This document shows positions 1 to 64,000 of a DNA stretch of 64,000 nucleotides, piece by piece. This DNA comes from Strigamia acuminata. Its lineage: Eukaryota. The translations under genes were made by a program, and so were the position numbers. Within the stretch, counting starts at the first letter, position 1. Every line of letters starts with the position of its first letter. Location of the stretch: the NCBI GenBank assembly GCA_949358305.1, contig OX442314.1:33046001-33110000 (forward strand). The letters are read 5' to 3'. Under the pieces are notes generated by a model. It did no database searches and was not told the DNA's origin. It saw only the letters and a list, made by a program, of their open reading frames with translations.

Positions 1-2
1 GA

Positions 3-2645
3 ATGGTGAACTTTTTTCACCGATTACTCAAGAATCTAGCAGTCATGACAGAACCTCTACGTCCTTTACTCAAAAAGGATGTGGAATTTATTTGGTCAGA
101 AATTCACCAAGAAGCTTTTGATCAAATAAAAGATGCTTTAACGAACGCAGAAACAATGGCCATGCCTGATTTGACAGAACCATTCATTGTGCATACTGAC
201 GCTAGTCGAAAAGGATTAGGCGCCGCGCTTATGCAAATGAGAGAAATCGATGATCAAAATATCGAAGTGCCTTGTGTTTATGCCAGCAGAAGTTTGCAAC
301 CTGCTGAGATAAATTACAGCGCCACAGAATTGGAGTGCCTAGCGGTAATCTGGGCATTACGTAAATTTCGACATTATTTGGAATTTACCACATTTATAGT
401 AAGGACTGACCATCAAGCATTAAAATGGTTGATGCAGTTAGACGAACCTGCCGGAAGGCTAGCACGTTGGCAAATGGAGCTGATGCGCTATTCTTTCGAA
501 ATACAATATATTAAAGGTCCACTAAATGTTTTAGCGGATACTTTATCCAGATCACCGATTGACAAACCGGAAAATCCTGAAGATGATGGAGATAATGATG
601 AATTATTATCTTACTGTCCATCACCGCAACGAAATTGGAAAATGGGAAAATTTCATGAGCTTCCTGTATCCGCACTAGAGGAAAAGGAAGATCACGAATT
701 CATCAACTATTGGACTAAAATTTATGACCCCTCTGAGGAATCAGATGACGTCATAAGAGCGCAAATTTCAAGGAAATTTCAAATTCCTTCGTCAAATGTC
801 TTAATAAAAGCATTTGTCGCCAAAATTGTAGAGCGTCTTGATTGTGAACCTCCCACAAGGAAAGACATAATTAAGGCCCAAAAAGAAGATAAAGTGTGCC
901 AATTGATGCGTAATTTTTTAAATTGTAATCAATTTCCGCCTGACGTCACAACGCGACTCCAGAGGAAACAATATAGAAAACACGCAACCACCTTCTTAAT
1001 TGAAGATGACTTATTAATGCAATTTCATCCCACAATGTCTGATGAATTGGGGGAGGATGGGAGAGCACTCAAAGTTTTTGTACCTCAGACATTGAAGTAT
1101 AAAATTATTTGGCTAATGCATGGCCACCCACTTTCTGGCCACCCAGGAATTGCAAGGACTCTTTATCGAGCACGCCGAATTTATACCTGGAAAGGCATGA
1201 AATCGGACATTACGAGATTCATTCGACATTGCGAGCGTTGTCAAGCTTGCAAACCTCGAACGAAAGGACAAATTGAAGCAGCGCAAATGGGTCCTTACAG
1301 CCCATTTGACTGCCTAAGTGTTGATTTGACCGGCCCGAAACCTCGGACGCGCAAAAACAACACACATATTTTAGTCATACTTGACGTGGCAACTCATTGG
1401 CCAGAATTATATCCAATGTGTAACCCCACTGCAGGAAAAGTAGCAAATTGCATTTATCACCTTTCCATGAGCATGGGATTCCCTCAAAAAATTATTTCTG
1501 ATAACGGCCCGCAATTTCGTGCCCAAGTCTTTAAAAAATTTTGTGAAAAGTTCAAGATGGTTCCAACACCAACTTCAACGTATCACCCACAGGCTAACCC
1601 GGTTGAAAGGGTTAACCGTGACATCAAATATCTTGTTGCAATTTATTCATCTGTTCATTCCAAATGGGACGAATATTTGCGTGAATTTGCATTTAGTTTG
1701 AGAACTACGGTGACGAGAGGAAGAGACTTCTCTCCCGCATTTCTTAACTTTTTTCGCGAACTCAGAGTACCTTGGGATCCAAGAATACCTGAAGGAATTT
1801 TGGTCGTAGATCCAAAAAACCCACATTTATACGTGCAAAAATTAGAAGCCGTTATCGCCGAAACATATCAGCACATGATGTCACATGTGTTAGATTTGCG
1901 TAGACGAGTGAATCTTAAAAAAAAAGGTGAGAAGTTCTCCAATTTTAAATTAAACGATTTAGTTTGGAGAGATTCTCATGTTTTGTCGAGCGCTGCCCGC
2001 GGCATTGCAGCCGGCATCGCTGATAAACGAACAGGACCTTATGTAATAACCAAAGTATTACAGAGAGGTTCAGTAGAATTGAGAAAGCTAGAAAATAACG
2101 AAATATTTCCAGCTGTCCATTCGTCGGAATTAACTCCGTATTTCCCGAGTTTCGATCAGGAAGTATGGCTCGAAGGCGAAGAAGTCGGTCAAAAGACTGA
2201 AAATATAATTAATACGTTAGATGACGATGAATTAAAGAAAATACCAGTCGATAATTCATCTAATCGCCCCCTGGAGTCCGATTTCGCACACAACGACGTT
2301 GAGCTCCGAGACAGTTTCAAAAAACTTGAAATTGCTAAAAAATTAAATAAAAAGGTGTTTTTAGAAAAGAAACAAAAAACATCTGAAAGAAAAGACTCAT
2401 CTGACTCAGTCTCCGATGACAATGAAAACGGCGATTTAAATACAATAAATCCCTCGCCGACAAAGAGATATAATCTTCGGACTCGTAAACCGAGAGGAAA
2501 GAACAACATGTGTCTTCTCCCCTCACTAACCTCGAGATCCAGGGATCAGCCTTATGACGTCAGGAGCAATTCCTCGAGTCCTAAGGTAACCAATCAACCA
2601 ATGAGATTGGATGACGTCGCTAACAGCGACGTTACCCAAACGTAA
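3..2645 (+). CDS. pol: Gypsy Pol, partial (RT C-terminus, RNase H, integrase)
   Basis: RNase H motifs HTDAS, YASRSL, YSATELECLAV, TDHQAL; integrase H..GHPG..CERCQ, VDLTGP, SDNGPQF, NPVER; GPY module. Confidence 0.96.
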   Translation: MVNFFHRLLKNLAVMTEPLRPLLKKDVEFIWSEIHQEAFDQIKDALTNAETMAMPDLTEPFIVHTDASRKGLGAALMQMREIDDQNIEVPCVYASRSLQPAEINYSATELECLAVIWALRKFRHYLEFTTFIVRTDHQALKWLMQLDEPAGRLARWQMELMRYSFEIQYIKGPLNVLADTLSRSPIDKPENPEDDGDNDELLSYCPSPQRNWKMGKFHELPVSALEEKEDHEFINYWTKIYDPSEESDDVIRAQISRKFQIPSSNVLIKAFVAKIVERLDCEPPTRKDIIKAQKEDKVCQLMRNFLNCNQFPPDVTTRLQRKQYRKHATTFLIEDDLLMQFHPTMSDELGEDGRALKVFVPQTLKYKIIWLMHGHPLSGHPGIARTLYRARRIYTWKGMKSDITRFIRHCERCQACKPRTKGQIEAAQMGPYSPFDCLSVDLTGPKPRTRKNNTHILVILDVATHWPELYPMCNPTAGKVANCIYHLSMSMGFPQKIISDNGPQFRAQVFKKFCEKFKMVPTPTSTYHPQANPVERVNRDIKYLVAIYSSVHSKWDEYLREFAFSLRTTVTRGRDFSPAFLNFFRELRVPWDPRIPEGILVVDPKNPHLYVQKLEAVIAETYQHMMSHVLDLRRRVNLKKKGEKFSNFKLNDLVWRDSHVLSSAARGIAAGIADKRTGPYVITKVLQRGSVELRKLENNEIFPAVHSSELTPYFPSFDQEVWLEGEEVGQKTENIINTLDDDELKKIPVDNSSNRPLESDFAHNDVELRDSFKKLEIAKKLNKKVFLEKKQKTSERKDSSDSVSDDNENGDLNTINPSPTKRYNLRTRKPRGKNNMCLLPSLTSRSRDQPYDVRSNSSSPKVTNQPMRLDDVANSDVTQT

Positions 2646-2687
2646 CTTCCGGTATTTAAACTGATCACTTCGCGTCTGAGTTCACTT
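2555..2687 (+). promoter_or_regulatory. Putative internal Pol II promoter of the Gypsy-1 accessory gene
   Basis: CRE TGACGTCA 2555 and TGACGTC 2612; CCAAT 2590 and 2598, ATTGG 2606; ETS-like ACTTCCGG 2645; TATTTAAA 2653; Inr-like TCACTT 2682, with its A 31 nt from the TATA T. Confidence 0.65.
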
Positions 2688-2855
2688 CGATCTCACACGT
2701 GTGTTAAGTGCTCATCTCCAAAAAACCAAAAACGAAACAATCGGATTATTTCAACGAGATTCTTCAATTGTAAGTAGTTTTTTCTTTGGAATTTTCCAAG
2801 GAAAAACTAATAAATTAATTTTCGTTTTTCTTTTCCATTTGGATTAGTCGTTCAA

Positions 2856-5697
2856 ATGGAAGAAGAGGAACCGAAAGAAGGAAGCGAAGCCGGCGCCAAC
2901 AGCCTCGAATTAGAAACAAATTCGACGTTGCTTGGTTCCGCAAACACCTCGAATGCATCCGTGGATGTCACCGAAGAGTCCGCCGAAGCGTCCGCCGAAG
3001 CTCAAGCCGCTCTGGCCGACGCTGCTGCCCGTTTGCCGGTCACGCCGCCCCGACCCCGCCTACGAGGAGGTCTCTTCGCCGATCCGAACGGCGAAACACG
3101 TGCACAGAGGCACGAACGGGTAAATAATTTAAAATAAAATTACCTTTCAGTCATGAAAAGTAATTAAAAGTGCATTTTCACTCGGAAAAAGCGAAAAGTT
3201 CGTTGGTAACGTCTTCGCAAGAAGGCGCCGCCATTTTTATCATCAGATGGCGCTGTGTCTCGTTTTTGAGGCGTTGCTACGGTAACGCTCCAACTTTGAA
3301 ACATAGCCATCGGGAACACCGTTTTTACACGATTTTTCAAATATTTTGAAAGATTAATAATTATAAACTGTTGAATGAAATCCTACTTGTGATTTTATTC
3401 GCTGAAAAACTCGAAAATAATTAATTTACACGAAAAAATGAATTTTAATTATTTCTTCGAATATTTTACAGATTATCAAGCTTCGGGAGACACATCTCGA
3501 GTTACATCCCGATGTGCCAACCGACCCTGGAATCTGGCGACATGCATTGCCACCAGAAATCATCAAGTCCAAGGGGAGATTGACGTTTTGGGCAGCTCGT
3601 CACAAGTTTTCCAAGGCGCTCAACAAGCGATGGGGCACGAAGCATCGGATTGCCCATCTAATTGAAGATTTTGGCCATCGCGACGCCCTCGAATGGGCCA
3701 TGAAGCGCGACACCCAAGGCCCACTACGGAACGTGTTGCTCGACTTCGCCTTCATAGTGATCGCTCAAGCGACGCGAGATCACCGCCGTTTCTTCAACGC
3801 TCCTGCGTGGGAGCGTCGACAGATTTTGGAGGACATCTTCCAACGTCTGGACCAAACAAAGGCCGAAATCGTGCGCCTTTACAACGAATCTTTCCGGCCA
3901 ACCACGGATGGAAAGAAACGTTGGGTACCGACAAGCCAGTCGGACATGCATCAACTCGCAATGGGCGGATGTTTGCGAAAAGATTTCGTGCCGAACCCGT
4001 ATCCAGAGCCTGAGCCCCGGATGCAGGTCGCTTCCACCATCCACGTGGCGCCACCGCGTTCCACGTCGAGGTCACGATCATCGAGGTCGCCCTACAGTGG
4101 CCGTCGCTCCTCCCCAACACAGTCGTCGGGGGAAGGCGCCATTGGAGGGTTACCTCCACTTCAGAAGACTCGTCATCGTTCACACCACCGACGCGAGTCG
4201 ACGCCGCCAAAAAGACATTCGAAGTCCGTGTCGAGACCCACATCCCGAAGCCGACCTCGAGTGCAATCGCGCCAATCTTCCGCGAGGAGTTCCATCTCGT
4301 CGCGTGAGGGAAAATCCAACGCTTCACAGCTGAGCGCTTCCACCTCCTCCTGCCAGATTGACTGGTCGGACGAGATCGAGAAGGAAGATCGTCGCATCGC
4401 CGCATTGCTAGCCGGTCAAGGAGACGTCAACGCTTCTTTACCGTTCGCTTGCCGTCCAGTCACCAGCGACATGCGACCAGACCCATCGGTGCCCGTGCCA
4501 CAAGTGACGACGGTCATTCGATTTGAGGGATCCCACACCTCTCCGGAGCCATTTCCAGCACAGGAGTGCGCTGATCTCTGGAGGCGATTCTCATCGTTTC
4601 CTGAGACAGCCCAGGCGATGTACCTCGCGAATCTAGACGCCTATCAACACGCTCAGATTCGCGAAGGTGAGAAGGGATGGCAGTGGCTTGCCCGAGAATT
4701 GGAGTCGTGCAAGTCCGACAAACAACTGCAACGAAAGTTGCAGAAGATGCACAGGAAGCTATCGGAGGGACTTCTTAGAATCCTGTTCCAAAGAGTCTTC
4801 CCTGACCTACGGATGGCTCTGGCGGCCGCCACTCGATTGTGGACCGTGCCGTTAGGGCTTCCACGAGCCTTGCTAGACGATTGGGAGTCAGTTCGCCCCG
4901 ATCCTCCAACAATGCTCGCCGAATTAACGCACCAAGCCGAGGCGACTGGCGAAACTCCGGCTGGATCCGCCATTCGACTACGGCAAGAATGGGCTACGCT
5001 GAAACAGCAGCGCGCAACGGAACGAGCAACCGCCCGTCCCGCTGGCGCACCACCGTCATCCGCAGCTCCACTCCACGCTGCCAGCACGGCAACGTCGAGT
5101 GTTTCCCGTGCAACCGAGGCACCTAGTTGCAACATCTCGTCTCCAATGGAATGGCTCGACAGCGACGATCGCGAGTTCGTCGTGCCCGTGGCCAGCAGTG
5201 CCAGACCAAAGACGCGCGCCCCGGCTTCGCGCAGATCCAGATCCCTCTCGATCTGCAAAAAGTCGCCGCCGCCACCGCCACCGCCAAAGGATTCGCCACC
5301 ACGAGATAGGGGATCAAATATGGCCACCTACCTCACCGCCTATCAACGTTTGCGCTCATTATACGCCTTTTGCTACATAACGAGCGCGACGAAAACGATT
5401 CTCCAGAACAGCGAGGATTTATGCAACCGAGTCCTCGCGTGGCTGGAGAACCACATCAAGGAACAACAGCCGTGGATCTTGCATCAACGCCTGGTGTTCG
5501 CCCGAATTACGCCTCAAGACCCGCAGGAGTATTTCGAGATGGGTTTCGGACGAAGGGATGATGTAGACCGCATAAAACAAGTGTGGCTCCACATCAACCC
5601 TGGCTTCCAGTCAGGACCGAACGCCGGCCGATCTTTGTGCACCGTCACAGAGCACAAAGATCCAAACGACCATTCAACGGACATGCTGCCTAAATAA
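2856..5697 (+). CDS. Spliced Gypsy-1 accessory protein, 829 aa (exons 2856-3119, 3472-5697); acidic N-terminus, Arg/Ser- and Pro-rich; unknown function, not env-like
   Basis: Donor CGG|GTAAAT (3120) and acceptor TTTTACAG|ATT (3471) are both phase 0 and join the 93-aa and 727-aa ORFs in frame; AT-rich intron; also a 5' UTR intron 2770-2847 (GTAAGT...TAG). Confidence 0.8.
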
Positions 5698-5869
5698 TTA
5701 GGGAACATGCCCATTCATTAAAAATAATTCCTTTTTTATTTTGTTTTACTGTAATAAAAAAGAATAAATATCCTGTTCCATTTTTACTTTGAAACCTTGT
5801 GTATTTATTCCTATACTTACCTGTCTCTTTTTGGAAAAGAATAAGATTCTTTCTTAAAAGAGGGGGAAG

Positions 5870-6852
5870 TGTGGTGACCTCAAATATTCGTATCTGAGTG
5901 CTCACCATATTTCCAAATTGTCTTATGATCATATCAAACATTCCTATATGTTTTGTTTCAATGTAAATTGAAATAAAACATACATTAATAAAATATAAAA
6001 CAAGACACAATATTACCCAAATAATATTGTGTTTTGCAGCAAGTTTTGGCCCAGCAACAGCGTCAACCAATCACGCTGCGGCGTGCATTGCTTTGATGAT
6101 GCTGCTAGGCGTGAGCCTGGGCGGAGCATCCCCTCCTCTCACGCGTGCCTGGCTCAATTGTTGCACACGACCCGAAGGCGGCCGTGTGTGATCTTTGTGC
6201 AACTCGTCATCTGCGCAGCTTTACTGAGCAGATTTAGGAGTGAGCCAAACGGTTTTGGCCCACTCTTCCCGCATTCTTGATTCTGCCTCCAAACTGTTCA
6301 CAACCGTGTCAAACTTATGCCAAAAACTGCTAAGTGTGATCTGTGATATTGGACAAATTGAGTTTCATTGCTGGTCTGTACCCATTGTACGGAATAGCGC
6401 TTTCATTGCTTGAATTACTAGGCGTAATTTAAGCCATTTCTGTGTGGAATTGACATAGAGCTTGCTCTGTCAATTTGTAGTTCTTTGTGTCGAGCTTGCT
6501 CCACAAAGGAATCTGTGTGTTAAGACGGATTGTTACGTCGAGCTTGCTCCGTAATAATCACTTTCACTGTGTGTGAGAAGTATTCTCGTGTCGAGCGTGC
6601 TCCACGAGGGTTTTAGTATATCTAGCAACGTATTTTAGCGTCGAGTTTACTCCGTTAAAATCCCGCGCTCACACGACGCCATCGACGCCATCTTGGAGCC
6701 AACGGTCAACTGTGAGTGTACATTTGAAGAAGAAGCCAGATCGACCCCAAACATTTTAAATAATACCTCCTGTGTATTTTGAACAATTAAAACTATCTAA
6801 TTTTTCCTTTACTCTGTGTAAAATCATTCCCCTAGACAAACATTTGGCCACA
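5870..6852 (+). repeat. 3' LTR of Gypsy-1 (about 983 bp)
   Basis: Starts TGTGG right after the PPT; CCAAT at 6067 and GC box near 6119. The 3' end is inferred from terminal CCACA only, since the partner LTR is outside the window. Confidence 0.7.
6363..6661 (+). promoter_or_regulatory. Array of RNA hairpins in the Gypsy-1 LTR (five bulged GAG-NNNN-CTC hairpins plus two upstream hairpins)
   Basis: Five stems with different sequences share one apical motif; within the listed stems the only non-Watson-Crick pairs are G-U on the + strand. Confidence 0.8.
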
Positions 6853-7149
6853 GAGTAGAAGTCCTGTACGGCATCTCACCGACGATTGCTTGATAAGTTT
6901 ACTCAATTTATTAAGTAAAAACCCGGATCGCCGCACTTTGAGGCACTAAACAGTCAGTCCAGATCTTTGACAAGTGGTCGATGGTGCGATGAGTCGCCAT
7001 TGAACTTGGTCATTTCAACCGTTTAGCAATTCTCTTCTTGGATAGGTTCCTACTTCCGATAGATTTCGAACAGAATAGATTCTCTCTTTACACAGACTCC
7101 ATTTAGAATAACTAGCTATCTCCTCACATGTAACAGGTTTCGAATAGTC

Positions 7150-7790
7150 CTTGTCCTCAATATGAGATCACAGATGTGGCCAAGTTGCGTTCCAAACTAT
7201 TTCCTTCTTGGCACTTGTGTCCATCGCTACAGGTCAATTTTACATGTGAGAGCATTCTCTTTTTTCTGAAATAAGCATTCGTCATTGCAGTTTTCAATGC
7301 CAGTCACGCTGTTTCGAACACGACGTTACACACCCCTTAGAAAGACCCTCCTTCTTAGCGTTTGGGCGGGCTTTCCCGGGGTGCCCAACGCATTCACATC
7401 GATCTTCTCTACAGGGAACATCTCCTAGAGATTTTGGGTTTCCATAGCACAAATTATTCTTCTTTGGTCTTCATCCATGCCGTGTCTTTGGTTCTACAGA
7501 TAGAAAACTCTCTCCTCTTTACTGAAAAGACCTCTTAGAAAGCTCCCTTCATTTCAAGATAGTTTACACACGGGTTGGGCTTCCCCGAGGAACCCGGTGT
7601 CTTCTTCACTCAGTCTGAAATTTTCTCTCTCTTATAGCTTGTCGGTCTTCGAGTTTTTCTATCTCTGAAAGATCCGAATTGGTCTGTATACCAATATCTC
7701 AGGCTTACATCTCAGTCAGGTGTTCTTCTTTGTAATAGCAATCTCGTTCAAAATAATCCCACTTGTCTGCAGTACATAGCGGTTTTTTTT
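7150..7790 (-). pseudogene. Possible heavily degraded retrotransposon gag/protease remnant
   Basis: Minus strand gives a frameshifted knuckle-like YCRQVG..FERDC near 7740-7780 and VAMDTSA (protease-like) near 7215-7232; many stops. Confidence 0.3.
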
Positions 7791-10452
7791 TCACTTAGTG
7801 ACAGGACAGGACAGAAGCAGTAGAAATAGATTTTGCTCCCCACCCTCCCACCCCATTTTCTTTTGGCGGGAGGGATTATTGAATAATAATAATCTAGACA
7901 GGTGTATAGAAATGATCAAATTCACCTTGGTCCCCTCTTCCTGCGACACAACAGAGTGCACGCCGTTGTGTGGCCGTTGGGTGGATGGGTGGTTTTCTTA
8001 TCTTTTTGAATTCTCTTAGCGACGGCATTCTATCCGGGTTGCGGATTCAAGCCCCACTCCGTGAGTTAGGGTACTTGCTGGTCCATGATCCGGCAAAAGT
8101 CCTTTGCCTTAACTTCAATCTTTCAGATAGCCTTTCTTTTCTTAGTTCTTGATGCACGCCCCTTCCTGTGTTTTGGGGTTTTTAGCTGGACAGTGGTCCA
8201 CATTACCAAAGAAATTCTCCTTTTTCTTGTATTTTACGATAGTTCCTAGTCTTGCTCTTGTGTAAGAAGGACGGGATACAGATTCCTTGCTCTCCTTCAT
8301 AATCGATATTATTTGTTGGCCCGTCCACCAAGGAGATGGGTCAAGTCGAGAGGTAGCCTGACCGCTATCACCTTTGGAGCTGCACAGCTCGATACGCACA
8401 ACAAGTGCTTGGCATCTTTAGCCTGCTTAAAGAGTTCGGGGTCCTTCCTTTTGCCTTGCTCAAACCCACATTACATCTTGAACTAACCACTACGATGAGT
8501 ACTAAAGACTTTGTGATGTCTCTGCGATCTACTCTCTGGAAAAATGGCTGTTGATATTTGAGTTTGCCCATTTGTTAATCTGTCACAAGTTTGATTTAAT
8601 GTAACATGCGTACATACTTTTATGTTATGTGTGTTGACTTATCGGTGGTTCATTGTGTGGTCGGTCACGTGTTTTTCTGTAAATGTGATGATATGTGCGC
8701 GGATTTGATCAGTTATTATATAATGTTTAGCAATTACCATCCAGCTTGAAAACGTATCTTAATATGATATTTGTTAGCTTGTGTATTGTTGTTTTGCACA
8801 CATGATGAGGTTAGAAGTGTTTGCAATTGATAAAATTATCAAATGCATAAGGCTGTATTATTATTTAGTCCTTTCTGGTTTATTTACTTTTTTTGTATGA
8901 TTGTAAAGAACAAATCAATAACAAGTGTCTTGATTTGTTCTAACCTTATATTTATTATGTATGAGATTTGAACTTACATTAGGTTTCAAATCACATGTTT
9001 TTATGCTGCTTTGGAAATAAAGCAAGATGGCCGCACGTTGCGAGTTTGCCAGCCATTTCAAAATGGTTTCATATTATTTCCGACCCGTATATTCCTTTAA
9101 TGGCGCCCACCATGATTAAAGCAACCATCCATGGCAGATGAATTCTCACGCATGGACGTAAAATCGGATTCAGACTCGGATACGGATTCAGATTCGTCAG
9201 GCACATCGATGAAACTATGACATTTATGATAAAACACCAAAGGACGATGATGTCGAGCAAATTCCGGAAGTGGATCTAGACGAGTTATTGAGTATCGAGC
9301 GCCCATATACGAAACGCCTCGAGAAGTTTCAACATATTAAGACATTGGATCCAGGTCACCGGAAAATCGCAAAAATGATGAAACGTCAAGAGCGTCGAAA
9401 AGCGAGTAGACAGAGAAAACGCCAAGAACGCGGAATGGAGAAAGCTAACAACACAGAAAAAGGCCAACAAAAAATGCAGCAGGAGGCAGAACGGTCTATT
9501 CGCAGAAACGCCCGACGTATTAAAGAGATTACCGATGAGCGGAAAAATTTAATACGGGGAGTCAAACCACATAGTCCAAAAGGCACAGAAGGCAGAGGAC
9601 TATTATTGAAGAAGCTACATAAGCCAATATGTGTTTTGAGAGCTTTGCTTTACAGCAAAGCCCAACTGTTGCCCCTTAATTTATTTGTATTTCTTTATTT
9701 TTGGGCTCAGTTTTAAACAATCCTTTTACTTGAAATGCCTATTGTTTTGAGCACGTGGGATTTTCTGCTCAGTTCTTGTTTATGTTTGGTTCATTAAACA
9801 CGTAAGTGTTTTTCTCTCGTTTTTCAATGCGTCTGCTTGGCCATTTGTTTTAGGCCTAGCTCTTGTAGGAAATCATGAATATGTTAGTCAAATGGTTTAC
9901 AGTCAGTAGGGTTTTAATGCGCATGTTTCAGGTTTAGTGCACGAATACATTGTGTATTCATGGCTTTCATGAGTTGTGTACTTTCTCCAATTCAAAGTAT
10001 ATGAGTCCGTCAATATTGGAGTTAGCGCAGTCTGCTGGCACTGTTATATATCGATAGGTGTTCAGTAATTACTAGAATATTAAGAGTTGTTTGGGCAAAA
10101 TGGTTCTTAGGTTGTTATTCAAGTTGATAACATGTATTCCGTATTTGTAATTGCTTTCCTCTGTTAATAATTGTATTTCAGTTGAGTCAATGTACTTAAT
10201 TATGTGCTCTGTTTACATGTATGATTTATTCTGAAGATTTGTGCTGATTTGTGTAATCACATGTAGTTTTGAGTCATGTGACCAGTTTTTTAGTCACTTG
10301 ACAAAGTTTTTCCACCATGAATAAACATGGCTGCTCAATTGGAGCAATTTTCTGCCAAAGCCAAAATATAGGACTCACCAGTGTTATTTCCACAAAAATC
10401 ATTAGCTCTCAACATGAGCATGCAGACCCACAATCTGCACGGGAACCTGAGA

Positions 10453-11379
10453 TGTTTCGTCAAGGACACAGCTCGAGATCGAGTCGCTCTACAAGAAGTG
10501 TCCTAAAGGTTCGAGCGGCCGTGTGGTCACGCTATAAGTCGAGTGGTGGTCGCCTGTGCAGTAAGCTGGAACGTCAGCCATCATCTGCGAGCGGTCAACC
10601 GCGTCGACGACAGCTTGACCTGCGACTGGACGACGCCAAGCTGCTTTTCAACGCGTCGCAGTGTGCGAGGACGATTCTGTTCAACACAACGCAATGATCT
10701 CTCCTTTTTTGTTGACATTTTTCTTGTTTATTTAAGCAATTTTGAGTGTATTTATTTCTGTTTTATTGAATTTAGACGGGTCAGTTCTGATGTGAACTGT
10801 GTGACAGCTCGGTGGATGCTTGGTCAAGGTTTTTGGGTTTTTTTGCAAGGCGGTGTCGCTCTCTTTTGCCTGCTTTCGAGTGTGGCAGAGGAGTGGTCCG
10901 CCGTCTCTCCTCCGCATTTGGTCGGCTCGCCTCTCGAGTCGGTTTGGAGAGTGGGTGCGAGACGCTGCGCCTCGTTTGACCGTTGCATTCGTCCGCGTGT
11001 TGTTCAGTGTGCTGACCGTATAAGAGCATATGAATTGTCTCGACATTAGGAATTTCATCTTTTCTTGTTGTGAGGGTCGTTTTCACGCTCGTACAGCGAA
11101 AGACTCCTTGAGTCCGCCATAGGCGCCAGTCACAGCTTCTTTTGAGTGGGTTTTCTTTGCTGTTTGTCGCTCCGCAATAGGAGCACAGGCCAATTGCGCC
11201 ACTTAGAGTTGTATTTGACCAAACACACATGTCACTGGTTGCCGAACGCAACGGTACGAGCAGGAAAGCAGCCCTATTTTCTGGTTTTTGGTTGGGGTTT
11301 ATACAGAAGTTTAAGTGAACTTAGAGTTCGGATTTGGTGGTGACCCATCAGAGCGTCCTTCCCCCGAGCTTTGACAACA
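10453..11379 (+). repeat. Possible solo LTR
   Basis: Ends TGTTTCGTCAAG...CTTTGACAACA form an imperfect inverted repeat around a GC-rich non-coding block; no TSD found. Confidence 0.3.
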
Positions 11380-11381
11380 CA

Positions 11382-11907
11382 TACTGCAATAACAAGTCAA
11401 CCATTATGTTTTCCGAAGAGAACAATCAACACGACCGGACAAAACACATCCTGAGAAAATTTATGTTTGTTCCTGACGAAGTGATGCTTAAGAACATTCG
11501 GATAAACTTTTTACCCACCGAGGAGATGTTGGCCGACCCCTTGACCAAACCACTTTCCGGGAAGAGACTGAAGGCACTGGCCAAGATGTTGAAAATGGAG
11601 CGAAAGAAATGAACATTATTTTAAGCCGTTAGTTTAATTCATTTTTTCTTCATTTTATCGCAAAGTTGTTTGTCAGAATGTCAGTGTAATTTTAACTGGT
11701 TTAAGGGGGGATTTGGGAAGATGATACACAGTTAAAACCACACCACCAGAAAGAAACTGTTATTATTATTGTTATCTGGTTGCTAAGTTAATCAATCGCT
11801 AATGTCGTCTGCTTGATATTCAATTGTAAAATGAATGACAGAATAAAGGCGCTTGGATTATATTTGTATGTTTCAAAAATGCAAGATCCATTTACTACAA
11901 CCTCACA
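11382..11907 (+). mobile_element. Truncated Ty1/Copia remnant (RNase H C-terminus to 11612, PPT, short LTR about 11714-11907)
   Basis: CNNKSTI..QHDRTKHILRKF..MLADPLTKPL closely matches the Copia at 50170-50397; PPT AAGGGGGG; LTR end ATGCAAGATCCA...TCACA resembles that element's LTR. Confidence 0.85.
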
Positions 11908-12526
11908 GAAAGCTTATAACAAATTAAATAAATTATTGAGGAAAAATTACAATCTCCTATCTTTTCGCAGGCCCCGAAGTGATTTTTCCCAATCCAGATG
12001 TTGCTCGCAACAACGGATATTTAGATCAAACAACTGTTGTAAGAATCCATTATTTGGAGTTATATCTCTGTGTCCGTGTTGCTGTCGCGCTCAGAAACAC
12101 GAAAGGAGGCACAAGCTGCTCAAATGGGGTGGTGTATAGTGGCATTGGTTGTACTATCTGTGGACAGAAGATCCAGAATCAGGGGCTGCAACTTCTTCAA
12201 ATGCTGGATGGGAAGATGTAGATTCATGGTAAGCTAGCCCAGCTGAGGACACACCTGGGTGGGGAGTGACTGGCTTCCTACTCACACCACATTGCTAATG
12301 GAGGAGTAGAAAAGAAGAGGATAGGATTAAAAACAACCTTTATAATCTACCGTGTTAACAAGACTGAAGTTTTACAGATAAACAAAGAAGTAGCACTTTT
12401 ACAATAATGACAAGTGATACTTAACAAAGAAATACACAAAATAAAAGTCTAATAAGCTCTTCTATATAAAACCTGAAATTTAAGGTTCGTCTTTTCATTT
12501 TCCAACCACTACCGATAGCGAGAAAG

Positions 12527-12715
12527 ATGTTTTACATCATCGTTGAAGTCTTTTTGGCCATGCTTTTTCTCTGGAAAGCGGCCGACGTCGTCAGGCAAGC
12601 GGCTGACGTCGTGCAGCATGCGGCCGACGTAGTCCAACAAGCAGCGGCCGGCGACGTCGTGCCACCGGCTCTTGCCGCCATCGAACGAAAAAGCATCAGA
12701 AAGAATTTAAACTGA
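12527..12715 (+). CDS. Possible small peptide (62 aa) with hydrophobic N-terminus and AADVVxx heptad repeats
   Basis: TATATAAA 12463, ATG 12527, 21-nt repeats, AATAAA near 12786. Confidence 0.35.
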   Translation: MFYIIVEVFLAMLFLWKAADVVRQAADVVQHAADVVQQAAAGDVVPPALAAIERKSIRKNLN

Positions 12716-13859
12716 GGCAGAGGGAATTAGACCTACAAGAATGTCGTCTGTTGTTAGAAGAGAAGAAACATGAATCTGATAGTAAATAAAGATCTAAATT
12801 GATGGAAATACTCTTTTCAAAATTATCCTAAATTGTCTATATTTTTCAAAGCATGAAAACATCTTATCCTATATTTTATTTATTTTATTTTAAGCGTACA
12901 TCATGTGGTGACCCCAGAGGTCACTGGTGTATTGGTTTTATTTTATTAGTTAGAAAGTGTATTTTTTAGTGCAATAGATATTTTGTTAGAATTATTTCTT
13001 ATGTTTAAAATAGAGAGAATCCATTTATATTTATGACAATGTTGATTGTAATTTTGAATTGATGAGGTGTTAACCTCACAAATGAGTTATTGAGATATCA
13101 GGGTATGTTGTGTTTATACCACATCAAGCTGGGTGGTCGCCCAGCCTGCCATAGACTGTGTTTATTAATGTAAACAGGATATGGCAGCCCCTAGACTGTG
13201 AAACTCGTCCAAGTTCTTCAGTCTGCCTCAAACGTTCAATGGACGTACAACTGTGAAACTTCTTCCTCTGTCTTAGGAAATGAGTTTATGCTACAACATG
13301 GAACCTGCTGACCAAGTTGGAACAAGACAGTCTTGTTCCAGCATCCACTTTTATACCCTTTTTTGGATAAAAAGGGTGATATTCCTGATGTTCCTACAAG
13401 CAGGAGATGCTAATCAAGTCCAAATGTACCTCCAACCAGAAAAGAACCACCTGCTGTGAGTTGAGTTGGCAGAGCCTCGCCCACCTGCGGGAGTGAAGTA
13501 AAAACCAACATCCAACCCTGTGGACCTTGCCAAGGCCGGCGATGGATACCAGAAAACAACAAACAGGGAAGTTATGATTTCTTTTCTTCCTAGTTGCAAT
13601 TCATGTCAGTTCTTTTAAAGCTTACGGTGTGTTTGAAACCAGTGTTAGAACGTAGTACTGAATAATTGTTAGTACAAACTGTAGAAAGTGTTTGAGAGTT
13701 GATAGTAGATAATTTTTAGCACTACTTAAGAAATGTTATTAAATTTGATTGCTTAATAATTAGTTGATATTTAATCAAAAGAATAAATCACTTTGTATTC
13801 ATTCTAATTTTATGTAAATGCAAGGGTTGATTATTTACAAGACACTACATTTTGGAAAT

Positions 13860-13995
13860 CCCTATTCACTCGCTGGGAACCCGATGAATGGCGTACAATC
13901 TTGTTTCCGTCAACTGTAAGCTGAATTTGCATTGCATCTATCTTCTTCCTTGAGAAATATGCAACAGGATCAGCATTTGGATAATCAACAAGTGC
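13860..13995 (-). pseudogene. Possible PIF/Harbinger transposase fragment
   Basis: AYFSRKKIDAMQIQLTVDGN resembles the Y-x-x-RK...Q..VD segment of Harbinger DDE transposases. Confidence 0.4.
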
Positions 13996-14481
13996 AACTC
14001 TTATCCATCGCTGCCTGCTACAACGGATATGATCAGACAAGTTAACTTATGATTCGAATTTTCTTATAAGGTTTTTATTAAAAACATAACTTTTATCTTT
14101 TCAGGCAATCAATTGAATTTGTTATCAACCTGACTTGAATTGTTTGATTTTATTTATCTAGTTATTAAGAATTAGTTTGTATAGAACACAAATCATGTAA
14201 TGATAGCTTTAAGACTAAGTGTATAAATACCAGACAATTGTGCGATGTGTCGAGCAGTCGCAATGTCATGTGGCCCTGCGAGTGATCTGATGCATCACGC
14301 AGAGTTTTGATTTACAAAAACTGTCATGTTTTGAATATATTCGTGTCAGTTCCTTGCTAAGAAAGGGTGTTCCTATATAGTGTTGTGTGGATTGAGATAA
14401 TGAACCTGTAGGTTGAATGTTACTTCCATTTCAATGTTGAATCTCTTAATGATTTAATTTAGATAATGTTTTTATTAGTTT

Positions 14482-14781
14482 GCAGAAAATCCCCGATGGA
14501 TACATGAAGTAGCCCACCAAGTGAATTGGCGCTTTAATGTCTGGTGTGAGATTTACAATGGGCAAATAATTGGTCCTGCGTTCTACAATGGTAACCTGAA
14601 TGGACAACGATACACCGAAGAGTTTGTTGACAATTTGCCATTGGTCAGAAGAGCTGAGATGTGGTACCAACAGGATGGGGCTCCACCCCACTTCTCACGT
14701 CTAGCATGGCAAAAGTTACATGCTATATTTGGAGATCAATGGATTAGTAGAGGGAGACCAGTGTCATACCCACCGATTTAA
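14482..14781 (+). pseudogene. Tc1/mariner transposase DDE-domain fragment
   Basis: NVWC...IIGP.F..GNLNG..Y and WYQQDGAPPH...F..QWI.RG.PV..PP. Confidence 0.8.
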
Positions 14782-16486
14782 ATCACGAACTGAAATCACA
14801 TTTGTAGTGACCCTAGTGGTCAATAGAAAGGGTTAAATTAAAGTTTAGTTTTCCCTTAACAGAAATGCGTCTGTTTACTATTTATTTCATTTGAGTTTAT
14901 TTATTGTGCCAAACAAGGAAGTCTGGCGCAACTGGAAGACATGGGGGCTGTTGCCAGGGCAACCAGCCCATGAGCTTCCTACAATAGGAAGGGATTCAAC
15001 CAAAAAATAATCAGCTAAGATTTAAAATGTTGCTCACGTTTTTCATACAACCAATGTTTAATTACAATTATTTTTAGTTACACAAATTGCAGAAACAACT
15101 GCTCGAAATTAAAGTGTTCATATCATCAGTTTTATCTGTTAATGAGGGCATGGGAATCTTTATCGCCTCCTCCACCTCCAGGCAGGCCCAAGAAAAACCG
15201 AAAAGCAATGGAGACGACATCCAAAGTCGATAAGCCAGACAAGAGACGCTTCACCGAATTTTCAGCAGAAACTTCCTCGAAAAATAGTAATGCTGGCAAA
15301 GTTCAACCCGCTGAACAACATTCTAATGAGGCTAATCGATGGGCTTGACAACAATTTTTACGAAATATGAGCATGTTACATAAAGATTCCATTGGAAACC
15401 CAAAAATTATCAATAGCATTTGTGTTTGAAATTCACTTTTCTAGGAAGTAATTACTCCAGGTGAAAAGAAAAAATGGCAGTGGCACTGATGTACCAGGGG
15501 TATGGGGCCTTGTAGGAGGTTTTTGCTTCATATTTGAATAGCCAAGATCGTTATATCAAAGTCTGAACCAGGAACCAATGACCATTAAGCAGTATATGAT
15601 AAAACGATGTTCGTTTTGAAAGGGGTTTCAGGTCTAAAAATGCTACAACGTGGTTACTTTTGCCCAATTGCCCAATTTGCGCCAGATAAACATTGGGAAA
15701 AAAAAATTGGAAATGGAAGAGCAACTAGTCAAGAGGTAATAAACCTTCTAACAATAACAAGGGTAGAAAACCAAAAGCAGAGGGCCAAGATAGTAAAATA
15801 TAAAAATTATCATTTTACACAAATGACCAAATAACAACTAACCAAACATTGATTATTCTTGGATCTTGATTACAACTATTTTTTCTCAATCTAAAAAATC
15901 AAGAACCACCAACAACACAGCACCTGCACAAATATTTCAGGAATCTTCTGAAGAAAATATTGGATGAAGTAGATGTCAAATTCATGTACAAATATGGTGG
16001 AAAATCATGTAAATTACACAATCATGTAGGATTGCAGGCTTACGATACAAATAAAAGTAAATGCCACAACCTTGTAGGATTGCAGGCTTACAATACAAAT
16101 AAATGTAAATGCCACAATCATGTAGGGTGTGGGCTTGCAATACAAATAAATGTAAATGCCACGTTAGTTGTGCGAGTTATTATTTTTTTTAAATTGAAAA
16201 CAGGACAAATTGCGTGCAGCTGCGTTTGACCAGAGCTCTTTTTTGGTTCCACTGAGACTAGTTCAAGTCGTCAGTTTCTCCAGGGGTGACCACGTAGAGG
16301 TCGAGAGTTGGATTTTACACCCCCTAATTCACTATTTACCATTGACTTTGTTCTAATCGCCAGCAATTCTATTCGCAATCAATGCAGGTATGTAAAAAAA
16401 CTAAATATAAACAAAAACATAAAAACTGACCACTTCCTTGAATATGACGCACGGATGGACTGAAATGTTTAACAAAAAAAAGTTGC

Positions 16487-17170
16487 GAAATTTGAATTAA
16501 ATAGTGAAATAAACCTGACGCAATGCTAAACAAACTTAATTTGAAAAATTACCCATCTGAGTACAAATTTTTCCGAAATAAACCATCATCAGCAACGATG
16601 AAGCACACTCACGAACCGATCGACTGACGTCTTCCTTTGTGAGAAGTACGGGGTTCACAGGCGGAAAAAAACAATGTACAGGGTTCACAGGCGGAAAAAA
16701 ACAATGTACAGGGTTCACAGGCGGAAAAAAACAATGTACAGGGTTCACAGGCGAAAAAAAACGATATACGGTGAAGGTATAACAAATCTTTGGTGTCCTT
16801 TCTCTGATTCCGAGTCAGAGTGTATAACATTTCGGATGATTTAAAAAGAAATTTGAATTAAATAGTGAAATAAACCAGACGCGATGCTAAACAAACTTAC
16901 TTTGAAATATTACGTTGAAAAATTACCCATCTGAGTACAAAATTTTACCAAAATAAACAATGATCAGCAACGATGAAGCACTCACGAACCGATCGACCGA
17001 CGCCTTCCTTTGTGAGAACGAGAAGTACGGGGTTCACAGGCGGAAAAAAACAATGTACGGGGTTCAAAGGCGAAAAAACACGATATACGATGAAGGTAGA
17101 ACAAATCTTTGGTGTCTTTTCTCTGATTCCGAGTTAGAGAGTATAACATTTAGGATGATTTAAAAAGAAA
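16487..17170. repeat. Tandem duplication (period about 361 bp) with internal 30-bp repeats; partial inverted copy at about 52520-52585
   Basis: GAAATTTGAATTAAATAGTGAAATAAACC at 16487 and 16848; GGGTTCACAGGCGGAAAAAAACAATGTAC units. Confidence 0.85.
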
Positions 17171-17574
17171 TATCCTCAGATTTTAGTTTTCCTGAAAATA
17201 TCCCATGATTATTATCAAGAATGAATAAGCCGAAGAGAAAAACAGAATTAATTAAAGTTAACGTAGTGACAGTTGAGACCAGCCGATGGCGCTTTTGTCG
17301 CATTCTTGGGAAATGCCCGGCAATTTTAAATAATTATTAATCGAAAATTTTATTAACACTGTAATAATGCCAGGTTATTGCGAAGTTTGAAAAATACTGC
17401 ATACCGTAGAAATGTTCGCGCATTAACAACGTCATACGGTTTTATCACGTTAACTCGACGCTCACGTCATAACGACGACTCCAAAACGTTTAACAAACGA
17501 ATTATATATAACCAACAACATCTACAAACATTATTATTAAATCATCCCATCTCTAGATTCAATCTCGTATAACA

Positions 17575-18789
17575 ATGGACATTCTACAAAACATCCAGCA
17601 ACAGCAAGTACGTTTATTCGCGTCCATTCCGTGGCTGGATGACCCGGAAATTAACACGATTCTTCCTCGCGAAGAAAACAACTCGATTTTTTCTCCTGGA
17701 TTGGACGAAAATGACTCGATTGTTCCTTCGGAATTACCCGAAGACATTCCCATTGTTTCTCCGATATTAGACGAAAACATTCCCATTGTTTCTCCGGTTT
17801 TGGTTGAAGTCAATACGCTCAAGAGAAAAAGAGAAAACGGCGAAGAAAACATTCTAAATGTTTCTCCAGTATTAGACGAAAACATTCCCATTGTTTCTCC
17901 GGAACTTAACAACGATCCAACGCGAGTGAAGATCGCCGTAGCTTGGCTTTATTGCAATGTCGAGAACTGCGATTACAAGAGCTGCAGACCGTACAACCTG
18001 CACCGTCACCACCGAAAACTGCACATCCCGCCCATCAAACCGGAGACTTGTTGCGACTTGAATTTCCTCACCAAGTTCGACTACTTCGAGCACGTGAAAG
18101 CGCAGCATGGAAACGGATATTTCTGCACCGAAACCGGCTGCGACAAATGGTTCGGCAAAAAAGTCACGCTGGAGCGCCATTTGTTCGTGCACTCGGGAAT
18201 CAAAAACATCCGTTGCGATTCGTGCGACTACAAAACGGCGCACGCGTTTAACATGAAGCGCCATTGCGAGAAGAAGCGTCATGTGTGCCGAAACGAAAAA
18301 GTCATGTGCATCGAAGATGGGCAGGACCAAGTGTCCAGCGACGAAAGTGGTGAAGACACGCAAGTCGTTATTGCTGAAATCAAGAAAGAAATCATTCCGG
18401 ACGAAGTGTCGCCATACGTTTGGTCGGATGTGGCAATTCCAGAACCCGCAACACTCGACGTAGAAGGTCGCAGAGGGAGGGGAAGACCACGGTTGAATGC
18501 CGTCGCGATTACGGATTTCACAAAACCGTTGAAGACGGAGAAAAAGAGTTTTAAAAATGTGTTAAAAAATGTTAAGGTTCCGACACCTCCAAAACCCGCA
18601 ACACGGCGGAGCAACAATCATTTCACGATTCCAAATGTGGTAGAACCGTTGAAAACGGAAGAAGATGAATGGGGGGCGGATGTATTCGATCATCCAGAGT
18701 TTAAAATTGCGTATTTGCGAAGATTAGGGTTAGTGCCAACTGATGAAAGTTCTGACTTTGCGCCTCCATTGGCTCATGGGACATTTTAA
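17575..18789 (+). CDS. Intronless C2H2 zinc-finger protein (about 4 fingers) with AT-hook and N-terminal DENIPIVSP-type repeats
   Basis: CNVENC..HHRKLH, CTETGC..HLFVH with SGIKNIRC linker, CDSC..H; RRGRGRPR AT-hook. Confidence 0.9.
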   Translation: MDILQNIQQQQVRLFASIPWLDDPEINTILPREENNSIFSPGLDENDSIVPSELPEDIPIVSPILDENIPIVSPVLVEVNTLKRKRENGEENILNVSPVLDENIPIVSPELNNDPTRVKIAVAWLYCNVENCDYKSCRPYNLHRHHRKLHIPPIKPETCCDLNFLTKFDYFEHVKAQHGNGYFCTETGCDKWFGKKVTLERHLFVHSGIKNIRCDSCDYKTAHAFNMKRHCEKKRHVCRNEKVMCIEDGQDQVSSDESGEDTQVVIAEIKKEIIPDEVSPYVWSDVAIPEPATLDVEGRRGRGRPRLNAVAITDFTKPLKTEKKSFKNVLKNVKVPTPPKPATRRSNNHFTIPNVVEPLKTEEDEWGADVFDHPEFKIAYLRRLGLVPTDESSDFAPPLAHGTF

Positions 18790-19179
18790 AAGTTTTTCAA
18801 TTAGAGAATTCAATGACGAAAAAAAAATTATAATCAAAAAAAAATTTTTAAAAAAAATGTGAAAAATCCAAAAATAAAAATATATAAAAATATTTCATTT
18901 CCATTTAATCTTAGCACTATCTCACTGTATTCTTCTGATTAAATGCTCTTCACCATCTCAAAACCGCACCGCCATCAAAACCCCACAATCTCGCAGATTA
19001 GATTTTCCATCCACGCATTGAATCTCCTTAACTATACAGGAACACAGATAAACACCGTTTCCACATAAATTAATCTCATCAGGCTTCCATCCAACCAATT
19101 AGACCATCTTGCACACGACCCACATGACGGTGGTCAAGAACCGCGACTGAAAAAGCAATCACTGCACATCAAAATCGAG

Positions 19180-19821
19180 ATGACGATGCAGCCCGCGATG
19201 ATAAATAAAAGGAAATGGCCGGGACTGACAGCGGGCTTGAACACTTACCCGAGCAAAAGACAAAAAACAACGAATTACGAGCCAGCCCCGGTGCTTTTAT
19301 CGGCCGATATGGACAAATGTAAACTCAGTTCGCCCGAACTTGAAGACTTATTGATCGACATACTGCACCGCGATCACGCTTTCCCGGACATTTCTATTTT
19401 ACCTGAAATCGATCTCGCCGGTTTTGCCGACGAGTCGGAATTTGAGGACGGCGGTTCAAGTGGGTCGTCTCCGGCCGATTCGCGGTTGAATTCGGACGTG
19501 CAAAGCGTGTTGTATACGGTTTTCGGACTGAATATGAAGCGGGAAGAGCAGGAGATGGTGATGCCGTTGGACGTGGAGCACCAGGAGAGACTTAAGGTGG
19601 AGAGGAAGCGGGAAAAGAATCGAGTGGCGGCTACGAAGTGTCGTACGAAGAAGCTGGAGACGATTGAGGTTTACGAGAAGAGAGTTGTGGAACTGAAAAC
19701 GATCAACAGGGAGTTGGAAAGCGATTTGTTCGCGTTGAAAGACGCGGTGCGGAGTTTGCAGATTCAGGTGGCGAGGCACGTTAATGCGGGCTGTAAGATG
19801 ATGGTATGTGATATGATATGA
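19180..19821 (+). CDS. Jun: Divergent Jun-family bZIP transcription factor, intronless
   Basis: KLSSPELEDLLI (Jun KLASPELERLII), PLDVEHQERLKVERKREKNRVAATKCR basic region, HVNAGC C-terminus. Confidence 0.9.
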   Translation: MTMQPAMINKRKWPGLTAGLNTYPSKRQKTTNYEPAPVLLSADMDKCKLSSPELEDLLIDILHRDHAFPDISILPEIDLAGFADESEFEDGGSSGSSPADSRLNSDVQSVLYTVFGLNMKREEQEMVMPLDVEHQERLKVERKREKNRVAATKCRTKKLETIEVYEKRVVELKTINRELESDLFALKDAVRSLQIQVARHVNAGCKMMVCDMI

Positions 19822-20074
19822 TTTGATTGGATTTTGATTTCGTGTTTTATATATCTATAATTGTGTATTTATTTTTTAAAGAAAGAAGCAAAAAGTCAAT
19901 AAATTTATGCTTTTCTTTTTCAATCTATAGTTTTACTGATTTTATTCGATAACGAGAAGTGATACCCTTTGACCCGTGAGTTCTTTGACCTTTTGAACCT
20001 TATTGACCATCATTAAGGCTTGTGGTGAGCTATGATTGGCAGTTCAATTAGTTAATCAACGCACTTCTAGCAGA

Positions 20075-20380
20075 GTTTAGACACTAACAAATACAATTTT
20101 TACATTTTTGACAAAAAATGGACTTTTTAGACGAAAATAGACGTTTTAGACAAAAAATTGAGATTGTAGACAAAAAATTGACATTTTAAAAAAGAACATA
20201 AACATTTTAGACAAGAAAATAAACATTTTAAACAAAAAAATAAACATTTTAGACAAAAAATGTACTTTTCAGACCAAAAAATAGACTTTTTAGAGAAAAA
20301 ATGGACATTTTTAGGCAAAAAAAAAAAATGGATAATTTGAGCAAAATTAGACATTTCAGACAAAATTTAGACATTTTAGA
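20075..20380. repeat. Degenerate AT-rich minisatellite, about 21-bp unit
   Basis: Recurrent ACATTTTAGACAAAAAA. Confidence 0.7.
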
Positions 20381-20626
20381 CCACCGTGTCTTGAATTAGT
20401 GTGCAATAAAATTCCAATTAAAATTAAGAGCAATTACCGTTACACACAACGAGTAAGCTATTGCAACACAGTTATTCACTCCAGTAAAAAGTTTACTTCC
20501 ATTTTTATTACAGCTAAATTATACAAGAACAAGTGTGCAGTAATCGTTTTATTCTCGCCGTACTGTTCGGTGCGCGGGGAATGAATATCCAAAAACAAAA
20601 ACCTAGACTAATCGTCGCCGACATTT

Positions 20627-23600
20627 TCATTTGCAAATCAAACTCGTCAAAGGCGAGAGAAAATAAACCAGCAACACGATAATCACAATGAGAACGATGA
20701 CCAAAGCACTGCCCAAAAGCGTCGCCAAAATACTCAATCCTCCCGCCGCGTCTTCGTCGTCCGCGACCGTCCCGTTCTCAAACCTCGCGTTGCCCACGTA
20801 ATCCCTCTTCATCTACACAAAAACAATTGCAGAAAAACACAAACCAAAACCACACATCCAACTTACTCTACACTTGCCGCTTTGGCACACGCCTTGCGCG
20901 AAATTGCAGCTCACTCCGTCCGGTTGCCACAATCGGATCCGGCCTCTGCTTTTCGTGCGCAGTCTCGCGGCCGGCACGCACACTCCATTGTTTATGCAGC
21001 AGATGTTGCAGCCGTATCTCCAGCCCACACACAAGCATTCTTGCAGTTGAAACTGAGAGCAAGTTTTGTCGTTGCATTTACCGCGGATACACACTCCCAG
21101 TCCGTTATTGCACACGGATCCGTCCGCTTTGGATATCGGAGCGGGACAAAGCGAATCGACACCGTTGCAGTACGAGTTCTTCATGCACTCGTTGTCGGAA
21201 CACAACTACGAAAACCCTATTGATGACAAATGGCTGCAATGCAAACACTTAAAACGGTGGTTAGCAGCGAATGACCTCATATTGGTTCCGTGTTCGGCAA
21301 GAAAATCGGTTTGTTTTGGTGGTAAAAGGTGAAGCCGACGCACAGGGGCCAATGTGGGTGATTTCTATTTTCTAACCAACTGTTTTTAATGTGCTTTGCA
21401 TGTGATGTGGTCACTCACATAACAAATATCTCAGAATGTCAGTGCATCTGAAAATCCATGTGTTATGTGAGCAGGTAGTGGAAGAATGAACAACTTTGAA
21501 ACACTGACTGCAAATGGCGTGTTTTTTTTAATGCGCACCAACGCAGTATCGGTGAACTGAATTTTTACCCCGCGCTTTATTAGGGGCCCGCTCATTAATT
21601 GTTACGGTTGGTATATGGGAAAACTCAATTATTCAAATTTTGCAATAAAAAATTAAAATTTTACCAAATTTGCCATTAAAAAATTAAAATTTCACTAAAT
21701 TTTCATTAAAAAATTAAAATTTAACTAAACTTTCATTAAAAAATTAAAATTTCACTAAATATTCCATTAAAAAATTAAAATTTCACTAAATATTCCACTA
21801 AAAAATTAAAATTTTACCAAATTTGCCATTAAAAAATTAAAATTTCACTAAATTTTCATTAAAAAATTAAAATTTAACTAAACTTTCATTAAAAAATTAA
21901 AATTTCACTAAATATTCCATTAAAAAATTAAAATTTCACTAAATATTCCACTAAAAAATTAAAATTTTACCAAATTTGCCATTAAAAAATTAAAATTTCA
22001 CTAAATTTTCATTAAAAAATTAAAATTTAACCAAACTTTCATTAAAAAATTAAAATTTCACTAAATATTCCATTAAAAAATTAAAATTTCACTAAATATT
22101 CCACTAAAAAATTAAAATTTTACCAAATTTGCCATTAAAAAATTAAAATTTCACTAAATTTTCATTAAAAAATTAAAATTTAACTAAACTTTCATTAAAA
22201 AATTAAAATTTCACTAAATATTCCATTAAAAAATTAAAATTTCACTAAATATTCCACTAAAAAATTAAAATTTTACCAAATTTGCCATTAAAAAATTAAA
22301 ATTTCACTAAATTTTCATTAAAAAATTAAAATTTAACTAAACTTTCATTAAAAAATTAAAATTTCACTAAATATTCCATTAAAAAATTAAAATTTTACCA
22401 AATTTGCCATTAAAAAATTAAAATTTCACTAAATTTTCATTAAAAAATTAAAATTTAACTAAACTTTCATTAAAAAATTAAAATTTCACTAAATATTCCA
22501 TTAAAAAATTAAAATTTCACTAAATATTCCACTAAAAAATTAAAATTTTACCAAATTTGCCATTAAAAAATTAAAATTTCACTAAATTTTCATTAAAAAA
22601 TTAAAATTTAACCAAACTTTCATTAAAAAATTAAAATTTCACTAAATATTCCATTAAAAAATTAAAATTTCACTAAATATTCCACTAAAAAATTAAAATT
22701 TTACCAAATTTGCCATTAAAAAATTAAAATTTCACTAAATTTTCATTAAAAAATTAAAATTTAACTAAACTTTCATTAAAAAATTAAAATTTCACTAAAT
22801 ATTCCATTAAAAAATTAAAATTTCACTAAATATTCCACTAAAAAATTAAAATTTTACCAAATTTGCCATTAAAAAATTAAAATTTCACTAAATTTTCATT
22901 AAAAAATTAAAATTTAACTAAACTTTCATTAAAAAATTAAAATTTCACTAAATATTCCATTAAAAAATTAAAATTTCACTAAATATTCCACTAAAAAATT
23001 AAAATTTTACCAAATTTGCCATTAAAAAATTAAAATTTCACTAATTTTTCATTAAAAAATTCAAATTTAACTAAATTTTCATTAAAAAATTCAAATTCCA
23101 TTAAATGTTCCATTAAAAAAAATCAAAAATTACTAATAGTTCCATTAAAAAAATTGTCCAATTTCATTTCATCACTTTTCCCATCCCACGGTGCATTGAA
23201 ACACTTTTATCATTTCTGCCATTACTCTATTTTAAATTTTCCCGCGCTTTATTAGAAACCTAATGGGGGTTCGTGCACAATAAGAAGAAACAATAATCTT
23301 TTTCCCTTCTCTTAATTATTCCTCAAACGAACTAAACCAAAAGACAAACGCACAAAACATCATTGCAGATTCTTCCACCGCCATCCTCGACACAATATCT
23401 CACCATCTTATCAGCAGCCGCGACCAAAGTACAGTCCTGCGTACAACACGGTCCATTCCTCGGCGAACACTGCGCACTATTGATCAAATGACATTCCTGT
23501 TGATTACCCAAACCTCCTTTGGGGACGCAGCACAAGTCCGTTTCAATACACTGCGACTTATAACCGCAATCACACTGCTCTCCCTTCTCACGAATAGCTA

Positions 23601-25701
23601 AAACAAATAAATTATAATTATCATTACAAATAAAAAGTTTAACAACTCTACCATTTCCACACACATACTGGCCCAGTTCGTCTTGGGCCAGAAAGCATTT
23701 GGCCTTGATCGCAAGCACCTTGGCTATGGAGTCAATGCTACATGGTGAAAATTTGTTGTTATTTGATTGATTCGAGTTCTCTATAGTGTCGGCCATTAAA
23801 TAAGAACCTCCCTTGCTGGCTGGAGGAGAACATCTCTCATTCTTCGGGTCGTGGTCACTGCCAAAGCTGTGTCCGAGCTCGTGCGTCAGCGTTAGACTGT
23901 TCAGAGCGCGCGGCATGCGGCCGGATGAGCCTTCAACGGTGACCACGGCGGCGTTGTAGCTTCGCGGCGGGCGCGAGGAGATCCTCTTTTGACATACGCC
24001 GCCCGCGTGGTTTCTTTTCACACTGGCTGTGTATGCCAGGCCGAGAACATTGCCGGGGAAAACGCGGTGAACGAAGCAGATGGCCATGCACACGTCGCTG
24101 GCGTCATGGAGGGCAAAAGCGGATAGGAAGTCTTCGGAAGATAGATCTTCGCGGTGCATTTTGTAGTTGGCATCGTCTTGGCTTTTCCATACGACCACGT
24201 TAGAAACCTGCAAGAGTAGATGAATGATAAGTGATAATACTACTATAATACTGCTCGTGGAATTGAATGTGTGAGTTTATTTTGGACTAAAAATGCATTA
24301 TTTATATTGAAAGCATCGCTTTTGCAATTAAAAGGTGTTTTTTTTATATACCGGTATACAGTAAAAATGATCATTTCAGCATTTTTTTGCGTAAAATTCC
24401 ATTTTTACACATAAATTTGTGTGATAACCTATTTTTACACGTTAAATTGCAGTTTTTTGTGAAAATCTCCATTTTTGCACGTTAAATTACAGTTCTATGT
24501 GTCAAATTCCATTATTACACGTAAAGTTACAGTATTTTTGGATAAAATTCTATTTTTCACAAAAAATTGAATTTTTTGGACTAAAAAGTCTATTTTTTGG
24601 GCTAAAAAATCTATTTTTTGGGCTAAAAAATCTATTTTTTATGCTAAAAAGTCTATTTTTTGGGCTAAAAAGTCTATTTTTTGGGCTAAAAAGTCTATTT
24701 TTTGGGCTAATAAGTCTATTTTTTGGGCTAAAAAGTCTATTTTTTGGGCTAAAATGTCTATTTTTTGATCTAAAATCTTTATAATTCCTAACACCATCTA
24801 TTCCTGACAATACCTGGAACCCGATGCCGTCCGGCCTTCCGTCATAATCAAAATCCGTACTCCGAAAAATGCTATCAGCAACCGTCATCAGCACAATCAT
24901 TTCGTGAATCGCCATCTCAATCGTGTGGTCCGTCGCCTTTTGATAAAAAGTGTGATCCGCCACCAATTTAACCGTACAAATCTTCCTCCTTTCCTGCTGC
25001 TTAATCCACAACTCTCTCCTGAACGACGTCCCAATCGGCGACTCCAAATTCGAAATATCCGACTCCAGCTCGTCCTCCGAGATCTTCGGCCCGCGCTTGA
25101 AATCCAACCGAAATGGAAGACAATCTCCAGTCGCGCATATCAGCGCCGTTATATTGATATCCGACCGCCGGTAAATCAGCGAATCGAAAGCCAGAGAATC
25201 GATCACCGGCAGATATGTCGTCCACGGCTCGATGTAATAAATCTCGTCCGTCAACGTGATTATTCCTTCAAACGTTCCCCGCATAACGTGCCCTTGTACG
25301 TGCGAATATTTCTCGCCTTTGACCACGCCATTGACCAGTCTTTGCAACACGTACGCGGCGGGAATCGTGTTTCTCGTCCCGTTGCCGTCGTGAGTGATCA
25401 CGAGTGCATTGGCGGCTAATAACGGAGATCCGGAGCGGAGTTTTAGGTGAAATTCACGTCCGAAAGCGCGGAAACTGAAGAAGATGTCGCCTTGCGATCG
25501 CTTGGAGTTGAAGTCGTGCAAGGGAAACCCGATGCGAATTACCGGCTCGTAGTACGTGATGAAGTTACTGAGGTGTCCGAAGTGGCCGGTGAATCCGTCG
25601 GCGGAGCAGTGGAAGTAACGGATGGATAGAAAGACGGAGAGGAGTAGAAAAGACGGCCCAAAACTGCCATTGGCACGCTGAGGCAATTTTGGGCGCGCCA
25701 T
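20627..25701 (-). CDS. ADAM10: ADAM10/Kuzbanian-like metalloprotease-disintegrin, about 720 aa; exons 25701-24814, 24207-23652, 23597-23404, 21205-20867, 20812-20627
   Basis: Hydrophobic N-terminus, prodomain, LVADHTFY, catalytic HELGHSFGSDHD, CGN..EQCDCG disintegrin, CSPRNGPCC, Cys-rich domain, TM; all junctions GT-AG and phase-compatible. Orthology to ADAM10 versus ADAM17 not resolved. Confidence 0.9.
21640..23150. repeat. AT-rich satellite, 30-31 bp monomer with 153-bp higher-order repeat, in ADAM intron 3
   Basis: TTTACCAAATTTGCC recurs at 21660, 21813, 21966, 22119, 22272, 22394, 22547, 22700, 22853, 23006. Confidence 0.95.
24550..24778. repeat. 21-bp minisatellite in ADAM intron 1
   Basis: GGGCTAAAAAGTCTATTTTTT tandem units. 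Confidence 0.9.
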
Positions 25702-26099
25702 TCATCTCTGCGACAAATGGGAATATGGAATCGAGGTGCGGGTATGTGAGTATTGTTGCCGCAGTAAGAGAAAACGGAAATTATTTATTGAGTTTTTTTC
25801 AGTTTTCCTGCATGGCACGTACTAAAAATTATCGAAAATTGTAGTTTTTGTAATTTTAAATTTTGTTTGAAAAAATAAGAATGTTCACATTAGGTCAAAT
25901 TCTAATTTTTGTGTATATCGTATTTTATCTTATTGTGCGCGGGCCGCCAATAGACAGCTTTCAAGTGAATTTATGATGTGTAATTAATGAGCGGATCTCG
26001 ATTATAACGCGGGGTTATATAGTAGAGAACCGCGCACTAATGAAAAAGTGTAATGATGGACTTTGGCAAAAGTATTGGAATGTAATTTAACGATTTATT

Positions 26100-27645
26100 T
26101 TAATAGAAAATTAGTAATATTTGGAAAATTTAGTGAATTTCACTTTTTTAATGGAAAAATTAGTGATTTTCACTTTTTTAATGGAAAATTTAGTGATTTT
26201 CACTTTTTTAATGGAAACTTTAGTGATTTTCACTTTTTTAATGGAAAATTTAGTGAATCTCACTTTTTTAATGGAAAATTTAATGATTTTCACTTTTTTA
26301 ATGGAAAATTTAGTGATTTTCACTTTTTTAATGGAAAATTTAGTGATTTTCACTTTTTTAATGGAAAATTTAGTGATTTTCACTTTTTTAATGGAAAATT
26401 TAGTGATTTTCACTTTTCTAATGGAAAATTAAGTGATTTTCACTTTTTTAATGGAAAATTTAGTGATTTTCACTTTTTTAATGGAAAATTTAGTGATTTT
26501 CACTTTTTTAATGGCAATTTAGTGATTTTCACTTTTTTAATGGAAATTTAGTGATTTTCACTTTTTTAATGGAAAATTTAGTAATTTTCACATTTTTAAT
26601 GGAAAATTTAGTGATTTTCACTTTTTTAATGGAAAATTTAGTGATTTTCACTTTTTTAATGGAAAATTTAGTGATTTTCACTTTTTTAATGGAAAATTTA
26701 GTGATTTTCACTTTTTTAATGGAAAATTTAGTGATTTTCACTTTTTTAATGGAAAATTTAGTGATTTTTACTTTTTTAATGGAAAATTTAGTGATTTTCA
26801 CTTTTTTAATGGAAAATTTAGTGATTTTCACTTTTCTAATGGAAAATTAAGTGATTTTCACTTTTTTAATGGAAAATTTAGTGATTTTCACTTTTTTAAT
26901 GGAAAATTTAGTGATTTTCACTTTTTTAATGGCAATTTAGTGATTTTCACTTTTTTAATGGAAATTTAGTGATTGTCACTTTTTTAATGGAAAATTTAGT
27001 GATTTTCACTTTTTTAATGGAAAATTTAGTGATTTTCACTTTTTTAATGGCAATTTAGTGATTTTCACTTTTTTAATGGAAATTTAGTGATTTTCACTTT
27101 TTTAATGGAAAATTTAGTAATTTTCACATTTTTAATGGAAAATTTAGTGATTTTCACTTTTTTAATGGAAAATTTAGTGATTTTCACTTTTTTAATGGAA
27201 AATTTAGTGATTTTCACTTTTTTAATGGAAAATTTAGTGATTTTCACTTTTTTAATGGAAAATTTAGTGATTTTCACTTTTTTAATGGAAAATTTAGTGA
27301 TTTTTACTTTTTTAATGGAAAATTTAGTGATTTTCACTTTTTTAATGGAAAATTTAGTGATTTTCACTTTTCTAATGGAAAATTAAGTGATTTTCACTTT
27401 TTTAATGGAAAATTTAGTGATTTTCACTTTTTTAATGGAAAATTTAGTGATTTTCACTTTTTTAATGGCAATTTAGTGATTTTCACTTTTTTAATGGAAA
27501 ATTAAGTGATTTTCACTTTTTTAATGGAAAATTTAGTGAATTTCACTTTTTTAATGAAAAATTTAATGATTTTCACTTTTTAATGGAAAATTGAGTGATT
27601 TTCACTTTTTTTTATGAAAAATTTAGTAATTTTCACTTTTTTAAT
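26100..27645. repeat. 30-bp satellite, inverted relative of the 21640-23150 array, with a 536-bp internal duplication
   Basis: Unit AATGGAAAATTTAGTGATTTTCACTTTTTT; identical variant patterns at 26529 and 27065. Confidence 0.95.
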
Positions 27646-27769
27646 GCGCGGGTCTCCATTCGACTGCGGGCCTGTAAGAAACCGAAAGAAAAATTTCATT
27701 TTGCCCACAATTCGCACAATCAAACAAAATCCGGTATACAATTTTTAAAAAACATCTTTAATGTACATT

Positions 27770-29760
27770 TTACAGCTCAGTAATCGTTGGAATTGCATTT
27801 ACGTTTGTCTGAATTTGAATCGGTTGCTCGTCAATCATTAGTAGATCATCTTCGTCGTCTGCTTCTTGCACGGTGGGTTCGTTGCAGTCGGTGGTACTCT
27901 CCTCGATCGAATCGTCGTCCGCCGCCACTTCTCTGATTAATGGAGAGGTTCTGAAATCGGCCGATCTCCTTGCATCCACGTGCGATCCACGAAATGACGA
28001 ATACGTTGGACTCGGTTCCACTCCCTGACTGCTCAAGCGTCTTCGGATTAAGTTTATTGGTGCAAAGATGATGATTCCAACCAAAAGGAAGAAAAGTCCA
28101 CAAATAGCAACGAGTAATAACAAACAACTCATGACTGTGGCAAAAGTTGGACTCATGCACACTGGCTCGACATTCATCTGAGGAATTTCATCTCGGCTAG
28201 GACGAGAGGCAGTGTTCGCATGAAATGATAATCTCTAATCAAAAATAATAAACGAAATATTAACAACTAGAACCAAGAGCTGGGTTTCGATTAGTACTAC
28301 AATTTGAAATAATCTGAAATAACAAAAGGTGTGTTTGCAGTACCAAAGGCACGTTTTAGGTCACAATTGATCAAAAAGGTTTAAAAATTCGCTCTCAACT
28401 GCACAAATGCATTTTGTACAAGCAAAAATGCATTCTGTACGAGCAAAAATGCATTCTGTACGAGCAAAAATGCTCTATACATGTTTAGAAATACACCAAT
28501 GCTTTTTCTAAGTACACCAATGCTTTTTATAAGTATACCAATGCCTTTTATAAGTATACCAATGCCTTTCATACGTGCTAAAGTGCTTTTGTAGGTGCAC
28601 AAATGCATTTTGTAGATGTACTAATACCTTTTGTAGGTGCACAAATGCCCTTTACACAATTTATAAGTACACAAATGCCTTCTTATTTGCTCAAGTACCT
28701 TTTATAGATGCACAAATGGCTTTTGTATGTGCTGAAATGCCCTTTATACATTTTGTAAGTACACAAATGCATTTTGTAGACGTACTAATACCTTTTGTAG
28801 GTGCACAAATGCCCTTTACACAATTTATAAGTACACAAATGCTTTCTTATGTGCTCAAGTACCTTTTATAGATGCACAAATGGCTTTTGTATTTGCTCAA
28901 TTGCCTTTTATACATTTTGTAAGTACACAAATGCTTTTCATACGTGCTCAAGTGCCATTTATAGATGCAGAAATGCCTTTTGTAAGTGCTTTGGTGTCTT
29001 TTATACATTCAGAATTGAATTTTACAGGTGCACAAAGCCACAAATGCCTTTCGTAGGTGCACAAATGCTTTTCATAGGTGCACACATGCTTTTCGTAGAG
29101 TGCACAAATGTTTTTTAGTTGCATATAAGCATCCACCCGATTAATACAACACCTTTTTTTTAGAGAATATTTCAAACAGTCATATTTTTACTCCTACATC
29201 TTCCAGTGGTCTTGTTTCCATAGATCTGAGACGAAGTGTTCCGTTATGTTCTTCCAGACTCTTTTCAGCAGCGACGACAAACTCCTCATCTTCGGACGAT
29301 TTCTCAGTCTTGGCCGCATCTTTCCCAACGATCTCCTTCCTCTCGAACGAAGATGAACGCAGCCCACTGAAATGCGATCGCAAACTGACCGGACTCAAGC
29401 ACTCACTGCACTCAGCAAACGTCTACACAAAAACAAAAAAAAAACATCAAAACACGCATTAAATAAACCAAACAAACGACATCCTTTCGACGAGTCTTAA
29501 TATAAAATTCAACCACTGTGTTCTCAGAGTGAAAAATCGGTTCCATCTGGGCCGAATCCACACTATCGTCACTCATCCCATCGCCCGGCTGAACTTGATC
29601 GTCGATCCAGCGCATCTTATCCACTGGCGGCTCGGCGGGAGGCGACGAAGACGTGCGCGGACGAATCTTATCGCCCGTCTCTCGATCACTAACTTCATTT
29701 CGACGCGTTAGTTACACGCAAACGACAACAGCCAAACGACCACTAACCTTTAGCACTCAT
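27770..29760 (-). CDS. Unknown single-pass membrane protein, probably 4 exons (29760-29748, 29691 to about 29480, about 29423-29195, about 28234-27770)
   Basis: ATG AGT GCT AAA G|GTTAGT; phase-compatible GT-AG junctions link the small ORFs; hydrophobic segment LLLLVAICGLFFLLVGIIIF; exact third donor uncertain. Confidence 0.6.
28395..29120. repeat. Degenerate minisatellite (GCACAAATGC core, about 21-bp unit) in an intron
   Basis: Recurrent TGCACAAATGC..TTT.TAG. Confidence 0.75.
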
Positions 29761-29876
29761 CGAACTAAAACGAGAAAACTCAAAAGCCAGAAAACAAATG
29801 AAATAATACAAGTAGAAAATTGAGCCTGGTAGGCTTAAAAAAATTATTTATTATTGCAACGTCATACAGGTTTCCT

Positions 29877-30518
29877 TTATTGTTTCCTTTGGTCCATTGA
29901 TACATCGTAGTCGTATCGGTCGTAAGTGATTCTGCACTCACAATCGCGTTCCGGTTGGCGCATCGGCTTAATCTTGATTATCGGTTGCAATTCCTGTTCC
30001 ATTTCCATCGAGGACTGGTGTTGGTATTGGTATTGGTGCGGAGCAGTCGGCGAGTACATCGGCGGAGGTTGCTTGATTTTATACGGCGAAACTTGTGTGC
30101 TTGACGGCGCCGCGTACGGCGATCCGTACGGCGATCCGTACGGCGAAACTTGTGGCAAACCTTGTGGTTGTGACAAACCTTGTGAGGCTGATTGTGACGG
30201 CGATCCAAACGACCGGCGTTTGAGGCTTTTTGTCTCCTTGCGATCCTTCTTCGACGGCACGCACAGCCAGATGCAGATGAAGAGCAGAACGCAGGCCACG
30301 ATTATGCAGCACACGAGGGCTATTACTGCCAATACGAGTCCCAATATGGCCATCTGGCGTGCTGTGGCGACATGTTCGAAGACACGTTTCACATTCTCGT
30401 CGGTGCCTGCCTTTTGTCCTCCGTGCTCGTCGTATTCTTGGAATTGCGACGTGACAAGTATGTGAGAATTTTGATCGATGATCAGGAGGAAAAGGCAAAG
30501 GAAACCGATTGTAGTCAT
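29877..30518 (-). CDS. Unknown type I-like membrane protein (signal-like N-terminus, Cys-rich TM, Ser/Pro/Tyr-rich tail)
   Basis: 213-aa ORF; long hydrophobic stretch followed by KKDRK; SPYG repeats. Confidence 0.7.
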   Translation of the reverse strand: MTTIGFLCLFLLIIDQNSHILVTSQFQEYDEHGGQKAGTDENVKRVFEHVATARQMAILGLVLAVIALVCCIIVACVLLFICIWLCVPSKKDRKETKSLKRRSFGSPSQSASQGLSQPQGLPQVSPYGSPYGSPYAAPSSTQVSPYKIKQPPPMYSPTAPHQYQYQHQSSMEMEQELQPIIKIKPMRQPERDCECRITYDRYDYDVSMDQRKQ

Positions 30519-30609
30519 TTAGGAAACTCGGCCATTTTTCGCATTCTCGGTTAGCAATTGTTGAGTTGCTACAATAAATCGATTTGAAAAGTCGATCGAT
30601 TCGTCGGTG

Positions 30610-32574
30610 ATGGGTAAACGATTTTTATTTTTATATTTAAAAATATTTATGTTTGATTTTAAATTTAATTGTAGACTCGGAATTAACTTCGGATTACGAA
30701 AATGCCATCGCGCAAGTAGGTTAGCGTCCACTTCCCGTCTTTTTGTGTTCCAAAGTTACAAAGTTATCCAACAGGTTACGGATTATTTCACTATTGGCTC
30801 TTGTTGATATGTGGCTTGGGGAATGCCAACGAGGCCATCGCCATCATCTGTGTATCGTTCCTACTGCCGGCTGCCGAATGCGAAATGAAGTTGAGCACTC
30901 CTCAGAAAGGTTGGCTCAGCATCACCATGTTTGTTGGTAAGGTATTACGAAGATAATCATCCGCAGTAACATTATCACACTTATCTGTGTATCGTATACG
31001 AGTCTAGGAATGATGTTAGGTGGTTATTTCGGCGGAGCAATCTCCGATTTATACGGAAGACGTAAAATTCTAGTTTTGTTTTTGGTATTTGACGGTTGCT
31101 TCACTCTCCTCATGTCATTCTCGACGAATTACTACTTTCTCTTGTCCGCTATCCTATTGGTTGGTATTGGGTAAGGATTTTAAAACATTAATTATATGAT
31201 TATATAATTATATAATTATAAAATGACCAGAGTAGGTGGTAGTGTTCCAATCATCTGGGCCTATTTCACGGAGTTTCAACCAAAAGCTATGCGAGGAACG
31301 GCGCTTTGTTATCTCTCGTCGTTTTGGATGATTGGAAATATTGCAGTGTCAAGTATAATCGATTATTTCAATATAATCAGTACGAGTGCAGTTAAATCCA
31401 CTTAATTTTTAAGTATTGGGATGGGCAGTAATATCGGAAGAATCAAACAACAATGATCCACACTCGAAGTGGCCTTTGCAAGGATGGCGGCTGTTCGTTA
31501 CTCTGTGTTCCGTTCCCAGTTTTCTCGTTGCATTTTCGCTCTTATTTTTACCTCCGAGTCCGAAATTTCTCATGATGGAAGGAAAATACGAAGAAGCAGG
31601 TCGTGTTCTTCAATTAATACGCTCCACAAATTGCCGAAGCAAGAAAACAGCACTCGTAAGTCGTTTTAAATCGCACTTTTCAATCAAAATTAAACCAAAT
31701 CTTCAAGACAACACCTTTGATTCGCTCGTCCTCGCCCGTCGAGCCAACGAAAAAGAGTATTTTCTACGCTATGATCTTAGTAAGTGTGATTTGCATCAGT
31801 TTTTCACCAAAATATTATTTTAAATGTTATTTTGATAGATGTCGAGAAACACGAGTCGCTTATTGCACTTTCCGTTCCGGAATGTCTTCTGCGCGATCGT
31901 TCTCATTGTTTTCAGCCTCTGTTTCGGCTACTACGGTCTCTGGATGTGGTTGCCGGAAATGTTTAAACGCATGGAGCACAATCTGAGCGACGACGTCGGA
32001 ATATGCGACCTGCCAGCGCCGCCTCCTCCGACGGCTTTCTCGGACGAGGATTGCACGCGCACGTTGGGCGGCGAAATATTCGGCGAAGAGATTTTCGTCG
32101 CACTTTTCAACATTCCCGGGCATTTGATTGCGATTATATTCATGGACAGAGTGGGACGGCGTTTGTTTTTGAGTTAATTGATTAATTGGTTGGTGTTTTG
32201 ATGATTGATTAATGATTTTCTTTGACGCAGTGAGCGGGATGATATTTTCCGGGCTCAGCGTGTTTGCCGTGTGGTTGGTGACGACCAAGTGGAGTTGTCT
32301 TCTGCTGTCGTCGCTCTTCGGAATGTTGTCGACGTTGAGCCACAGCGCGTTGGGCGTGTTGGGCATGGAGGTTTTCCCGACCGACTTGAGGGGAACTGCG
32401 TGCGGTGTGTCTCAAATTGCAGCGAGGCTGGGAGCCATTTTGGGCAATTTGGTGTTTGGTCAACTAGTGGACACCAGGTGCTCAGTTCCCGTCTTAATGG
32501 TCGCCACGTTTTTAGTTTTAGGGGGACTGTTTTCTCAAGTCATGCCCGATCTCACTAGAATGCCTTTACTTTAA
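30610..32574 (+). CDS. SV2/SVOP-like MFS transporter, 9 exons (30610-30613, 30675-30719, 30775-30936, 31008-31170, 31231-31352, 31414-31655, 31708-31779, 31839-32172, 32231-32574)
   Basis: GYGLFHYWLL..CG, SFLLPAAEC, SDLYGRRK, YFTEFQP, WRLF..PSPKFL, GYYGLWMWLPE, MDRVGRR, EVFPTDLRGTA; all junctions in phase. Confidence 0.92.
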
Positions 32575-32757
32575 TATTCTCTACTCTTTTATTTTATCAA
32601 GTATTTTTTTAAATAATAAAGTTTGAATTGAATTAAATGAGCTTCACTGCAGCACACGTTGGCGCGACAACGTTTCTAAGACGTATTTCTTGAGATGCTT
32701 TATACAAAGCAATGCAGCGTAGTATTTGCACACATTTGCAAACAAACCCAACCCACT

Positions 32758-34746
32758 ATGCAATTTGTTTTGGGCGTGGCGAGTCTCGAAAACGCTTCAT
32801 TCGTCAAAAGCGCAGTTTGTTTGTGGAAGCGCCACCCGATCGCATGGCACGAAACAATGAAATCACACAAGAAACAAATGTGGTTAAAATTCGAAAAGGA
32901 TGTTTGCGACCAAGTGGACGTCTTGATCATTCCCGAAATTTGGAAACCTCAGCTGCGCGCAATGGTCAAACATGTTGGCAGGGAACTGCGCGATTGGCTC
33001 AACCAATTAACGAAACACGTGTTCGATCGTCTTTCCGAACCGTTGATGAAATCCCTGACGGAATGCACGCAATGGACGATGCACGGGAAATTAAACGCAA
33101 CGGAAACAGCGCGAGTTCTTTCGAGATTAGAAAGTTTGACGATCAAAGTCCGATTCGACATTGCCTGCATGTTTGCCATCGCGGACGAAGTCGAGCATCT
33201 CTGGAAAGCATACACCGATTCTGACGACGAAAAGACACCGGTGCAAAGTCCGATGTATAAGTTTTGGAAAACCGTTTCGTTCGATGTCGATTCACCTCAA
33301 ATTACCGACGACATGAAATCGGAAGTGTTTTTACGGAGCGTGATCGACCAAAACCAAAGTGCGGTCGAATATCTCTGGTCGATAATGCGAGAGGACGAAA
33401 GAACGGCGTTGGTCGCCAAACTTGTGCGGGAGGAAAGCAAACTTGAGCGGTTGATCGAGCGGATAATATCCGATCACATTCGCACTAAAGGCAACGGTTG
33501 TAGTCGTGGAACCGGCGTCGTGTGTTTTCTTCTTTCTCGGATGACGAAAAACCAAGTTGATGCCACGATGGCGTCGCGATTCGGATCTCATGTTTGTCTC
33601 GTGTTGATTTTCGACTTTTTTACCGTGGATTTGTTCGCGTCATCTCTACGCCCGATTTTGGATGCGATTTCCAGTTATTCCTTTTACGAATTACTTCTGT
33701 GGATGAGTGATTTGAGTTTTCTGACTAATTGCCTGCATTTAGATACGATTAAGAGATGTTTTGCACGTTTATGGGTAGAAGCTCCGCCCCGTCTCAGGGG
33801 TTATGTCGAGGGTCATAAATTTGTGGTGGTTGTGAGTCAATTGGTCAGTTCTGAGGATTCGGGGAATTTGGATTTACTGTTGAAGGACTTTGGCGTTGAA
33901 AAGAGCGGGATAATCTTGTCCAAGTGTCTGTTCCTACTTCTTCGAGAGGAATATCCGTTTAATTGGGATTTTGTAGAGACCCTGGCGAAGAAATACATCA
34001 CGTCGAGCGAGGAAATTGCAACTTATCAAACGAGTTGTTCGAAAATCGCTTACAGAGTTTGCGGTGCTTTGATCGAGAACAAAAGTCCGTTCGACAAATT
34101 TCTTAATTTTTGTTTCGCGAATAATCGAACGGAAATAGACAAGTTCGTAAAATGTTTTGGGCTTTGTTATTACACCACAGACAAGAGAAAAACAACGATC
34201 ATGGATGAACTGCTCTGGCCACTAGTAAGAACGTATTTTAATCCTATAAACGAGAAAGAACACAACTCTGTAATAACGTGTTACACGTGTATACAATCCA
34301 ACGATCTCGCGAATTTAGAATTCCTATTTCGGGAGAAAACAGTGGCGGAGATCAGACGAATTCTGTCTCTTTGTTTCGGCCGTATTGTCACTTTCGATCG
34401 TACCTCGACGGCTTTGGATTTAATCGAAGTCGTTGCAAGAAAGTTCCTTACGACAGAAGACGAATTGGACGCTTTTAAGGAACATTGCTCCCGTTTCGCG
34501 TACCAAGTTTGCACCGCTATTTTCGACGTTGAAGATGCCGATCATTGGCCATTCATCGACGAATATTTGAATTTTTGTTTTAAAAATCCTCAGCAACTTC
34601 GAGGTTTCAAAACGAGTTTACCGTTTGATTATTTCACCAAAATGCACGACGAGCACGACTATTTAATGGTCGCCGAGATGCTGATTTGGAGCGGCTTAAC
34701 TGCACATGAAATTGCACATTCCCTCGTAACTTATTCACCAAGATAA
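32758..34746 (+). CDS. Uncharacterised intronless protein with N-terminal BC-box-like motif (paralogue 1; an upstream in-frame ATG exists at 32695)
   Basis: Long ORF, clear paralogy to 39916-41922 from MQFVL onward; motif WTMHGKLNATETA..RFDIACMF. Confidence 0.8.
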   Translation: MQFVLGVASLENASFVKSAVCLWKRHPIAWHETMKSHKKQMWLKFEKDVCDQVDVLIIPEIWKPQLRAMVKHVGRELRDWLNQLTKHVFDRLSEPLMKSLTECTQWTMHGKLNATETARVLSRLESLTIKVRFDIACMFAIADEVEHLWKAYTDSDDEKTPVQSPMYKFWKTVSFDVDSPQITDDMKSEVFLRSVIDQNQSAVEYLWSIMREDERTALVAKLVREESKLERLIERIISDHIRTKGNGCSRGTGVVCFLLSRMTKNQVDATMASRFGSHVCLVLIFDFFTVDLFASSLRPILDAISSYSFYELLLWMSDLSFLTNCLHLDTIKRCFARLWVEAPPRLRGYVEGHKFVVVVSQLVSSEDSGNLDLLLKDFGVEKSGIILSKCLFLLLREEYPFNWDFVETLAKKYITSSEEIATYQTSCSKIAYRVCGALIENKSPFDKFLNFCFANNRTEIDKFVKCFGLCYYTTDKRKTTIMDELLWPLVRTYFNPINEKEHNSVITCYTCIQSNDLANLEFLFREKTVAEIRRILSLCFGRIVTFDRTSTALDLIEVVARKFLTTEDELDAFKEHCSRFAYQVCTAIFDVEDADHWPFIDEYLNFCFKNPQQLRGFKTSLPFDYFTKMHDEHDYLMVAEMLIWSGLTAHEIAHSLVTYSPR

Positions 34747-34922
34747 AGAATTGTCATTAAAACGATGTTTTTATTGTAAAAAATATCTGTTTTCTTACGA
34801 AAAATCATGAAAAATAAAGTTCTTAATGAATACATTCACCGCCCTCTATAAACAATTCTCACACAAAATATTTCTTCACCTTGGTAACAGCAGAAAACAA
34901 CCGAATTGCAACAGTAGCGACA

Positions 34923-35582
34923 ATGGCGTCTTTGCCGCCGTTAAACCCGGCACAAAGATCGAGCAGATCCTGGCAAGATATCGTGAGATATCAACCAGAA
35001 ATGATCAATCGGAAGATCGAAAGAGATCACGAGAAGCAACATGCTACTAAACATCACCATCTAACCAAAGAGGCTACAAAATGGCTGCAGAAGGATGCGA
35101 TACTGCGCGAGGAAATGAACGACATTCTTTCCACGCACAAACGCAAAACTGACGCCAAAAAACGGAAACGGTGGTCAGCCTGGGTCCACCGCATAGCCAC
35201 ACCTATGGAACACTCACTGCACAAGCACATGAAGAGCCCATGCATGTTCAAATTGGACAAGGACAAGCGAATCCTATACGAAAAATACGTCGATTACACA
35301 AACGACCCTAACCATGTTCTCAGCTTGGACTACGTTCGGCCGGACTTGTACGATCCGTTCGAGCTGAGGAACCGGCGGTGTACGCGGGTGGTGTCGACGA
35401 CCCGTCCGGGGATGAAGTGGAAGGAGTACGAGAAGGAGCGACAGATGTTGCATTCCGATTGGCCGTTTGTGGATGAAGCAAAGGAAGAAATGCGGAGGAA
35501 AGCGGCGAGGAGGTGTGCGAGATGCACGACTGGGAGATACGACCGAAAGACGCTGACCTGTGATGTTATTTTTGCTATGTGA
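34923..35582 (+). CDS. FAM228-like protein, copy 1
   Basis: KK..W...IA.P...KR..YEKY..Y.N..LDY..PDLYDPF pattern recalled for FAM228; paralogous to the next two ORFs. Confidence 0.65.
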   Translation: MASLPPLNPAQRSSRSWQDIVRYQPEMINRKIERDHEKQHATKHHHLTKEATKWLQKDAILREEMNDILSTHKRKTDAKKRKRWSAWVHRIATPMEHSLHKHMKSPCMFKLDKDKRILYEKYVDYTNDPNHVLSLDYVRPDLYDPFELRNRRCTRVVSTTRPGMKWKEYEKERQMLHSDWPFVDEAKEEMRRKAARRCARCTTGRYDRKTLTCDVIFAM

Positions 35583-35929
35583 TTTGATTTGTGCTCATGT
35601 GAAGATGTGGTGGAATTCCTCAAGACGGACGTAGGATGGATAGAGGCGTAAATGTCCGGTCTATTTGGGCGCCCAGCGCAGGGAAAGTTGCGTGGGTAGA
35701 ATTTTGAAAACGTCGATCTTGAGGGACGAATGGCTTTTTTTTTTTTTTTTTTTATACGAAAAAAAAAAATGAAATGAATTATATGAAAACATGTGTGGAA
35801 ATATATGATTTCAGTTTGATTTCAGCTGGAACTGAATTGAAAACTTGTATTTTAAGCGAATAAATGCTTCATGTTGAAATGAGAAAATGCTACCCCTTAA
35901 ACTTCACTGCGGATACCTTCGTTTGATCA

Positions 35930-36310
35930 AAAAATGGCTGTATACAGTTTTTTGTTAAAAATTGGCTGTTTGCAGGTAAAAATTGGCTGTTTGCAGGTAA
36001 AAATTGGCTGTTTCGGTTAAAATAGGCTGTTTTCGCTCAAAAATAGGCTGTTTTCGCTCAAAAATAGGCTGTTTCCGCTCAAAAATTAGATTTTTCGGTC
36101 AAAAATGGGCTTTTTTCGGTCCCAATGGGCTGCTTTTGCTCAAAAATGGGCTGTTTTTGCTCAAAAATTGGATTTTTCGGTCAAAAATCGGATTTTTTAG
36201 TAAAAAGTTGACTGTTTTCTGTCAAAATTGGATTTTTTGGTCAAAAATTGACTGTTTGAGCAAGAAATTGGATTTTTTGGTCAAAAATTGACTATTTGAG
36301 CAAGAAATTG
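35930..36310. repeat. 21-bp minisatellite
   Basis: AAAATAGGCTGTTTTCGCTCA-like units. Confidence 0.8.
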
Positions 36311-36455
36311 AATGATTTTGGTTTTTTTTTTGTCAAAAATGCAGTCAGAAATGAGTACAGGATACTTAGCAACCACAATTTAAAAAAAAACCAACAAACT
36401 TATTGTTGCCATTAGCTACAATAACACCAAGCACGCATTGGTCACATTCCCAACA

Positions 36456-37148
36456 ATGGCGTTCAAGCTTCCAAACAGAGCGGATATTAGATCGGACGGA
36501 ACATGGAATGAGATGCTGGAATACCAATCAGGAATTGCCAGTAAGCTGAAAGTAGCGAGTGGTAGAAGAACGTCAAAAGCGAGCTACAATTACATTCGCA
36601 AATTTTCCAACGAATGGATCGCCAAAGACGTCAAACTGCGCAGGGAGATGGAATCCATAATATCCGAGCACAAAACCATTGTTAAAAGCCGCAAAAAAGC
36701 TCTCTGGAACTCCTGGCTTTACCACGTATCTGCACCTCTGAAGCAGCAACTCGACACGCACATGTCGACCAAATGCATGCTCAAAATGCGCAAAACCAGA
36801 CGGGATGCTTTTCAAAAATACATCGACTACTCGAACAACCCGAAAAATATTCTTCTCTTGGACCACACTCTGCCGGATTTGTACGACCCTTTTGAACTGC
36901 GCCGGAATCGTTGTTTTCAGGTGGTGACGGCGCCTTTGCACGAGCATTTTTTGATCGAGTGGTTGGACAAAGATAAAGAGAAGGAGTTTGTTGCCACGGA
37001 CTGGGCGTTTCGTAAAGATGAGAAGAAAATGTCGAAAAGAATGTGTAGAGCGAGTTGTTCGAGCGGAGGAGGTCGCGACAAAGCGAGGAACCGCAGGAAC
37101 GTTATTACCGGGGCCATTCGTGTGCCAAGTGATTGTGCTAATTGTTAA
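36456..37148 (+). CDS. FAM228-like protein, copy 2
   Basis: RKKALWNSWLYHVSAPL..FQKYIDYSNNP..PDLYDPFELRR. Confidence 0.65.
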   Translation: MAFKLPNRADIRSDGTWNEMLEYQSGIASKLKVASGRRTSKASYNYIRKFSNEWIAKDVKLRREMESIISEHKTIVKSRKKALWNSWLYHVSAPLKQQLDTHMSTKCMLKMRKTRRDAFQKYIDYSNNPKNILLLDHTLPDLYDPFELRRNRCFQVVTAPLHEHFLIEWLDKDKEKEFVATDWAFRKDEKKMSKRMCRASCSSGGGRDKARNRRNVITGAIRVPSDCANC

Positions 37149-37590
37149 TATATATTCAATGTTTAATCCCTTAAAACCGGACATCAGATGGGTCCATGAA
37201 TATCTGTCCGGTCTATTGGGCGTCTATTGTTGGAAAATTTTGAAAATGTCCGATTTTGAGGGACGTGTAGTGTCATTTTTATTTTTTTTTATTTTTTTTT
37301 AATAAAAGAATATATTATAAAAATTAAAATCATTTATTATTGAATAAAATAGTTATGGTAATTGATAAATGTAGAAATCTGAGAAAATATAATTGGAAAA
37401 CGACAGAAGAACTTTGGAAACACGTAAAATAAAATAAAAAAATTAAAATTAAAATTAAATAGATTAATTTTAAAATGACTTCGTATTTATTTGAAAAAAT
37501 TCATTTTAAAATTTAAATTGAGTGCGGAACTACTCAGACGTTACTGCGGAGCTATGCAAAAATCTCTTATTATTACACCACTAGTAAATA

Positions 37591-38202
37591 ATGGCGACGT
37601 TTATACGTGTAAGCTCGTCACACATATTCGGCAAAAAATGGACAAGCACGGACTATCAGACGGAGATAGACTCTATTCGAAACATGCGTCAAAGAAGATC
37701 TACCGAACAAAGTAATGTCCACAATCTGCTTCGCAAATTAGCCTCCGAATGGCTCACAGAAGATAAAGCATTGCGTGACGAAATGAAATGCTTAGTTTCC
37801 GATCAAGCGCGCTATTTGGCCGAGCGCAATCAACATGTTTGGAAATCCTGGGTTTGCCACGTGACCACGCCACTGGAGAACTCGATCCGTGAGCACATGA
37901 GACGTAAACACAATATGAATGCATCCAGGAGAAAGTTATACCAAAAATATCTCGATTTCACCAACAATCCGAAACAGATTGTTCGTTTGGATGATGAACA
38001 GGATAAATATGATGCTTTTAAACTAAATACAGCTGAAGAATCACAGGTGGTCACCTACGGTACCCGGCCTATTGTAATTAGCTGGATGGAGCTAGAAAAG
38101 GAAAGATTATTTCTGGATTGTGATTGGCCGCTTGGAAAGAACGAGGAAAAGACGACTAAATTCAAGAAAGCGTCAAGAGTGAATCGTGGAGAATATAATT
38201 GA
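37591..38202 (+). CDS. FAM228-like protein, copy 3
   Basis: WKSWVCHVTTPL..LYQKYLDFTNNP..KYDAF. Confidence 0.65.
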   Translation: MATFIRVSSSHIFGKKWTSTDYQTEIDSIRNMRQRRSTEQSNVHNLLRKLASEWLTEDKALRDEMKCLVSDQARYLAERNQHVWKSWVCHVTTPLENSIREHMRRKHNMNASRRKLYQKYLDFTNNPKQIVRLDDEQDKYDAFKLNTAEESQVVTYGTRPIVISWMELEKERLFLDCDWPLGKNEEKTTKFKKASRVNRGEYN

Positions 38203-38792
38203 TAACGTGAGCGTTCTGTCAGTGGATGTTGTCGTTGCTTTGATTATACTTTGGTATTTGGACTTACAAATCTCTGATACTTTGGCAAAAGTGTACATTT
38301 ATGAAGCTCAGTGTTTATTGCAATGGGAAATAAATTGAACAGAATAATATAAAAAAAATTAGCAGGAATGTTTCTAGTTTGGAAATTGTTTTGTTTTATT
38401 TTATTTTATTTACAATTTTCCCAGTTAATATTTTTAGGGTTCTTTTTCTTTTGGCTTAAGATAATTTTCGGGTTTGAATACACAATTTCAATCGCGCTAC
38501 AAAATATTCAGTGGTGGCGGTTTTTGAAAATCGCCACCACTGAATATCCCCAGCCTTACCGCCATTTCCCTCTTTATTGGGTCCGTATTGATTATCTAGT
38601 CACTATTTTGTACAACATATAATATTACTGGCATATTTTTATTTTATCTTTTTTTTATTTGATAAATTTCTATCGATCTATTAACGGAATACAATATTTA
38701 TGTGTGAAATTGTTGATTTGTTATTACCTAGATTTTTTTTATTGCTGCCAATTATTGGGTCTTTGCTGCACAAATTCTACATAATTTTGATG

Positions 38793-38921
38793 CTGTAAGA
38801 CTGCATTCAAATCAATTGAGTGTAACATTTACCAAATACAATTACAATTTCTTAATTATTAAGAAATTGTACTTTTATTTGGTAAATGTTACACTCGATT
38901 GATTTGAATGTAGTTTTACAG
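38793..38921. repeat. Near-perfect palindrome, 64-bp arms
   Basis: CTGTAAGACTGC...TTCTTAAT-T-ATTAAGAA...GTAGTTTTACAG; five differences between arms. Confidence 0.85.
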
Positions 38922-39579
38922 TACCAATATTAAGAAATTATAATTTTATTTGGTAAATGTTACACTCGATTGGTTTGAATATAGTTTTGCTGATTTTTTT
39001 TTCTGATTTGTCTCCTTTTTAAAAAGAAAACATGTAACTTAAGATGACTAAGATAAGTTGGATAGTACTAATTTGATGGTGCTCTACAACTTTGTAATTG
39101 ACTTTTTTGCTCTAACCTGATTGGTTTAGAAGTTAGCAAGTGAATGACCTTCAAAATGGCCTTTAAGGTCAAATTTGATGACATCATTGGATTGCTCTCA
39201 CCCAACTTCCTACACAATCGCTTCATCAAAATTGACTTACATTGTGTATAGCTCTGAATGTGTATAATGGTGTTAGACGTTCGTTTGGGCCCGGAAATAA
39301 TTTTCAGGGTCAGGAAATATTTCTAAGAATTCTTCAACGCTGAATATGTATATGTACACTGCAATATATGCAATAAATGCATATTTTAGATATATGAAAT
39401 ATAATATGTTGACAGTCGCGGCAATCACGAATCGATCTGCAGTAGTAACATCATTTCTGTCTTGATGCATGGATGCAATCATACAATTTAAAGCATCAAT
39501 ATAAAAGCCTTTTACCAAAAACTTGTAAAGAATTGTAAATATAAAGTTGTACATGGCGGTTTCTGTTTGACAACCAGAT

Positions 39580-39750
39580 AAGAACTCCACAACTTGGGTG
39601 GGAAAAGGGGTGCAGACCGTAACCCATTTTGCTGCACTTTACCAAAAACATAATTTTTTTCCCACCATTGCAACAAACCTCTTGTACCTGCACCAAACTG
39701 GGGTTTCAATTGCTGGTACGTCTGCTTAATTTTGTTTGCTGGCAGCAACG
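39580..39750 (-). pseudogene. Mutator-like (MULE) transposase fragment
   Basis: LP..I...Y..L....LLQWWEKNYVFG......PLFPPKLW matches the C-terminal MULE transposase pattern. Confidence 0.55.
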
Positions 39751-39915
39751 ACAGAGCCGAGAGCTGTCCACGAGCATATCACCAGTGCACGTCGGTACGA
39801 CGTCGTCTGGAAAACCGTCACGTTACCAAAACGTATATCTTGCGATATATAAGGCGATACAACATTGTATTTACTTTCATATCGTTTCAATTCGAATCAA
39901 ATCTAACAACTCACG

Positions 39916-41922
39916 ATGCAATTCGTTTTGGACGTGCCGAGTCTCCAACAAATGTTATTCATTAAAACCGCAGTTGCTTTGTGGAAGCACCACCCGATCG
40001 CGTGAGAAGAAACAATGCTATGCGGGAAACAATGGTTAGAAGTCGAAAACGGTGTTTGCGAGCAAATAGATGACTTGATTATTCCTGTAGTATTTAAACC
40101 TCAGTTACGCGCAATGATCGAACATGTTGGCAGGGAACTGCGCGAATGGTTCAAACAGTTAAGGACACGCGTTTTCGATGGTCTTTCGGAACCGTTGATG
40201 AAATCTCTGACGGAATGCACGCAATGGACGATGCACGGGAAATTAAACGCAACGGAAACAGCGCGAGTTCTTTCGAGATTAGAAAGTTTGACGATCAAAG
40301 CCCGATTCGACATTGCCTGCATGTTTGCCATCGCGGACGAAGTCGAGCATCTCTGGAAAGCATTTACCGACTCTGACGAGGAAAAGACACCGGTGCAAAG
40401 TTCGATGTATAACTTTTGGAAAACCGTTTCATTCAATGTCGATTCACCTCAAATTACCGACGACATGAAATCCGAAGTGTTTTTAAAGAGCGTTGACGAA
40501 CGAAACCAAAGTGCAGTCGAATATCTATGGTCGATAATGCGCGAGAGTGAACGAACTGCATTGGTCGCCAAACTTGCGTGGGAAGGAAGCGAATTTGAGC
40601 GGTTTGTCGAGCTGATAATAGGCGATTACATGTTCAATAACGGTGAAGGATCTAGTGGAATCGGCATCATGTGTTTTCTGCTTTCACAGATGACTAAAAA
40701 ACAAGTGAGCGCCATGATAGAGTCGCCATTCGGACATAATCTTTGTTTATCATTGGCTTTCGACGTTATGACCGTGGATTTGTTTATGCCATGTGTACGT
40801 CAGATTTTGAATACAATTTCCGGTTATTTCTTCTATGAATTAATTCTGGGCCTGAGTGAAGCGTCTGAGCTGACTATTTGCTTCCATTTACGTAGGATTG
40901 AGCGATGTTTTACACATTTATGGTCGGAAGCTCCGTCCTATCTCAGGAGTTACGTCAAGGGTCATAAATTAGTGTTGGTTGTAACTAAATTGGTCATGTA
41001 CGAGGATTCAGTTAATTTAAATTTGCTGCTCAACGGTTTGGACATTGAACAAAGGAGGAGAGTCTTGTCCAAGTGTCTGAGCTTGCTTCTTGCGGAGGAG
41101 TATTCGTTGAATTGGGATTTCGTCGAGAGCGTGGCCAAGAAGTACATCACTACGAGCGAGGAAATGACGACTTTTAAAAAGAGTTGTTGTAAGATGGCTT
41201 ATGCAGTTTGTAGCGCTTTAAGCGTGAGCAAAAGTAAGTGGCTAATGGTTGAACAATTTCTAAGTTTTTGTTTTGGTAATAACGAAACGAACAAAGACAA
41301 GTTCGTGACAGGTTTTGGGCTTTATTATTACACGAGAGATGTCCCGAATCAACCAAGCTTCATGGATCAACTGCTTTGGCCAAAACTGCAAAGTTACTTC
41401 TTTGCGGAGAACGAAAATGAACAATTGTCTGCAATGACATGTCGCACGTATTTGTTATCCAAGGATTTGACGAATGTAGATTTTCTGTTTACGGCGAAGA
41501 CAGTGGTAGAGATAAGACGAATTTTATCTTTTAGTTTTGCTCAAGTCGTTAGTTTGATTGGTAGCTCGGAGACATTAGATTTTATCGAAGAAGTTGCGAC
41601 AAAGTATATTACGATGGAAGAAGAATTGGATTCTTTTAAGGAATTTTGCTCTCGTTTTGCGTACCAAGTTTGCGTTGGTATTTATGATGTTGGAGATGAA
41701 GATGAGCGGCCATTGATAGACAACTATTTGGATTTTTGTTTTAAAAATCCTCGGGAGCTTAGCGAATTTAAAAGTACTTTGGCGTTTGATTTTTTCGCAC
41801 GGACCGATTTTTCTGACGACGATGTCGATTACGATGACGAATTGGTTCACGAGATGCTCACTTGGTGCGGCTTCTCCGCTGATGAAATCACGGATTTTCT
41901 TGCTACTTATGCGACAAGATGA
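39916..41922 (+). pseudogene. Paralogue 2 of the BC-box-like family; nonsense codon at codon 30, then a 635-aa ORF from ATG 40015
   Basis: MQFVLDVPSLQQM..HPIA then TGA 40003-40005 where paralogue 1 has TGG; the rest is uninterrupted. Confidence 0.75.
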
Positions 41923-42517
41923 ATCGTACGATGAAATATCAAAATTAGGAAAAAATAAGAAAGAGGACAACTATACACAGACGGTGAATCCTTTCAAAGT
42001 TTGCGAGTCGCTAAAACAGTTTGTAAAGAAATAGTAAAGGTGATGGAAAAGTTTATTTTTTTAAAAAAATGATTTGATTGAATTTAATTTGATGTAAATT
42101 TTTTTTATCAAATTTTTGAAAAATTTGCATTTTGCAATTAAAACACCTGCGCGGCTATGAGGGGATTTACAGTAGTTATTTGGGTTTATCTGTCACGAAC
42201 TCAACATGATTAAACATTGTGGAAAGTTTAAGAAAATTACTTGAATTTTGACCCTGAACTTGAACTTGACTAGCAACAGTTTTGTCTTCAAGAGTAGAGT
42301 CAATTCAAAAGTCTTCAGAGTTTACTCCACCATTGACTATTCTGGCTGCAAATGCGCTAAAGTTTTCTCCCTTTCGTTGTTCAGTCTTGTAAAATTTCTC
42401 TATTTGAGTGCCACGAAGTAACTTTTGAAACTCTGTGACTGGTATGGTCTTTGCCAAGGTAACCTGGAGATGCTGATATCCAGTCACAGTGTCACCGGTC
42501 ACCGTGTCCACATTGGC

Positions 42518-42776
42518 ACTGAAAAGTTTTGAGAAAAAAAGGTCTGAAACATTAGATTACTCAGCATTGTAACTCAGCTTTGTAACCTAAAACTATTGAG
42601 GCAACCAAGCTAATCCTCAATTAGGACCATTTATTGGGTCATACTTGTAAGTGAAGAGAGAAAACACAAAAGAAAGGAAAAAATTTATTTTGGAAATACA
42701 TTCCAACATGATAGTTTTAGGTTACAAAGCTGAGTAGACAAACATTTCAAACCTTTTTTTCTCAAAACCTTTCAGT
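42518..42776. repeat. MITE-like inverted repeat
   Basis: ACTGAAAAGTTTTGAGAAAAAAAGG..CTCAGCTTTGTAACCTAAAACTAT versus ATAGTTTTAGGTTACAAAGCTGAG..CCTTTTTTTCTCAAAACCTTTCAGT. Confidence 0.55.
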
Positions 42777-42799
42777 AAGAGATAATTTTTTTAAGAACA

Positions 42800-43017
42800 G
42801 TTCTAGACTAATTGGATGGTGCTCTACAACTTTCTAATTCACTTTTTTGCTCTAACTGTCACGGTTCTCGAGTTACAATATGGATGACCTTGAAGATGAC
42901 CTCAGAGGTCAAATTGGATGTCATAATTGGATTTCCCCCGACATACTATACCCTTACAATCATCATCTGAAACGTGGAAATTATTTACTGTGAACCAGAC
43001 TTTCTGCACCACCCTGT
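42800..43017. mobile_element. End of a non-autonomous Tc1/mariner-like element; related fragment at about 39060-39200
   Basis: Terminates CACCCTG|TA; shares GATGGTGCTCTACAACTTT..AGGTCAAATT with the 39075 region. Confidence 0.5.
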
Positions 43018-43265
43018 ATAGAGAATGCAAAGAAATAAAATAAAAAATTGTGCTTACGTGGCTCGTTCCTCCGTTTATCGCTTAAACCGTCCTGGAAATA
43101 ATTTGTTATCGTGGGGTTTCAACAGTTTTCAACCGAGCCTAAACACGGTAAGTTGGTTTTGTTGGAGTTTTTTTATGAACGTTTTCGAGAGTATTCGATT
43201 TGAGCGGGATACGAAGATATGTCGCACATGCGCAATGATTCTCCATAGCTGAAGAAGAAGCTCGT
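43018..43265 (-). repeat. Duplicate of the upstream/5' UTR region of the TFIIB-like gene (about 51605-51873)
   Basis: Near-identical TATAGAGAATGCAAAGAAATAAAATAAAA...CATAGCTGAAGAAGAAGCTCGT. Confidence 0.85.
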
Positions 43266-44490
43266 TGTTATATACGAGTAGTTACTTTGGTTTGTCGGTT
43301 CGTTGTTGCGGCGATTTATTCGTGCTCGCCGCTTTTGTTCATTTGTTTTCATGTTTTATGCTCGAGTCTTGATGAAAATGGTTTGAATTACGATTTAATT
43401 TCGTGTCACTATCTCGAGTGTGTTTCGGTATTTATTAATTACGGATTTTTTCTCCTTGTTCTTTCATCGCCAGCCATTTGAATTGCATCATGATATCGTA
43501 GTCGCCATTTTGTACAACTTGTATTATTATTATTACCGGTAAATCTTGTTTTGGGAACACAATATGAATTTGTGAAATCATTTATTTTCAATTTTTTTGT
43601 TGTTGCCAATTTTTGGGTCGTTGCTGCACGAATTCCGCTCTAGATTCCATGTTATCACTTCTTTTGGGGCTTTCTATTCCTCTTTTTCGCTTTCTTAATT
43701 TAGACTACTGTAAGACTGCACTCAAATGAAATGAGTGTAGCATTTACCAAACAGAATAGTGTTTACATGATTTTGGTATGGAAAGACTGCATTCAAATCA
43801 AATGGCGCCGACGCATTGAAATATAATGAACACAATGCAGTGCAGCTCGCCAATGGAAACAATTTGGAACATGGTGCATATGTTGTGAGAGTGGATAGAT
43901 ACAACATGGCAAGTGAAGAAAGTTTATGCCAACTTGTGATTAAATTCCAACATAAATTATCTGCTGGAATTTATTAAGATCCTGAACAGTCTTAAAGCAG
44001 TCTATTTCCACCTGTCTGTGTAAAATTAACATTTATTCAATAAAATTCAAAGATATAAACTTTAAAATCACATGTAAAATCAAGAGAGTTGAAAGGGGGA
44101 AATTTGCGCAAATGTAACGGTAACGATAACGTAGGTATAAAAAATGTAACGATAACGGTTGGTAACTAGTCACTTTTTTTTGCCAAGTAACGGTAACTAG
44201 TTACCAAATTCCAGTAACACTGATAATTAATTATAACAAGAACGTTCTGCCAGTTGTCGTTGCGCTTTGATTTTAAGAATTCACCGCTGATACTTTGGTA
44301 TTTGAAGCTCTTTTGGATGTGTTTGGATTTGGACATACAAAGGCAGAAAATATCAAATACTTTAGCAAAAGTGTACACTTTTGAAGCCCAGTGTTTATTG
44401 CAATGGGAAATACATTGAACAGAATAATACAAAAAAAATTAGCAGGAATGTTTATACCTGTAGTTTGGAAATTGTTTTGTTTCATTTTAT

Positions 44491-45159
44491 TTACAATTTT
44501 TGCATTTTTCCCAGCAGCCTTCTATTCTCCAGTTCTGCTTCGTTTCTTAAAAGTTTATATTTTACGCTGTTGTCGTAGTGTTCTTTTGGCGTAAGATAGT
44601 TTTCGTGGTTTTTCACATACTGTTGTAATTTTGGCAAAACCATATCGTACGCTTCGATGATTTCTAACGTCTTGTGAGCGCCTGTGATGACTATTTTACC
44701 TGATTCAAACGCCAAAATTACAACACAAGGTTTCCGCAATCGATAAGCTAAGCCACAAAATGTTTCTGGTTGGTAACTAATCTCCGCGAGGTCGCCAGTA
44801 GGTGTCTCACATGGGGGATACAACTGTAATATCTCTAACTTAATTTTTCCTTTGAGATCAGCACTTGCCACTATATTTTGGATTTGGAATTTGCAAAGTT
44901 TCACTTCATATCCTATTCTTTGAACAATTCTCGCGAATCTTTTCACGGCAGTTCGCGCCAGCTCTTCAGTTTTTGCACCAATACAGACGAGTTTACCAGT
45001 ACTAAAAATAAGTGCTGTAGTTTTTGGTTTTCGGATACGCATTACTACGGCCGGAAATCTTTTTTGGTTGTACTCGCAGTTTCGTGCCTTCATAGTGACC
45101 TTTTCTAAATCTAATTTGCAATTCATCTGTGCTGTGGCCACAATATATTGAATGTACAC
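44491..45159 (-). CDS. TBP: Divergent TATA-binding-protein-like core with C-terminal extension; no ATG before the first strand (possible 3' exon of a TFIIB-TBP fusion)
   Basis: CKLDL..ARNCEYNQKRFPAVVMRIRKPKTTALIFSTGKLVCIGAK, IQNIVAS, SYQPETFCGLAYR..AFESGKIVITGA. Confidence 0.93.
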   Translation of the reverse strand: MYIQYIVATAQMNCKLDLEKVTMKARNCEYNQKRFPAVVMRIRKPKTTALIFSTGKLVCIGAKTEELARTAVKRFARIVQRIGYEVKLCKFQIQNIVASADLKGKIKLEILQLYPPCETPTGDLAEISYQPETFCGLAYRLRKPCVVILAFESGKIVITGAHKTLEIIEAYDMVLPKLQQYVKNHENYLTPKEHYDNSVKYKLLRNEAELENRRLLGKMQKL

Positions 45160-45538
45160 CCAAATCAAAAATGTGAGATGATATAATGCAGTCAGAACTA
45201 GTTAGTGTTTGTTACGACACTAGAGCGCAGTGTCTGTTGTTTGTTTCGTTACTAAGTGACTACGCATTCTGTCGTCTGCTTGTAATGGTTTACACGCTTT
45301 GATTAAATCTGTTCATTTATCAAAACACGAATGTAAGATCCAAATACATTTCACAAGTGGTAGCAGAGTACGGTTGATTTGTAGCATTTGTGGGCGAGTT
45401 TTGAGTGAAAATTAATCGATGGCGAGCGCAGACAGAAGAGTGTAAAGCGCGTGACCGTGAGTACGATAATTGGCTCAAACCTGTTCTTTCCTTGCCGAGC
45501 GTGCCAACTGGACGTTGATAAGTCGATAAAACGACAAG

Positions 45539-48500
45539 ATGGCGGAGGAACCGAAAGGGGCGAATGCCAACCGAATACCATTGCTGGATGAAACGAATTA
45601 CGTGATATGGAGTACGTTGATGGAGGCAGTGCTGGATTCCAAAGGTCTGTGGGAGCCGGTCATCAGGAAGGACGAACCGAATGCACAACCTGCGGCGGCG
45701 TGGCAGAAATGGAAGAGACATAATGCCACTGCACTGAGCCTCATCATGACGACGCTGTCACCTGACCAGGTGGGACTACACGTTGGTACAAAGAAAGCCA
45801 AGGTGTTATGGAACGACCTGGCATTGCACCACGGAGGAAACGTGCAGCACAGACAGGTGGACATAGGTCACGAGCTAACCAGCGCCAAAATGGGCCGGAA
45901 TGAGCTGGTGGGAGAGTACATCAACAGAATCGTCGCCATAAGCAAGAGGTCAGCGGCGGCGGGGCGACCGATAGCCGAGAGTGAGGTGATGTACTATTTG
46001 GTACACGGACTGACCAACAAATATTCGAGCATCGCTGAGACTTTTCAAGCGCAAAGAGACATGCGACTAGTCGACTTGAGACGCACACTGGAGGTGCGAG
46101 AGCGATGGGCAACGGATAAAGCAAAAGACGGACCCGTATTTAATGAAGAGGAAGCCTACAAGGCACGTGCGCGCGGTGGCAAACGCGACAAGATCGTTAA
46201 ATGCTACGAGTGTGGAAAAATGGGCCACTTTGCCAGGGATTGCCGAAGTAAACGTACGGGAGATGCTACTTCGAGCGCCAGTAACACCAAGGGAAACGGT
46301 GGATGTTACAACTGCGGAAAGCCGGGACACTTCGCACGCAATTGCAAGAATAAAGCGACGGGTGGACATGACGCTCAACGGGGACGCAATACGGCGAATT
46401 ACGCCAAACAGGAGGAGCGAAAAGAGGAACAAGGGGAACTTTTTTACGCACGAACGGATAGGACCTACGCTTTTCATACAAAGCATTCGACCAATTCGCT
46501 GGGGCCACAGGAATGGTTGTTGGACTCTGGCGCGACTGTTCACATGACATCGCATCGGGAATTTCTGACAAACTTCGAGCACGAGGAAGGAGTAGTGCAC
46601 CTTGCCGAGGACCAAGTGTCGAGCAAGTCGACAGGAAAGGGCATGGTCACACTTTGGAGTAAATTGCCAACGGGGAACGTGAAATTGGAAATGGGGAATG
46701 TTGTACATGTTCCAAAGTTGCGGGAAAATTTGGTTTCTGTATACGAATTAGCGCAACGAGGATTCAAAGTGATTTTTGATGACACACGGGCAATTGTGAC
46801 GAACAAGCAAAACATGATTCTGGCCACGGCACAGAAAAGAGACCGGATGTACGTTTTGGATGCGATAACGTGCGTGCACAGCGAGGAAGTCGACGCATAT
46901 GTTGTCAAAGAAGCACCGACGTCTCACAATCAAACCAATGACGAGCCAAAAAGACTAGAAAGAGTTTTATGGCACAGACGTTTGGGACACGCAAGCAACC
47001 AAAAGCTTGAGCAGGTACGAGACGGAAAACTCGTTTTGGGGGTGAATTTTGGGCCAGAAAAATTACCGCCATGCAGGGCATGCGTTGAGGGGCGGCAACC
47101 CAGAAAGGCGTTTAAGCGCATAACGGGACCGACAACAAAACGCCCTTTGGAGCTATGGTACGTAGATTTATGTGGGCCATTAGCATGGGGATATGATGGC
47201 AGTTATTACGCTTTGGTGATTGTCGATGATTTCACCAAATACGTGTATTTTTCTGCAATTCGGGAGAAAAGTGATGCTTTTGAAGAGATTGAAAAGCACA
47301 GAGCTAGAGAGGAAAGGTCGACAGGACTAAAATTGCAAAGAATAAGGACGGATAATGGCGGAGAATTCGTCAATGAACGATCGAAAGAGATTTATCTTAA
47401 ATGTGGAATTAAGCACGAGAAGACAGTGCCATTCTCACCGAAGAGCAACGGAGTCGTCGAAAGATATAATCGGACCATTGTTGAAAAGACAAGAACAATG
47501 CTCAAGTGGTCACTTTTACCAGACGGTTTTTGGCCGGAAGCGATGGCGACAGCCGTGTATATAATCAACCGAATTCCGACTTCTGCCAATCCGAAGACGA
47601 CGCCATATGAGGCGAGATATAACAGGAAGCCATCCGGGATGCACTTACGCGTTTTTGGATGCGCAGCGTACAGGCACATACCCAAACATATGCGAAAGAA
47701 ATTGGACCCAGTCTCCAAACCGGGTATCGTAGTGTAAGAAGGGATAGTGGTCTCACTCCGTCAGTTCCCTGATTCGCCACGGTGGCGCTGCTTTACACAG
47801 ACAGACTACTACAGCATAGAAATGCATGCTGAACTAGGTCAAAACCACTCATTTTGATTGTTTTAAGCATCAGTAGTAAAAATAATTTAAAAAATAATTT
47901 AAAAATAAAATAATATAAATAATAAAATAATAAAAATAAAAAAATAATTAAAAAAATTTTTTTTAAATTAATTTTATTCATTTTTTTACCAAATTAATGT
48001 TTGGTCGTCTAAAATATGTGTGCAATAATTATTTTTATTTCTGATGCTTAAAACAATCAAAATGAGTGGTTTTGACCTAGTTCAGCATGCATTTCTATGC
48101 TGTAGTAGTCTGTCTGTGTAAAGCAGCGCCACCGTGGCGAATCAGGGAACTGACGGAGTGAGACCACTATCCCTTCTTACACTATGCCGGGTATTATGGT
48201 TGGTTACTCCATGTGTCGGCAGGCTTACCGAATTTTTGACGAAAATGAAAACCGAATAATCGAAACTCGAGACGTGTATTTTATTGAAGATGCTAGGACC
48301 GCCGAAATACAGAAAGAATCGAAAAAACTGATGACTGAAGACAGCGCGGACAATCAAGTCGTTTTTCCGATTTTAAGTGGGGGGAAGAGTGATAATGAGG
48401 ATCATGAGCAATCAAGTGATGATGACGACAACGAGAAACAAGAAGAAGAAAACGAAGTATGGGAAACCGCTGATGAGGATGAGGACTCACCTGATGAGAT

Positions 48501-60400: not shown

Positions 60401-61194
60401 AGCACGATCACTGGGACAGATGCATTGACCAGATAAATTTTGCTTTGCACTCTGCCCCAAATGTGTCTACCGGTTTTACACCAGCAATACTGACGTATGG
60501 CAGGGAATTACGACCATTTTGGGATAATCGAGATGTGTCTTATGACACCCCATTCGACCCAAATAGGCCCTACGACGCTGTCAGAATGCTAGTCGCTAGA
60601 CACCGTACTCTGATTGCTGCAGCTTTTAAAAATAAGAGTCTGGCCCAAGCAAAACAGAAAACTTACTACGATCAACACCGCAGCGACGATAAGTTCGAAA
60701 TTGGAGATTTGGTTCTGCTAAAGACCCACCCATTGTCCAATGCTGCTAATCGATATGCTGCGTCCCTTGAGGATCGCTTTGAAGGACCTTATGTAATAAC
60801 TAAAGTCTTTAACAACAATGCGTATGCCCTTGCGAAACCAATAACTTTGCAAGCGAGGGGTACACACAACATTGTAAAACTCAGGAGATTCATCCCCTCA
60901 GAAGAAAAGGCTGAATGGCCCATTTTAGATAAGGAAGATGAAGAAGCTCTTGAAAACCAACCTGTGGACACTGGAACAGCAACAATATTGCCAACTCCAG
61001 TGCGACCAACGGAATCTGGTATCGCAACTAAGTTGCCAACACCAGTAAAACCTTTTGGGAAACCAAAAAGAATAAAACCCTTGCTGTTGCCACAAGTGGA
61101 TTCACAAAAACCCACGACGGCTCGACCAAAACCAAATTCGGACTCAAATAGACCTTCGAGAAATCACGTTTTACCGATCCGATATCGGGATTGA
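57421..61194 (+). CDS. pol: Gypsy-2 Pol (protease, RT, RNase H, integrase), -1 frame relative to gag
   Basis: ALMDSGAT, RMPFGL, YLDD, HTDAS, H..GH..CNRC, IDLIGP, SDNGPQF, GPY. Confidence 0.97.
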   Translation, partial: GKRGVAVDRNPRVTDDCALTIVLIPMEEDMEDALFDDISSTEPDPRVVFSTEPEIDHVNVALKTGKSITPLPYIKATLNGLKVTALMDSGATHRYISGGMLKKLNLLHFMTPFLENRVVYTGDRPTRPIGTITLSLKWRGGEIPVTFTVLPSASKFILLGCSWIIENRIVLNLTDREYFFLDFPHDTFPFDDPPSPEELGNAIMDRWDALVAESKSPSVSTADLSQRLLAKSNLSPRQRSQILTLVEKYRHVFSDKAGCHPTLEHPIPTGDAPSFRCKDRPMNPKKAEIYRELVAELLRDGWAEPCEGSYKNPPVIVAKKDGGYRLCIDFRWLNKITIKDVYQMPSISMILACLGGKKFFSTLDLTKGYYQIKLKPSDKKKTAFSTSDGTYQFTRMPFGLCNAPSAFQRMMDQVLGTAQHKWALAYLDDIIIFSDSFEEHLQHLDDILSKLDKNKLTASPSKSFICPEELSFLGFTMSNGSYSPNNDKVEAILNYPTPSSIKQLQRFIGMVGFYAALIPKLSITQKPFFALLKKDTKWEWSEECNVAFEYLKNQLAKGIMLPLPDFARNFTIHTDASGGGLGAVLMQIDDHGALRPVAYASRTLQGAENNYSTTDLECLAVVWAVDKFKPYIEYSEYQVETDHHALRFLMTMENPAGRLARWAMKLQNENFTIKYRKGTDNQVADALSRVSLDNGNPLEGKATLTEIIEPVALAYLTNETDYPMSFENIILQQRADKHLSKLIEWLELDDGQPRPELPKFLEERQYDCTLTRKGMLIIYAPFKTDFFVEEEDLGIGFKIFIPPSLQLAALQLIHDHPMAGHGGVEVTLERLKRVYFWPGMQKEVKLHVASCNRCQRCKPIQRKPKGLMVPTSPKIGRFEKIGIDLIGPLPRTSNRNRFILVVVDYATGWMEATPLRSAKMTAIAPILRRFFSCHGCPRFMLSDNGPQFISDVFQTLCDDAGVVPIKATPYHPQTNLTERVNRNIKIMLRIFTFEHDHWDRCIDQINFALHSAPNVSTGFTPAILTYGRELRPFWDNRDVSYDTPFDPNRPYDAVRMLVARHRTLIAAAFKNKSLAQAKQKTYYDQHRSDDKFEIGDLVLLKTHPLSNAANRYAASLEDRFEGPYVITKVFNNNAYALAKPITLQARGTHNIVKLRRFIPSEEKAEWPILDKEDEEALENQPVDTGTATILPTPVRPTESGIATKLPTPVKPFGKPKRIKPLLLPQVDSQKPTTARPKPNSDSNRPSRNHVLPIRYRD

Positions 61195-61415
61195 CCGCTA
61201 GGTGACACTTCAAATCGGGAGACCCATTTGGACCAATCACAGACTGTTTACAAAACATCTGCGGTCCATACGCCAATTAAACGTTCGCGAAACGTCTTCC
61301 GGTTCTATACTTAGCCACCACCATTCTTTGTCCAAATCACTTATTCGCTGCGATCGCCACTGACCAGTCGTGTGGAACTTCTCTGGAAAATCGAAACGAA
61401 AAGATTGGAAAAACG

Positions 61416-62690
61416 ATGGAAAATCACCGAAACAACGAATGGGTTCAGTGCCCAATCTGTAACGGCTTCGGCTACATCACGCTGTGGAATCTGTCGCGAA
61501 TCCCGTGCATGAACTGCGGCGGAGACGAAATCGTGCTGACGGATCAACCACTCGAGGAATGGTTTGTCATGTTCATGACGCTGCCCGGTCAGCCGATTCC
61601 GCTGCACCACCGACATATTAACTGGATGCGCGTCCGATCGCGCGCAGAACGCGAGAAGGAAATCGCAGACAGGGAACAAGCGCGTGTGGCGAATGCCGCA
61701 CCGACAGAACCCCCAAAGAAAAGACAGAAAACGGCAACGAAGAGCGTACGCTCTCAACCGCCGCCGACTGCCTCTACTAATATTTCGACGAAGAAAACCG
61801 CAGCGACGACGTCGCAGCAGGTTCTTCGTCCGCCACATAAGCCATTTGTGCTTAAAAAGAAGGCTGCCGAGGAGACAAAAGCGACCGTACAAAGTATCGT
61901 CGCCCCAACTCCTCACCAACCACCGACCGCCCGTCCAAACATTTCGGAGAAATTGCTGGAAATGCGACGGCTCGTGGCGATCGAAAATCCCACGTTGAGT
62001 GAACGAAGCGTGAATACCGAAGCAAAAATTCGGTACAGAGCGAAAAAACACGCGGACCATAAGGACCGAATGGCAAAAAGAGACGCCGAGAAAGCGGCTC
62101 ATCAGCAATTGACTGCGCCATCGGCCACAATCACATCGAATGCGCCACGCGCACTCGTTAAAAAAATCCCGGCTCAAACGGAAAAAACTCCCGATGAGCT
62201 ACGAACAGCTTGGGCGGGACAGTACGGCCCTCAACCAATCCAAGGTATTGTGAACCTGATCCCGACCAAAGCCACGGCGGCCGCAATCGCTTTTCCAGCG
62301 GCCTGCCAACTACCGCAAACGGCACAAACGATGTTTGGTGCCAATACAGCGGCGACGCCGGCTGTCATTATGCCGCCGATGGTTGGAGAACGCCCGACGA
62401 ACGTCGTGTTCCAGGGATTCGCGGATCCTCCACCAGTTTGCGACAACAATGTAGTCACCACCGAAGCAACGATCGAGACCGCGATGCAGATTGACGGCGC
62501 ACCGAACGAGGAGTCGCACACACCGCCACCACCACCGCCAGTCGTTCCCGAGCCCAAAGCTACCGCCGTGAAAAAGAAGTCGAATAAGAAGTCACGCAAG
62601 AAGCTAGCAGAAGAATTCGTCGACGACAAAACTGAAGAAGAGCCAAAAACCGACGATACGCCACCCACACCGGGGAAATCGCTGCAGTGA
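61416..62690 (+). CDS. Gypsy-2 accessory ORF3 (424 aa), N-terminal CxxC..CxxC zinc site, basic and Pro/Thr/Ala-rich; not env-like
   Basis: ATG-initiated ORF between pol and PPT; CPICNGFG..CMNCGG; no signal peptide or TM visible. Confidence 0.8.
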   Translation: MENHRNNEWVQCPICNGFGYITLWNLSRIPCMNCGGDEIVLTDQPLEEWFVMFMTLPGQPIPLHHRHINWMRVRSRAEREKEIADREQARVANAAPTEPPKKRQKTATKSVRSQPPPTASTNISTKKTAATTSQQVLRPPHKPFVLKKKAAEETKATVQSIVAPTPHQPPTARPNISEKLLEMRRLVAIENPTLSERSVNTEAKIRYRAKKHADHKDRMAKRDAEKAAHQQLTAPSATITSNAPRALVKKIPAQTEKTPDELRTAWAGQYGPQPIQGIVNLIPTKATAAAIAFPAACQLPQTAQTMFGANTAATPAVIMPPMVGERPTNVVFQGFADPPPVCDNNVVTTEATIETAMQIDGAPNEESHTPPPPPPVVPEPKATAVKKKSNKKSRKKLAEEFVDDKTEEEPKTDDTPPTPGKSLQ

Positions 62691-63812
62691 AGTTTTCGCC
62701 GTCGTTTTAAAGGAGATTTTGGCCAAGCCTGTTAAGACTTTTATAGTGCCAGAAATAATTTTTTTATTGTCAAAACAAGTTTTTTTTATTATTAATTATT
62801 CCAAAGTGTTAAAATTAGCATACTTACCTTTTAATGTTAAATGGATTCAATAACTACAAATGTTAGATTTTAAAGTTCAAAAAGTGTTTTTTATTCATAT
62901 ATATTTTTAAATTACAAGTGTTATTTTACATTTTTATTTTTCAATAGTGTTTAAATTGTACAAGTTTTCCATCCTGGGGGTAAGTGTGTATGTGTTCCTT
63001 TGTAGTGTTGTTATTTTCCCAAGTGCATTCCTACCGGTGATCTTCGTTCTAGCTGATGGCTCGTCCGAAATATGGTCATCTGATAAACTGAAAAAAGAAA
63101 AGTAATGCGATGTGTTAACTTTCAACAACCACTTCAGTGATTGCGTTGTACCCCCTCGTACTTACCTTTTTCCAGGGGGGGGAAATGTGACCAGCTGCCC
63201 CTGCGCACGGGTCGCTGCACTGCAACGGCAATGCACTTGGCGCAGCTCCAGCGCCTCTCGTATCTCGCGCAGCCTGTTGCGGTCCTCCGCAACCAGGTGG
63301 AGCTGCGGGCCTTTGGTCAAGCAGGATCAGGCCCCGGAAGTCGCCCTTCCGGAAGTGGTTGGTCCCCGTAGGGACAAGAGAGTTGTTGATCAACCAGCAA
63401 GGCGAACGGTCGTGTTGCGACCGCCTCCGAAACTGGCTATTGAGATAACCCAAACTATCGGCGTGGCGATGATATCGCCCGCCGGGACCTGAGCGTCCAG
63501 TTGCGCCACGTCCGCCGGACGTTAACCGTAACTTCGGCGGCGTGGCCCAAAACCGATTACCGACCTCGTGTGTCATGGCGGCCGATGGCCGCCGTGCCAC
63601 GCGGTCTGATTAGGGACGGTTCGAAGGAACCGCCGCCTTGGGAAATACACTATGGGACACTACAATCATACCCCTAGACATCCAATAAAGCCATAACTAA
63701 AACTATATTGTGTCTCCGTGTATTTCGTGGTTTGTTTTATCGTGTGTGTTGCGTCCAGCGCCTCCGTGGCTCTCCCCCGACCACGTGGCGTCCGTCCGAA
63801 CACTCACAACTC

Positions 63813-64000
63813 TGGCAAAAGTGTGCATTTATGAAGCTCAGTGTTAATTGCAATGGGAAATAAATTGAACCGAATAATATAAAAAAAATTAGCAGGAATG
63901 TTTATATTTTGGAAACTGTTTTGTTTTATTTCATTTTATTTACTATTTTTCCCGCCGTCTTCTATTCTCCAGTTCTGCTTCGTTTCTCAAAAGTTTATAT
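63813..64000 (-). repeat. Start of a further copy of the TBP-like 3' end (continues beyond the window)
   Basis: CTTCTATTCTCCAGTTCTGCTTCGTTTCT.AAAAGTTTATAT matches 44518-44560; flank matches 38283-38420 and 44363-44500. Confidence 0.85.

What the first reader, a model, noticed from the sequence alone, without database searches (positions are those of the whole stretch)
2856..5697. Intron-containing 829-aa non-env accessory gene inside a Gypsy retrotransposon
Seen: two ORFs between integrase and PPT join exactly in frame across a 352-nt GT-AG intron. The protein has no signal peptide or TM, has Arg/Ser-rich tracts (RSTSRSRSSRS, RHRSHHRRES, RPTSRSRPR) and blocks that look folded but that I cannot assign. 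Inference: keeping sense-strand introns means the genomic RNA must avoid splicing while the subgenomic mRNA is spliced, which suggests Rev/Rex-like control; the basic tracts suggest RNA binding.
Basis: partly seen in the sequence, partly recalled or inferred. Interest (0 to 1): 0.78.

Follow-up and report, generated by a model that had tools for sequence, protein, structure and literature searches.

The report
Spliced orphan gene in centipede retrotransposon
A Gypsy jumping gene, probably of a centipede, carries an extra intron-containing gene with no known relatives that is kept intact by selection and likely helps the element control how its own RNA is processed, much as complex retroviruses do.

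Summary
Exon 2856-3119, a 352-nt GT-AG intron and exon 3472-5697 give 829 codons. Contigs of two runs of one study hold the precise joint at about 3% of local depth, most likely one or two intron-less DNA copies among roughly 60. Exon-2 differences are 16 of 22 synonymous (pN/pS about 0.16). The protein has no membrane stretch and no relative among 1.84 billion proteins. The host is probably a centipede near Strigamia.

Rev-like function is untested. CERV is a precedent, but cis-only intron retention (Copia EVD) explains the same data. Non-env third ORFs are known, and this scan noted orphan ones on other DNA. Verdict: new variant of a known kind.

The parts
3..2645 (+). 3' part of Gypsy pol (RNase H, H2C2 zinc finger, integrase core, long C-terminal tail); the 5' part lies outside the window
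   Evidence: Pfam PF17917, PF17921, PF00665; best hit Strigamia pol, 56% over 200 aa
2555..2690 (+). Predicted internal promoter: TGACGT 2555 and 2612, CCAAT/ATTGG 2590, 2598, 2606, ETS-like 2646, TATA-like 2653, Inr-like about 2682-2688
   Evidence: motif scan and sequence; motif names recalled; start site not mapped
2770..2847 (+). Predicted 78-nt 5'UTR intron (GTAAGT...TTAG) with an AATAAA at 2809
   Evidence: one of only two plus-strand GTRAGT in 1-8000; not seen spliced
2820..2877 (+). Predicted 25-bp hairpin pairing the intron-1 pyrimidine tract with the AUG and first codons
   Evidence: P(unpaired) 0.0001 for the tract and 0.0085 for AUG; hairpins of 24 bp or more also occur in control DNA
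2856..3119 (+). ORF3 exon 1, 88 codons, acidic N-terminus, GC 0.61
3120..3471 (+). 352-nt GT-AG intron, GC 0.32, folds as an array of hairpins (z -5.5), AATAAA at 3133
   Evidence: precise joint in X1 and X2
3472..5697 (+). ORF3 exon 2, 741 codons: helical blocks at about 3559-3966, 4549-5031 and 5308-5607; RS-rich tract 4054-4341 (16 RS/SR, 22 K+R, 3 D+E in 96 aa); basic/Pro tract 5194-5307
5753..5768 (+). Two AATAAA, candidate ORF3 polyadenylation signals; they overlap the antisense pyrimidine tract
   Evidence: not tested
5749..5820 (-). Predicted 72-nt antisense intron (CAG|GTAAGTAT...TTTTTTATTACAG) between ORF3 and the PPT
5856..5869 (+). Polypurine tract
5870..6851 (+). 3' LTR (TGTGG...CCACA) with donor GTGAGT 6712 and ATTAAA 6786
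   Evidence: depth about 2-3x the internal region; right end inferred from the terminal inverted repeat, since the 5' LTR is outside the window

Best explanation
This is a genuine, spliced, selectively conserved non-envelope accessory gene of a multi-copy Gypsy family, likely transcribed from its own internal promoter, whose Arg/Ser-rich product likely acts in the nucleus to help the element's full-length RNA pass two introns and several poly(A) signals unprocessed. Shown: reading frame, precise splice joint, purifying selection, no TM, no relatives. Inferred: (1) a short capped, twice-spliced mRNA from about 2684 makes the protein early; (2) in LTR-started RNA a hairpin hides the intron-1 pyrimidine tract and the AUG; (3) the RS tract engages splicing/export machinery, CERV/Rev-like in logic only; (4) rare leaks of spliced RNA were reverse-transcribed into the one or two intron-less copies; (5) an antisense spliced RNA from the 3' LTR may damp ORF3. 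Confidence in the gene itself is about 0.93; the figure given is for the RNA-regulator function.
For: Joint at the exact GT..AG ends in 2 of 2 runs, at 1.5 and 2.1 times the median depth of the other joints, against about 60-67 such units at 3116. 16 of 22 exon-2 differences are synonymous against 0.30 expected, p 4e-5. All 12 of 15 indel rows shown lie at 5743 or beyond, outside the ORF. RS tract with 16 RS/SR dipeptides and net charge about +19. Promoter motifs and a 5'UTR intron; acceptor/AUG hairpin. Precedents: CERV, a Gypsy-encoded nuclear protein from spliced mRNA that is needed for gRNA export (PMC10309623); Tor internal promoter (PMC4402516).
Against: No functional datum. No NLS pattern matched, and the 4 NES-like matches come from a loose pattern. 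No RNA-binding family was found. EVD keeps its intron without any Rev. The second Gypsy element's ORF3 is unrelated, has no RS tract and no evident coding intron, so third ORFs here need not serve splicing. Folding is element-wide (14 of 59 windows at z <= -3), and hairpins of 24 bp or more are about as dense in control DNA (15 in 12 kb and 29 in 17 kb, against 11 in 6.9 kb). Only 40 of 204 difference rows were visible. The antisense frame that shares third positions scores 13 of 22, and pol scored only 5 of 10 (p 0.12).
Confidence: 0.42

Rival explanations
1. Intron retention is cis-only (weak donor, hairpins, U1 shielding of poly(A) signals, as in Copia EVD), and the protein is a transcriptional activator or anti-silencing factor made early from the internal promoter, like foamy virus Tas or Bet.
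For: Each of the 3 sense donors has a poly(A) hexamer 13-74 nt downstream. EVD lacking its intron makes only short RNA (PMC5580714), which would explain rare intron-less copies. Acidic exon 1 (13 D/E in the first 50 aa). Strigamia methylates its LTR elements, and a Copia family there captured an MBD (PMC6673714). The foamy internal promoter and tas appear in PMC7828637.
Against: No DNA-binding or chromatin domain was found. AATAAA is common in AT-rich introns, and no chance estimate was made. An RS tract points to RNA processing (recalled).
Confidence: 0.33
2. The protein is a cytoplasmic particle or condensate scaffold (RNA chaperone or Gag partner) that aids packaging or cell-to-cell transfer.
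For: Basic disordered tracts between helical blocks; a poly-Pro tract in both elements' ORF3s.
Against: No Gag-like, zinc-knuckle or TM feature.
Confidence: 0.13
3. A captured host or DNA-virus gene riding as a passenger or serving the host.
For: GC 0.57-0.61 against 0.40 in pol; a self-contained cassette with promoter, introns and poly(A) signals.
Against: 0 hits among 1.84 billion representatives, while a neighbouring host gene hits a Strigamia protein at 76%. Selection acts across the family. Element 2's ORF3 is also GC-rich (0.55).
Confidence: 0.09
4. Artefact: chance frames and a chance deletion.
For: The joint is flagged 'between: not known'; both runs are from one study and may be the window's source.
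Against: ORF probability 5e-12, synonymous excess, and a joint exact at both splice sites.
Confidence: 0.03

Closest known systems
CERV of Cer1 (C. elegans Gypsy/Ty3), PMC10309623
   Same: Gypsy-encoded, non-env, orphan-like multi-domain protein with flexible linkers, made from a spliced mRNA, in an element whose genomic RNA keeps splice sites.
   Different: cerv shares exons and frame with gag and has a Cys finger and a G-like domain. This gene lies after pol with its own predicted promoter and has an RS tract. No CERV-like hit appeared, and function is untested here.
Non-env ORF3s of bdelloid Vesta/Juno (PMC5408684) and plant additional ORFs such as Grande gene23 (PMC7264820)
   Same: Family-specific extra ORF between pol and the 3' LTR; gene23 is nuclear and has its own promoter.
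   Different: Rotifer ORF3s are recognisable enzymes or TM proteins, and gene23 is antisense. This one is sense, 829 aa, unassignable, and has an intron inside its coding sequence.
Oikopleura Tor3b/4b internal promoter (PMC4402516) and foamy virus internal promoter (PMC7828637)
   Same: Third gene expressed from a promoter at the end of or after pol.
   Different: Tor's is an unspliced env. Foamy tas/bel-2 are retroviral. The promoter here is predicted only.
Arabidopsis Copia EVD splicing/termination switch (PMC5580714)
   Same: A sense intron retained in full-length RNA, with poly(A) signals near donors.
   Different: The EVD intron serves gag and needs no accessory protein.

Membership tests
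Ty3/Gypsy LTR retrotransposon | RNase H then integrase in pol; PPT and TG...CA LTR | tested here: met
Ty3/Gypsy LTR retrotransposon | gag, RT, 5' LTR and target-site duplication | not testable with these tools
   outside the window; no genome held
Env / fusogen ORF3 | signal peptide and TM anchor | tested here: not met
   maximum KD19 of 0.52 (exon 1) and 1.16 (exon 2); acidic N-terminus
Env / fusogen ORF3 | homology to viral fusion proteins | tested here: inconclusive
   no Pfam or phmmer hit; fold searches rest on a weak model of one block
Rev/Rex/CERV-like export regulators | made from a spliced mRNA of the element | tested here: met
   precise joint; indirect, since the runs look like DNA
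Rev/Rex/CERV-like export regulators | arginine-rich RNA-binding tract | tested here: inconclusive
   basic RS tract present; binding not tested
Rev/Rex/CERV-like export regulators | NLS and leucine-rich NES | tested here: inconclusive
   no classical NLS pattern; 4 loose NES-like matches
Rev/Rex/CERV-like export regulators | structured response element retained only in unspliced RNA | tested here: inconclusive
   intron z -5.5, but folding is element-wide; no Rfam match at gathering score
Rev/Rex/CERV-like export regulators | required for export of unspliced RNA | not testable with these tools
   needs an experiment
CERV protein family | shares exons with gag; Cys-loop M domain and G domain | tested here: not met
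   the gene lies 3' of pol with its own ATG; 10 scattered Cys; no hit
Recently captured host gene | homologue outside the element | tested here: not met
   the host's own full gene set could not be searched

The most novel reading that the evidence does not exclude
Centipede Gypsy elements have independently evolved a complex-retrovirus programme: an internal promoter drives a spliced RS-domain protein of a new family that licenses unspliced genomic RNA, opposed by a spliced antisense RNA from the 3' LTR whose introns are shared by two divergent Gypsy families with unrelated third genes.
Probability: 0.25. Interest if true: 0.82.

Novelty: new variant of a known kind. Interest (0 to 1): 0.57.

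Why it matters
Among the papers my searches returned, CERV was the one LTR-retrotransposon protein shown to export unspliced RNA. A second, unrelated candidate, with its intron, promoter, hairpin and natural intron-less copies all mapped, makes a standing question testable with small reporters: how do retrotransposons keep sense-strand introns? The antisense introns shared by two families with unrelated third genes point to a regulatory layer that I did not find described.

Tried and rejected
Homologue searches for exon 2 were all empty: Pfam 0 families; 0 of 7995 candidates, lengths 413-1315 aa only; 0 among 1.84 billion representatives; Atlas no usable hit; PDB sequences best E 1.2; 0 of 61 metagenome and 0 of 3 viral stretches. 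Exon 1 was scanned only against Pfam and the window. Related loci for the two pols: 0 of 46 and 0 of 3, so there is no cross-family alignment, covariation test or proper dN/dS.

AlphaFold without an alignment gave pLDDT 41 for exon 2 and 50 for its first 183 aa. Foldseek found no E <= 0.001. VIA best Z was 6.4 with rmsd 3.8 over 96 residues, background level for helices. The middle and C-terminal blocks were not folded alone. Rfam gave 3 weak matches, all below gathering score.

No RNA holder was listed; this is no evidence on expression. No genome was held. A close-up of 2540-3740 in the runs was not obtained, so splicing of intron 1 and the full difference list stay open.

Rejected ideas: (a) the plus-strand ATACTTACCTG at 5813 as a U1 mimic, because strong acceptors lie 72 and 78 nt downstream on the minus strand; (b) an antisense protein gene, because minus-strand ATG ORFs are 51-203 aa shadows and frame-breaking indels sit in 5743-5781; (c) homology between the two ORF3s (best E 0.8).

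Full report
1. Observation. The window opens inside a pol frame (3-2645) with RNase H, H2C2 and integrase domains in Gypsy order. Behind it, an ATG at 2856 opens 88 codons up to CGG|GTAAAT at 3120. A 352-nt intron (GC 0.32) ends at TTTTACAG 3471, and 741 codons run to TAA 5697: 829 in all, phase 0. PPT 5856-5869 and an LTR 5870-6851 follow. The quoted basic tracts are present, and no 19-residue stretch exceeds hydropathy 1.16.

2. Is it spliced? Two public runs of one study hold the stretch; their kind is unrecorded. They behave like DNA: all 30 bins are covered, the LTR is 2-3 times deeper, and joints cluster at one depth per run (medians 271 and 114). Among the 15 of 18 joints shown, one skips exactly 352 nt with GT..AG ends in both runs, at depth 409 and 235. 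That is 1.5 and 2.1 units, or 2.5% and 3.1% of the depth at 3116, which itself equals about 60-67 units (summed contig depth is only a rough copy number). I read this as one or two genomic copies made from spliced RNA. If the runs were RNA, it would be direct splicing evidence. Caveats: the tool marks the joint 'between: not known', and the runs may be the window's source.

3. Is it selected? Of 40 of 204 difference rows shown, 22 fall in exon 2: 16 synonymous against 0.30 expected (pN/pS about 0.16, p 4e-5). The other five frames give 3-13 of 22, the 13 being the antisense frame that shares third positions. Pol gives 5 of 10 (p 0.12) and exon 1 gives 0 of 1. All 12 of 15 indel rows shown lie outside the ORF.

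4. What is the protein? It has an acidic N-terminus, three predicted helical blocks, an RS tract (16 RS/SR, 22 basic and 3 acidic in 96 aa) and a basic/Pro tract. No family, relative or fold was found for exon 2; the models are weak (pLDDT 41 and 50). An ADAM-like gene in the window matches a Strigamia maritima protein at 76%, the only hit at E <= 1e-40 among 1200 candidates, and the best pol hit is also Strigamia. The host is therefore probably a related centipede, and a recently captured conserved host gene should have been found.

5. Overlapping the end of pol are CRE-, CCAAT-, ETS-, TATA- and Inr-like motifs (2555-2690; names recalled), then a predicted 78-nt 5'UTR intron (2770-2847), with no ATG before 2856. 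A 25-bp hairpin (2820-2877) pairs this intron's pyrimidine tract with the AUG and first codons, and splicing would remove one arm. Such hairpins are not rare in control DNA, and 14 of 59 element windows fold at z <= -3, so this is suggestive only. Each sense donor has a poly(A) hexamer 13-74 nt downstream. An LTR donor at 6712 leaves an env-style LTR-to-2848 splice possible. On the minus strand, AGGTAAGTA occurs 3 times in 64 kb (0.23 expected, 0 of 100 shuffles reach 3; the pattern was chosen after seeing it). All three lie between ORF3 and the 3' LTR of the window's two Gypsy elements, two with strong acceptors 72 and 78 nt on. The second element (53012-63808; LTRs identical over 623 nt) has an unrelated 424-aa orphan ORF3 with a CxxC-CxxC motif.

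6. Mechanism. Full-length RNA must cross two introns and several poly(A) signals, and about 97% of depth keeps intron 2. The best reading (0.42) is an early, internally promoted RS-domain protein that acts on the element's RNA together with cis hairpins. The main rival (0.33) is cis-only retention with a transcriptional or anti-silencing protein. A packaging scaffold (0.13), a passenger gene (0.09) and an artefact (0.03) follow. None of these functions was tested.

7. Literature seen. PMC10309623: abstract and sections 9 and 15; CERV is needed for Cer1 RNA export. PMC5580714: abstract and section 8. Passages only: PMC5408684 (ORF3 occurs 35 times and 'intron' not at all), PMC7264820, PMC4402516, PMC7828637, PMC6673714, PMC13524379. 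Eight searches returned, by title and abstract start, no account of this gene, of a myriapod Gypsy third ORF, or of antisense introns beside the PPT. The library lacks most subscription journals, and I read no supplements, where repeat annotations could mention it. HTLV HBZ and Grande gene23 are named; the role of RS domains in splicing is recalled.

8. Verdict. Non-env third ORFs are a known kind and recur in this scan's notes on other genomes. What is different here is the size, the coding intron with natural intron-less copies, and the shared antisense introns. New variant of a known kind; interest 0.57.

Noticed in passing
window 53012-63808: Complete second Gypsy element: LTRs identical over 623 nt, 4-bp target duplication, 2-kb leader, gag 55700-57460, pol 57415-61194, and an orphan ORF3 61416-62690 (424 aa, CxxC-CxxC, weak Anti-TRAP match E 0.006) preceded by CCAAT and ETS-like motifs.
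   Followed up: partly
window 63088-63165 and 62827 (minus strand); 5749-5820 (minus strand): Antisense splice donors, two with strong acceptors, next to the PPT in both Gypsy elements; suggests a shared spliced antisense RNA from the 3' LTR.
   Followed up: partly
window 62980-63175 (plus strand): A sense donor GGG|GTAAGT in element 2's 3'UTR with acceptors at 63052 or 63175, the latter touching the PPT.
   Followed up: no
window 17557-19821, 44491-45201, 50898-51569: Apparently intron-poor, divergent C2H2, Jun-like bZIP, TBP-like and TFIIB-like ORFs, with a Copia element lying between the last two; possibly an endogenous large DNA virus or giant transposon.
   Followed up: no
window 32680-34746, 40006-41922; 34830-38202: Two paralogous 640-690-aa ORFs and three related 200-250-aa ORFs; the one tested of each kind had no clear Pfam family.
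   Followed up: no
window 45530-50397: Copia element split by a 450-bp insertion with 158-nt terminal inverted repeats (47730-48184).
   Followed up: no
window 803-2977: A joint skipping 2173 nt at about 7 depth units in run X1 only: a possible deletion derivative lacking integrase and the ORF3 start.
   Followed up: no
window 3229-3260: CGCCATTTT and CAGATGGCGC motifs (YY1- and CTCF-like, names recalled) form a hairpin inside intron 2; the intron's CpG o/e is 2.1.
   Followed up: no
window 23332-25802 (minus strand): ADAM10-like gene, 76% identical to a Strigamia protein, interrupted by minisatellite arrays.
   Followed up: partly

Follow-up and report, generated by a model that had tools for sequence, protein, structure and literature searches.

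Five covarying bulged hairpins in the 3' LTR of a Gypsy retrotransposon: a candidate protein-docking RNA element

The export of intron-bearing genomic RNA from the nucleus is a largely open problem for LTR retrotransposons. CERV, the Rev-like exporter of the Gypsy-type element Cer1 of C. elegans, is a protein solution to it, as far as the available part of its description goes (PMC10309623). In the retroviruses, according to the accessible sections of the respective papers, the RcRE is located in the U3R portion of the 3' LTR and the RxRE at the 3' end (PMC3185809), and unspliced RNA can also be exported with the help of the Rem/RmRE system or of a CTE (PMC12789967). Some regulatory RNAs are recognized by way of the arginine-sandwich motif, in which a pyrimidine of the bulge joins the stem in a triple and the base beneath it is Watson-Crick-paired. 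Its TAR version consists of A22 and U23:A27-U38, and its version in ASM3 of 7SK consists of A39, a U40U41 bulge and A43-U66, as given in the available portion of PMC6189040.

The window, which is the whole stretch of 64,000 nucleotides of Strigamia acuminata DNA that was analysed, contains an array of five hairpins that is real and far beyond chance. All five hairpins of the preliminary description were located at their claimed places, hairpins 1 and 4 being one pair longer than had been thought (6447-6476 and 6582-6611). The array consists of the following parts, of which the hairpins rest on a sequence scan, on folding of each hairpin alone and on an alignment:

6447..6476, plus strand: hairpin 1, 9-bp stem, UA bulge, GAG/CUC, CUUG loop
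6481..6510, plus strand: hairpin 2, 9-bp stem, UC bulge, GAG/CUC, CUUG loop
6528..6559, plus strand: hairpin 3, 10-bp stem, UC bulge, GAG/CUC, CUUG loop
6582..6611, plus strand: hairpin 4, 9-bp stem, UC bulge, GAG/CUC, CGUG loop
6632..6661, plus strand: hairpin 5, 9-bp stem, UC bulge, GAG/CUC, UUUA loop
6440..6573, plus strand: three CTGTGTG linkers at 6440, 6513 and 6567 (sequence; role putative)

The hairpins are built to a common plan. A lower stem of 9-10 bp carries a purine-U-N bulge, followed by an upper stem, GAG/CUC, that is invariant and a loop of 4 nt that is variable. Each of them, folded alone as the plus strand, recovers the drawn shape with a z of -1.8 to -4.0. When both strands of the 64 kb were scanned for a stem of at least 7 bp, a 2-nt 5' bulge, 3 bp and a 4-nt loop, nine matches were obtained, and the five that carry GAG/CTC are all array hairpins. 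A two-core pattern has three matches in the sequence and none in 100 shuffles. A model built from the five hairpins gives the array 39-44 bits, by construction because the same five sequences made the model, and gives the rest of the window 16 bits at most. The fold of the whole LTR keeps the full form of hairpins 3 and 5 only, hairpins 1, 2 and 4 being partly engaged in other pairings. A 251-nt fold retains hairpin 5 alone in its minimum-energy structure, and hairpins 3 and 5 together with most of hairpin 1 in its centroid. A search of Rfam with positions 5600-7100 returned 13 matches up to E=10, all of them far under the gathering threshold. The CTGTGTG linkers, which had been described as recurrent, do precede hairpins 1, 3 and 4, but not hairpins 2 and 5. 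They are probably relics of a duplicated unit, or single-strand UG binding sites.

The lower stems were claimed to differ in sequence and still to pair, and this is borne out by an ungapped alignment of the five hairpins, in which all of the 65 cells pair and two-sided changes affect 9 of the 13 pairs. The covariation score of the alignment is reached by none of 500 shuffles. Controls with slid partners give only 40-52% pairing, a comparison in which the structure, being drawn from the same five sequences, is favoured over the slid partners. The 5' arms have between 1 and 6 of 9 letters in common; each forms nine of nine pairs with its own 3' arm and two to eight of nine with the 3' arms of the other hairpins. 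A scan for a triple-core pattern yielded at least 120 metagenome stretches (with flanks for 80) and 27 viral ones, 147 loci being listed. One of these has two short stems (5-6 bp) and two have a single stem of at least 7 bp. Only 2 of the 1281 sequence-only cores in the 147 loci have a stem of at least 9 bp, and the core therefore does not bring the stem along. None of the 147 loci listed is a relative of the array outside the source organism, and none resembles the DNA of the element.

It was also proposed that every imperfection of the stems is a G-U pair and that the sense RNA is therefore the functional form. The first part stands, as the non-Watson-Crick pairs make up 6 of 46 in the lower stems and every one of them is G-U. 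The second part is suggested by these pairs but not decided by them, because three of the six (6482/6509, 6583/6610 and 6638/6655) are Watson-Crick in most of the contig depth from other copies, and G-T outnumbers A-C by 8 to 3 when the whole LTR is counted in a strand-neutral way (p=0.23). The fold energy of the lone hairpins is lower on the plus strand than on the opposite strand in all five cases. From energies and wobbles together, the sense strand is favoured as the functional RNA form.

Contigs aligned from three of four sequencing runs (1500, 594 and 379 of them, with none from the fourth) differ in many cases, and the element therefore belongs to a multi-copy family, in which the summed contig depth is not equal to the copy number. 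In the region 6425-6690, 40 of 54 differences were classed, and the counts that follow are based on these 40. None of the 35 core places (the bulge U and GAG/CUC) varies, compared to 23 of the 139 unpaired places (Fisher p=0.005), in a set from which contigs less than 80% alike were left out, with a possible bias toward an invariant core. The lower stems, with 9 variable places of 92, are not significantly less variable than the unpaired places (p=0.18). Eleven changes fall into the lower stems: six keep the pair by themselves, three do so together with a listed change of the partner (pairs 6482/6509 and 6637/6656, the linkage of the two sides being read from similar contig counts), and two break a terminal pair. 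The variable spots in other copies lie in the linkers, in the loops and at the second bulge letter, which varies in three of the five hairpins. In hairpin 2, the first and last loop letters change jointly in some copies, as they do in hairpin 5. The loose ends of the contigs contain, by eye, at least two more stem versions that are different but complementary and have the same core, besides a few others that could not be judged. The conserved gCUUGc tetraloop of the preliminary description does not hold up: CUUG is present in three of the five loops here, and other loops of 4 and 5 nt are present in other copies. It was rejected as a signal, as both the letters and the length of the loop vary among copies.

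The array is part of a Gypsy element, which has the following features in the window:

3..2645, plus strand: 3' part of pol (RNase H and integrase, Gypsy order; Pfam), open at the window edge
5753..5768, plus strand: two AATAAA ahead of the polypurine tract, where the ORF3 mRNA may have a 3' end of its own (motif scan)
5856..5869, plus strand: polypurine tract (sequence)
5870..6935, plus strand: 3' LTR of the Gypsy element, TGTGG...CCGCA, right end approximate (polypurine tract ahead, contig breakpoints)
6786..6791, plus strand: ATTAAA, candidate poly(A) signal of the LTR, 125 nt downstream of the array and with U/GU-rich sequence after it (sequence, motif scan)

The assignment to Gypsy (Ty3) is based on RNase H standing before integrase, on the polypurine tract and on the TG...CA LTR, all read within the window, while gag, reverse transcriptase, the 5' LTR and the target-site duplication lie beyond it. 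The relatives found for pol are distant only, and none is in viral contigs. Contigs from the three sequencing runs start at 5870/5871 with unrelated flanks, and their depth falls after 6932; the LTR therefore extends over about 5870-6935, and the array occupies LTR positions 578-792. In a motif scan, two elements lie upstream of the array, a CCAAT at 6065 and a GC box at 6119, and one lies downstream of it, a YY1-type motif at 6686; we take all three to be promoter motifs. As these flank the array on both sides, the array, which had earlier been put in R/U5 as probable, can lie in either U3 or R. In both cases, a genomic RNA that extends to 6786 would have the array at its 3' end.

The whole LTR is rich in hairpins when folded. 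Further long stems with G-U pairs on the plus strand are present at 5947-5982, 6001-6036, 6405-6437 and 6886-6918. The first of these has the AATAAA at 5972 within its 3' arm and might mask that signal. A perfect minus-strand splice donor, TACTTACC, occurs in the 64 kb at 5814, 62821 and 63159 only, and never in the other orientation. All three sites lie between ORF3 and the polypurine tract of the two Gypsy elements in the window. On the plus strand, TACTTACC presumably corresponds to the 5' letters of U1. Its placement hints at a spliced antisense RNA from the 3' LTR.

Behind pol, the element carries an additional open reading frame, ORF3, with the following parts:

2588..2660, plus strand: candidate internal promoter of ORF3 with two CCAAT, CRE, ETS and TATTTAAA (motif scan; activity putative)
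2770..2847, plus strand: candidate intron in the 5' leader of ORF3, GTAAGT...AG (sequence motif)
2856..3119, plus strand: first coding exon of ORF3, 88 aa, acidic, ATG at 2856 (translation; donor at 3120)
3120..3471, plus strand: candidate phase-0 intron of ORF3, GT...TTTACAG, acceptor 3471 (frame kept, sequence motif)
3472..5697, plus strand: second coding exon of ORF3, 741 aa, with helical blocks and a disordered, RS-rich region by prediction, orphan (sequence, prediction)

We assume that CCAAT, CRE, ETS and TATTTAAA act at 2588-2660 as the promoter motifs that they resemble. Judged from the sequence, ORF3 is apparently a protein of 829 aa, its 88 and 741 codons being joined in frame by splicing. 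The array has an accessory frame in the same Gypsy element, as had been pointed out earlier. The protein itself is not of the arginine-rich Tat/Rev type for which it had been taken, but of the RS type: it contains 10.4% Arg, no stretch of 12 residues has more than 4 of them, and residues 201-300 of the second coding exon (P0002) contain 18 Arg and 29 Ser. Its cysteines are scattered and form no cysteine-rich domain, and the export pattern L-x2-3-hydrophobic-x2-3-L-x-L/I has no match in P0002. No relatives of ORF3 were found among 7994 candidates of near length or, at E<=0.001, among 1.84 billion representatives, and there was no match in PDB or Pfam. Structure models from the single sequence were poor (pLDDT 40.8 and 50.0), and a fold search with the second of them returned nothing at E<=0.001.

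The window contains a second, complete-looking Gypsy element at 53012-63808, with LTRs at 53012-53634 and 63186-63808, the target-site duplication ACTC and a Gag with a CCHC knuckle. It is 49% identical to the array-bearing element over RNase H. Its LTR is GC-rich and strongly structured (z to -4.9). Its ORF3 (61281-62690) is an orphan too, as a protein search found no relative for it; it contains a CxxC...CxxC motif and is located behind CCAAT/ETS motifs. The model built from the five hairpins detects no array in this element, which does have the promoter-like motifs and ORF3. An ORF3 with an internal promoter may be a trait of this Gypsy lineage. The LTRs of the two elements are otherwise unrelated, but have CCCCTAGACA in common near their 3' ends (6829-6838 and 63671-63680). 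A copia element with LTRs of 185 nt is located at 45172-50669, and the open frame of a TBP-like gene, recognized by eye on the minus strand at 44491-45201, stops at the copia LTR. The region 17557-44500 contains long, apparently intron-poor ORFs for a zinc finger, a Jun-like bZIP and pieces of an ADAM protease, and also paralogous orphan ORFs (32680/40006 and 34830/36384/37588) amid satellites. This cluster is possibly the cargo of a large mobile element. The Jun-like and ADAM genes point to an animal as the probable host.

The bulge regions of the hairpins resemble an arginine-sandwich site. A paired purine, a bulge beginning with U, and then a G-C and an A-U pair follow one another in five of five hairpins, by sequence and predicted pairing, in agreement with the TAR-like local geometry that had been suggested. 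Besides this common core, the array has a G as third pair in common with TAR, and a bulge of two nucleotides in common with ASM3 of 7SK (available portion of PMC6189040). Its fixed and free letters are distributed as predicted for such a site, although the match has few letters and was spotted after the fact. We take the upper stem of TAR to read GAGC/GCUC. The MS2, IRE and boxB hairpins have geometries that differ from that of the array, and an identity of this type was rejected.

The array is very probably a selected, multivalent protein-docking element in the sense RNA, and likely works in the manner of TAR or RcRE. By analogy, its ligand could be ORF3, acting on unspliced RNA as Rec and Rex do, a proposal which we put forward tentatively and which falls somewhat short of an even chance. 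The sole link of ORF3 to the array is that both are in one element. Against ORF3 as the ligand also speak its lack of a dense arginine run, the lack of the export pattern in P0002, and the second Gypsy, which likewise has an ORF3 with promoter-like motifs but no array of this kind. In the proposed process, ORF3 made from the internal promoter would occupy all five hairpins. A U:A-U triple would be formed by each bulge U, with an arginine sandwiched there in the manner of TAR and 7SK. With ORF3 bound to the array, the genomic RNA would stay unspliced and reach the cytoplasm, similarly to the Rec/RcRE system of HERV-K or the Rex/RxRE system of HTLV. The genomic RNA must retain the two sense-strand candidate introns of ORF3 in each retrotransposition cycle, and help with export would thus be needed. 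Export by ORF3 is ranked first among the readings because an element whose sense-strand introns persist from one RNA cycle to the next has to package RNA that is unspliced. It is conceivable, if not quite probable, that a Gypsy element has independently evolved a complete switch of the complex-retrovirus type, in which an orphan protein from an internal promoter and five tandem hairpins license export or elongation.

The ligand might instead be a host protein with an arginine motif, such as a HEXIM-like protein or an export or splicing adaptor, and the array would then act without ORF3, either constitutively or as a decoy in the manner of 7SK; this is unlikely. According to the available sections of the papers, the motif is native to hosts, as it is carried by 7SK SL1 and conserved in invertebrates (PMC6189040, PMC10083321), and host NXF1 is bound by CTE-type elements (PMC12789967). 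ORF3 lacks a classical arginine motif. For HEXIM, however, a GAUC/GAUC pseudo-sandwich is required, and its binding was lost when the pair beneath the bulge was G-C, in the experiments reported in the accessible part of PMC6189040; a G-C pair lies under the bulge in four of the five hairpins. Even with a host ligand, the array would be an undescribed cis-acting RNA element.

Less likely still is a TAR mimic, with the array located in R just behind the start site, where ORF3 or a host elongation factor would act on the nascent RNA to release a paused polymerase. The core geometry equals that of the TAR bulge and of ASM3 of 7SK, and a transactivator role would suit an ORF3 promoter that is independent of the LTR, as with Tas of foamy virus (available parts of PMC6189040 and PMC3185809). 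The CCAAT at 6065 and the GC box at 6119 lie on the proper side of the array, but TATA is absent at a fitting distance, and R would need to be at least 350 nt long. The YY1-type site at 6686, which we assume to mark start sites, is behind the array and could equally indicate a downstream start. TAR has a hexaloop, whereas the loops of the array are variable and 4 nt long (5 in some copies); the six-letter apical loop of TAR contacts cyclin T1. Tat has a dense arginine run and a cysteine-rich domain, and ORF3 has neither. Because both the loop and the protein differ, the array is not a TAR. A position of the array upstream of the start site would bring down this TAR reading only, since U3 of the 3' LTR is transcribed anyway.

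Next in order, and improbable, comes a signal for packaging or reverse transcription that has Gag or Pol as its ligand and to which the UG linkers would add nucleocapsid sites. Co-operative capsid assembly would suit repeated equal hairpins, and if the ORF3 mRNA ends at 5753-5768, the array would mark the genomic RNA only. However, packaging signals are usually located behind the primer site and outside the LTR, and the Gag of the second Gypsy has a CCHC knuckle; knuckles of this type recognize unpaired G and not arginine sandwiches. The least likely reading is a tandem-duplicated array of DNA palindromes (GAGC-NN-GCTC), similar to that of Sirevirus LTRs and with no RNA ligand, whose arms would be kept complementary by template switching: this can make two-sided changes in one stroke (bioRxiv 10.1101/2021.04.15.439925, available part), the LTR is hairpin-rich throughout, as is that of the second Gypsy, and the strand-neutral G-T/A-C count is not significant, but repair of this kind would be expected to remove a bulge of 2 nt on one side, which is kept in five of five hairpins, the first bulge letter is fixed and the second free, GAGC-NN-GCTC itself is broken in hairpin 5, and the sequence of Sirevirus palindromes is unconserved (PMC4728375, in the portion available).

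A search of titles and abstracts, mostly of non-subscription literature, found no TAR-like hairpin array in a retrotransposon. For the problem of RNA export, the array is a small, modular candidate that is supported by covariation and whose fixed letters predict mutants. In it, the arginine-sandwich motif known from TAR and 7SK would have arisen independently outside the retroviruses. If ORF3 and the array do form a switch for export or elongation, they would be, within the reach of the searches, the first defined pair of a protein and its RNA response element in an LTR retrotransposon.

The comparison with the known systems, for which the accessible sections of the cited papers were used, can be extended as follows. 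The LTRs of Sireviruses also have a few hairpin-forming repeats in their cis-region; these are plant Copia elements with unconserved sequence, whereas the array has a fixed one-sided bulge core and covarying stems (PMC4728375). The array differs from TAR and 7SK in that it has five copies in a row and no GAUC/GAUC dyad. In foamy virus, as may be the case here, an accessory gene, Tas, is expressed from an additional plus-strand promoter close to the 3' end, but Tas binds DNA, whereas the candidate target of ORF3 is RNA (PMC3185809). Cer1 is likewise an LTR retrotransposon with a novel spliced accessory protein, which is required for export of its genomic RNA and gives the role proposed for ORF3 a precedent. 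CERV, however, shares exons with gag, whereas ORF3 lies downstream of pol and resembled no protein in the searches; and the available part of the CERV report describes no RNA target, whereas the array is a candidate RNA target of ORF3 (PMC10309623).

Other systems similar to this locus are Rec/RcRE of HERV-K, Rex/RxRE of HTLV and Rem/RmRE of MMTV, which also have a structured RNA in or beside the 3' LTR, an extra, apparently spliced regulatory ORF and an intron-bearing RNA that needs export (PMC3185809, PMC12789967). These systems are retroviral, whereas the carrier of the array is a Gypsy retrotransposon with no env-like match. Proteins of the Rec/Rex type have an arginine-rich RNA-binding motif and a leucine-rich export signal, whereas ORF3 has an RS-type region and no arginine run, and the export pattern searched for was not found in its second coding exon. 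Rec has a mass of 14.7 kDa in the accessible text, whereas ORF3 is 829 aa long and has a candidate promoter of its own. The array, finally, differs from the response elements of the Rec/Rex type in being composed of five equal small modules.
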